Assembly (NCBI GenBank): GCA_050084985.1
Contig: JBITNC010000001.1
Span: forward strand, 199,144,001-199,208,000
From: Nageia nagi
Lineage: Eukaryota > Plantae > Pinophyta
Direction of reading: 5' to 3'
Length of the DNA: 64,000 bases
Shown: one piece after another, positions 1-64,000 of the stretch
How positions within the stretch are numbered: the stretch's first letter is position 1
Layout of the letters: every line of letters begins with the position of its first letter
The notes under the pieces: generated by a model
What the model was told of the DNA's origin: nothing
The model's database searches: none
What the model saw: only the letters and a program-made list of their open reading frames with translations
Program-made: the position numbers and the translations under genes

Positions 1-930
1 GAAATCCAATGGAGTGATTTTTGGCGCCTAGCATGAGAGGAAAAGATAATTTTTTGATAAAATTCAAGTTTAAGTGCTTGGGAACAAGGAAAAGACCATT
101 CTAAGCACATTTAATACTCAAAATTTTCAATTTTGAGCAATTTTGGGCACCCTAAAGGCTAGGCGAAGGTTTGCTAGTTTTTCCAAATCCAATGGAGTGA
201 AAATCAACACCTAGGTTGGAAAGAATTGATAAATTTTGATCAAAAGTCAAGTTTGAAGACATAAGTGCATAAAGGAGGTCATTTTGAGAAGGTTTAAACT
301 TGCAAATTTTCATTTTTGAGCAAGTTTAGAGGCTCAAATACCTAGGTGCAAGTTTGAGGCTGATTGAAGATCCATTGGGCTTAAATCTAGTGCTTAAGTT
401 GCCAAGAATTGAGAAATTTGGTCCAAAATTCATGTGTGAGCACTTCATTGCATGGAAATGCCATTTAAAACACATTTAGGTCTACAAAAAAGTGATTTTG
501 AGCTCATTTAAGGCCTCTCGAAGCTACGCGCAGGTTTTAATGTCATTGGAGAATCCATAGGAGTGAAAATCAACGCTTTAAGTTCGAGAGATAAGTGCAA
601 ATTCACTCAAAAATCAAGTTGGACCCCTTCCTTGCATGGAGAAAGACATTCCAAACACATTTAAACCTACACATTTTCAATTTTGAGCACATACAAGGCA
701 CCAAAAAGCCAAGTGCAGTTTTTCCAATTTCTCCAAATCCATACAAGTGAAAACTAGTGCCTAACTTGAGGAGGAACATCAAATTTTGGTCAAAAATAAT
801 TTTTTTTGCCTTCATTGCATGGAAAGTGGAATTCTAAGCAACTTTAAACTTTGAAATTTTTGAATTTGAGCAAGTTAAAGGGCTCAAAAATTTGAGGCAT
901 TTTTGATTCCTATGGAAATTTCACTTGTTT
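1..930 (+). repeat. ~183-bp degenerate tandem repeat, ~5 copies
   Basis: AATCCAATGGAGTGA-like motif recurs at ~3, 186, 370, 552, 736 and 906. Reverse complement of the array at 21230-22760. Confidence 0.75.
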
Positions 931-2435
931 CTACCAAATGAAATCCATAGACATGAAAATGGAAAAAATTGCCAAAACCTCAAATCTTTCATTAAACCTC
1001 CTAAAAATCTCCAAAACCTCTCAAAATTTGCCAAGTACCTTGTAATCCCATTCTCCATCCATCCATCCATATGCTCAAATTTGCTTTTTAAAATTTTTTC
1101 AAATTTCGGATCCCCCTTTATCTTTTTCGAAAAATAGACAAAAAAATTCACTTTTTCAAAAAATTCTCTTTGAATCGATTGAAAATTTGCCACAATGATC
1201 ACATCATGGGCAAATCTAGATTCAAAGAAGGAAGGAGCTCAAAAGATTATCAGAATGATCCAGAACGAGGATTTGAAGCTCCAATTTTTGCCAAATTGAT
1301 GTAAAATGCCTCAAAATGCATGCGAGGGCATCAATTTTTGTAAATATTTTATTTTTAGCATATTTTAGTGGGATGAGACTGTTCTCCCACTAAAATGATA
1401 TTGTAATCTCAGTTTAGCATTTAAATTAGCATTTTAAAGCTTTTTTAAGAATTAGGGAAACACCCTCAAATTTTGACCTAAAAAGTTTATAAATAGACCA
1501 TAGGGGGTCACATTTTGAGGTAGAATGTTGAAGTCCAAGAAATTTCCAATTTTTTTCAAACTTGGAAATTTTTGTAATTGAGGAGCAAATTGATGTACTT
1601 ATGCAAAACTCTTTTGCAAACATAATACAAAGGGCTACAAGTTGATTCAAAATGTGTTGTCATCTATGGGAGTGGTGGATTGATCTTTTTAGAATATTTT
1701 CTGTAATTTAAACATTTTTGTGTCTTCTCTTTGAAAACTCTCGAGTTTTAGGAGAATTTGTTGTAAGCTTTTCAAAAATGTTTGAATTGTCTTGAATTGT
1801 TGCTAATTCATCGCTTGCTTGTTAAATGTTTAGTAATCTAAATTGATTTTCTCTTAAGATATCTTCCTGGACCTCTTGTTTAAAACTATCCACCTTCACT
1901 CACGCTTAGTCCACTTGGTTGCATCGGTCTTGTTCACAGATTACTGACAATCAGTTCTGCTTCTCGTTCATCTTTGAAATGATTGGACAATAGTCATCCA
2001 TTTCAAAGACTTGATTGAATTGAACAAGATTTCTTGCCTTATTCGAGAGAGAGAACGTTTAGACAATGCTGCATTGTGACTACCTCTTTGAAGTTTAGCT
2101 AGTATTCGACCTCATTCTCACTTTTTCTTTTCTTTATTTTACACTTTCTTTAAACTTATGGCAACTTTCGAACTATTGTAAGATAACACACCTTAGTCCC
2201 TACAAAAAACGTGAGTTAACAGTTATTACCTCTACTACACCACTCAGTTGATTCCCAAACAAGACCTACAAATTTAAAGTTCGTACTAATGACACGAGCT
2301 TTCCGATAGAAACCTTGGGGTATCAGTCTTTACAAGAGGAGTTCAGTAATGCATTCTCACCTACATGCTGGGTCGCTTTCAGGTCTTGATCGTATGGGTG
2401 ATCGCCAAGTAAGAGGAAAAGTTTTCTTCCCAACA
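1..2435 (+). mobile_element. Giant-LTR family unit, 3' part (cut by window start)
   Basis: Ends ...GGAAAAGTTTTCTTCCCAACA, like the family ends at 17079, 55203 and 18634 (minus). TATAAATAGACC at 1488 lies ~950 bp before the end. Shares the ~183-bp repeat with 18634-36711. Abuts the PBS region of another element. Confidence 0.7.
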
Positions 2436-2461
2436 CCATCTTCATAGGCGGCAAGATCTTA

Positions 2462-2473
2462 GCTTTGATACCA
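2462..2473 (-). promoter_or_regulatory. Primer binding site, tRNA-iMet type
   Basis: Minus strand TGGTATCAAAGC, 1 nt from an LTR end (...TTTACA). Confidence 0.85.
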
Positions 2474-2474
2474 C

Positions 2475-3646
2475 TGTAAATCCCAATTTACCTTCAAAAC
2501 AGATATTAGCCAAATAAATATCAAATTATATCAAAATACAAATCCACGCATGCCACGAACTGTTTTTAGGGCATCGAACATGAATAAAAAGGAGCCAAAA
2601 AATCTAATGATACACCTCTCAAGCCAAATACCACTACTACAAGCCAACGTCTCATTTGGGAACACATATATCAAGCAAAATACACCATTAATGATCCAGG
2701 AATTATGATGTCACACCAAGAGAAGTAAAATAGCACCAAAACACATCAAAATATGAGCAACAAATGGAGATCCAATGTGCCACAACGCAATTATTGACAG
2801 AATGATGAATGTAATACAAACCAAGCCCAAAGGGCTCAATGTTGGCCTCTAAGGAGCCAACTAGGGCACACTAATTTGCAAAGATGAATACTACTATAAA
2901 TACACTATAAAACAACCAAACTCTACCAGATTTATGGATGCGACACTGAAGGCCTCCCTCACAAGATAGCTCCCAGTGAAGAGATTGAATGTAGTTTTGG
3001 AATAGCACCAGATGGATTCAAAATTGCAGACCGCTATGGACGCCTCAAGGTAGGGCAACCTCATAGCACGAACATTCACCTCAACCGCTAGTCAGAAGGT
3101 TTTCCAATCCTCTTGGACTCTCCTTGGTCTACATGCCCAAGGGTGCTTGAAGCCGCAAAGACTTGAGAAGCTCCGAATAGTAAAGGGGTTTAATTATCAA
3201 AATCAGTATATCCCTTCAATGAGGCTCCAATGCCTTATATAACACATCATTGGATTTGGATCTCACCTAGGAGTCATCCCCCAGCTCCTCTAATCCAACA
3301 TTAGCCTCTTGGAGGCCCAAGATGTTCAACATGGGTTTAGATGTCTCCCCAAGGTCGATGCAAGTTTCCATGTCCAACGTTGGGTTCTAAGTGTTTAATA
3401 TGCCATCCTTGATGTTATATGAGGCTTGGGATTCTCACAATTATTTTTAGGATCTCCAAGTGTACAATTAAATAATAATAACTCATCCTAAGCTTGGGAG
3501 GAAAACTTCTCACTTGGGGCTCACAATGTGGGTCCGATAGACCATTATATTTCTATCCCGAGTAACTAATAAATAAATAAAATATTTACAAAAGGGAACC
3601 CCTAGGATTCCAAATTTATTTGTTTTTATTCAAAGGGAATGTTACA
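2475..3646 (-). mobile_element. 5' LTR of a chromovirus-like Ty3/gypsy element
   Basis: Minus strand TGTAACATTCCC...GGGATTTACA followed by a Met PBS. Similar to solo LTR 45269-46676. Confidence 0.8.
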
Positions 3647-4470
3647 ATCCACCTCTCCTTATAGCTGCACGTCACATTTGGAGGCTAGACGTCACACCTT
3701 GGGATCTAAATCTTACCTTGCAACCATGCACACTTGGACATCTCACTTTAGGACCTACGAATTGACCTTGGGATCATGATAATTACTCCTAGATGCAATA
3801 AATGTGTTCCTATCCTTCTCAAGAAGGGAAACATCCCATATTTGGGCTCACAATTTGGTCCCTTGGACCCAAAAGCTCCTATCCTCGAGATTTTATGCCT
3901 AAGAAATAAATTTAATAATAAATCATGCTTACTCTTCTCTAGAAGGACGCCTTACTAATGGAGGAATTACAATGCTAAAAAAAATCCTAAACGCCAAATC
4001 ACTCCTAATTATTACAAAATATAATGTAATATATTTTAATCATGTAATATTCAATTTTGGGACATTACATCTCTGCCTGCCCTAAGATTGCTTGCCCTCA
4101 AGCAATCTCGTATACCAAGTGCAACTCCTTTATTAGTGATTTTTTCAAATCTTCTTCCTTTGGCAAGTTCTTCAACAAATTTTGGCTCCACATCATTGTC
4201 ATCTTTCATGTCTTGCAAATGAGTATTTGACAATGATAAATGGTATGAAATCCCTTTCTTTAACCTCACAAACTCAGTATTGAATGTCTATATTATTGTC
4301 CATGGTTTTTCAAGCAATGTGATGAAGGAAGTAAGCACAAATCTCATCCCAAATATAAACTTTATCCATTCAACAGCCAAAGCTCTCATGGAATGTGCTA
4401 TCCATGCAAGGAAATATGTCCTACGCATGGGTCTCATCAAGACACCGTGTGTGGCTCCAATGACTAACAA
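3647..4470 (-). mobile_element. Truncated 3' LTR (3647-4069), PPT and decayed pol tail of an older gypsy element
   Basis: Minus strand TTGCTTGAGGGCAAGCAATCTTAGGGCAGGCAGAGA then TGTAATGTCCC at 4069, i.e. pol end, PPT, LTR start. Weak RNase H-like residues upstream. Confidence 0.6.
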
Positions 4471-4582
4471 AAACTATGAAGATTATAGTGAAATGTGTCA
4501 AATTGAAAAAATACTAAAATAAAATTTTAAACAAACACAAATCTGAAATATTTTTTATTTTTATTTATTTTTTCTTCGTATA

Positions 4583-5776
4583 TGTGATGTTCCCCTTTGA
4601 TTATTGCATTTAATTCTAGAATCCAATGGATTCCCCCTTTGTACATATTTAATTATTAATTATGTTTTATTAGCTAGGACTTGGGATAGAAGTCTTAATG
4701 GATCATTGGACCCCATTGTGAGCCCCAAGTGGGACATCTCCCTCCCAAGTGTAAATTGGAGTGTTTTAATGTACTTGAAGATCTTGAAACATGATTGTGG
4801 GAATCCCAAGGTCTATTTAGCACTTAGAGGATGAATGAGCACTTAATGGCCCCAACGTTGAGATTGGGAGCACTTGTACACATGCGTCAGCCTTGTGGAG
4901 ACTTCTAGACCCCCATGTTGGCCCTGACACCCATGTTGCCCCCCTAGATGCCCACACATGCCTCCTTGACCCAGGCATGCATTCTTAGACCCACGTGGAG
5001 CATGAGGGAGGTCTAGATACCTATGTTGGGCCTGGAGTGACTCCTAGGTGCCAACGTTGGGGTTTGAGGGGACTGGGTGATGACATTGAAGTGAGATCCA
5101 AATCCAGGAAAACTTTATTAGCCCTTGGAGCCTTATTGTTGGATATAGTGATTTGATAATATTACCCATACCGTCAAGAGGACAGAAGTCTTAGCATAGC
5201 GCTAAGCAACATCCCTAGGTGCAACATCTAGGAGTGTTAGCAGGCTGAGGGATCCTATTAATCTACGACTTTGGTGTAGCACCCTAGCCCATCCAATGGT
5301 ATTCCGAGGTTGAGCTTCTACCATTCAGTTGGTCACCAGGGTTTGAAGAGGGCTCCTTCGATGGAGAGGATTCAGATTCTAAGGGAGCAACACTGTCCTA
5401 TCCTTCATTCGTTCGTCCAACAATGAGACACACATTGTGCCCTAGTTGGCTCCGTGGAGGCCAACGTCCAGCCCTTGGGGCCTCGTATTGTATCATTGAT
5501 GATTATTTATCTTGAATACAACCGTTGGGCACTTGGATCTCATATTGTTTTGTGCACTTGTCTATGTATGCAATGTTGTGGTGTATTTACTCTTTCATGC
5601 ATGTTGTAGCTAGATTTTGGCATTGTAAGGTTGTGTTTGCTTGTATCTTGAGCTCTAACCCTAACGTTGGCATATTGAGGTGTTGAATGCTTGTTTATGC
5701 CCTTCTAGGCCAGACATGGGTGTTGGTTTGAAGGACTTTGCTTATTTGTGTGAGAAATTGCATTAGGGCTTTTATA
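4583..5776 (+). mobile_element. 5' LTR (1194 bp)
   Basis: TGTGATGTTCCCC...GGCTTTTATA (CA mutated to TA) followed by PBS. Same family as 62205-63389. Confidence 0.85.
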
Positions 5777-5777
5777 G

Positions 5778-5789
5778 TGGTATCAGAGC
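5778..5789 (+). promoter_or_regulatory. Primer binding site, tRNA-iMet
   Basis: Perfect TGGTATCAGAGC. Confidence 0.9.
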
Positions 5790-5810
5790 TTGGATCTGGC
5801 CAACCTGTGA

Positions 5811-7850
5811 ATGTTACCTGCAGTTCACCGCTACTACACCAAATCCAGTATCAGAAAGGAGATGGCATCCACAAGGAAAAGCGGAAAATCACAACATGAA
5901 GAACATGAAGAGACCCCTTCTGGAGTCGCCCAAGAGGAGGATCGTCGGCCATGGATGAATGAAGTCCCTAATATGGATGATTTAATGAGCTTATCTTGGC
6001 CATCCATAGCATGATGGGAGCCATCACCACCATGTAGAAACAATTGAACACCTTCCACAAACAAGTAGGAGGTCAAGAGGTGCCGAAAAGGCACATGAGC
6101 CCCCCATGTCCTATCCTTGATTAAGGAGAAGAGCTACAGGAGGAGGATAGAGCAGAGAGGGAGCTGAGTTTGAGGAGATCCCATAGTTTTAGAGATAGAG
6201 GATCTACTCACCACAGATCCATGGGTCATCCAGAACCCACATTCTTGAGATCCCACTCACAGAGCTCTCCAAGGAACTAAACCTCTCCTAGGGAGGTTCT
6301 TAGAGGAGGACATTGGGAAATAGAGGAGCAACCCATTATTCCCAAGCCATCCAGCCCCATGTTTGCCATGAAGTCCGCAAATGAGGTAAAGAATCGGGTT
6401 CCTGGCCCACTAGAGTTGAATCAAATTTTCAAGGAGTATTCCATGTTGGATCTAGGGTTGAGGAGAGACATGAATCTCAATGGCTACTTGGAGATCCTAG
6501 GGCTGAAGGGAGTAGCTCATACAGTACGCATGCCTAGAGCAACTCGTGGGGAGACTAGAGGGACCTACAACAGAAGATTAATAAAATGGAGGTGCTACTA
6601 TATGATGGCAAGAGGATGACGACTAGGGCTTGGCTACATCAACTACAGACCTATTTCACCTTGAGCCCGAATATGGTAGTGGAGGATGCAATCCACTTTG
6701 CGTCATTACACTTTGAGGGTGATACCCTTGAATGGTGGCAACATGGAGTAATCAGCTACGTTTACTCAAATATCACCTCTTTTGATGAGTTTGCCAAGAG
6801 ATTGGTTAAGAGATTTGACAGAAAGAGGGAGAAAGATTATTTAAGAGATTTGACATCTTTGAGACAACAGGGTGCTATGGATGAATGTGTTCGTGTTTCA
6901 GAAGATTGCAGTCATGATTCACCACATTCCTGAGTAGCAATTGACATTCCTCTTCACAGAGGGATTGATGGAGCCATTATAGGGGATGGTCAAGGTATCC
7001 TCACCAAGGAGCCTTGACGATGCTATCAGTGTTGCGTATGACTTAGAGCCGACTATGAAATCCCGCAAGGGAGGACAAGTGTTTAAGGGATCGACCACTC
7101 GGAAGATACTTGCTGAGGAGGGACCTAGTAGGTGCAAACCATTTCCTCCACCTTAGATGAACCAATTGGATGCAGCTACTCAGAGGAAGTTAAGGGAGAA
7201 AGGTAAGTGCTTCTAGTGTAAGAAGACTTGGGAGCCAGGGCACCATTGCCAAAGCAAGGGGCAGGTGCATTACATTGAGGTGTTTTTTGATGAGGAGACG
7301 GACAATTCAAATTTGGATCTTGGCATGGACATGTTGGATCAAGAAGCACCCAAGGCAGAAGGCTCATTGGGGAGTATGATCACTTCACTCCATGGGGTGA
7401 AGAAGTACCTCACATTGAAGGTGGTGGGGAAAGCAGGTTGTCAGGATGTGATGGTCTTGATTGATCCTGGAGCATCCCACAACTTCATTGATGAAGGATT
7501 TGTGGAGAAGAAGAACTTAAACACCAAAGGATTTGAAGGATTTAGAGTTTCCAATGCCAAGGGGAAACTCACTTTGGTGTACCACATCGTGGAAAAGTTT
7601 GGGGTAAGACTGTAGAGTTACACAGTGAGGGAGAACTTCTATGTTTATCCTTTGAAGGGACATCCTCATCATTCTGGGCATGCAGTGGCTATTTGAGTTG
7701 GGTGACATTCACACCAACTACCATAAATTGACTATGAGTTTCAAGATTGAGGGGAAGACCCATACATTGCAGGGAATTCGAGATGGTTGTCCACAGGTGG
7801 ACAACAAATGATTGAGGTGGTTGAATGGTGTCAAAAGAAGAAGGAAGAAG
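5811..7850 (+). pseudogene. gag: Decayed gag-protease (chromovirus-like)
   Basis: Capsid-like AWLHQLQTYF...FASLHFEGDTLEWWQHG...FDEFAKRLVKRF, decayed knuckle near 7205, protease VLIDPGASHNFI. Many stops and frameshifts. Confidence 0.85.
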
Positions 7851-7860
7851 AAAATGAGGT

Positions 7861-8490
7861 CACATTGGCCATGGAGGAGTCTTGGCACGAGGTTAGGAGC
7901 AATGAAGAGCTCCCATACCCACCGTTGCACATCAGGGAGTTGGTATACCTGACGTGGAGCTTGGAGGGTCTTCTACACACCACGTTGGAGCTTGGGGAGG
8001 GTAGGTGTTGTACGTGGAGCTTGGAAGGCCTCTTTCACCTCAAGTTGGGCCTTGAGAAGGCTTGCCACTTGACATTGGACTTGAGAGAGCTTCTACCCCT
8101 CACGTGGGACATTGAGGAGACTTGGAGCTAGATTTTTTGCTTGGAGGAGCTCTTGCACCCCATGTTGGATTCAAAGAAGCTGCTACCTCTCATGTGGGAG
8201 GTTGAGGGACTTTGGTGTATAACGGTGAGCATGGAGGAGTTTGGGCACTCCACGATGGGATTGATGAGGTTTGGTTACCTAATGATTGGGTTTATGGATT
8301 GTTGGCTTCCATGTTGGGCTTGGGAAGGCTTGGATACCGGCATGGGGCATAAAGACAATTTGGCATCCCACATTGGTAGTCACGGAGGATTGGGACTCCA
8401 TGTTGGCAACTAAAATGGTTTGGGACCTCACATTGAGGTTAGGGCAGGCTTGGCCTCAACTATGGAGCAAAGGCTCCCCTTGTTTACACT
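7861..8490 (+). repeat. 30-bp degenerate minisatellite (~21 copies, 10-aa period)
   Basis: CACGTTGG-like core every 30 bp (7861, 7921, 7951, 7981, 8011, 8041, 8071, 8101...). Confidence 0.75.
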
Positions 8491-8690
8491 CACATATGAT
8501 TTACTTGAGGTTTTTGCAGGTACATTCTCCAGGAGGCTTTCATCTGCATGCATCCCTATGCTTTTCGAGGAAAACAATTTGGTGTTGGACAAGAAGTGAC
8601 AACAACAACATATCAGAATTTTTGCATGCATTGTTGATACATGAGGATACAACTTTAGCATTTTACATAGGACCTTCATCATGGAGGGAA

Positions 8691-9828
8691 TGTGATGTCC
8701 CCCTTGTGCCTTGGTCAACTTTAGTGGACTCTTGAGAATTCAATTGTAATATAGGTTCATTTTATGTATCATTCCTTCATGTTGTAACCCAGGATAGGAG
8801 ACTTATTGGGTCAATGGATCCCACCGTGAGCCCCAAGTGCGACGTCTCCCTCTTGTGGATTAGTTAAGAGTATTTGTTAGTATAGAAGGCCCCCAAGCAT
8901 GCGCTAGATTAAGAGTGGCCCCACTTCCTCCTCATTTGACTCAGCAACAGTAGGAGAGCCCACATCAGCCTTCCTTAGCTTATGAGCATGCGTGGCACCC
9001 CTAGTGGACATACGTTAGCCATTTGAGCATTCAAAGACCCCATGTGGCATGATTGGGCACTTGGGCACCCACGTTGGGCATCATGGGCCCTCCAGTTGGT
9101 CAACGTTGGAAAAGGAGGATGAGTTGGTGATTTCGAGGCAGGGTCACAATAGGAGATTATAAAAAGGCACAAGGAGCTTAGTATGGGATACATTGATGAT
9201 TATTATTTCTTCTACTTGTCTTCCAGACAACAAGTCTTAGCCAGAGCTGAGGAATTCTTCCTAGACGGAGCATCTAGAGGGTGATTGGGCTGAGGGATCC
9301 CTATTATCTTTGGCTTGGTGGAGCATCAAGTCCATCCGGTGGCATCCGAAGATTTTGTTCCTACCATTTGGTTGGTTGTCTAGTATTCGACGAGAGTCCC
9401 TTCAATGGGAAGGAGTCGAAGGCTGAGGGAGCAAATCTATCCCATTGTGCCGATTTGTAATCCAGATTATTGTTGTGTTCAAATTGGATTGTATGCTTGT
9501 AAATTCTCCATATTTGATGATACAGTTCAAAGGATTCCTGAATATCATAATTGTGTCATGATTGCTTGTTTAATGCATGCATTGAATACTTGTACTTTCC
9601 ATGCTTTATTATTCTTGTGGTGGATAGGTAGTATTTAATTAATTGCATATTGTATCTTGAGGCTCAATGTTGGCTTACTAGCATTGTTGTGGTAATTGGT
9701 GGAGGCATTAACCCGAATGTTGGCTATCTAAGGGTTTGATTGGGTTTAGGGGACATAGCAGACTTGCCGTCCACTTTGCTTGATTAGAAAGAGGTGCTTT
9801 GGCACAAGCGTTCATTTGGAACATTACA
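8691..9828 (+). mobile_element. 5' LTR of a second chromovirus-like element
   Basis: TGTGATGTCCCC...GGAACATTACA followed by PBS TGGTATCAAAGC at 9831-9842. Confidence 0.8.
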
Positions 9829-9865
9829 AATGGTATCAAAGCCTATATTTGGGCAGCCTGAGGGA

Positions 9866-11055
9866 ATGAAGGCCAGATCCACCATAAGAGTTAAGAAGTT
9901 AGAATATGGCCCGAGGGTTTTTCACCATTTGCTTCGAAGATTTGAAGAAGAGGAGATCCCTGCGGAGGAAAGTGAGAAGCTATTATGGTTTTTGGAAGAT
10001 CGGCATGAAGAAAGGAGGCGGCGAAAGAAGGGTGAGGAATGGCTTGTATGGTCGGCGCTGCCACACAAGATTCTTCCTAGGGTTGAGATCTTGCTACAAA
10101 TCTACCATAGGACAACCATGGAGTTCCAGAGAGATGTTTCCTTCCACACATACCAAGATCTGCTAGGGTATGGAGCAGTTGCCTAGAGGAAAGCTAGCAC
10201 GGAAGAATCAAAGCCGAAGCAAACCCTAATGATGAGATCTGACGAGGTGGTTGAGGAGAATACGACTTTGAAACAAAAGAAGAGATCTGAACAAAAATTA
10301 ACCCTCCGAGCTAGGATCTCCAACGGCAGATTAGAGGCCATGACTGAGGTGGTTTCAGCAGGACGTATGGACGCCATCCTCCAAAAGAAAGACTTGGAGT
10401 GGGTCAGCATTTTCACATTGGCAAAGGGGAGCTCAACGTTGCATGAAGGGATAGATGGAGAGTTGCCGTTTGAAAGTCAAGGGATTCAGGAGTGGTATCT
10501 TGATGTATTCGATGATTTTCCTAAGTGATTGCCTCCGTCCAGAGGATTTGAACATGCGGTGGAGTTAGAAGAAGGATGCAAACCGGTTATGGTGACACCG
10601 TATAGGCATCCTAGAGTATATAAGGACGAAATCGAAAAGACTATCAAGGAGCTGCTTGATATGGGATTTATCTGACCTAGTTCCAGCCCGTTTGCATCAT
10701 TAGTGGTACTTGTCAAGAAAAAGAATGGGACAATGAGGATGGGCATTGATTATAGGTTACTCAAAAGGAAAACCATCAAGAATCGATATCCAATCCTAAG
10801 AGTGGATGACCTCATTGATGAACTAGATATGGCAAGGTACTTCTCAAAGATTGATCTTAGATCGGGATTTCATCAGATCCGGATGAGGGAGGAAGACGTC
10901 CACAAGACGGCCTTCAGGTGCCACTACAATCATTTCGAATTCATGGTAATGCGATTCGGATTGACCAATACCCCCACCTCTTTCCAATCAGCCATGAATT
11001 AGATTTTCAAGGAGCAGCTGCGGAAGTTTGTGTTGGTATTCTTTGATGATATAAT
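9866..11055 (+). pseudogene. pol: Gag N-terminus fused in frame to reverse transcriptase (no capsid, knuckle or protease), truncated at FFDDI
   Basis: ORFs 9794, 10229 and 10703 share one frame with 4 internal stops. RT motifs LPPSRGFEHAVEL, PSSSPFAS, LVKKKNGTMRMGIDYR, SKIDLRSGFHQIRM, FGLTNTP, LVFFDDI. Confidence 0.85.
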
Positions 11056-11059
11056 GTGG

Positions 11060-14000
11060 AAGTTTTGCTCCACCGAAAGTGGGAGAAACAGGAAAATGAG
11101 CAAAAGGACAGCCAATGAGAATGCTCCAAGTTTCCTAAAATTCCAAAAGTGTCAAAATGAAAATCTAAGAGTGAGGTAGGTTGGCAAATAAAAAATTAAG
11201 CACCTTTCGTCTTGGAATTTTCAAAATTGAGCAATTTTTGCCCCTCCTAAAGTTAGGCGCTGGTTTTGGGTGTTTTCCCTTAACTTCTCAAAATTGGAAA
11301 ATGGCCTAAAAGCCTCAAAACCTGCACCTACCCTTCTTGTGCTCCAAATTTGAAAAAAATTTAAAATTTTGACCTTGATGGGGTGTAGGATGGGATTCCA
11401 CACAAGATTGGTGATTTGAGTTGTCCAAAAAAATGAGATCTACTTCCTCAAATCATCGAAATTCGATTGGCCAATGAGAGAGCTTTAAATTTTCTCAAAT
11501 TTTCCAAAATTGGTCAAATAAAAAAAGGAGAGTGAGGTAGGGTGCAAAATGCAATGGGGATCAACATTGCCTCTTGCAATGTTGCAAAAAAATCAATTTT
11601 ACCCCCTTAGAAAGCTAGGTGACAGTTTTGGCTTGTTTCCCCCATTTTCAAGTTTTTCAGAAACATGCCAAGAGTCCTAAAACCTATGCCTAGAATGCAA
11701 GCCTCCTTTTTTGCTCAAAATTCAAAGTTTTTGATCTTGGGAGCATGGGAAATCCTATTTTGCACATCATTCATGTTTTCAGTTTTTTTAAAAAAAGTGG
11801 ATCTACTCCCTCAAAATCCCAAAATTTGGATCAGCCAATTGGAGAGCTTCAAAATTTTTCAAATTTCTAAAAAAATTTTAAAATCAAAATTGGAAAGAAA
11901 GGTAGGTTGCAAAGCCAAATGAGAGCATCTTTGCCTCTTGCAAATTTGCTCAAATACCAATTTTTGACCCCCTTAAAGGTAGGTGCTGGTTTTGCAAGAC
12001 TTACCCATTTTTTCCATTTTTTAAAACTTGCCAAACATCCCAAAACCTGCGCCTAGCTTTCCTGGTCCCTAAAAGTGCCCAAAATTGCAATTTTATGCTC
12101 CTATGAGGTAGGTGGTGTGATTCTACACCCTTTTGACCTATCATTTGTGCATTTTGGTTCACACAAACTCCCAAAAACCATCTTTTTGCATTCAAAAAGA
12201 ATTCAATGGCTGAGAAAACTCAAAATTTTTTTGATTTTTTTTCAAAAATCCCAAAATTCAAAATCCAAATCTGAAACATGGAGGATGAAGAGCAATCAAA
12301 AGCCATCATCTTTGCTTCCAAGACCCCCGACATTGCTACAAAACTTCCCCTTCCACCCTTAGGTGCAGGTTTTGGCAGTTTTCCCATGTTTTCCAACATT
12401 GACAAGGAGGAGGATGAGTCCAAAATGCAAGCCAAAAAAAATTGCAAATTACAACACTTTTCGATGATGGCACACTTAGAGTGAAAAATGCCAAAAAAAA
12501 TCTAAATTTTTCAAAAACCCCTCTTTGCTTGCCTAGAAAGTGCCATAAGCTTCCTAGGACTCTTCTAACTCTTGTTGGTCTCTTACATCAAAGATAGGAA
12601 GCAAAAAAGGCTGACCATGGATAGTCTCATCATGCTTGAACACACTACAGAGCCAGTGATACCTGTCGCAAGAATCATTGACCAGTTGAGTGAGATCGGG
12701 GACACAGATTGTAACTCCCTCAATCCAATAAAAACTCTAATGAAAATACAAGCATTGAATCCGGCTTCGCTAGTAAAGGACACTTTGAAAACCTCCTCAC
12801 CAGTAACAGCTTCTATGGCGCCATTCGCCACCCCCTTCCCTAAGCTATGTTACGAGCTAGGAAAGCATTGTGACATCAGAAAGCGAAGAGTCCTCGACAG
12901 AAGGAATGAGGTAATCATGGACTTCTCTGAGGAAGGAATAGAGAGCATGTTCACTTGGAAAAGCAATGGCTTATCATACAACATATAGGATTCCTTGAGG
13001 TTCTACAAAAGTCTGAAACCTCCAGCTGACTTGATCAAAGATTGGTTGGCCGATGACCGTACGCATCTCACAAGGAGAGCCTTCAGAGGAGAGTTTTATC
13101 AAGTAGTCTCTAGACTAATATCTATGCTTTCCAGAGTGATCGGACAAAAAGATGACACCAAATTCCGGCCAGAATTTGCAGGGTTCATAGAGCTGATCAG
13201 CAGTGGTAAAGGCATAAGGTGGAGCAAAGTGATTAGTGATTGCCTGGCTCAACAACTGAAAAATACCCAAGGGAGCAAGAAATTCTATATAAACTCCTAC
13301 CTGGTTTACCTACTCCTTCACGGTAGGGAGAGGGTGACCTCAATCGCCAATACCCAATATCTTTATGACTTCATACATTCAGTGTGGAAAACTACCCATG
13401 GTTCTTTGCTCATAACAAATGGAACAATGGAAACTGGAGGATGATGACCGATGGTTTTGAAGGCAAAATTTATGAAGAGATCATAGGCAAAGCCAATGTA
13501 CTTAGAATATCCAATGAGATTGCTGTCGCTATCAAGGGACATGCGGACTTCTTTGTAGAAGACAGAGTTCACCTACCTTAGGGCTATGGCTCTAAAGAAG
13601 CCCCTTATAAGCTACCTTGTTATGCAAGTGATTGCATCATCCCATGGAATTTTCAAGACACTTGCTAAACGTTCACAACAAGGTATGGGTAAAGAAGGCA
13701 ACGACCACTTACCAATTACCTATCATCATCAGGAATTATGAATGCACCAACTAGCAACAGATTGACATGATTAAACAAGAGTTGGTGTTATATGAATTCC
13801 TGATCGAAGTAGCTACGGATCACTATGATCCCGATGGAGTGATTCATCCATTTTTCCAGAAGACATGGAGTTCATCATATCCACACCAGTCCCTTGGTAG
13901 CATTGAGAGATATAGGAAGATTCAGGACGTCTTGTAGGTTCAACGGATTCACAAGGAGCTGAAAAAAGAACAAAAACAACACGAAGCCGAAGAAGCTACC

Positions 14001-17000
14001 AGGTTAAGAGCCAATTCACAGGTCACCATACCCTCGAGCCATGGGTATGTTATTCCCATAATATCCCCTTAATTGACCCTGGCTTAAGGACAGAACAAGC
14101 AGTATGCTACTAGTAACATCCTTGGATAAACCATTGAAACAACTGTCACAGGTATGAGGAATGAAATCCTAGACCTCAAAAGAGCAGGCCTGATCTCTCA
14201 GCCATTCAAACACTTGCAGAAAAAGATAAATCTCTCACAAGGTTTGAATTGGAGTGGTATGCGCATGATTCAAAACCCTAGCACATCCTCATCCAGTTTT
14301 GATAAATATGGACCGAGTGGCTCATCGGAGTCCGATGAAGAAATGGATCTCGCTGCAATCATCAACATCGACATGGAGATAAACTAAGATATTGCCTTTG
14401 ACAGGGTTGAAACTGATCATTCAGTAGAGATCCTTAACGAGGACAATCCCTCAGTTGATATGATTGTACAACAAGCAGTAGGAGAAGGTACCCCAAAATC
14501 CACTCCTTGGAAATAGGCGTCATAAACGCCACCATCTCGGAGGACTACAACAACATTAGCACAGAAGGGTACTTCAAGACCCAGGACAATGGCATCACAT
14601 TCAGGGGGAGATGGTGGAAATCAAGAGGATGAGGGAGAAAATGCAGAACAAAGGAGAAAAAGAAGATAAGTAAAGCATGAAGTCGAGATCATCGATGACA
14701 GAGAGATGGTTCCCTATAGAAAACAACCCATGGAACCCCGCTTCGATATGGCTGTAGTGATGTCTAATTTTAGTTCAAATCACCCCTGCGAAGGAGAAGA
14801 TTCCAAAGATGAAAATGAAGAACTTCAGCAGCTTGATACTCTCACCACCATTGTAGGTAAAGTCACCTACAAGGACAAGCTCTACCCCAGAAAGAACAAG
14901 GTTGGTACCGGAAAGTTTTCCCTCATAGTTGAAACAGAAGAGGCCCCTGCAGAGATTGTTGGTCCATTGGGAATGGAGCACATCATCACAAATGCATGGG
15001 CATTGAGGGAATCCAATACTTTATTAAAGCTAGAGATTTGGGAGCTAAAGAAGGAAGTGGTGAGTCAAGAAATGATCGACAAAGAAGTCAAGGTCAAGGT
15101 TGCTAATTTGACAGTTGAAGACATCAAAAAGTAGGTTGACTTAAATACTGGAATCACTGCTCTGAAACAAGGATGGACCAAGGACCTTATCGAGGCTATC
15201 AAAGCACTCCACTTAAGCATGGTAAATTTTTATATTGAGGAGGAGGGGTCACATTCTCAGGCAGAGAAAATAGACCAGTTAATCATCAGGTGGAAGAGTG
15301 GGTACCCTACAATGTTCGACCTATGGAGAAGGGAAACCCACCATCCTTTCATGCTAGATTTTTTGTATAGATTGTTTCCAATTGTAAGATTATCTGTTCT
15401 ACATCAAAGCCAAGTCCACCGACTTCATATACACCAGAGCTCAACTTAAAACCGTCATCAATGATCAGGCAAGGAAATACTAATTCCAGGTACCCTTGTT
15501 TGAAGAAAACGACAGCATTAAGAAGTATATGATAGCGATGACAATGATCCATGCCACTATTGCAGAACAACTGTGTCCCAAGGATCCGCATAGCCTGAAA
15601 ACAGGAAAACATATGATAGGAGGGATGAGATTGGCCGATTGGTGCAAGGAAATGGTCAAAACCAATAAGGCCATCTTGGAACACCTGCTATCAAATGAAG
15701 AAGCCCTCCAGACAATCCACCGCGCCATCAGGAATGTATAAGTGTTCATGGGAGATAATTTTGAAGCCAAAATCTCCACGAACATGCAAGTCATCTTCTC
15801 ACAATTGCTAGAATAGAAAGAGGTCTATTTGGGCAAATTTTTGATATATAAGCCAAATGTTTGGCCAACTTAGTGGATTTTCGCTAAGTTCAATTGTAAT
15901 CTTAATTAGTATTTTCAATTAGCTTGTAAATAATTGTTAGTGTTACAATTAGGGTTAGGGTTTTGAAACTCATTTCTAAGGTTTCAAAAGTCACTTTAAG
16001 GGTTTCCAAAAACTCTATAAGAGACCAAGGGTCTCATTTTTTTAAGGACTTCATTCTGAAGCAAACACTTCTTTTCTTGAAGAGAGCTATCTTGAGAATT
16101 GAGAGCTTATTTTAAATCTTGGCACCTTTTTTTTTCAAAATCTAACAAAGTGGTTAATGCAAAGACTTGAGTTAGACACTTTTCATATTGATGTTATGGA
16201 TTGATTCTTTGAAGGCACTCATATTGGGTCTGTGTACTTTCATTTTATTCCTTTGAAAGCTTTTGAGCTTTAGGGAAGTTATCTCTGAAAAACTTTAAAA
16301 AGTATATGAAGCTTACCTATGTTTGTTGCTTGGTCCTTAACATGCGAGTTGATTGGGTATTCTATGTCAGTTTCTACTTCTATGACATGTTTTTAGGTCT
16401 TTCATCCAAAACCATGATCCTCCCACTTTGAGAATTTCTCGTTTTCCATTCAATTGCATCGGTCCTATTCGTAGAGAACTGACAATTGGCAATCCTCCCT
16501 GCTTCCCTTTGAAGCAATTCGAACGCTAAGTTGTTTGCTTGCAAGGTTGGATGAATTGGATGAAGAGCTCTTAACCGATTTAGAAGAGATAAACTCTTGG
16601 ACACTTTTCCGTCAGTGAACCTCAAACCCATATTCGACCAAGTATCCTTTCTTTCTCCAAGGTGTTGCCCTTCACCTTTTATAGTATTGCCTTTACGCTT
16701 TCTTTATGCTTTCATACCCAAATGTGATTGTTAAGTACACACACAAAAGTTCCGAACAAACTCTATACATCAAAGATTAAAACATCATTGGTTAACGGAC
16801 TACATACCTCTCATTTCATTTCATTGAGGCTGATTCCAAAGAGGGATACCGCACTTTTATTCATCTATCCCTTTTCGAAAATACATTTGGTGGACATACC
16901 TTACAACATCACAACGTTGGGGTCGTTGGGCAGGGTGTTTCAACAAGAGCCTTGGAGGTACACAGTCCTTTTCAATCGGGAGAATTGGTAATGCATTCCC

Positions 17001-17079
17001 AACTATGTTGCTTGGGGTCTCCCAAGTTTCGTGCGCGATATTTAGAGTGTCCCATGCGGGAAAGAAAAGCATCCTAACA
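11060..17079 (+). mobile_element. Giant-LTR family copy A (5'-truncated), retaining the internal gene
   Basis: Colinear with 51481-55203 on both sides of the ORF. Ends GAAAAGCATCCTAACA. ~363-bp repeats at 11250-12400. CTCTATAAGAGACC at ~16013. Confidence 0.85.
12617..15741 (+). pseudogene. ~1040-codon uncharacterised protein inside the giant LTR, with stops and frameshifts
   Basis: Chain of same-strand ORFs (12572, 12995, 13384, 14154, 14706, 15219, 15496). Motifs IGDTD...ASMAPFATPF, WSKVISDCLAQQL...FYINSYLVYLL, FTYLRGYG...PYKLP. Homologous peptides at 19775-20307 (-) and 53801-53938 (+). Confidence 0.75.
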
Positions 17080-17410
17080 GAACCTTGTCTCCCTCCACAT
17101 TTGCGACCAATTGACTTGGGGGAGACTTGAAGTGAGACAAGAACCTTGTCTCCTTTCATAGTTGCACCCAACTAACTTGGGGGAGATCCGAAGTTAGACA
17201 CGAACCTTATCTCCCTTCACCTTTGTGACCAACTGACTTGGGGAAGGTCCGAAGTGAGACAAGAACCTTGATTCCCTCCACATTTGCGACCAACTAACTT
17301 GGGGAAGATTCGAAGTGAGACATGAACCTTGTCTCCCTCCACATTTGTGACCAACTGACTTGGGGGAGATCCGAAGTGAGTCAAGAGCCTTGTCTTCCCT
17401 CACATTTGTG
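17080..17410. repeat. 61-bp tandem repeat, ~5.4 copies
   Basis: Unit GAACCTTGTCTCCCTCCACATTTGCGACCAACTGACTTGGGGGAGATCCGAAGTGAGACAA at 17080, 17141, 17202, 17263, 17324 and 17385. Confidence 0.9.
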
Positions 17411-18267
17411 CCTAGGCTTTGAGATGTTGCCACATGTGGTACTTAGCCATTTTTTCTTCCTTGGTCATTTGTATTGGTCATTTGAGGTCTCTGGGAGGCT
17501 AGCGCAAATCTTGGAGGGGACTTGGATGTTGACTCTTTGAGAGGATGCTCCTGAATGGAATTGGCCAAGCTTTTTCCTTGTTGTTTGAAATTGTCTTCTA
17601 AGGCTCTTACAAGGCTGGTGCAAGTCCAAGGAGAGTCAAGAAAATTGTTCTAGGTCACACTTCCGCTAGGAAGGTATGCGTGATTCGGATGAACATCGTG
17701 GAGAACACAAGATGTTTGTCTCCTGTCTAACTTGCATTGGGGTATAGGAGGGATTTTTGTGCCTGGTACTTAGTCAATTTTCACCTTTTTCACTGATATT
17801 AAGTCTCTAGGATGCTGGCGCAAGTCTTGGAGTAGTCAAAGCGAATGACCTATCTTGCTTTGCATCAACAGGGGAAAGAGACAAGCCGAGCGCAAGTGTC
17901 CTTGGGGTCAAGGATTTTGTCTCCCTTTCGACTTGTGCCAAGGCAAAAGGTGTTCCAAACTTAGTCAAATTTGGCCTTGGTTGCTTGAAATGATCATGTG
18001 GAGCTCTCAAAAGTGTGGTGCAAGTCTAGGGAGAGACAAAGAGGTTATCTCCTTGAGGATATGTGCTCAAGGAGGACTTAGTCAAAACCTTGCTTTTTTA
18101 CTACCAAAAATTCAATTTTGCTCATTTCCACCAATTCTAATCTCCAAAGCCTCCTGATGTCAAGACACCATCAATTTGGTCACTCCTCCTAGGTGACTCC
18201 TTTTTGCCAAAATTTGTGGGTCCCCAAATTTGCTAAAAATTTGGGGCATGTTGTGGAAGCCACAACA
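17080..18267 (-). mobile_element. 5' fragment of a related giant-LTR unit
   Basis: Minus strand starts TGTTGTGGCTTCCACAACATGCCCCAAA, like 59625, 50273 and 36711. Interrupts the start of the LTR at 18268. Confidence 0.65.
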
Positions 18268-18633
18268 TATTCCATCAGATTCCTCCTTTGTACATATTTA
18301 ATTATTAATTATGTTTTATTAGCTAGGACTTGGGATAGAAGACTTAATGGGTCATTGGACCGCACTGTGAGCCCCAAGTGGGATGTTTCCCTCCCAAGTG
18401 TAGATTAGAGTGTTCTAATGTAGTTGGAGATCTCGAAACATGATTGTGGGAATTACAAGGTCTAATTAGCACTTGAGGATGGATGAGCACTTAAAGGCCC
18501 CAACGCTGAAATTGGGAGCACTTGTACACAGGCACCAGCCTTGGGGGAGACTTCTAGACCTCCACGTTGGCCCATGACACCCACGTTGCCCCCTAGATTC
18601 CCACGCATGCTTCCTTGGTCCAGGTATGCATTT
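18268..18633 (+). mobile_element. Left part of split 3' LTR of element 4583-37468
   Basis: Matches ~4620-4984 and resumes at 36712. Confidence 0.85.
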
Positions 18634-19774
18634 TGTTGGGATGGAAACCTTTCCTACCAGCCTAGGATCACCTGCACACGATCGGGATGGGGAAAGCATC
18701 TAGCATTTAGGTGAGTGTAACTTACCTCCTCTTGAAAGGATTGAAACCCCAACGTTTGTTCGTGTTCTTGTTGAAGTTGCACAATTTTATATATACGATG
18801 ATTAGGGGAATGAACTAAATTGGTTTGAATAGAGGTAGAGGCTGTTAACTCACGTTTTTTTTTATAGGGACAAGGTGTTTTTGCGATGATTGAAAGTTGC
18901 TCTGGTTTTATAACAAAAAGAATGCAGGAAAGATAAAATAAGCAAATAAAAAACAAGAAAAAGGGTGAGAATGATCCAATACTGGTTAAGTCACAAGGCG
19001 ATTGTCACAACAAAGCGTTGTCTAAAATGAGACGTTTTCTAATTAGTTATGAAGTTTTAGTTCATTCAATTTAGTTCAAGGTGAATGACTATTGTCCAAT
19101 CAGCTTTGAATCTAGAGCGAGAAGCAGAGCCGATTGTTGGTACTCTGCGGATGGGACCAATGCAATTAAAGGAAACAGCGTAGAGTGCACTTTGGAACCA
19201 AGTTTGAACAAAAACTTCAAATAAGATGTAGAAAAGAAACAAATTCAGAATACATTTTGTTTAAATATGCAAGAGGCAAAAGATAGCAAACTTAGAGCAA
19301 TTCAAGATATTTTTTAAATTTTGAACAACTATTTTCTCCTAAAACTCTTGAATTTTCAAGGAAAGAAACGAAAATATTTGAATTGTGAAACAGAGCCACA
19401 AATGAAACCCATTCACCACTCCACGCATGACAATTCTCTTGAGGAAATATGTAACCACTTTGTATTAGATTTGTAAAAGAGTTAACAAAAAAGTTTCCAC
19501 AATTTTCTCCTTTTACAAAAACTTTGAACTTTTTCTCAAAATTTTCACTCTTTGAAAAAGTTCCAAACTTTCATTCTACCTAAAAGTGACCACATGGGGT
19601 CTATTTATGGAATTTCTAGGGTTTCAAGTGGTGCCCTAATTCTATAAAAAAAATAGTACATAGTTGCTTGCTACGACTAAGTCAACTGACTTTTGGTGCT
19701 TTACTTGCCAGGCTAACTGATCAGGAGAGCAGGGTTAGTCGAGTTTGAGTGCTCAACTTTCCCGGCTAACTGAT

Positions 19775-20307
19775 TTACAAAATTTTCAAAATTTTGAAGA
19801 TGACAAAAATTATTGTGGCTAACTTGTAGTTTACACGTGTGATGTCCTCGAAGTTGGTGCCACAGATTTCTCTTGCCTTTGCTGATATGATGTATGAAGT
19901 TGACAAACTCCTTTCTGAATGTTTGGTCATTTTCTTGATGAAGTCTATCATGGTGAATGTGATGGCCTTGTTGCTCCATGCGAATGTGTTCTCTATTCCC
20001 TCCACTGTGAAGTCTATTACTTGGATGTCATCAGTGTCATAGAGGATTCTTTGAATTTCTCCTTTGTGTTGCAGTATCTGACTACTTCGAGGTAGAACTC
20101 TGCGAATGGAGTGGTGTACGGGATCATGGAGGCCTTGACAACTCTGGACTGAGTGAGAATTTCGTTGAGCAGTTGTCCAGGTGGGATTTGAGCCATTTTC
20201 TTTAATGTCTTGACTGGGTCATTGTGTGCCCAATCTGTATCTTTGATTTGATTGAGGCCATCGACAAGCATGGCCATGGGGAAAGAAGTCTTGCCCCCTT
20301 TTCTCAA
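19775..20307 (-). pseudogene. N-terminal remnant of the giant-LTR protein
   Basis: MAMLVDGLNQIKDTDWAHNDPVKTLKKM...ASMIPYTTPF...EGIENTFAW aligns with VARIIDQLSEIGDTDCNSLNPIKTLMKI...ASMAPFATPF...EGIESMFTW of 12617. Confidence 0.75.
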
Positions 20308-21229
20308 TGGTGATCAGGCTATCCTTCATGATTTTCTTTATCTGGAGTCCCTTGTTCCTCTTAGCAATGCTCATTCTATGAAGCCTGTGGAGCACAAAAA
20401 GTTGTTAGGTGAGATATTGAGTGTATCTGGAGCAATTTTGGAACAAAAATGGAATATTCAATTTTGGCCTATTTTTGGGTTTTTGAGAGGCTGTGTGGAT
20501 TTTCGGGATTTTTGAAGCTTTTCGGAATTGGGAAACAAGTACATGGGGTGTTGGCAAATAAATCTAGGAGGCTTGTGATCAAGTCTCAAAGAAAAATATT
20601 GAGTTTTCGGGGTCCGAATTAACTTGCTGTTTTTTTAGCCCATGTATTCATTTTTTGACAGGTTTTGGCAGCTTCGAAGCTTGGGAAGATGGGGATGCAA
20701 AATGGGTTTTCAAGCTTCGTTTTTGAGAGATGAATGGCGGCTGCTTTCCTATATGAGGTCTATCACTTTGGTATTCACTTTGAAATTTGGATCACTCAAA
20801 ATATTGGATTTTTTAGCCTTGAAAAAGTGTTTTTTTGTGTTTTTTTACTTTTTTCCAAAAAGCTTGAAAATGGTGGAAATGGCCAAAAGATAGGGGGGGT
20901 TTGAAATTTCGAAAATTTTTAAAAAGTGGATTTGACATAATGGGTGGATAGAGGATGGAATTCTAAGATCCTTGAAAAATTTTGACAATGTTTTGGCTTA
21001 TTTTGGATCTTGTGAGCAATTTGAAGTTTTGACCAATTTTGTGAGGTTCTGTGAGGATTTTGCTAAAAAATGGGTGCATGGAGGCTCAAGGAGAGTGTTT
21101 GCGAAGCAAATGAGAGGCTTAGGGGGGTATTTATAGGGTTTTTGTGCCATTTGCATGCTCTTTAATGGGTTTTTGACCTAAAAAGTGCTCTATGGGTGCA
21201 TTTTGCACATTTCTTAAGATTTTTGAGCC

Positions 21230-22760
21230 TTCAAACACTCCATAGGCTTGAAATTCAGCGCCTAGCTTTTGGAGGCACTTTTTTTGGTCAAAATGGAAAA
21301 CTTCAAAGTTTAAATGTGATTCAAATCACTTCCTTCATCCATCATGTGTCCAAAATCGAATTTTGATGAATTTTGGGGCTTCCCTTGCATTTAGGTGCCA
21401 TTTTTTTATTTTTTGAAGTTTCCAATGACTTGCAAACCTGCACCTGATCTTTGGGGCATTTCTAGTGCTCAATTTCAAAAATTTGCTGACGTAAACTTGC
21501 TTAGAATGCCCTTTTCCATGCAACATATGAAAAAGTGAAGTTTTTGCAAAATTTTTGATTCCTCCTCATGCTAGGCATCATTTTTCAATTCATTTGAATT
21601 GGAAAAATTAAAAAACCAGGCGCCTAGGATTTTGGGCCACTTCTTTTGCTCAAAATTCAAATTTTGCAAGTTTAAACGTGTCTAGAATGGTGTTTTTGAC
21701 CCAATGGACCCTTCACACTTGAGTTTGGAGCAAAATTTGCAAAATATTTCCATCCTAGGTGCTAGATTTCACTCTATTGGATTCCTAAGGGTATGAAAAC
21801 CTGCGCCTAACCTTTAGGTGCCTTTCCATTTCTCAAAATTGGAATTTTGTAGTTGTAAATGTGCTCAAAATGGGTTTTTCCACCTAACGGACACCTTAGG
21901 ATAAATTTTTGATGCATTTTTCACTTATCCCTCCAAGTTAGGTGTCATTTTTCATCCCTATGGAATTAGAAACATTCGCAAACCTGTGCCTAGCCTTTGG
22001 AGGGTCAAAACTTGCTCAAAATTGAATTTTTCATGACCTAAATGTGCTAGAAATCGCATTTTACACTCAATGAGCCCTTCAAACTTGAGTTTTGACCAAC
22101 TTTTATCAAATTTTTTGTTTTAGGCATCATTTTTAATCCCATTAGATTTCCATAGTTCTCAAAAACTGCGCCTAGCCTCTAGGGTGCCCAAATGTGCTCA
22201 AAATTGAAAAATTTGAGACCTAAATGTGCTTACAATGATGTTTTCCTTGGTCATAAGCATTTAAACTTGATTTTTGGTCAAAAAACATTCTATCTTGTCA
22301 ATGTAGGCCCCATTTTTCACTCCAATGGATTTGGAAACATCTAGAAACTTGCGCCTAGCATTTTGGAGGACTTTACTTGCTCAAAACCAAAATTTCAAGA
22401 CCTAATATAGCTTAGAAAGATCATTTCTACTTATTCATGCATTTAGATTTCATTTTTGAAGCATTTCCACTTTTCCTTTACTATCTAGGTTCCAAAATGC
22501 ATCTCTATGGATTTTCCATAGGCTTGAAAAACTGTGCCTAGGCTTAGAGTGCCTTAGACTTGTTCAAAATAAAAAATTTCGAGTCTTAAACATGATAGAA
22601 TTAATTTTATCTCTCCAAATATGCTTTTAGACTCAAATTCCAACGCCATTTGTATTTATCTCTAAGAAACTTGCACCATTTTTCCCTTACTTGGATCTTC
22701 AATACCTTGGGAAAATGTGCCAGGGGCTACGGCTACTCAAACTTGCATTTTCGACCATTC
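21230..22760 (-). repeat. ~183-bp tandem repeat, ~8-9 copies
   Basis: GCTCAAAATT-like motif at ~21468, 21648, 21831, 22014, 22196, 22379, 22562 and 22735, with AAACCTGCGCCTAG in most units. Confidence 0.85.
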
Positions 22761-22804
22761 CAGACTCAATCTTTGTATTTTCGGCCACTCTCACTGTTTC
22801 CAAG

Positions 22805-24471
22805 TGATGAGTTAAATAATGACACTCCAAATTCCCCCAGGGCTGTCACTACCCTCCCCTTAGTGATCCTCACACCTGTTATTGTGAAGGGACTAGTTAA
22901 CTCAAAGAGCTGGTACACCAACACTCAGGAAAGCTTTTAGTTGCCTCTCACTAAGTTTGGAATATCAACATTTATCCCCTTCATTACTTTTATCAAATCC
23001 GGGAGGTGTTCAAGGCTGTATGCTATTGAGCTCTGCTCTCTAAGCTGTATCTACTTCAAGCAAAGTGGCAGAAAGCAAATGTGCAGAACTGAACGTTGCA
23101 GAATTGAAAGTACAGGAATCTGAAATACTAAAAGAGAGACAAACTGGAAAATACTGAACTTAAAGCAAACTCACATTTAAACTTGGAAAGTACAGAAAGA
23201 TAAAAGAGTCTTTTACCATTTGGAGTGGGTCCTTGCTCCTCTTGGTGGAAGACTTACAGAACTCAGAACTGGAAACTCTTTAACAAATCACTTTATTGTT
23301 GCATGCAATTCGTCTTACACATAATGTGCTTGACAAATCTAATACAGAGCTTCAACACAATAATCTATTCACACAATACTTTCTTAATTTTCTAACCCCT
23401 CCTACCGTCAACAATTGAGGTATAAATATCCTCCATTGTTTAACAATAGGTAGGTCAAGAATAACCATAATCTGAACAGTATTCTGTTATGGAAAACAGA
23501 ATCATTTATTCTACTAACTGGCTAATACTAAAATTATCATACTAGTAGTATCCATGCCCTATCTAAAGAGAGCTGCAATCCCTTAGAAAAAGGGATAGCT
23601 CATCTCAACAGGTCAGCACTATCCTATTTACATTCATAGGTAGTTTTTTATGCTTAAATTGGAGTCAAACATACTCCAAAAACAAGAATCATATCTGACT
23701 ATATCTGATGTGTTGAAACCATGCTTCTACAGACTATATCTGGAGCAGTTCATATCTCCTAAATATCTGGATCATACAAGGTTAGAATAGAGCTAACAAT
23801 ATAGTCAAGAATGACAGTCAACTCCTCAGATCTAGGCCTGGAGTGGAAGCTTCGGACGAGTTTGAAGCAGGAGCTCCGGATGAGTCCAACAGAGGCTCTA
23901 GACAAGCTTGAAATAGAAGCTCCGGACAAGCTTGAAATAGAAGCTCCGGACAAGCTTGAAATAGAAGCTCCAGACGAGTCTAGAGCAGGCGCTCCGGACA
24001 AGTCTGGGAGATAGAGACCTTTGACACGTCTGAGTTGAAGACCTTGGGTGAGTTGAGAAGGGCTCTAGACAAGTCTGGAGGAGAGCTCCAAACAAGTCTA
24101 GCTCTTCTTTATTAAAATGAGGCGCCAACTATGTTTGGAATGGAGCTTTGGACGATGCAGACCTTTGTAAAAATCTATTTGGAGCGGAGCTCCGAACAAT
24201 GTAGAATTTGTTCAAAGGCATCTTCACAAGACTTGCAACCCATCCAAATTACCGACCATCATTCTATGTAGCAAAAAGAAGCATTTTGGTTCAAAACAAA
24301 CACAAAAGTATAATTAGTATGCACAAAATACTAATAAGGAAGGTATGCATTTAACCATATATTAAGCAACTAGATAGTTCAACCATTACAAATAATCCGT
24401 CCCATAATGTCCAAATATACAAAATGAACCATTGAACCGTGCCAAAACCAGGTAATTTCTGAGACTCATCA
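22805..24471 (-). mobile_element. Athila 3' LTR (1667 bp)
   Basis: Direct repeat of 34119-35811. PPT AGGGAGAG (minus) at 24472-24479. Confidence 0.97.
23847..24005. repeat. 24-bp tandem repeat in LTR U3
   Basis: AAGCTCCGGACAAGCTTGAAATAG-type units. The other LTR has one extra unit. Confidence 0.9.
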
Positions 24472-24526
24472 CTCTCCCTAGCTGAAAACATTGCTACCCC
24501 TGGAGCAATAAAAGAAGGAGACAGTT

Positions 24527-26806
24527 TCAATCAGAATCACTGGAACTGTCATCAACAGTAACAACTGATGGAGCATGAACTAGATGAGCCAAATCATAGG
24601 GTCCGTCAGCGAGTTGCAATTTTTGGCGGGTCTGAATGTCAATGGTGCCTTGTTGAACTTGTGGAACACTTGCTCCTCCACCATGTTGCCGGATAAGCCG
24701 AGACTCCCAAGTTCTAAATGCAGCATTTGATTGGGGCCCGTTTTCATTCTCATCTGGAACAGGGAATAGAAGTAACGGAGGACGAAACTGACTACCCACC
24801 CAATTATCAGGATCTCTTTCTAGCAGAGAGATGAGAGAGAGAGCTCTCCTTCTGCTCCAATATAAATTACCAGGTGTGAACACTTCACGAACACGGAGCT
24901 CATAGTGTAAACCCATCCAACGTGTGTTACAACACACAACAGCTTCATCAAACACAGTGTGAAGAGTTTCTCGGCATTCCTGTACACATTGTGATATTGC
25001 TGCTTTATACTGGGCTTTAATGGGGCCCTGTACAAGAAGTGCACGCAATGCAGCCTGAAACCGTTGGGGAAAGTATGCTTCAATTCGCATTGGAAAGACA
25101 TCATTCTCCTGATTGTTCTGGAATTGAGCTATTTCTTTTCTCCACTGAATCTGATTTAATAGGGCATAAATAAAGGCCCTTAACTGGACTTCTCCCACAT
25201 ACAGGTTAACAAAAAACCCCCGATCAGACGGAACAAAGAAACCGTGAATAAAGCATTCACACACCAAGAAGCGTTGCTCTTCCGAAGCAACAGAATATTC
25301 CTGAAGAAATTGTTTGGGGGTGTCTAAACAATAAGGTCACCCTTTCGTAAGCTGTGATAACTGCCATCTATAGAAAAGTTTTTTCAAATATACACTGTAA
25401 ACTGATGAAGGTGAGCGCAGGCGTAGAATTTCCTCAAAGATGGAGGAAGCATTCTGGACAAGTTGCCTTGGAACAACAGAGGTTTGGGAGAGTGCCGCAA
25501 CTCTACGCTGAGCTTCTTCAAATTTATCTTGTAGACTCTGATGCTCAGCCACCAACTATGTATGTACTGTGTTGAGATCAGAAGAGGCATATTGTTCCTG
25601 CGCTATCTGATATCTTAATTCTTCAATCTCCTCTCGCAGCCTAGCAGTGGAAGCTTTCTCTTCTGTCAAAGCAGACATACAATCAAAATTCTGCTGAATT
25701 CTATCCTTTAAAGCTAACTGTTCAGCTGTGATGTGCTTAATCATTACATGGAGTGTCTATGCGTCCATGTGTTGTCGCCGCATTGTGGCATTAGCTGCAG
25801 CCAACTCTTTGTTTTTCTGTTCTGTCTTAGCATATTGGGCACGCAGAATCTGATTTTCTTGCTCCAATTGTTTAGTCTTTCCCTCTAATTCTTGAACCCG
25901 AGTTAATAGCAATCCATATGACACGTCTGGAGTAGTAAGCGAATTTGCAGTCACAAAATCCGGCTACAAATTGATAGAAGCTTGTGGTGATGCAACACGT
26001 GATCTCTTCCTAGACGGTCTAGCGGAAGACTCTGCATGTGGTTGACAGATGGAAGGCTTATCTTGGATATGAGCTGTTGGAACTGCCTCTACCCGATTTA
26101 TGCTAAATACAGGTACTGTATCCGTTTCAGCAGCCTCCTCCTTGCCTTTTAAAAATGCTTGCCAGGCTTCTTCTCCACCAATTTGAAGAAAATACTCCCA
26201 ACATATTAGAGTGATAAGTCCATGGTGTTTCAAAGGTGAAGTCTGATTCGACTCACGCCACTTAGCAGCCATGGACTGCAGACTGTCAAATAAATGCTGG
26301 GGAATATTATACCTGTACTTTGTTGGGTGTCGTAATTGAACCAATAGTCGCATCTGATGTCCTTGCAATGTTGCATACTGGCCCTCACAAAAGAAATATT
26401 TCAGCACCCAGGTGGCAACTTCACTCCAAGGCTCGGGCAAGGAAACATGATTAATTCCTCGGTCGCATCCTTTGCTCGTGAATTTAGTTGCATGGGGTTC
26501 AGCAAGATGATGGAAGGCGTGGAGAACATTGTCCGGCGATTCCTTTCCAAGTGTCAACTCTTCGCCTTCAGCAGGGATACCAGAGATGGAACTGATTACT
26601 GCAGGAGAAACTGGAGTGGTGTGCCCTCGCAGAGTAACAGAATTCTCATTCAATTCGGCTGCAAACTACCGCACCAACTAGAGTTCATGGCCTTAAAATT
26701 TGTCGAAAAACGGAAGCCATTGGGCCGTGGCAAATATTTCTGACACCCTTTGATCCTTCCGAAGCTCTTCCGTCGAGCTGGGTTCTTCTCGACGTTTCTG
26801 ACCCAT
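24527..26806 (-). pseudogene. Athila accessory ORF3 (env-like position), 759 codons, 7 in-frame stops, no frameshift
   Basis: ATG at 26806 (MGQKRREEP...WLPFFDKF*GHEL*LVR*FAAELNENSVTLRG...). Track ORFs 25964, 25757, 25556, 25337 and 24527 are all in this frame. Central coiled-coil-like segment. Confidence 0.85.
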
Positions 26807-26915
26807 TTTTCTGACAACCGGTTGGTCTGCAAATGCTTGGCTGGAGTTTGAATGTGGCGAGGTGACGAACAGAGCTTATGGCACAGTTGTTATTTGGACA
26901 TGCAGGTTCAAATAA

Positions 26916-26922
26916 TTTTATA
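26916..26922 (-). promoter_or_regulatory. Candidate TATA box for ORF3
   Basis: TATAAAA on minus strand ~110 nt upstream of the ATG. ACGT-core motifs further upstream (~27001, 27295, 27327). Confidence 0.4.
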
Positions 26923-27537
26923 ACAGTTAAACTACTAATTACCTAAATAATGATGAAATGACATACCATTAATGGCGGATGGTGGTGGAGCGTGAAAATG
27001 GACGTCCGGTACGTGTGAGGATGGTAAGGTGATATACCACTGATTGCATGCATGATAATCTGGAGCCGCCGCTTGCCTCCAATGAATCACATGTCATGTG
27101 AAGGACGTTTGACATGTGTGAAGTATTGGTTGATGTGAAGTAAAAAGGTGGCGGTTGATTTGTGTGCAGGGAAAAAGGTGTCAGTTGGTTTTATTTATGG
27201 CGTGGAAAGAGGTGGCAGCCAGTTTTTAAACTGTGCCATGGAGTGGTGAGTATGGATGTGAGGATACGTGGATGTACTTGGTTACTGAGCTGTCACGTGG
27301 TCCGTTGTGCTGCGCTCCCGACAGGTGACGTGTCCTTGAAGATTGGTCCATCACGTTGTAACTGAAATCGTGTCGAGCGCATTGTGCAAGGAAGGTGACG
27401 AAGAAACTGGCAGCTTTGGACGTGTTCGGAGAAACATCGTCCAACGCTCCAGTCACCATACGTATGCAAGATTCACACCATCTTTCGGAACTAAAATAGT
27501 CCCTGTTGACATGGGAATTCTGCATGTGACCCTGCAT

Positions 27538-27540
<3 letters not shown>

Positions 27541-27608
<68 letters not shown>
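27541..27608. repeat. (TA)n microsatellite followed by T-tracts
   Basis: ~34 TA units with one CA interruption, in the pol-ORF3 spacer. Confidence 0.98.
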
Positions 27609-27785
27609 ATTTTAAATAAATTTTTTTTTTTCTCGTTTTTTTTCTTTTTTTTTTTACATATAATACTAAGCTTCTTGTGTTTCCAGTGTCAATGGTTTTC
27701 ACCCGACAAGTGTCAGTTTCTTGATTTTCACTTGTCGACTGCCACATCCACTGGAATCACTTATTTATAGAGCTGATCAAAGAGT

Positions 27786-30700
27786 TTATTTTACCACATC
27801 CGAGGAAGAAGAGGCTTCCCCGGATACATCAGGATCTGCTATCTTTATCTGCTGTGTGAATTGCTCCTTCGTTGATGGTATCAAATATGGTTGGAGGTGA
27901 TGTCCATTAACCAAGAGAATCCTCCGAGAATTGTCAATTGGCTGTAACTGGACTGAACCATTAGGGAATATTTGAAGAATCTTATATGGCCCCAACCATC
28001 GTGTCTGGAGCTTCCCTATGAAATCATTATATCGGGAATCAAATAATAGAGCCCATTCCCCTACTTGAAACTGATTCTGTTTCAGATTTTTGTCATGCCA
28101 AAGTTTCCGTTGATGTTGGATGATTTCAGTATTATGCAATGCCTCCATTCTTATTTCATCCAGCTCATTTAACTGGAGCAGTCTATTTTTTAGAACTTCT
28201 GTTATGTCCATCCCAACTTCTAGGGCTGTTCTCAGTGTCTGGAGCTCAAATTCTTTTGGCATTAGAGGCTTCTTACCAAAAACCAATTCATATGGAGTGA
28301 ATCCAGTGGTGGATTTCCACATGGTATTGTATGCCCAAACTGCTTCAGGAAGCCTGGATACCCAATTCTTTCTGTGCGAAGCTACTGTCTTGGTCAATAT
28401 ATTTTCCAGCTCTCTGTTAGTAACTTCAACTTGTCCATTTGTTTGTGGGTGATAGGGCGAAGCCTTCTTATGTCGGATCTGATATTGGTTTACAAAATGT
28501 TGTATTGTCCTTGACATGAATTGCGGACCCTGATCAGAAACCAGAAATCGAGGAGCTCCAAATCTCTGCATAATGTTATTATACAGAAAATCTGCCACCA
28601 ATTCTTCTTTGGCATGTGCCAAAGCTACTACTTCCACCCACTTAGTGGCATAATCAGTACAGACTAGTATGTGTCTCTTACCTCGAGATGGAGGATTAAT
28701 AGGTCCAACAAAGTCGATGCCCCATTGCTCAAATGGTTCAAGCATCCACTGTGGTTGTAATGGCATTTGAGTAGTAGCAGTTGGTCTACCCATTCGTTGA
28801 CACTGGTCACATTGCTTCACATATTTCCTAATGTCTTTGTGCATGGAAGGCCAAAAATAACCAGCTCCTAGGACTTTATGAATGGTTCGTTTATCAGAAT
28901 AGTGACCTCCTGACGGCTCATCATGACATGCACGGATAATGTCAAATACCTCATCTGTCCGTAGACACCTTCGGAGTGCATAATCAGGTCCATATTTAAA
29001 CAATAATCCATCCACCCATTTGTATGATGCACTTTGTTTTATCAGTTGTTTCCTCTGATTTGGAGATAGATATGGAGGAATTCTTCCAGTGGCAAGATAA
29101 TTAGCAATGTCTGCAAACCATGGGGATTGTGTAGAGATTGCAAATAGTTGTTCATCTGGAAAAGTATCCTCCACAAGCTCATCTTCTCGAATGATGTTCA
29201 GTCTAGACAAGAAATCTGCTACTACATTTGTCTTGCCAGGTTTATCAATTATAGTCACATTAAACTCCTGTAATAACAGCAACCATCTCACGATTCTTCC
29301 ACTTACCACAGGTTTGTTCATGAGATATTTAATGGCAGCATGGTCAGTATGAACAAACACTTGGTACCCTGTGATATAGTGTCTAAATTTATTGATGGCA
29401 TACACTACTGCTAGGAATTCTTTTTCTGTAGTAGTATAATTTCTTTCAGCTCCTACCAAGTTTTTGCTTATGTAATAAATAGCATATGGGGACTTACTTG
29501 GTTCTTCTTGTCCTAGGACTGCTCCAATAGCATAATTTGAGGCATCCGTATGAATGTGGAATGGAAGTTCCCAATTTGGACCTCTCAACATAGGAGTTGT
29601 GGTGAGTTTTTCTTTGATGGTCTGAAAAGCTTCTTCACAGTCAGCCGTCCATTCAAATTCATTGTCCTTATGCAGCAGGGCATTTAATGGGGCCGCTATT
29701 TTACTGAAATTTTCTATAAATCTTCTGTAGTATCCGACATGTCCCAAGAAGCTCCGGACATCTGTTTGAGTCTCAGGTTGAGGAAGTTGCTTGATGACTT
29801 CTATCTTCTTGGGGTCCACCTGAATCCCTTGGGCTGAAATATGATGGCCCAAGACTATTCCCTCCTGTACAAGCATGAAACATTTTTCATGGCTTAAGGA
29901 TAGATTATGCAGTTTGCATCTCACCAATACTTTTTCTAAGTTCCTTAAGGCATCTTCAAAAGTGTTGCCATACATTGTGAAGTCATCCATGTACACTTCA
30001 ACGCAATCATTAGTCAGATCTGTGAAGATTGCTAGCACAACTCTTTGGAAGGTTGCTGGTGCATTGCACAAGCCAAAAGGAAGAACCTTGTAAGCATATG
30101 TACCCCATGCACAGGTAAATGTAGTCTTGCCCTGATCTTCTTCTGCAATTTGTATTTGGTTATAGCCACTGAATCCATCTAAGAAAGAGAAATACTGTTT
30201 ACCAGATAGAGTGTCTAACACCTGATCAATGAAAGGCAATGGAAAGTGGTCCCTGAATGTGGCTTTATTGAGAGCTCTGTAGTCAACACATACCCTCCAT
30301 TCGCCATTTTTCTTAGGCACAATCACCAAAGGTGAGACCCATTGACTATCTGAGATAGGATAGATGAATTCAGCCTTCAACAACTTCTCAATTTCAGTCT
30401 TAACAACTTCTTTAAGTGCAGGATTTATTCGTCTAGGAGGCTGCTGGACAGGCCTGGTTTCATTCGTATAAATATGATGGGTACATATTTGAAGATGAAT
30501 TCCTTTCATGTCTGAGTAATCCCAAGCAAAAGCTTCGGTGTGAGTGGTCAAGACATCAAAAAGCTTCTTCTCTTGTTCATTCGTCAGCCAACTGCTGATA
30601 TTAAGAGTCTTTCCTGGTAATACTTCAACAGTCTTAATCCCAGGCTTGGTCAGATTACTCTGTTCTGGAAGCTGAACTAGGGAATTCAAAGGACAAGAGT

Positions 30701-31073
30701 GTGGGAATAAGGAATGGAATACCCTTGTTCTTTCCCTGAAAGTATCCCCTTTTGGAACAATGTGAGTAAGAGGACATTTGAACATTGCCAACAAGGCTGC
30801 TTGTTCTTCTGAAGGAACATTAAAAATAATGCTTTGTAATGGTTCGACCATTGTATCTCCCCTTTCCTCATCACTGCCCTCTGATTCTCCTTTCTGTTGC
30901 TCCGGACAGTGATACTGTATCTGTTTCAGACTAGGATCTTCTTCTATCTCCTCGACATGGTCCTTGATGGTGATGGTTGCTAATGTTGCAAAAGTGTCAT
31001 GTGCATCCATGTCAGGCTCGTCGATCCATACCTGATTGTGATAATCCAATGTTGGTTGGGCAGGTGGGTACAA
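27786..31073 (-). CDS. pol: Pol: reverse transcriptase, RNase H, integrase
   Basis: FLDGFSGYNQI, VYMDDF, HTDASNYAIGAVL, HDEPSGGH...CDQC, WGIDFVGP / SDQG / GQVEVTNRE (DDE), WLGPY. Stop-free. Lies +1 relative to the gag-PR frame. Confidence 0.97.
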   Translation of the reverse strand: MYPPAQPTLDYHNQVWIDEPDMDAHDTFATLATITIKDHVEEIEEDPSLKQIQYHCPEQQKGESEGSDEERGDTMVEPLQSIIFNVPSEEQAALLAMFKCPLTHIVPKGDTFRERTRVFHSLFPHSCPLNSLVQLPEQSNLTKPGIKTVEVLPGKTLNISSWLTNEQEKKLFDVLTTHTEAFAWDYSDMKGIHLQICTHHIYTNETRPVQQPPRRINPALKEVVKTEIEKLLKAEFIYPISDSQWVSPLVIVPKKNGEWRVCVDYRALNKATFRDHFPLPFIDQVLDTLSGKQYFSFLDGFSGYNQIQIAEEDQGKTTFTCAWGTYAYKVLPFGLCNAPATFQRVVLAIFTDLTNDCVEVYMDDFTMYGNTFEDALRNLEKVLVRCKLHNLSLSHEKCFMLVQEGIVLGHHISAQGIQVDPKKIEVIKQLPQPETQTDVRSFLGHVGYYRRFIENFSKIAAPLNALLHKDNEFEWTADCEEAFQTIKEKLTTTPMLRGPNWELPFHIHTDASNYAIGAVLGQEEPSKSPYAIYYISKNLVGAERNYTTTEKEFLAVVYAINKFRHYITGYQVFVHTDHAAIKYLMNKPVVSGRIVRWLLLLQEFNVTIIDKPGKTNVVADFLSRLNIIREDELVEDTFPDEQLFAISTQSPWFADIANYLATGRIPPYLSPNQRKQLIKQSASYKWVDGLLFKYGPDYALRRCLRTDEVFDIIRACHDEPSGGHYSDKRTIHKVLGAGYFWPSMHKDIRKYVKQCDQCQRMGRPTATTQMPLQPQWMLEPFEQWGIDFVGPINPPSRGKRHILVCTDYATKWVEVVALAHAKEELVADFLYNNIMQRFGAPRFLVSDQGPQFMSRTIQHFVNQYQIRHKKASPYHPQTNGQVEVTNRELENILTKTVASHRKNWVSRLPEAVWAYNTMWKSTTGFTPYELVFGKKPLMPKEFELQTLRTALEVGMDITEVLKNRLLQLNELDEIRMEALHNTEIIQHQRKLWHDKNLKQNQFQVGEWALLFDSRYNDFIGKLQTRWLGPYKILQIFPNGSVQLQPIDNSRRILLVNGHHLQPYLIPSTKEQFTQQIKIADPDVSGEASSSSDVVK

Positions 31074-33906
31074 AGAAAGTGTTTGTGTTTAGGCCATTAG
31101 AAATAGTCATGTCCTCGGACCTACAGTTGATGTATGCAGCTGCTGTGGCTAACCAAGGTCTACCCAGTATGACTGGATATCCAGAAGGCTGTGCTCTTGT
31201 CTTTAACAGTAGGAAATCCACTGGATAGCTCCAAGAATCTACTGTTATTTGGACATCTTCTACAATTCCTTCCGGCTTAGCTACTGTTCGTTCTGCCATT
31301 TGTAACATAGTTGAAGTGGGCTGTATATTTGACAAAAATAGTTTTTGAGACATGTCCAGAGTCATGACATTTATTGCTGCTCCCAAATCAACTAAAACAT
31401 TAGGCACTTTAGTGGTCCCTATGTTAATGGTAATGACAGGATTTCCCGGATCACCATACTTAGGAATTACCAAATTTCCGGCCAAAAGATCAGCTACTTT
31501 ACCATCTACTTTAATAGTCTTTGGATAGACTTTCTTTCTTCTTCCTCTCCTGTGCATGCATAATTCTTTAACCATCTTGTTTAGCTCAGGAACCTGTTTG
31601 ATTGCTTGTAATACAGGTATAGTGATATTCAATTTCTTCATCTCTTGCAGTAGTTCTGATTCTGTTTCTTGAGGTTTTTCCATCAGTCTCTCTGGATATG
31701 GACTAACTGCTATCTGGACCTCCTTATTATGTGCAGGTGCAATTGTTTCTATTGGTGGCTCCAGACTATCCTCTGTTTCCTCTCCTAGAGATTCATTTGA
31801 GCTGTCCACCTCTACTTCTGTGATAGCAGGAGGTGTAGGATTTGGCAATTTCTTACCAAATCGTAGCTCGATTTCATTGCATTGGATAGCATTTACTGAT
31901 GCTGTGTCTTCTTGATCAATCTGATAGGCAGGCGCTGGAGCTTGCCTGTTATTATTGGGGTTGGGAACAGGTTGGGCAGGAAGAGCTGGTTGCTTCGGAG
32001 GTTGTTGCTGCTGATTCATTGGTTGTTGTTGATTAATAGGTGGTGGCAGCAAACCTTGCCTTCGCTGTCCTTGATTATTCCAGTTCTGCCAATTCTGTTC
32101 TCCATATTGCTGCCATTGTGGATTCCATTGTGGAGAATCCCATCCATATACTTGCCAATCTGGGTTTGCCATCCATGGGGAATTGTGTGGCATGTTCCAC
32201 CAATTCGGATTTGTTGGCCTAGAAAAATAAGGATTGGGGTTTCCTTGAAAATTATTATTTCCCCTAGGCCCCATTGCTCCCATATAGTTCATGTTCATGT
32301 TTGGGGCTGCTACAGACATTTGTGCTATCGTTAGATAGTCACAATCATCTGTTGGATGGTCATTATTGCACAGGCTACATATATGGGTGGTGTTCAAAGG
32401 ACATTCATGTAAAGCATGTTTCTTCCGGCATCTAGGACAGTATCTTGATGAGAATTCATCAGTGGCTTCCTTCTTCGAATTTGTGCTTTGGAAAGAATCC
32501 TGCATTTCTTTCAACTTGTTTGCTGTCCCCTTCAATTGACTTAGTTCAAATAGAACATTAGTCCTGAAGTTAGCAAATTCTTCTTTGATTTCACTTGCCA
32601 ATCCAGTCTCCATTCGACCATCATTCTGAAACCTGTCGCTTCTCTTCTGTGATCTGGTCCTTGAATAGTTTCTGCAGAGTTCCACAATTTCATCAAGAGT
32701 TAACTTATTGACATTACCTTTTCCCATCAGATTGAGGACTTCCAATGTGGAATCCAGAAGCCCTCTTAAAAAGATGGTCTTGGAGAATTCTGGATCCATG
32801 GTTGTACCCACTCTCTTATGAACAAATAGGAATCTGTCAAGGTAATCTTCAAGGCTTTCTGAGGCTGCCTGTGTGAGCCGAAACAGTTCATCCTTCCTAT
32901 CTTTAACTCGACAATACTCTTGATATTTTTCTAAGAAAGCTCTTTCCATTTCTTGCCAAGTAGAGATAGAATCTGGAGGTAGTCCCATGAACCACCTCAT
33001 TGCATTGTCCTTCAGAGTGGATGGAAAGAGTTTTAATTTCTGTTCATCCATTTCATAGTCATAAGTTTTGCACAATATTTTGAACTCAAACAAGAACTGA
33101 TCTGGATCTTCACTAGAAAGACCTCTGAAAATAGGTAAGATTGATGGTGAAATATTTTTCATAGGAGCTTGAGTTCCAGTAGCAAGCCGAATGGGATAAG
33201 TGAAAGTTTGGGTTGAAGTTTGAGGAGGAGTACCCCCTACTCTAGAACCACCACTTCCTCCAGACATATTTACCAGCGGATTGATATATATACTTCTAAT
33301 ATGATCCAACTCTGGTATACTACCTTTGCGGTAGTGAATATGGAAGGGTTTCTTGGCTGCCTCCTTCTCAGCTTCAGAATCACTTTCATTAGAAAGAGGT
33401 TGACTAATGGATGATGGTGAAGGTTTATCAAAGGAATGGATGAATGGATGAGATGTTGGGGTTGGAGTGACTGTATCTGGAGCAGACTCAACTAAATTTG
33501 GCTGAAGAGTTAATTCTGCAAACCGTATAGGTGCTAAAGGAGATGTATCTGTAAATCTCCTATATTGTTTAGGTGGATCTGAAAATCTCAGAAATGGTGG
33601 TAAGGATGGACTAATGAAAGGTGTTTCTTCTGCAATTTCTGGATGTTCACGTTCTGGACTATGATCTGACTCCTCTTCTACACTTGTTGGCTCAATTTCT
33701 TCCACAGGTCTAGGCTTTGGCCTAGTTTCTTCTGGTTGCTCCACCTGATGTTCTTCCACAACCTTTCCTGAATCCAACTTTTTATTTTTGGGGGGTTTTT
33801 GTGGTACTGATTTTTGTGTTTTCTGTGGTTTTCCTACAACTACTTTCTTACCACCTTCTCCTTTACTACTAACAAATCTCCCTTTATTATTTCTTAATCT
33901 ATTCAT
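31012..33906 (-). CDS. gag: Gag-protease polyprotein
   Basis: LPIFRGLSSEDPDQFL...KLKLFPSTLKDNAMRWF...TWQEMERAFLEKY, two CX2CX3HX4C knuckles, Q/N-rich tract, protease LVDLGAAINVM...VILGRPWLAT. Confidence 0.96.
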   Translation of the reverse strand: MNRLRNNKGRFVSSKGEGGKKVVVGKPQKTQKSVPQKPPKNKKLDSGKVVEEHQVEQPEETRPKPRPVEEIEPTSVEEESDHSPEREHPEIAEETPFISPSLPPFLRFSDPPKQYRRFTDTSPLAPIRFAELTLQPNLVESAPDTVTPTPTSHPFIHSFDKPSPSSISQPLSNESDSEAEKEAAKKPFHIHYRKGSIPELDHIRSIYINPLVNMSGGSGGSRVGGTPPQTSTQTFTYPIRLATGTQAPMKNISPSILPIFRGLSSEDPDQFLFEFKILCKTYDYEMDEQKLKLFPSTLKDNAMRWFMGLPPDSISTWQEMERAFLEKYQEYCRVKDRKDELFRLTQAASESLEDYLDRFLFVHKRVGTTMDPEFSKTIFLRGLLDSTLEVLNLMGKGNVNKLTLDEIVELCRNYSRTRSQKRSDRFQNDGRMETGLASEIKEEFANFRTNVLFELSQLKGTANKLKEMQDSFQSTNSKKEATDEFSSRYCPRCRKKHALHECPLNTTHICSLCNNDHPTDDCDYLTIAQMSVAAPNMNMNYMGAMGPRGNNNFQGNPNPYFSRPTNPNWWNMPHNSPWMANPDWQVYGWDSPQWNPQWQQYGEQNWQNWNNQGQRRQGLLPPPINQQQPMNQQQQPPKQPALPAQPVPNPNNNRQAPAPAYQIDQEDTASVNAIQCNEIELRFGKKLPNPTPPAITEVEVDSSNESLGEETEDSLEPPIETIAPAHNKEVQIAVSPYPERLMEKPQETESELLQEMKKLNITIPVLQAIKQVPELNKMVKELCMHRRGRRKKVYPKTIKVDGKVADLLAGNLVIPKYGDPGNPVITINIGTTKVPNVLVDLGAAINVMTLDMSQKLFLSNIQPTSTMLQMAERTVAKPEGIVEDVQITVDSWSYPVDFLLLKTRAQPSGYPVILGRPWLATAAAYINCRSEDMTISNGLNTNTFFVPTCPTNIGLSQSGMDRRA

Positions 33907-34097
33907 ATATTCTCAAGCAAATAATCAAACCAAACTATCACAACTTCAACAACAGTTCTCTGCAGATTCTTAATATAGGTTATTGGGGCCACTCATTCTG
34001 TTAAGAATTGAGGAACCAGGACGGCACCCGATTGCAAATTGGCTCTGTCAAGTCCCCTATCCTTAAGAACTACAGAGATAGCTCAATCAACACCGTT

Positions 34098-34115
34098 TCC
34101 CCAGCAACGGCGCCA
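34098..34115 (-). promoter_or_regulatory. Primer binding site, tRNA-Asp (Athila type)
   Basis: TGGCGCCGTTGCTGGGGA, 3 nt (TTT) after the 5' LTR. Confidence 0.92.
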
Positions 34116-34118
34116 AAA

Positions 34119-35811
34119 TGATGAGTTAAATAATGACACTCCAAATTCCCCCAGGGCTGTCACTACCCTCCCCTTAGTGATTCTCACACCTGTTATTGTG
34201 AAGGGACCAGTTAACTCAAAGAGCTGGTACACCAACACTCAGGAAAGCTTTTAGTTGCCTCTCACTAAGTTTGGAATATCAACATTTATCCCCTTCATTA
34301 CTTTTATCAAATCCGGGAGGTGTTCAAGGCTGTATGCTATTGAGCTCTGCTCTCTAAGCTGTATCTACTTCAAGCAAAGTGGCAGAAAACAAATGTGCAG
34401 AACTGAACGTTGCAGAATTGAAAGTACAGGAATCTGAAATACTAAAAGAGAGACAAACTGGAAAATACTGAACTTAAAGCAAACTCACATTTAAACTTGG
34501 AAAGTACAGAAAGATAAAAGAGTCTTCTACCATTTGGAGTGGGCCCTTGCTCCTCTTGGTGGAAGACTTACAGAACTCAGAACTGGAAACTCTTTAACAA
34601 ATCACTTTATTGTTGCATGCAATTCGTCTTACACATAATGTGCTTGACAAATCTAATACAGAGCTTCAACACAATAATCTATTCACACAATACTTTCTTA
34701 ATTTTCTAACCCCTCCTACCGTCAACAATTGAGGTATAAATATCCTCCATTGTTTAACAATAGGTAGGTCAAGAATAACCATAATCTGAACAGTATTCTG
34801 TTATGGAAAACAGAATCATTTATCTACTAAACTGGCTAATACTAAAATTATCATACTAGTAGTATCCATGCCCTATCTAAAGAGAGCTGCAATCCCTTAG
34901 AAAAAGGGATAGCTCATCTCAACAGGTCAGCACTATCCTATTTATATTCATAGGTAGTTTTTTATGCTTAAATTGGAGTCAAACATACTCCAAAAACAAG
35001 AATCATATCTGACTATATCTGATGTGTTGAAACCATGCTTCTACAGACTATATCTGGAGCAGTTCATATCTCCTAAATATCTGGATCATACAAGGTTAGA
35101 ATAGAGCTAACAATATAGTCAAGGATGACAGTCAACTCCTCAGATCTAGGCCTGGAGTGGAAGCTCCGGACGAGTTTGAAGCAGGAGCTCCGGACGAGTT
35201 TGAAGCAGGAGCTCCGGACGAGTCCAACATAGAGGCTCCAGACAAGCTTGAAATAGAAGCTCTGGACAAGCTTGAAATAGAAGCTTTGGACAAGCTTGAA
35301 ATAGAAGCTCCAGACGAGTCTGGAGCAGGCGCTTCGGACAAGTCTGTGAGATAGAGACCTTTGACACGTCTGAGTTGAAGACCTTGGGTGAGTTGAGAAG
35401 GGCTCCAGACAAGTCTGGAGAAGAGCTCCAAACAAGTCTAGCTCTTCTTTATTCATATGAGGTGCCAACTATGTCTGGAGTGGAGCTCCGGACGATGCAG
35501 ACCTGTGTAAAAATCTGTCTGGAGCGGAGCTCCGGACAATGTAGAATTTGTTCAAAGGCATCTTCACAAGACTTGCAACCCATCCAAATTACCGACTATC
35601 ATTCTATGTAGCAAAAAGAAGCATTTTGGTTCAAAACAAACACAAAAGTATAATCAGTATGCACAAAATACTAATAAGGAAGGTATGCATTTAACCATAT
35701 ATTAAGCAACTAGATAGTTCAACCATTACAAATAATCCGTCCCATAATGTCCAAATATACAAAATGAACCATTGAACCATGCCAAAACCAGGTAATTTCT
35801 GAGACTCATCA
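34119..35811 (-). mobile_element. Athila 5' LTR (1693 bp)
   Basis: Repeat of 22805-24471, longer by one 24-bp unit plus 2 bp. Confidence 0.97.
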
Positions 35812-36711
35812 CCAAGTTCAAACTCGATGGAAACGCCATTTTTGGCACCTTCGAGCTCAAACTTTGCATTTTTGATGATTTTCGAGATCAAACGGTGCCG
35901 AAACGACCATTTCCACTTTTCCAGGCTCAAAGTTGTCATTTTCCATCATTCCGGCATTTTTGGGCTCAAAGCATCCAATCCTACACATTTTCGGCATTTT
36001 CGAGCCCTTAGCGTGAAAAAATGACCTTTTCCAGCATTTTTGAGCATTTCTAGGCTTAACTCGTCACTTTTAGTCATTTTCGAGCTTCTTGGACTTAAAT
36101 CGTGCAAAAATGCACTTTTTACCATATTGACCATTTTCGATCTCAAAAGTGACCAAAACACACTTTTTTTACCTTGTCCTTTTCCAGCTTTCCGAGGTCA
36201 ACTTTGAGAAAAGCGTCCATTCTTGTCATCCTTGTCATTTTCAAGACACTCGGATTCAAACTTGACAAAAATGCTCATTTTTTCACCTTGGATATTTTAG
36301 CACCCAAATTCTGCAAAAACGCACCTTTTGTCGTGCTAGGTACCTGTGAGCTCAATCTTTGCAAAAACATGCCCTTTTGTCAACTCTGTCACTCTTGTGC
36401 TCAAATGTTGCAAAACGTGCCCTTTTCTGCTCTGTTGGCCACTTGGTGTAAAACTCCCTTCCTGGTCGCTGACGTGATCCAAAATTACGTCCTACTTAAT
36501 GTCGCTTGAAATCGGGTCATGAATGGCCTTTGGACATGATAAATTGCCTTGGTGCCTCTAGGTTATTTGTGTGCGGTGCTTCATCACTTGGCCACTTTGA
36601 TTCTGCATTCTGGTCGTTGTCTAGTCATTTTCAGGCAATGTCTTCCATTGCGTTCAAAAAAGTAGGGTCCCCAAAATGCTGCATCTTGGGGTGTGTTGTG
36701 TGGGCACATCA

Positions 36712-37468
36712 CATTCTTAGACTGACATGGAGCATGAGGGAGGTCATTGAATGATTCCTAGGTGCCAGCATTGGGGTTTGAGGGGATTGGGTGATGATAT
36801 TGAGGTGAGATCCAGATCCTGGAAGGCTATATTAGCCCTTGGAGCCTTCCTGTTGGATATATTGATTTGATAATATTACTCATAATGTCCGAAGGACAAA
36901 AGTCTTAGTGCAATGCTAAGCAAGATTCCTAGGTGAAGCATCTAAGAGGGTTAGCAGGTTGAGGGATAGCAACCTAGCCCATCCGATGGTATTCCGAGGT
37001 TGAGCTTTTACCATTCAGTTGGTCGCCAGGATTTGAGGAGGGCTCCTTCGATGGAGAGGATTCAGATTCTAAGGGAGCAACATTGTCCCATCCATCATCC
37101 GTCCGTCCAACAGCGAGAGACACATGTTGTGCCCTAGTTGGCTCTTTGGAGGCCAACGTCCTGCCCTTGGGGCTTGGTATTGTATCATTGATGATTATTT
37201 ATCTTGAATACAACCATTGGGCCCTTGGATCTTATATTGTATTGTGCACTTGTCTATGTATGCAATGTTGTGGTGTATTTACTCTTTCATGCATGTTGTA
37301 GCTAGATGTTGGCATTGTGAGGTTGTGTTTGCTTGTATCTTGAGTTCTAACCCTAACGTTGGCATATTGAGGTGTTGAATGCTTGTTTATGCCCTTCTAG
37401 GCCATACGTGGGTGTTGGTTTGAAGGAATTTGCTTATTTGTGTGAGAAATTGCATTAGGGCTTTTACA
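36712..37468 (+). mobile_element. Right part of split 3' LTR of element 4583-37468
   Basis: Matches ~4980-5776, ends GGCTTTTACA, no PBS follows. Confidence 0.85.
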
Positions 37469-38051
37469 ATATACAAAACCCTCATTTCAAGTACAGTAAC
37501 TAATAATAGTAAATCACACACAAATCAAACTGAAAAACCCTTCTAAATGTCGAAACAAACCTCCTTGAGGCTGGATGTCCTAGGAAAAGTTGTAGATCTG
37601 CACTTCTAACCTTGCAAACTGACTTTTAATAGCCTCCAACTAGGACGTCTGGCTGCTTGGACTGTTATTTGCACTTCAGTCCTGCAAAATGACCCTCCTA
37701 GGGCTGATGCCTGATTCCTTAGGGCAATACTAGCCCCTCTAACCTGCAAATATGCCCTCTCAAGGCTAACATCACACTGTAGTAGCCTCCAATGGCTAGA
37801 TCTCTGCACAAAACCCTCTAATTTACCCTCCTGTTGGCTGATCTGCTCTTCTAGATTCAATCTTTCTCCTAATTAATGCTCAAATCACAAACCCTAATTG
37901 GCTTGTCAGATATTGATAGGTAGAAAGTTAGCTAGCCTAGCCTCCATTAGAATAAATCCAATGGGAACCCTGAACACTCAAAAAGTTACTTCCAGCTATC
38001 TCTAAGAGCCCAAGAATTCTTTTGAATTCTCTCAATTTAATCTCCAAGCAA

Positions 38052-39422
38052 TGTAATGTTCCCAAATATTCTCAACGTACAAATTAGGAAAATAAATGCA
38101 AAATCAATATCATGCAACGATCCTTGGCATGCCACGGACTATGCTAGGGCATCAAACATGAGTAACAACAAGCCAGGAAGCCAAACGATGCACGTCACTA
38201 GCTCAATTCCACCCTTATACCCCAATGTCACACTTGGGGACTCATATATCATGCAGAATACATCAAAGAATGCCAACGATTCACCATACAAGCATGCACA
38301 TACAAAAATAGCTCAACGTTGTAAATATGGAAGCATGAACATCAAATATTGAGACAAGTAATGAGATCCAAGTATGCCATGGCTTCAATTAATGATGAAT
38401 GAAGAGTACAATACCGAACAGGCTTAAGGGCTCAACTTTGGCTTCTAATGAGCTAACTAGGGCATACAATATGGTGAGATAGATCCTGGAACTGATGTAG
38501 AACAATCACAGATTACTAATTCTATGGATGCCACACTGAAGGGCTTCCTCACAAGCTAGCTCCGGCAAATAGAACGGATGTGATATTGGAATGCCATCGG
38601 ATGAATTCAAAAGTGCAGACCGCTTGTGGATGCCTCAAGGTAGGGTAGCCTCATAGCACGGACACTCACCTCAACTGTAAGACAAAGTGTTCTACGCCTC
38701 CTAAACTCTCCTTGTGTGTTGTGCTCAAGGGTGCTTGACACCGCCAAGTCTTTGGTAACTTCAAAGAGAAGGGTTTCAATATCAAATAGAATCTATCTTT
38801 GCAGTGAGGCTCTATTGTCTTATATAACATTCCCTGGATTTGGATCTCACCTAGAAGTCATCATTCCAACCTCCAAGTCCAACGTTAACCTCCTAGAGGT
38901 CCTCAAATGCCCAAACATGGGGTTAGATGTGTCCTAGGTATCTTGCATATGCCAATGTTTCCTATGGATGCCAATAATCATATTTGATGTCCACATTACA
39001 AGATCCAATGGCTAAATATGCAACGCCTCATTATTGGAGACTAATATTGCATTTACAATTACTAGTTGCCTTGGGAATCTTGTATTACAACTTGTACATG
39101 TGGCCCCATTATTACTATGATAAAACACAGTAAATCTACTCGTAATTATCAAGCTTACACCTAAATACAATCCATAACTAACTCATATTCCAAGGAGTGA
39201 GATGTCACATTTCAAGGGGTCAATATGGAGATGTTTCTGGATTTTCGTGAGTGGTCACGATATGGAAGATTGGTCCAACTGGCGAACTTCAAGAGGCCAT
39301 AACTCTTTCATTTTCTGATGAAACCATGTCGTGTAACTTGTCAAAACGTTTCCCACGAGATGCTTTATCCAATGAACAAGTCTAATCAACTCTCCAAGAC
39401 CTATGGAGAACTCTATCCCCAA
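38052..39422 (-). mobile_element. LTR lacking its 5' end, same group as 45269-46676
   Basis: Minus strand ends GGGAACATTACA at 38052. Reverse complement similar to 45330-46676. Cut by the element at 39423. Confidence 0.75.
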
Positions 39423-41140
39423 TGTAAGGATCCAAAATTACCCTCAATCAAAAACAAATAGTACTAGGGTTTTTGCAACCCTCAAACACCAAACGGCCAC
39501 ACCACAATGCAAGAACAACCCCAACGATTGCCCTCTAGGGCACACAAACACCTCAACACTCCAACATGGGCCTCATAGGCTTCTCGAACAACACACAACA
39601 CCAAACAAGGATCACACAATGCTGATGTCATCCCTTAGGGTTTCTCCAACTCCCTGCAAACCCTACGAATGTCCCTCAACACAAATACACAACACAGGAA
39701 TGCCAACGATGGGTATACAAGCACAAGTATGAAGCTTCCAACACCAGTATAACACCACACATGGAACATACAATGATATAACGCAATGCCTCAAGGGCTA
39801 CACATGCATACAATGAGACAACACAATGATATGGAGCACAATGAATTGCTTATTGGATTATGAAAGACAATGGATATAAAATGGAGATACACCAACAGAT
39901 CTAGGGTTCCAAACCCTCAACGAGCCGAACCACACAATAGGATTAGATTGACTTCTTCAGCAATCCAAATCCTCTCTTGTGGAGGAGTCTCCTCGAATTT
40001 TGGCAACCACTGAAGGTAGAAGCTCGTACTTGGAATTCCATCAGATGGGCTAGGTGACCCACCTAAGCTGTAGAATGTCAGGCTCCCAACCCTGCCACTT
40101 CTCTAGACGCCATCTAGGAATTGTTGCTCAGCATTGCTAAGACTTTGTTGCTCGATCGAGTCTGGTATAGAAAGTATATGATAAGTGGTAACCTTATAAT
40201 GGGGGCTTATCCCCTCTATATAGTCTCTCCTAGATCTCACCTAGGAATCATGCGCATGCCTCTCTATTCCCATGTTGCCTAGGGATACAAGCAATCACAA
40301 GATCCAACGACTGGATATGCAATGCCTTGGAATCATGCACTACAACTTAAACAAGAGGTCCCATTCCTATTGCTACATGCATTGAATACACAACATACTC
40401 ATCTCCCAAGGAGTGGGACTTCACATTTCAAGGAATCGATATGGAGCTGTTCATAGAATTCTATGGGCAGCCACGAAGTGGAAGACTGGTCCGGCTGGTA
40501 AACTTCAAAAGACTATAACTCCTTCATTTCTTGATGAAACCATGTCATGTGACCTGTCAAAACATTTCCCATGAGATGCCCTATCCAAAGAACCAATCAT
40601 ATCAACTCTCCAAGACCTGTGGCGAACAATACCTTCTAAGATGGGATGTTACAGGGATTCCCACAATCCAGGATTACCCATACACACAACACTACATTGG
40701 GATTCCCACAATCTGGGATTACCCATACACATAACACAACATCACTACTCGAGGGGAGACGTCCCATTTTTGGGCTCATAGTGGGGTCCATAGACCATAA
40801 GCTCCCGCTTGAGTTATACAACATGAACATGAACAACACCTAGAATACAAAGAGACCATGATACAATTGATCATTGGCTCAAATGGGACGTCACAAAGCC
40901 TCACCTCCCAGGATTGCTTTCCCTCAAGCAACTACAATACAATCTAGGATCCCAAAGCCACCTCAGAGAATAGAACCCATCATGCTCCAAGGGTGCCAAG
41001 ACAACAACACCACATAGAGACACAACTTTCCAAGTGTCCATTGAAACGACATCAAGATCAGGAAACTCAGTTTGAAGGGTGTGCTCAATAGCCTTCAAAA
41101 AACCAACATGCAATGACTCATCATCAGTCCTTAAGACTCC

Positions 41141-41980
41141 TCATTCGTTGTGCAAACATGTGCTCATAGTTTCCAACGTCGAGTCTTCAATGGTGTCTAA
41201 GAATGCCATCAAATGAAAGCTAACAATCTTCAAACCATCATCACAGCACAAAGTAACAGTGCATCTACTAACAGCAATCAAAGAGACATCAATCTCAGTT
41301 CTCAAGTCATGAGAGACAGCTCTTGAATCAAGACATGCAAGGATGGTCCCATGAGTCATCGAAACAACCCTCTTCTCCATCATCAACTCTGTCATCACAC
41401 TGCGCTCAAGAAGTGGCATGAATACAATCCCAAAATCTGTAGGGTATGCAGTCCTTGAAGTCTTCAATGATGTGATAACAATAGCACCTAATTCAATGGC
41501 TGCGAATGCAACAACAGCCCCTAAGCAAGTGGCAGATGCGGCCACATATGTAGTCCAATCAAACACAGCCAACATGTGACGAAGTGCAGCTCTTAAGACA
41601 TGAATGGAATCCTTCTGGAATGCCATCATTTTCCCGGTATCAATATCAGCCAACACACTAAAATGTGCAGCCCATAGTAAGTGATTGGCAGCCCTCAAAC
41701 AGTCACAAGATGATGCATCAACAGCCCCCTTTACCTTGGCCACCAATACACTTCCAAGTGCAGCCCTAAGAGTGTCAACAAACATAGCCTTCCTTATGTG
41801 AACAGCAGCTTCAAATTCATCGAATGTATCAGTCCAATGTATGACAACATTAGTGTTTGCTCCTCCTCTTGCAACAACCATAACATAATCAAATGCCGCC
41901 CATAATGAGTGGACAACAACACTCAATGCAACCTTGACTTTATCAGTCAACATACCATCATATGTAGCCCTCATCATCAT
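41141..41980 (-). CDS. 279-aa Ala/Val-rich ORF of unknown function inside the non-autonomous element
   Basis: Open frame with recurring L[RW]AA motif, sense to the element. No recognised domain. Confidence 0.3.
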   Translation of the reverse strand: MMMRATYDGMLTDKVKVALSVVVHSLWAAFDYVMVVARGGANTNVVIHWTDTFDEFEAAVHIRKAMFVDTLRAALGSVLVAKVKGAVDASSCDCLRAANHLLWAAHFSVLADIDTGKMMAFQKDSIHVLRAALRHMLAVFDWTTYVAASATCLGAVVAFAAIELGAIVITSLKTSRTAYPTDFGIVFMPLLERSVMTELMMEKRVVSMTHGTILACLDSRAVSHDLRTEIDVSLIAVSRCTVTLCCDDGLKIVSFHLMAFLDTIEDSTLETMSTCLHNE

Positions 41981-42429
41981 GTCAAACTGTGATCGGAAAC
42001 ACTATAGCAATAGTCTTCCCAACAATGATAGCTGATGATACCATGATCACTCTCATTATGACATTGTCAAAGCCCTTGTCTTTCAAAGTGAAATCTGACA
42101 TCAACAAGGCTGAATGGATGGACCATGCATACCTCCAACACCTTGTGTGATCATTTGGAACACAACGTTCCATACTCACGGCTGCAAGTATCTCCTTGCA
42201 GACTGAAACTGTAACCGGGAATCCTCCAATGGATGTGCAAGTGATGTAGCTATCAACAATCTCTCTTCCTTTCTATATGCAATTGTTCATGCCAAGGACA
42301 AGATTAGTGATCAACAAAGATGTATTGAAGAACAAGTCATACCTCCCCAAAGCAAGAAGCTCATTCTCCAAGCTAGGATCCCTATGGATCCATCGTGCCC
42401 AATCTCTCCAAGAGTCTAGACTTATGTAT

Positions 42430-43115
42430 CTCTCTCCGATGCTCAACGTGGTGTGTCCTACTTCCTTGTAGCTTAACGTGACATGCCTCACCTCCTCAAG
42501 GTCTGATGTGAGGTGTCCAAGTCTCCCAAAGCTCCATGTGAGATGTTTTATTACTTCTATCTCAAACGTTGAGTATCCATGACCCCAAAGACTCTCCATA
42601 TCATCTTTTGTTCCTCCCTCATCCAACGTGGTTCCCATAAGCCTATTGAGGCTCAACATTGCCAACTTCATCTCCTCCGATCCTAACGTGGGGTGCCCAA
42701 GCCTCCAAGGGCTCAACGTTGGCTCCTCAAGCCTTTCCAGCTCTATCGTGGTGTCCTCAAGCCTCCAAAGGCTCAACGTGGGTTCCCTAAGCTCCTTCAG
42801 CTCTGACGTGGGGCCTTCAAGCTTCCAAGGGCTCAACGCGGCAGGTGCTAGCTCCTCTGGATTCAAGGTAGGGTGATCAGCCACTTCTTCCTCCAACGTG
42901 GGATGCCTAGGCCTCCTCATGCCCAACGTAGACCATGATGGCTCCTCCAATTCAACCATCCACACTCCATGCTCCTCGAACTGCAATGGACATAGGAGCT
43001 CATCCAACCTTGACGTCCCTCCTCCAAGCTCCTCGGAATGCAACGTGGGGTGTGGGGACTCCTCCATAACAAATGTGGCCCCTCCTGGCTCCTTAGGCTG
43101 CAACGTGGCCTCTCC
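42430..43115 (-). repeat. 30-bp minisatellite (~23 copies), open as a 10-aa repeat in ORF 42273-43286
   Basis: GCTCAACGTG-like core every 30 bp on the + strand. Same repeat type as 7861-8490. Confidence 0.85.
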
Positions 43116-43209
43116 TTCTGTCTTCTTCTGATCTAGGGCATCATACTTAAACACATCCGGATATTGATCCAAGATTCCTTGGATCTTGGATGGATGCTTC
43201 TTGGCCTCC

Positions 43210-43839
43210 CTAGTGTCCAACGTGGACCTCCTTTGGCCAATGTGAAGATGCAGGCCCCTCAATAGCTCCCTTTTGGATTGTAGCATCCATATTCTTCATC
43301 GAGATCACTTCTGTGATTGCTTCCAGTTTGTGGCTTGCGGCACTAGATCGGGGTGCTATCTCCCGTTCCGCCTTCTTCTGATCTGGGGCTGTGTCCTCCT
43401 TGAAAACTTTCTCCGGATTGGCCTTCTCCTTTAGATCTAGGGCTGCGTCCTCCTTGTAACCCGCCTTTGGATCAAATGTTGGGGTCAAGATGGTCCCGAT
43501 CTCCCCAATGATGCTTTCGTCCCATGCGTCCACTCCGTACCCTAGCAAGTCTTGGTACAAATGAAAGGTGACGTCCCTCCGGAAGTCAGCCATGCTACTG
43601 TAGATCCGAAGCAAGATCTCAATACGTGGTGGTGTTTTGTGCGCCGGATATGGCCTTGGATATCATGGTCTCCCTCTCTTCTTACTCATCCTTTCTACAT
43701 GCCTTTCGCCCAAGAACCAGATGAGTTTTTTCCTTTCCTCTACTAGAATCTTCTCTTCTTCGAATCTCCGAAGCAAGTGTCGGAAAACCTTTGGACCATA
43801 GTTTGACTTTTTCACTGATACTGTCGATCGGCCCTCCAT
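43210..43839 (-). pseudogene. Gag N-terminus/linker homologous to 9866-10500
   Basis: MEGRSTVSVKKSNYGPKVFRHLLRRFEEE...EILLRIY...FRRDVTFHLYQDLLGYG versus MKARSTIRVKKLEYGPRVFHHLLRRFEEE...EILLQIY...FQRDVSFHTYQDLLGYG. One internal stop. Confidence 0.85.
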
Positions 43840-45268
43840 TCCCTCAGGCTAGCAAGATCTAGGCTCTGATACCACTTGTGAGGATCCAAAATTACCCTCA
43901 ATCAAAAACAAATAGTACTAGGGTTTCTGCAACCCTCAAACACCAAACGACCACACCACAATGCAAGAACAACCCCAACGATTGCCCTCTAGGGCACACA
44001 AACACCTCAACACTCCAACATGGGCCTCCTAGGCTTCTCGAACAACACACAACACCAAACAAGGATCACACAATGCTGATGTCATCCCCTAGGGTTTTTC
44101 CAACTCCCTGCAAACCCTACGAATGTCCCTCAACACAAATACACAACACAAGAATGCCAACGATGGGTATACAAGCACAAGTATGAAGCTTCCAACACCA
44201 GTATAACGCCACACATGGAACATACAATGATATAACACAATGCCTCAAGGGCTACACATGCATACAATGAGACAACACAATGATATGGAGCACAATGAAT
44301 TGCTTATTGGATTATGAAAGACAATAGATATAAAATGGAGGTACACCAACAGATCTGGGGTTCCAAACCCTCAACAAGCTGAACCACACAATAGGATTAG
44401 ATTGACTTTCTTAGCAATCGGAATCCTCTCCTGTGAAGGAGTCTCCTTGAATTTTGGCAACCACTGAAGGTAGAAGCTCATCCTTGGAATTCCATCAGAT
44501 GGGCTAGGTGACCCACCTAAGCTGTAGAATGTCAGGCTCCCAACCCTGTCACTTCTCTAGATGCCATCTAGGAATTGTTGCTCAGCATTGCTAAGACTTT
44601 GTTGCTCGAACGGGTCTGGTATAGAAAGTATATGATAAGTGGTAACCTCATAATGGGGGCTTATCCCCTATATATAGTCTCTCCTAGATCTCACCTAGGA
44701 ATCATACGCATGCCTCTCTATTCCCATGTTGCTTAGGGATACCTGTAATCACAAGATCCAACGGCTAGATATGCAATGCCTTGGAATCATGCACTACAAC
44801 TTAGACAAGTGGTCCCATTCCTATTGCTACATGCATTGAATACACAACACAACACTTATCTCCCCAGTAGTGGGACTCCACATTCCAAGGAGTCAATATG
44901 GAGCTGTTCATAGAATTTCGTGGGTAGCCACGAAGTGGAAGACCGGTTCGGTTGCCAAACTTCAAGAGACCATAACTCCTTCGTTTCTTGATGAAACCAT
45001 GTCGTGTGACTTGTCAAAACGTTTCCCACAAGATGCCCTATCCAAAGAACCAATCATATCAACTCTCCAAGACCTGTGGCGAACAATACCTTCTAAGATG
45101 GGATGTTATAGGGATTCCCACAATCCAGGATTACCCATACACACAACACTACATTGGGATTCCCACAATTTGGGATTACCCATACACATAACACAACATC
45201 ACAAATTGTTCATCAATTTAGTTGTGGGTTACCCCACCATCAATCAAGACAAGCACATCCTCTCCTAC

Positions 45269-46676
45269 TGTAACATGCCCTCTTGGGCTAAATTGGTAAG
45301 ATTTGGGACACCTGGTAATTTTTTGAAGATTATGTTCGCCACATGTCTTGGAGAGTTGATTAGACTTATACATTGGATAGAGCATCTCGTGGAAAATGTT
45401 TTGATAGGTTATACGATATGGTTTCATCAGGAAACGAAAGATTTATGGCCTCTTGAAGTTTGCCAGTGGGACCAGTATTCCATACCACATCCGTGTACAA
45501 AAATCCAAGAATGTCCCCATATTGACCCTTTGGAATGTGACATCCATCTCCTTGGAATATGAGTTTATTAGTGATGGTATTTAGGTGTGAGTTTGATAGT
45601 TAAGAGTAAATTTAGTGCGTTATAATGGGGGCCACTTGTATGAGTTGCAATAAATGATTCCAAGGCATTTAATAATTGTAAATGCAATATTAGTCTCCAA
45701 TAATGAGGGATTGCATATCTAGCCATTGGATCTTGTAATGTGGACCATTAGATATGATTATTGGCATCCCCAGGCAACATTGGATTAGAGAGGCATATGC
45801 ATGATACCTAGACGCATTGGGGACATATCTAACACCACGTTTGGGTATTTGAGTGCATCTAGAAGGCTAACGTTGGATTAGAAGGGCATGTGCATGATTC
45901 CTAGGTGAGATCTAGGAGAAAACTATATAAAAGAGATTCACATCATTGTATAGATATATTGATATTGAAACCCCTTTTTACTTCTCATGTCTTGGTGGCG
46001 TCAAGCACCCTTGGCTGTGTAGACCAAAGAGAGTCCAGGAGGCTTGGAACACCATCTTACTAGCGGTTAAGGTGAATGTTCATGCTATGAGGTTACCCTA
46101 CCTTGAGGTGTCCATAGTGGTCTACACCTTGGAATCCATTCCATGGTATTCCGGAACTACATTCGGTCTCTTTGTCCAAAGCTAGCTTGTGAGGGAGCCC
46201 TTCAATGTGGCATCCATAGATCTGGTAGAGTGTGGTTGTTGTACAGTGTATCTGCAACAATATTCATCTTTGCACATCAATGTGCCCTAGTTGGCTCCAT
46301 AGAGGCCAACGTTGAGCCCTTTGGGCTTGGTTTGTATTGCATTCATAATTTTGACAATAATTGAGCCGTGGCACATTGGATCGCCACTTATTGTCTCATA
46401 ATTTGATGTGTTTGGTGCTATTTCCCTTCTCTTGGTGTGATGTCATAATTCCTGGATCATTAATGATGTATTTTGGTTGATATATGTGTTCCTAAGTGTG
46501 ATGTTGTCTTGTAGAAGTGGTATTTGGCAAGAGAAGTGTATCATTGGATTTTTTGGCTCCTTCTTATGCATGTTTGATGACATAGATCAGTTCATGGCAT
46601 GCCTGGATGTGTGTTTTGATATAATTTGATATTTATTTGGCTAATATCCATGTTGAGAATAAATTGGGATTTTACA
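45269..46676 (+). mobile_element. Solo LTR (1408 bp), TSD CCTAC
   Basis: TGTAACATGCCC...GGGATTTTACA with CCTAC at 45264-45268 and 46677-46681. Confidence 0.93.
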
Positions 46677-46993
46677 CCTACTGCCTTTCCATGCACCTTG
46701 AGGGTCAAGAATTTCAAAACACCTTTTGAAATAGTATTCAACGTACCTTTGTAAGTACTAGGGTGTGAACGTCCTTGATCCAGTTGTTTTGTATCTAGAT
46801 CTCCAACTCTAGATCTGAATCATCTCCATCTGAAATCACTTCAATTAAATGAACTTGTCCATTTCCAAGGCAATGATGGCCATGCTCCCGTGAACTCTTG
46901 CAATTGGAGCACAAATTCTTCCTCCTTAACTCATTATGAGTTTCTTCATCTAGGATCTTGGATTTTTGATTCTTCATGATTTGGGATGAACTC

Positions 46994-49228
46994 TGTCATG
47001 TGCCTTTTTTGCACCTATGCCTTTTTTGTACTTAATAAGACCCATGGGGTCCACTTGGGGATTGACGTCCAATTGTCAGCCCCAAAGTGGGACATCCCCC
47101 TCCTTGGATAGATAAATCCATTTAGTGTCATGTTTATGGTCCAACAACTTGATTGTACACATCTTGAGGTGAATTCCTAGTGCAAGGCTTTGGATGACCC
47201 TTAGATGCCAGTTTATCTGATCCCAAGACCCCCATGCATGGATCCTTGTGGTGCTCCACTGATATGTATTGTTCCCATTTTTAAGGTGTTTTCCCCATTT
47301 TACCTTTGATAAATAGTAACATTAGCTTAGGTGTATTTTTGTCTATTTTTGTAGGTTTTGGCCAAATAATGTAAGTTCCACTTAAAAACTTAGTTAAAAG
47401 CTCTAATTATGGAACAAATGGCCCTTTTTATTTATTTATTGCATTTAATTAACTACTTAAAATGCCAATAATGATGTATATATGATACCAAGGCAATTAT
47501 ATTTGTAAATGCAATATTAGTCTCCCTAAAAAAGGCATTGCATATTTTTAGTCTTGACAGTTGTAATATTGACATTTGATGTATCTCTAGTCATTAGTGC
47601 TCCCCTCTTCGAGGTAGAGCATCCCCCTAGGTGATTGCATCAACTACGAGGCATCTAAAGAGCACCCAAGCTTGGATGTGGCATTACAAGGAGTTATTTG
47701 GCATCTAGAGGCATTGGAAGATTTCCACACTTGGACATTGGGGCATTTAGGGCCTAATTCACCCCCACATTGGAGTTCTGGGCATCCCAAGGCCCCACGT
47801 CGTCTCTCTTGGGTGTTGGACACTTGTCACATCTACATCACCACTTGAACATTGTACTCCTGGACTGTTGGATATGATCTCACCTATCCTGAGGCACCTC
47901 ATCTTGGACAATGATAACATGAGCACACGGATCACATCTCCTTACTGTTGGATCATCTCAATGCAAGATTAGAAGAGAGATTACATTGCCTATAAAAGGA
48001 GGACTCCTAGACATTCCAAAGTATGTGATTATTGATTATAAACCCCTTTTTTATTGAACTGAGTGTGAGAACTCTATCTTTGCCACTTTTAGGGAGGCCT
48101 GCATTTGAGGTCATGGGAGGTTAGCCTCAAGCTTACTCTAGCCATGTTGAGAGGAACACTGTCAGTTCCGTCATGGAAACTATGGGAAAGTCTTGGACTT
48201 TGCCTTGTTGTTGATGCAATTGGTGAGGCCCTGAAGCCATCCAACATAACCCTATTGGAGGAAGTCTCAGTACAAGCTCCTTAGGTGAAAAATATTGTAA
48301 TTGTGTTTCGCATTTCATATCATAATTCAATTACTTTATTTCGCCAACATTTCATACTTAAATCTCTTGTGCTTTGACATTGGATTTGGAGTATCATTTG
48401 CATTATTAAATTCTTGTTAATTCTTTATTATTGCAATGTTGGATTATTGGAGGTATTTTGTATATTCGACGTTGTTTTGTGCCCTAATTAGCTAGACGTC
48501 GAGTGCTTGTGAGAATTTTTAGTTTATTTATGCAATTTCGCCATTCTTGGCTTGACGTTGGGTTTCATGTGCAATTTTGAGCTTGTTTGAGGAGATTCGA
48601 AGCTTTGAGGCAAGCATCCCTCTCCTAGGGCACGTTTGAGCAAGATCCGCCGATTTGGAATCATCACATGGTATGGATTCCTAGGTGAGATCTAGGCCAC
48701 CCAGTGAGATGTCTAGCTACTTAGGGGCTTGGCGCATTGTTTTGGGAAGGTAGCTTTTGATCATTTTGTCATCTTCATTTGGAGTGTGGCGTGGAGTCAT
48801 CTCTTGGGCCTTCTGTTGACGAAAACTTTTAGGAGAAGGGTTTAGTGGGACGTAGCCCTCACTAGATCAGATTAAGGACGAAAACCGTTAGTCATTATTT
48901 CAGTCATTCAGTTCCAGATCCGGATGAGAGACCTCATTTTCAAACATCATCCTTCCAGGACCATATTTGTCATTGTTGAGTGCTACATCTGGTCCATAGA
49001 GCCAGATGTCAAGCCTATTTGGCTTCTTCCATTGTATTTGCTCTATTTTGATGATATATTAAGGCATTGCCCTTGGATCCCATATTTTGTGTCTTAATTG
49101 AGCATCCTTGTGTGACGTTGGCATTTTTGAGGTAATTTGTGTGAATTGACATCATTTCTTGTCTGGGTGTAAGACGTTGAGTTTTCTAGCATAATAGTTT
49201 GACATAGCAATAATTAAGGCACATCACA
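46994..49228 (+). mobile_element. Solo LTR (2235 bp), TSD AACTC/AAATC
   Basis: TGTCATGTGCC...GGCACATCACA inverted termini, CCTATAAAAG at ~47989, interrupts gag. Orientation inferred. Confidence 0.75.
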
Positions 49229-50134
49229 AAATCTTCGCTAAGCTTAGACCTCCTTTTTGCAATGGCCCCAACGTGCTAGATTTGGATCTTGGTAGGAATG
49301 AAGTCCTTCCAATAGATGGTTCCAAGTTTAATGCCCTTTTTATGTCATCCTGAAGGGATGTGGGACCAAATGCTTTCACCATCCCCTTCAATGGCTCCTC
49401 TAGCCCTTCCATGAACATGAACATCACCCTTTTGTCAGAGATGCTAGGTACCATGTCTGCTTTTCGTTGGAACTCAACAATATATGACTCTACCATCCCC
49501 TTTTGCTTCAATATGGCTAGATCTTGAAAGTACTCATCTTCATTCTTTTGATCAAATCAGCTTATAAGCCTCTTATTAAATTCATTGAAAGATTGGATGG
49601 AGCCATGGCTTTGTGTGATCAAGCCATGATGCCACCAATTGTATGCTACTCCCTCCAAGTGCAGCATAGCAAATTGAATTGCATCTTCTTTGATCATTGG
49701 GCTAAGGGTGAATTATGTTTGCAATTTTTGGAACCATGCCTTAGCTATCTTCTCTCCTCTGTCATACATGGGAACTTGCATCCTACTCATCCTCTATTGT
49801 AGATCTCTTTTCTCCGTCCCATAGCTTCCACCTTATGGACGTCCATCATCCATATTCCCAAAGATCCTCAGGTAGCTTTCAAAACTCACTACTACCTTTA
49901 ATTCTAGATCTGTACCTTAATATTGGCGGAAGAGTGAATTCAACTCCACGTAATCTACATAATTCGTATCTACCCCACACTTTTCTTGTCGTTGAATGAA
50001 CATGGTCTTGGATGGCCTAGGTATGGGTGGCGAATCCTCCTCCAGTGGAATGTTCATGAACTTGGACAATGCATGTGGAGTTTGGGCTTGCACATGCAAT
50101 GAGGGACTCCTTTCTCCCCATGGATTTTGTTGAA

Positions 50135-53100
50135 CCCTAAAGCTCTTGATGAGACGACACCTCAAGAAGCATGGATAGGAGAAAAATGATCTATCTCACA
50201 TCTTCGAGTATTTGATTGCATTGCCTTTATGCGTATTTCCAAAGAGAAAAGAAAGAAATTGGATGACAAGTCTGTTGTGCCTGCACAACACACCCCAATA
50301 TGCAGCTTTTTGAGGACTTGATTTTTTCAGACGGTAATGAGCAACATTGCCTAGGCATGATCAACTTACGATCGATATGGATACCTAGAACGACGAATTG
50401 ATAATGCACGAGCATGCCTTGGAATCATGGAAACAGTTCAGCTCAGCCAGTGGCCAAGTTAGGGCTCGGTCTCGAGCAGTGTCTCAAAGGATGGAGTTTT
50501 GGATTGCGAAAGCAACCAGACAATGGAGTTTTGAGCGAATGGCCATCAAGGCAGAAAAGAAGTCGTTTTGGCAAAGTTGAGCATCAAAGGCGCTAAGACG
50601 ACAAAAGTTGCGTTTTTCGTCGAGTTTGAGTCCAGGAGCAGTGGATACAGTTAAGATGATGAAAATGCGCGTTTTTGCACAAATTGAGCTTGGGAAGGGC
50701 ATATACAACCAAAAAGTGCATTTTTGTCAATTTTGAGCCTAGAAGTGGTCACTATGCTGAAAATGTGCATTTTTGCACGATTTGAACCCGGAAAGCTCAA
50801 AAATGACCAAAAATGCAAGTTTGAGCTCAAAGCGCTCGGAAATGCCTGGAAAGGCCAGAAATGAGCATTTTTGCATATCTTGAGTCCAGAAAGGCCGGAA
50901 ATATAGACTTTGAGCTCGATATACTGGAAATGCCAAAAATGGTTGTTTTTTCACCGTTTGAGCTTGGAATGTCCGGAAAAGGTCAAAATTTATACTTAGA
51001 GCTCGAAAATCCCGGAAATGGATGGAAATGCACCGTTTGGGCCCGTAAAAGATGGAGAAGGTCGGGAATGTACAGTATAGCCCAGGATGAACGAGGAAAA
51101 CAAGTTTGAGCACCCTTGTGGGCTAGGATAAAGAAATGAGCGTTTTGGCCTCCGAAAAGCTTCAGTTTGAGCTTGAAAATTGAGTTTTTTCCAAAGTGGT
51201 TGGAATGAAAATCTGAAAGAGTGGTGTGGTGCCAAATGACAAATTAAGGCCACTTTACTCTTGAAGATTTTGAAAAAACTTGATTTTTGACCCCCGAAAA
51301 GTTAGGGGGGAGTTTTGCAAGTTTTCCCTCAGTAAATTTTGAAAAATGGCCTATTCTCTTCAAAACCTGCACCTACCTTTTGGAAGGCCTAGATTGATCC
51401 GAAATGGCAATTTTTGAGCTCAGGAGCGTGGGCATCACAATTATACACCAAATTGGTCTTTCAAGTTCGCGATTTCGACGAGTTTTGCTCCATCGAAAGT
51501 GAGAAAAACAGGAAAATGAGCAAAAGGGCAGCCAAAGAGAATGCTCCAAGATTTCCAAAATTCCCAAAAGTTTCAAAATGAAAATTTGAGAGTGAGGTAG
51601 GGTGGCAAACCAAAAATTAAGCACCTTTCCTCTTGGAATTTTTGAAATTGGGCAAATTTTGACCCTTCGAGAGCTAGGTGCTGGTTTTGCCTTGTTTCTC
51701 TCAAATTCAAAAATTTGGAAAATGGCCTAAATGCCTCAAAACCTATGCCTACCCTTCTTTAGCCCCAAATTTGAAAAAAATTGGAAATTTCGACCTTCAA
51801 GGGGTGTAAGATGGGATTCGACACAAGTTTGATTATTTGGCTTTTCTAAAAAATTGAAATCTACCTCCTCAAATCATCAAATTTCGATTGAACAATGAGA
51901 GGGCTCCAAATTTTCTCAAAATTTTCCAAAATTGGTCAAATCAAAAAAGGAAAGTGAGGTAGGGTGTAAAATTCGAAGGAGATCAACATTGCCTCTTGCA
52001 ACGTTGCAAACAAATAATCTAGGCGGCAGTTTTGGCTGGTTTCCCCCATTTTCTAAATTTCCAAAAAACATGCCAAAGCCCCTAAAACCTGCGCCTAGCT
52101 TGCAAGCCCACATTTTTGCTCAAAAATCAAAATTTTTGATCCTAGGAGTATGGGAAATCCAATTTTGCATCTCTTTCATGTTTTAAGGTTTTGGAAAAAA
52201 GTTGATCTACTCCCTCAAAATCTCAAAATTTGGATCAGCCAATGGGAGAGCTACAAAATTTTCCAAGAAATTCCAAAAATCCCAAAAACAAAATTGGAAA
52301 GAAAGGTAGGGTTCAGAATCCAATTGCAAGCATCTTTTCCTCTTGCAAATTTGCTCAAAAACTAATTTTTGCCCCATTAAAAGGTAGGCCCTGGTTTTGC
52401 AAGTTATCCCCCATTTTTTCATTTTTCAAAACTTGCTTAAACATCCTAAAACCTGCGCCTAGCCTCCTTGGTCCCTACAAGTGCCCAAAATTGCAATTTT
52501 TCACTTCTATGAGGTAGGTGGTGTGATTCTACACCATTTTGATCTATCATTTGTGCAATTTGGTTCACACAAACTCCTAAAAGCCACCTTTTTGCATCCA
52601 AAAAGGATTAAGGGCCGAGAAAACTCAAAAAATTTGGATTTTCCTTCAAAAATCTCAAAATTCAAAATCCAAATCTGAAGCATGGAGATTGTAGAGCATT
52701 CCAAGGTCATCGTCTTTGCTTCCAAGACCTCCCCCATTGCACCAAATCTACTCCTTCCCCATCTAGGCATAGGTTTTGATTTTTTTCCAAGTTCTCTCAT
52801 GATTTCCAACGTTGGGTTTGAGGGAGAATAGTCCAAAGTGCAAGTGTTGAGCTCTAGGGTTGATGTGGAAGTGACATGTGGCACTTTTAACACCCCTAGG
52901 CCTATAAATATGACCATACCCCCTCCATTTTGCTTACCTCTCATTTTGCACCTTTATGTTGCCCAAATTTTTGAGAATTTGAGAGCCAAGTGAGGAAAGA
53001 AGCCCTTTTCCCAGCCTTGGAGGATTTTTCAAACACTTAGCATCTTGGCCATCTACCCAAACTCCATTAAAATTCGAAATCCAAAGCATCCTCCATCCAC

Positions 53101-56100
53101 ATGAACTCCATTTTTTCCAAGTTTTGAGGATTTTTTCACAAAAAACCTTGTTTTTCAAACCCTCAAACACTTGAAAATTTATTTTTTCAGATTTCAAATT
53201 TGATCACTTTTTTGGATACTCTTTATCCATGTGATCAACTTTTATTTTCAACTAAAAAGCACAAAAAATTCATAAGATCCAAAATCTGAGTGCTCAAAAT
53301 CCTCATTTCTTGAAAAAAATTCAAAAAAATCCATTTTTTTTAAAAAAAAACTCGAAAAATTGTTTCTGAAGTCTATTTTGCCCGTTTCAAAGTCTGAAAC
53401 ACCTTCCCCATTCATTCCCCATCCATCTAAGATGTTAGAACTTGATTCCTGCACCATTTGCCAATTTTGCCAAATTTCACCACTTTTTCTTGTTGAAAAA
53501 GTCAACTTTTTTTTAGCAAAAAATTGAAAATTCTCCAAAAGTTCCAATTTTTTGCCAAGGCATTTTTCTTTGAGTCAGCTACACTTGTGTTACCTCAAAC
53601 TCACTCAAAAGGCCTTAAACCTTGCAAATTTTGGCATTTTCGATGATGGCACACTCAAAGTAAAATTCAAAAATCCAATTTTCTAAAATCCCTCTTTGTT
53701 TGCCCAGAAAGTGCCATTAGCTTGCCAGGACTCTTCTAATTCTATATTGTCCACCTAAACCGGGACAAGTTGGTGTTAGTTGCACAGAACATCAAAGATA
53801 GGGAAACAAATGAAAGGAGTCGTCAAATTTGCCACCTGGTGCAAGGAAATGGTCAAAACCAATAAGGCCATCTTGGAGCATCTGCTACCAAATGAAGGAA
53901 TCCTCCAGGCAACCCACCGAGCCATCAGAAACGCTTAGAGAAGATTACTTTGAAGCCAAAATTGCAGCAAATGTACAAGCCATCTTTTCACCATCGCCAT
54001 AATAGAAAGGGGTCTATTTTGGCAAGTTTTTGATATGTAAGCCAAATATTTGGCCAACTTAGTGGATTTCTACTAAGTCCAATTGTAATCTCTATTTAAC
54101 ATTTTTAATTAGCTTTTAATTTTGCAATTATGGTTAAGGTTTCAAAAGTCACTTCTAGGGTTTCCAAACTCTATAAGAGACCAAGGGTCTCATTTTTGTA
54201 AGGACTTCATTCTGAAGCAAAACACTTCAAGCTTGAAGAGAGAAATTTTGTAAGAGAGTAGCAAATTGATGTATCCTTGCACAACTCTTTTTCAAATTAA
54301 TACAAAGTGGTTAAAGCAAAGACTTGAGTTTGAAACTTTTCACATTGGTGTTATTGATTGATTCTTTGAGGGCACTCATAGTGGGTTTATGTACTTTAGT
54401 TTTATTCCTTTGAAAGCTCACGAGCTTTAGGGAAGTTATCTCTGAAAAACTTTAAAAGTGCTTGAAGCCTACGTATGCTTGTTGCTCGATCCTTAACATG
54501 CAAGTTGATTGGGTATTCTATGTCAAATTTCTACTTCTATAACATCTTTTTAAGTCTTTCATCCAAAACCGTGATCCACCCATGTTGAAACTTTTCATTT
54601 CCACCCATTTGATGTTCCTTCCGCTCCTCTTTGAAGCAATTCGAATGTTAAGTTGTTTGTTTGCAAGGTTGGATGAATTGGATGAATATTCTTTAACTAT
54701 TTTGGAAGATATCAACTCTTAGACACTTTTCCGTCAATGATCCTCAACCTCATACCTGACCAAGTATCCCTTCTTCCTCCAAGGTTTCATTCTTCACCTT
54801 TTACAGTATTGCCTTTATGCTTTCTTTATGCTTTCATACCAAATATGATCGTTAAATCCAACACAAAAGTTTTGAACAAACTCTATACACCAAAGAATAA
54901 AACATCGTTGGTTAACAGACTACATACCTCTCATTCCATTCCATTGAGGCTGATTCCAAAGAGGGATACCGCACCTTTTTGATTTATCTATCCCTATCTA
55001 GAAAACACACTAGGCGAACAAACCTTACAACGTCATAATGTTGGGGTCGTTGGGTAGGGTTTTTCGACAAGAGCCTTGGAGGTACACAATCCTTTTCAAC
55101 TGGGGGAATTGGTAACACATTCCCAACTATGTTGCTCGGGATCTCCTATGTTCCACCTATGATATTCATAGTGTCCTGTGTAGAAAAGAAAAGCATCCCA
55201 ACAAAGTCCTTGAGGTGCATTCTTCTTGGGTATAGTAGTGAATCCAAAGGATACAAACTCATGGATCCTACTACTCAAAAAATCTATATTAGCAGAGATG
55301 TCATTTTTGATGAGATTGGTGAATCTTAAACTAGTCCAATTGCAGTGGTACCTAAACCTGATTATGGGCCCATTATCAATCATGATGATGAAGATGATGA
55401 GAGAGAAGCTCCAGTTGTGAATTTTCCACCTAATAATGTCGAAGACCAAAATAGTACCAAAAGACTCTGCAAGATTCAAACTTGAGTGCTCCACCAAACA
55501 CTTCTACTTCCAAACCAAGGACATGAAGCATGGCTCGTGAGAAAGTGAACTTGGCATTGATGAGCACAGTGCTGAATACACTCAAACCTGAAATGGTTCA
55601 TGAAGCCATCAAGCTACCACATTGGAAGTCAGCCATGAAAGCTAAATATGATGCTTTGATGAAAAATTACACATAGAAGTTGGTAGATCTTCCACCAGTG
55701 AAGAAGGCCATTAGATGCAAATGGGTGTTCAAAACAAAGTACAAAGATGATAAGCACAAGGCTCGACTTGTTGCCAAAGGATATGCTCAAGAGGAAGGTA
55801 TCGACTACGAGGAGACTTTCGCTCCCACAACCAAGATGAAGACCATCAGAATTGCTTTTGCAATGGCAGCACAATTTGGCTGGAAAGTTCATTAGATGGA
55901 TGTTAAGAGTGCCTTTCTAAACGAAGACGTAGAGGAAGAAGTCTACATGCAATAACCTAAAGGGTTTGTGATTGATCCAAGAAAAAGAAAAGTGTGTAGA
56001 TTGATCAAGTCTCTATATGGCTAGAAAGAGGCTTCAAGATCCTGGTATACAAAAATTGATGAACACCTACTACAACATAGCTTCAATAGGAGTTCGTATG

Positions 56101-57085
56101 ATCCTAACCTCTACCTTCAACAACATGGGGGGAAGATAGTCATTGTTGTAGTATGATCTAGTTATCACATGAAGCATTGGAAAATTGATCACATCTTGTA
56201 AATATGACTTTAAAATATCATTCGACATGACTGACGTTGGTTTACTTCACTATTGCCTTGGATTGGAGGTTTGGCAGATGTAGGATTGGATATTTGTTTC
56301 TAGATAAAGTAGACCAAAAGTTTGTTGGAAAAATTCAAGATGACATATTACCAACTGATGTTCATGCCAATTGAACCTGGTTTACATTTTCACGCCATGA
56401 TTGTTCTCCACCATAAATGCAACTCTCTACCATTAGCTGATTGGAGGGTTAATTTACCTAGCATACACCAAATCGGATATTTGCTATGCCATTATCTATC
56501 TTTCATGATTCATGCATGAACCAAGGTCCACACTGGATCGTGGTGAATTATGTTTTGAGGTACATATGTGGCACTGATAGTTATGGCCTAGAGTACAAGA
56601 AGAAATAAGTTCGTCTTGTTTGGATATAGGGATGCAGATTATGGAGGATCTTTGGATGATAGGAGATTGACGACAAGATGTGTTCTTCCCAATTTCATGG
56701 GGTAGTAAAAGCAAAGCATCACATCCAAGTCTACCACAAAGTTGGAATACCGTGCTGCTACTAATGCAATTTGTGAAGCAGTATGGTTACATTGCATTTT
56801 GATAGACATTGGAATTCCATAGAAACATCCTACAGTTCTACATTGTGACAATCAAAGTGTATTAAAGATGGTTCGCAATCTTGTTTTCCATGAGCGCACC
56901 AAACAAATTGAGATAGGAATGCATTTCATTCGCGTCCATGTTTCATTGCATAACATTTAGCTCCATTACATTTCCAAGAAGAAGCAAATTGCAAATGTCT
57001 TCACCAAGTCTCTAGACAGTGGAAAGTTTAAATACTTTCAAAGCTTCCTCTCATGTTCTCTGAAGACCTAATGTATTATGGGGGG
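50135..57085 (+). pseudogene. pol: Decayed Ty1/copia pol (integrase tail, RT, RNase H) split by giant LTR D
   Basis: TPQEAW...SHLRVF...KRKKLDDKS|LRCILLGYSSESKGYKL, CKWVFKTK...KARLVAKGYAQEEGIDYEETFAP, MDVKSAFLN, LHCDNQS...VFHERTKQIEI. G-run PPT at 57080-57085. Confidence 0.92.
50273..55203 (+). mobile_element. Giant-LTR family copy D (4931 bp), both ends intact, internal gene deleted
   Basis: TGTTGTGCCTGCACAACA...AAGCATCCCAACA with perfect TSD AAGTC (50268-50272, 55204-55208). TATA boxes at 52903 and 54172. Last 45 codons of the ORF at 53801-53938. Confidence 0.93.
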
Positions 57086-57294
57086 TGTTAAAAAATAATA
57101 CCTTAGTAAGATAAATACATTAGGTATCTATTATCAAATACTAATAATAAATACATTAGTCGTGTTACTAATGTATAATAATAAATAATTAGGGTTTTAT
57201 AGTTGGTTAATCCCTTATTCTACGGGAATCCACTCTCGAGGTGTATTTAACCTTATTTCTCATTAATGCAAATCATTATGACTATTCTCCAATA
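57086..57294 (+). mobile_element. Short copia 3' LTR (right end uncertain)
   Basis: TGTTAAA directly after the PPT. End at CTCCAATA (57294) or TCAACA (57439). Confidence 0.55.
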
Positions 57295-58303
57295 AAAAAA
57301 GAGGGTGATTTCTAGAGAGTATATGAGAGAGGCCTTTATAGATGCTTACTTAGCATGAGAATGAGAAGCTTTGTTTTCCAACTGCTACACTACAATTCAT
57401 GAGACTATAATGCAAGAGTTAAAAAATATGTTGTCAACAAATTCATTGATTTCTTTTTTAGCTGGTTCATAAACTTTGTAACTACCAGTGATGATCAATT
57501 TGTTAGGATACACACGACAATGACAACAATGCTGGAACCTTTTTTCTTCACGTGTCATCATGATATTTGCTGTTATGAAAGTAACTTTTCATTTTTCCAT
57601 ACCAAATTTTGCATATCTGTTTGAGTCCATGTAAAGTGTTCACCAATTAACAATTTTCATGCTTTTAACTTTCTTTTCAATACCCTTTGGCTGAAGTGTA
57701 TAACTTGTTTGCACAAGTTACCATTTGAAAAGAAGCTTCTCCAATCCATATGATCTAGCTTGTAGAAATTTTGTGCTGCAGTGCCATGACTATTGTAATG
57801 GTATTCCATTTGATTGTTGGAACAAATTATTTCTTCATAAAACATACATTCCAGCAAAGAACAACCTTTGCAAAGTGCCTACTGTTATCCTTTTCTCCTG
57901 ATCTATTTGACTTCTACTTTACATTTAAAATTGTTTCTATCTGTTAGGCTTAGCACTTAAATAGACGATCATCTAGCTCCAATGTACAATATTTTAACAA
58001 TGTTATATGCTCTACAAACATTGCATCGTGAAAAGCCTTCTGATTGGTTACTTTCTTCAAAGTTTAAGGCTCTGAGGGGTTATTACATTATTTGACAAAT
58101 CAAAAGTTACCTGGTCAGTTCTTAGAGATGTTTCATTCATTCACTTTGGTGATATTGATTAGTTTTGCTCCATTATGCAAACTCTTTGATATCTCTTTAC
58201 ATTTGAAAGGTTATAGAGGAAGAGATTATTTGTTACTTTGAGATTCCTCTTGCATCTACAATTCCTTTTCAGCACTAATTAAATATCCACAAATTTTTCA
58301 CAG

Positions 58304-58393
58304 ATAAGATTTCTTATGCCATTGGATGTATTCGACGGTGAGAATCATGGTGGAATTTACGAGACATATCATGGCTCAAATATCAGTATTCAG
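58304..58393 (+). CDS. VPS26C: VPS26C/DSCR3 internal exon
   Basis: ttttcacAG|...|GTgaag, 90 nt, IRFLMPLDVFDGENHGGIYETYHGSNISIQ. Matches the YETFHGxNIxIQ motif I recall from plant VPS26C. Confidence 0.9.
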
Positions 58394-58610
58394 GTGAAGT
58401 ATTTTTATTAAGAGCAGGAGTCATTTTTAATATTATGTTGGTGTTAGGTCCTCATTAATCTTATTTAATGAATGAAAAGTGCTTTGCAGTACTGTCCTCG
58501 ATTAGCCAATCTGTCACCTCTCTGAAATTGTAAAGAAAAGTACAGACACTATTTTTTCCAGCCATCCTTTATCAGGCAATGCTGAATACTTTTCTGTTGA
58601 TTTGGTGCAG

Positions 58611-58695
58611 TATTTAATAACTGCCGATGCTGTGAGGGGATATTTACATAAAACTTTATCCACAACATTGGAGTTCATTGTTGAAAGCGGGAAAG
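58611..58695 (+). CDS. VPS26C: VPS26C/DSCR3 internal exon
   Basis: gtgcAG|...|GTagt, YLITADAVRGYLHKTLSTTLEFIVESGK. Phase consistent with both neighbours. Confidence 0.93.
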
Positions 58696-58800
58696 GTAGT
58701 ATTGTTGCTAATTGATCATTTGCTGCTACTTTAAGTCGTGATAAAACCTGTTGCCATTTTTCACACATCTTATAACATTCTCTTTACGAAAACATCTCAG

Positions 58801-58896
58801 GGAATCTTTTCAAAGCACCTGTGAGCCCTGAATCAGTAAACTTTTTCATCACACAAGATACACAAAAACATCAGTTGTTGCCTGCATTATGGTCAG
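58801..58896 (+). CDS. VPS26C: VPS26C/DSCR3 internal exon
   Basis: tctcAG|...|GTttg, GNLFKAPVSPESVNFFITQDTQKHQLLPALWS, containing the FxITQDTQxHxLLP motif. Confidence 0.93.
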
Positions 58897-59543
58897 GTTT
58901 GCTTTCCTGACTTTCTGTTTTAGATTTTAAAAAGGCTTAATGTCTTACATTTTAAAAAGGCTTAATGTGTTACATGTGTAATTCTTTTCTGAAATGTTTT
59001 CCAGCAGCAGTTCAAAAATTTCCAGTGCATTGAAGGTTTACTGAGTGGAGACAATAGGGCATAATGGCATTTGAAAATGGTTGAAGCTTATAACAGAAAT
59101 CAGTGAAAACTTCATCTTAAGTTTTTTGGTTTTGCTGGAGGCTATGCTTATTTACTAAATGCTAAGTTACATTATGGGTACTAAATGTTGTGGACATTGC
59201 AGCTTTTTGTACCTTGATGGGATTCTGTATTCTTTGACAAAACCTTTATACTGCAATTTAGTTTCTTTTCTGAAACTGATGAATGATAAGCAAGTTAAAG
59301 ATGAAATTGGAGCTGTGACCTGAAGGAACCAGCCATAAGAATTTCATGTGACCAAAAAAGGAAAATGCTTGAATGAGAAGATTGTTATGCACTTGAATAT
59401 GTTTTTTTATTAATAAATAAAGATACTGGGTTTTGAAAGGATCTCCTAAACCTTTATACAAAAGTTGGTGACAGCAGCTTTATTCTGCAAACGGACAACC
59501 CTGATAGAACCAAAAAGGATACAGCCTTAGCTAAACCATCAAA

Positions 59544-59608
59544 CAGCATACTAAGTACAAAACGACTGCAGCGTACTAAGTACAAAAAGGGTGCAACATA
59601 CTAAGTAC
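59544..59608. repeat. 25-bp tandem repeat, ~2.6 copies
   Basis: CAGCATACTAAGTACAAAACGACTG-like units. Confidence 0.8.
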
Positions 59609-59624
59609 CTATCATAGGAGATTG

Positions 59625-60380
59625 TGTTGTGCCCACACAACATGCCCCAAAATTTGGAAAATTTTGGAGGACCCTACTTAAGCAAAAAGGAGAATGGCTT
59701 GGCCTAAAAATTGGGGTTACATTCTATGTTACTAGACTCTTAAGATTAAAATCCCAAAAATGCAAAAGAGAATTGGTTTAAGAAGAGCAAAAATGATGTT
59801 TCAGACACAAAAAGCTGTCAAAAGTCGTTGGTCGCATGTCAAGAGACTTTAAAACCCTTAAAAGTTTAGTGATGGACCTCAAATTGGTAAAATCCTTTAG
59901 TTGTATGACAAAAAGACTTAACAATCCCAAAAACTTGAGTAATGTGACCCACAATTGTACAAAAGTCAAAGTTGCAAGTAGCAAAGGTTTTAAATTTTTA
60001 AAGTCTAGGAAAGTGCGACCCAAAGAAAACCTCCAAGTCCTTGGTCGCAATCCCCCAAGCATTAAGGATCTCAAAAGAGTCTAATATGCGACCAAAGGAA
60101 TGAAAAAACCAATGTCGCACTTTTGAAGAAATTAAAATTTTAAATGAGGTAGGAGGTGCGGCCCAAAGATATGCGCCTTGTTTAGAAGATTGGAAGGACG
60201 ACCGACTAACTAGGAGGGGACATGTATCTATTCTGTCCATTTGAGTCTATATAAACCCCCTTTCTTCCTTTACTTTCACAAATCGACATTTCAAAGAAGC
60301 TCTAGTTGCATGCCTCCAAGGATTAAGATTTTTGCAAACCCTTAAGTGGAAGGTTTTTGCAAGCCAGGCAATATCTAACT
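59625..60380 (+). mobile_element. 5' fragment of a related giant-LTR unit
   Basis: Starts TGTTGTGCCCACACAACATGCCCCAAAA. Repeated GGTCGCA/TGCGACC motifs. CTATATAAA at ~60247. Interrupted at 60381. Confidence 0.7.
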
Positions 60381-61380
60381 TGTAATGTCCCCAATTTTGA
60401 GAAACTTGGTTAAAGTCATAACTTCTGTCACTTGTCTTGGATCACTAATTTGTCTTTTGGAATGGATGGAGAATCTTTTGTTAATTGTTTTGACAGGTGA
60501 CATTAAACGGTTCTGTCAAGAAATGAGGAAGATATGGAATTTTGAAGTTCTCCCAAGAAACCAGAATTCTAATATTATGACCAAGAAAAAGTCGGCTAAG
60601 AGAAAGTTATTTTATTCCAAGTTGGCCAGGAGTTTAATTATTGGTAATTTCAAGGTAAAAACACCTATAAAAGGAGGAAAGATTCACTACTTGAAGAACG
60701 TCATAATTTGGCATTTGATCTCGGATCATCTCTGAGTTGGGGATGCTCCCATCTCTTCTTTTTATGGTCTTGGGCTGCTTCCTAGCTTAGAAGTGGCACA
60801 TTTGCAATTACATACACTTGGAGAGCTTGCACCAACATTGGAGGACCTTCTAGCCCTAGTGCTAGACCTTGGGAGTTATCTAGAGACTTGTGCTAGCCAT
60901 TCTTGGTACTTGGAGACTTGTGCTAGCCATTAGGAGTCTTTGTTTTGCATTTTTGGAGTCTTTGTTACAGGCTTGTTACAGTCCTATACTTATTCTTGGT
61001 TATTATTCATGATATTGGCTTTCATATTGCATCTCGAATGTGAATGAATGTTCCTACATATTTCTACTATGCGTCTATCTTCTTTGTGCATGGGAATGTA
61101 TGCAAATTGAGTACTTTGGAGCTATAGTTCTGGTACGTAACATCTGATTTGTACCCTAGTTTTGGTCATGATCACATGTTATATGAGCTTTATATTAGAT
61201 TTAGCTATTGCTGTTATATTCCAATTTAAGTGCATGTTTTGGTGGTTTATGAGTATGTTCATTAATGCCCTAATTCATGAATAAGTGTGGAATTGAATGC
61301 TAAATTGGATAAATCCTAAAATGGTACATTACAATGGCAATCAAAGCTCAAAGTCCTGCCAGCCTGTGAGGATTCCCTAC

Positions 61381-64000
61381 ATGCCAAAGCATCAATTCTA
61401 CACAAGAAGGAATAAGGATTTCTTAGAGATTGATAGTGAAAGTGAATCAGAAATGGAGAGACCAAAGGAGGCCGATCCAGCACAACAGTTGGCAACCATG
61501 GTAGAGTTGCTATCTCAACTTGTGAAGAAGGTGGATACTCTTGCACCAACTCCACAAGAGGGATCAAGAATCCCATCTAGGGCAGCCACACTGGATCAAA
61601 GGAGCGAAGCATCCGTCTGCCCTATTCGGTCACCTCTACCCAAGCTGTCCATGCCTATGTTTTTGCAAGAAGAAGAGGAAACCCCTAATGAAGGCCTAGA
61701 TACCTGCTTCACTCAATATCAAGGTAAGAGTGTCGAATTCAAGCAAACAATTATATTTGAGAGTTTTCTTAATATAATGGGAAAGAAAATAGGAAAGGGA
61801 AGTGACTATCATGATAAGAAACATCATCAAAAGATGCCAATACCAATGTTTGATGGTAACACCCCGACACCTAGGTCTCGGTTACAAAAGCTTCTAACAT
61901 ATTTCACTCTTTTCCCTTTGAGAGAAACAAATGCAATCAGATTTGCTTCCCTTCACCTTGATGGCATAGCATATGAGTGGTGGCACAATGGGTTCACCAC
62001 TTTGGGACATGACAAGGTTATCATATATGAAGAATTTTGCAAAAGAGTTCTTGATAGGTTTGAAAGAAAAGATGAAGAAGAATACTTTATGGCTACACTT
62101 GACCAAGTCACCTCCGTGGGTAACTATGTTGAAGAGTTCTAAAGAATTTCAGTTATGGTCTTGGATGTGTCAAGCAAGAAGATAGCTTTCCTCTTTATGG
62201 AAGGTGTGACGTCCCCCTTTGATTATTGTACTTAATTTTGGAATCCTCTTTGTACATATTTAATTATTTAATTTTCCTTTATTAGTTAGAACTTGGGATA
62301 AAAGATATAAAGGTCCGTTGGACCCCACTATGAGCCCCTAGTGGGATGTCTCCCTCCCAAATGTAGTTTAGTATGATTTAATGTACTTGAAGATCCTGAA
62401 ATATGATTGTAGGAATCCCAAGGCTTATTTAGCTCTTAGAGCATGGATAGTCACCTAATGGCCCCATTGTTGAGATTGGGAGCACTTGTACACATTTGCC
62501 AACCTTGGGGAGACTCCTAGACCCCCACATTGGCCCATGATACCCATGCATGCCTCCTAGGTGCCCACGCATGCCCACTTAAGCCCATGTTGAGCTTGAG
62601 GACCCATGTGGAGGATAAGGGAGGCCTAGATACCCACGTTGGGCCTGGAATGATTCCTAGGTGCCATCCTTGGGGTTTGAGGGGTTGGGTGATGACTTTG
62701 AGGTGAGATCCAGACCATTGAGAGCTATATTAAACCTTGGAGCATCATTGCTGGATATACAGATTATTGATGATTACTCATACCGTCCAGTGGACAAAAG
62801 CCTTGGCGCAGCGTTAAGCAACATCCGTAGGTGCAACATCTAGGAGGGTTAATAGGCTGAGGGATCCTATTGATCTACGGCTGTGGTGTAGCATCTTAGT
62901 CCATCTAATGGCATTCCAAAGTCACATTCCTACCATTCAGTTGGTTGCCAAGGTTTGGAGAGAGCTCCTTCGATGGAGAGGATTCAAATTCTGAGGGAGT
63001 GAGGTTGTTCCATTCAATGTTCTGTCCGTCCAACATTAATCATATTCGTTGTGCCCTAGTTGGCTCCTTTGAGGCTAACGTTGAGCCCTATGAGCTTGGT
63101 ATTGTATCATTGTTCATTATACATCTTTAATACAACTTTTGGGCATTGAGATCCCATATTACATTGTGCACTTGTTCATTATTGCAATGTTGTGGTGTGT
63201 TTGCCATTCATGCATGTTGTAGCCAGACGTTCGCATTATTGTGTTGTGTAGACTTGTATTTGGTGCCCTAACCCTAAAGTTGGCATATTGAGGTGCTTGA
63301 TGCTTGTAATTGCCTTTCTAGGCCAAACGTTGGTGCATACTTGTGTGTTTTGGTTTAATTGCACTTGAATTCGTGATTGGGATTCTATAGAAGGACTTAA
63401 AGAACCATTGAAGGATTTGGTCAAAGCTTTCGACAAGATGCAATTAAGAGGGCTCTTACTCTTGAAGAGTCTACTCTACCAAGGACCAAGCACGTTACAC
63501 CATACCATAGACCAAGCATGGGAGAACCATTCAAGAAGGATGCTTCACCACCAAGAAGAGACTCATCAAGTGGGAAGGCCACTCTTGCTCCTCCCATTAC
63601 ATACACAAGAAGAACCAAGGATGAGAGGAATGAAAGAAACAAACTAAGGAGGAAGAATTTATGCTTTAATTGCAAGCAACCTTGGACATTAGGTTACCGT
63701 TGCCTTGGCAAAGGGGCAATACATTAGATTGAGGTCTTATCTGAAGGAGAGTCATTCTATGAAGAAGATGAAGCTAATGATGAGTATGATGAGGAGTCAT
63801 CATATAGAACCATGAACATCTAAGGACCAAAGCATACTCCACCAATGACCTCAAGAGGAGGAACACTAGATACATTGAGTGGTATGAATCAATACTTCAC
63901 TACGAAGGTTCCCAAAGAAGTTTTGGTAGAGAAGGTTCTAGTTTTGATAGATGGAGGTGCAACCAATAACTTTGTCAATGAGAAGCTAGCCACTGCCAAG
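61381..64000 (+). pseudogene. gag: Decayed gag-protease split by a solo LTR
   Basis: PMFDG...FASLHLDGIAYEWWHNG...EEFCKRVLDRF, FLFMEG|LKEPLKDLVKAF, LRRKNLCFNCKQPW, VLIDGGATNNFV. Confidence 0.88.
62205..63389 (+). mobile_element. Solo LTR (1185 bp), TSD GAAGG
   Basis: TGTGACGTCCCC...GATTCTATA (CA mutated to TA), GAAGG at 62200-62204 and 63390-63394. Family of 4583-5776. Confidence 0.93.

Follow-up and report, generated by a model that had tools for sequence, protein, structure and literature searches.

The question raised by this locus of Nageia nagi is whether a gene-carrying unit bounded by TG...CA is the LTR of a retrotransposon or a complete element in itself. The original prediction for the stretch of 64,000 nucleotides analysed here (the window) was a giant LTR with a gene in its U3 region. 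The unit is real, high-copy and unusual under either of these two main readings.

Structure of the unit and its relatives

Copy D (50273–55203, forward strand) is a complete TG...CA unit of 4931 bp from which the ORF has been deleted. Direct reading and a self-BLAST of the window placed TGTTG at its start and CAACA at its end, between the TSDs AAGTC at 50268–50272 and 55204–55208. The empty copia site was found in three of four public runs (1, 2 and 5 contigs), in which 50267 is joined to 55204 with five letters shared; the fourth run has a joint nearby with different letters. Copy B (18634–36711, reverse strand) is a complete, diverged unit with about 60% identity to D, and it measures about 5.1 kb without the Athila nested in it (22805–35811, TSD CCAAG). 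Its 5-bp TSD reads CATTT/CATTC, and a paralogous host LTR within the window (4583–5774) is uninterrupted at this site, with a single CATTC. When the outermost 900 bp at the two ends of D, and likewise of B, were compared with each other, they scored like 30 shuffles and showed neither a terminal direct repeat nor an inverted repeat beyond about 5 bp. The empty sites and this comparison agree with the original description of D and B as lone TG...CA units with 5-bp TSDs and no terminal direct repeats.

The TG...CA termini were seen at five left and seven right ends of the family. All five left ends also carry a terminal palindrome, TGTTGTG-n-CACAAC (50273–50290 in D, forward strand), which has a variable loop and exceeds shuffles in only three of the five copies. 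The interior of D had a summed contig depth of at least 37 per bin in all four runs, against 0–29 in its left flank; this depth is a sign of a repeated family and gives no copy number.

Copy A (11061–17079, forward strand) carries the ORF, ends in ...CCTAACA and is inserted head-to-head in copy F. It had been described as colinear with D and holding a decayed sense ORF. The colinearity (82% and 79% identity) and the ORF were borne out, but A is no complete unit. It is truncated at its 5′ end, where the first 1.2 kb of D are missing and it is fused to a chromovirus RT at 11056/11061, and it also lacks a 0.78-kb block bearing the upstream TATA. What is left comprises a degenerate, U3-like region of about 365-bp repeats (11061–12431, forward strand), the ORF and a conserved 3′ kilobase that is putatively R-U5 (16024–17079, forward strand). 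The full size of about 7.9 kb is a composite of the 4931 bp of D and the 3008 bp of the ORF that D is missing, and no complete single copy of 7.9 kb was present among the copies seen.

Copy C (1–2435, forward strand) is the ORF-less 3′ part of a B-type unit and ends in ...CCCAACA inside a chromovirus leader. Two additional family members in the window are represented by their 5′ ends, namely E (59625–60380, starting at 59625 on the forward strand), which has a TATA near 60248 and is cut by a nested chromovirus LTR, and F (17080–18267, starting at 18267 on the reverse strand), the remainder of which is lost and to which a 61-bp tandem array at 17079–17408 belongs. A scan of metagenome contigs for the right-end motif gave ten loci, three of them genuine copies. 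In L002 the ORF is less decayed, and a short relative (N) is nested in this locus. L008 can be aligned colinearly with D and has the ORF deleted at the identical junction, and L010 has a separate deletion within the ORF. N is at least 1.7 kb long and has the same left end as the unit; its 3′ part is weakly similar to B, C and D (171–181, against about 100–115 for shuffles) and not to A. The family is marked by many distinct internal deletions that keep the termini (B, C, D/L008, L010 and N). The non-coding DNA of the units has short motifs and tandem repeats that are specific to subfamilies.

Two TATA sites, one on either side of the ORF, had been reported. The upstream one lies at 52903 in D, within a promoter block (52845–53620, forward strand) that is 91% identical in L008, and at 21129–21135 (reverse strand) in B, where the ORF start is found in the same copy. 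The downstream TATA-like site was kept in seven copies at 0.95–1.07 kb from the right end, with no ORF beyond it. It was located at 16015–16023 in A (forward strand, 1065 bp from the 3′ end), at 54171–54179 in D (forward strand, 1033 bp from the 3′ end), at 19598–19606 in B (reverse strand) and at 1488 in C. All six reported positions were recovered; the downstream site is a canonical TATA in C and in L002, whereas A and D have the non-canonical CTATAAGAG there.

The open reading frame and its predicted product

The decayed sense ORF of A (12617–15816, forward strand) has about 1,065 codons, with several in-frame stops and at least five frame changes. Its end was placed at about 15816 and not at 15741, because L002 and L010 continue beyond the stop of A at 15739. 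The earlier length of about 1040 amino acids had to be raised. The ORF tail reported in D was present, but it covers the last 70 or so codons in two frames (53795–54005, forward strand) instead of 45 codons, and the diverged N-terminal homologue reported in B was located at 19787–20334 (reverse strand).

A dN/dS of about 1 would speak against the original prediction; the value found for A against an independent copy was 0.23 (95% interval 0.18–0.29), and by this measure the ORF is under purifying selection. A nested insertion of the ORF was also checked and was not found. The 5′ end of the ORF (in B), its 3′ end (in D and L008) and both ends (in A and L010) lie at the same place, and since separate copies retain these ends at one shared position, the ORF is not nested. 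It lacks termini of its own, and its position is unchanged between subfamilies that are about 60% alike.

The ORF product has an N-terminal globular domain, a middle part of S/T and acidic character, and a coiled-coil-like and helical C-terminus. It has 71 homologues, and the named ones, from the two of 20 clusters that were looked up, are Taxus chinensis proteins. Pfam, including PF10536 (PMD), gave no match to the ORF pieces of the window, the pieces of L002 and L010 or 46 alignment members, and it gave no transposase or integrase remnant in the ORF pieces of the copies. The product has no DDE signature, no membrane segment in four L002 pieces (top 19-residue hydropathy 0.98) and no similarity to the extra ORF of the Athila in the window. 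The N-terminal domain had one weak fold match, to VANC21 (PMD/MAIN fold), with 5% identity and in a range that, according to the tool, is common among unrelated proteins. A PMD/VANC-type chromatin-binding fold is weakly predicted for the gene product, and under the favoured reading the protein is likely to be a chromatin or anti-silencing factor.

A probable giant LTR or a unit that may move alone

We propose, with a probability of about one half, that the unit is the solo LTR, of an inferred 7.9 kb or so, of an unseen gymnosperm Ty3/gypsy element that has a selected gene of about 1,065 codons in its U3. The TG...CA insertion with a 5-bp TSD, the selected ORF within the unit and the copying of an ORF-less form (D and L008) are established, and the integrase-type ends are compatible with LTR anatomy, as is the TATA conserved at a distance of about 1 kb from the unit's 3′ end. 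In the proposed mechanism, the genomic RNA would start at the downstream TATA, giving an R-U5 of about 1 kb, and transcription of the U3 gene would be driven by the upstream TATA, whether in either of two paired LTRs or in a solo LTR. The U3 protein may act in trans against silencing by binding to the U3 repeats of its own family, and such trans action would be the reason that the ORF-less subfamilies D/L008 are still copied. LTRs of this length would recombine frequently, so that mainly solo copies remain. A plausible origin would be that a sense extra ORF on the 3′ side, of the kind present in some TatII elements, was taken into U3 through the use of an upstream plus-strand primer.

Across 12 ends from 10 insertions, no gag-pol or internal region adjoins the unit, and a PBS was found at none of seven right ends and a PPT at none of five left ends, in line with the original observation that PBS, PPT and gag/pol are lacking. 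The missing PBS and PPT are expected of true solo LTRs. The flanks had no sequence in common, except one stretch between B and F that is counted from both sides. Among ordinary LTRs of the same window, with boundaries set by hand, 10 of 13 adjoin an internal region or are paired around one, against none of the six window units (Fisher p=0.003). Under the LTR model, the result at the 12 ends has a probability of 6e-5 at a solo:intact ratio of 0.2, 0.025 at 2, 0.10 at 4, 0.15 at 5 and 0.35 at 10, and the LTR reading therefore needs a ratio of about 4–5 or more. In the accessible parts of the published studies, the ratio is about 0.13–0.25 in Pinaceae and tracks no structural features in Picea abies (PMC5751070), is 2.8 in Cupressus (bioRxiv 10.64898/2026.07.23.736688), and increases with LTR length in angiosperms (PMC3673626), and the Platycladus study reports both gymnosperm-specific Tat lineages and low rates of removal (PMC13477047, likewise in part). 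The available evidence, with none of 12 ends next to an internal region, leans against ordinary LTR behaviour. The giant LTR with a U3 gene is partly supported. It is not refuted by the selection or by the non-nested ORF, and the integrase-type ends and the TATA agree with it; the lack of adjoining internal regions counts against it, and a trans-mobilised unit merits greater weight than was originally assigned to it.

That unit would be the entire element, LTR-less and of 5–8 kb, inserted whole by an integrase or integrase-like enzyme acting in trans, with one accessory gene and with non-autonomous copies arising by internal deletion in DNA-transposon fashion. We consider this explanation about half as probable as its negation; it has on its side the contrast between unit ends and ordinary LTRs, the isolation of both complete copies between TSDs, the many end-preserving deletions, the palindrome at the extreme left end and the mixed flanks at the right end 55203 in public contigs (9, 3 and 5, with agreement of 0.46, 0.57 and 0.51). 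These contigs are of low depth only, so that a common PBS branch could have escaped, and the palindrome is above shuffles in only three of the five copies. With 10 insertions only, solo:intact ratios of 5–10 give the same outcome with a probability of 0.15–0.35, and this explanation does not account for the conserved TATA that points outward 1 kb before the 3′ end. Ginger/TDD elements and Polintons have TG...CA-type ends and TSDs of 4–6 bp and move in one piece. The unit resembles them in its ends and short TSD, but it has no terminal inverted repeats beyond about 5 bp, where theirs measure tens to hundreds of bp, and it encodes no DDE integrase. We know of no plant mechanism for whole-unit insertion by a borrowed integrase. 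A still more specific version, which we regard as somewhat doubtful, is a new type of plant element, namely an LTR-less TG...CA unit of at most 8 kb that would borrow an integrase and encode only a PMD/VANC-fold anti-silencing protein directed at its own nucleosome-spaced repeats.

An origin as a non-autonomous derivative of a VANDAL-like DNA transposon without TIRs, which would have kept only an anti-silencing gene and its target repeats while the transposase resides in a longer copy elsewhere, appears improbable to us. VANC21 belongs to VANDAL21, a Mutator-like element, and the likeness to it and to the MAIN/PMD proteins consists of the weak N-terminal fold match and the family-specific tandem repeats beside the gene. 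Mutator-like elements have TSDs of about 9 bp, whereas the unit has 5 bp with TG...CA ends; a transposase remnant is in no copy, and VANC is described as dicot-specific. In favour of this origin, the short non-coding motifs and the tandem repeats of the subfamilies are like those described for VANC targets (PMC5735166, in its accessible part), and no internal retroelement region was seen. Least probable of all, and hardly to be expected, is a degraded element with short LTRs in which the ORF would be either nested or a usual extra ORF of the internal region. Plant extra ORFs are described as internal (REXdb; the accessible part of PMC7264820), the sense ORFs of TatII in REXdb are 5′ in 23% and 3′ in 26% of 27 elements, and distant homologues may lie internally in other gymnosperm elements. 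D and B, however, have no terminal direct repeat, which would remain visible because sister copies are 85–91% alike, and the ORF, which lacks termini of its own, occupies the same site in subfamilies about 60% alike. For this unit family, internal ORFs with short LTRs are largely refuted by the lack of direct repeats and the fixed ORF position.

Comparison with known elements and significance

Genes located in a terminal repeat, which persist in solo LTRs, are found in retroviruses, as with sag of MMTV and nef of HIV, which overlaps U3. Such retroviral LTRs are about 0.6–1.3 kb long. The plant unit is alike in that its gene would lie within the terminal repeat, and differs in the ORF of about 1,065 codons, the second TATA of its own and the absence of any sequence relation. 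The env-like ORFs of Athila and SIRE are also sense accessory ORFs close to the element's 3′ end, but they are internal, while the ORF of the unit has no membrane segment and is unmatched to the extra ORF of the window's Athila. The Tat clade of Ty3/gypsy (TatII, TatIII and Ogre) shares the 5-bp TSD, very long tandem-repeat LTRs of up to about 5 kb, the longest among plants in REXdb, and an accessory ORF whose product may combine a PMD-type domain with a coiled coil. Tat ORFs are internal and often antisense, as is described for Retand in part of PMC11963269, whereas the ORF here is sense, inside the TG...CA unit and without a Pfam PMD match. In the way it works, the unit is like a solo LTR left by a Tat-type element with long LTRs, as a likeness only, with no RT linked to it.

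No published description of such a unit was found in the literature that was covered, although an entry may exist in Repbase-type libraries, Additional files 1 and 3 of REXdb or the supplements of the Cupressus preprint, which lay outside it together with most subscription papers; the accessible part of the Platycladus study (PMC13477047) has nothing on it. Either the giant-LTR or the trans-integrase reading would be new for plants. As an LTR, the unit would exceed the REXdb maximum of about 5 kb and would show that a plant U3 can contain a large gene under selection, which each solo LTR helps to spread. As a unit that moves alone, it would represent a high-copy element class invisible to LTR finders. 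The unit may place a VANC-like protein adjacent to its candidate target repeats, and under either reading it offers a testable handle on the role of plant extra ORFs, which is called unknown in REXdb and in the accessible parts of PMC11963269 and PMC7264820.

Nested elements in the window

The entire nest at window positions 4583-37468 appears to be held inside a single old chromovirus, which is flanked by GTATA and ATATA. Its 5' LTR (4583-5774) is accompanied by a Met PBS, its 3' LTR is split (18268-18633 and 36712-37468), and the two LTRs are 86-89% identical. The 3' LTR hosts two members of the LTR-like TG...CA unit family, namely F, the 5' end of a relative (17080-18267, minus strand), and copy B (18634-36711, minus strand); B in turn hosts an Athila-type element.

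This Athila-type element (22805-35811, minus strand) is near-intact, with LTRs of 96.4% identity, an Asp-type PBS, a gag of 966 aa and a pol of 1100 aa. It also contains a (TA)34 tract. Of its two 3' ORFs, one shows a weak likeness to Transposase_32 (E 0.033). Another LTR element, at 39423-45202 on the minus strand, has 1.3-kb LTRs that are 94.8% identical and a Met PBS, and its three internal ORFs (41141-43662) gave no convincing Pfam match. It is likely a non-autonomous chromovirus derivative.

Shared left end and mutual insertion

In each of the five copies, the left end forms the palindrome TGTTGTG-n-CACAAC, whose loop varies (window 50273-50290, 36694-36711, 59625-59642 and 18249-18267; contig copy L002, 5002-5021). 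Between copies D and F, a C-G pair beside the loop is swapped for G-C. Family members have repeatedly inserted into each other: copy A lies in F, and a short relative, N, of at least 1.7 kb and with the common left end, sits reversed within the ORF of the A-type copy L002 (5002-6688).

Repeats in the unit copies (window 51200-52850, 11061-12431, 21140-22800 and 1-930) have periods of ~182 and ~365 bp, values close to the spacing of nucleosomes. Short motifs vary by subfamily, with AGGTAG in A and D and TGCGAC in E, F and N.

Putative U3 gene and host-gene context

The right flank of contig copy L010 contains an exon (positions 780-1050) that, judged by motif, presumably resembles plant sulfite oxidase, which places this unit within or beside a host gene.

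In D and the colinear copy L008, a splice-acceptor-like TTGCACAG/TCGCACTG directly precedes the ORF start region (window 53775-53792), and the ~44-bp stretch holding it is absent from A. The putative U3 gene may carry a spliced leader.
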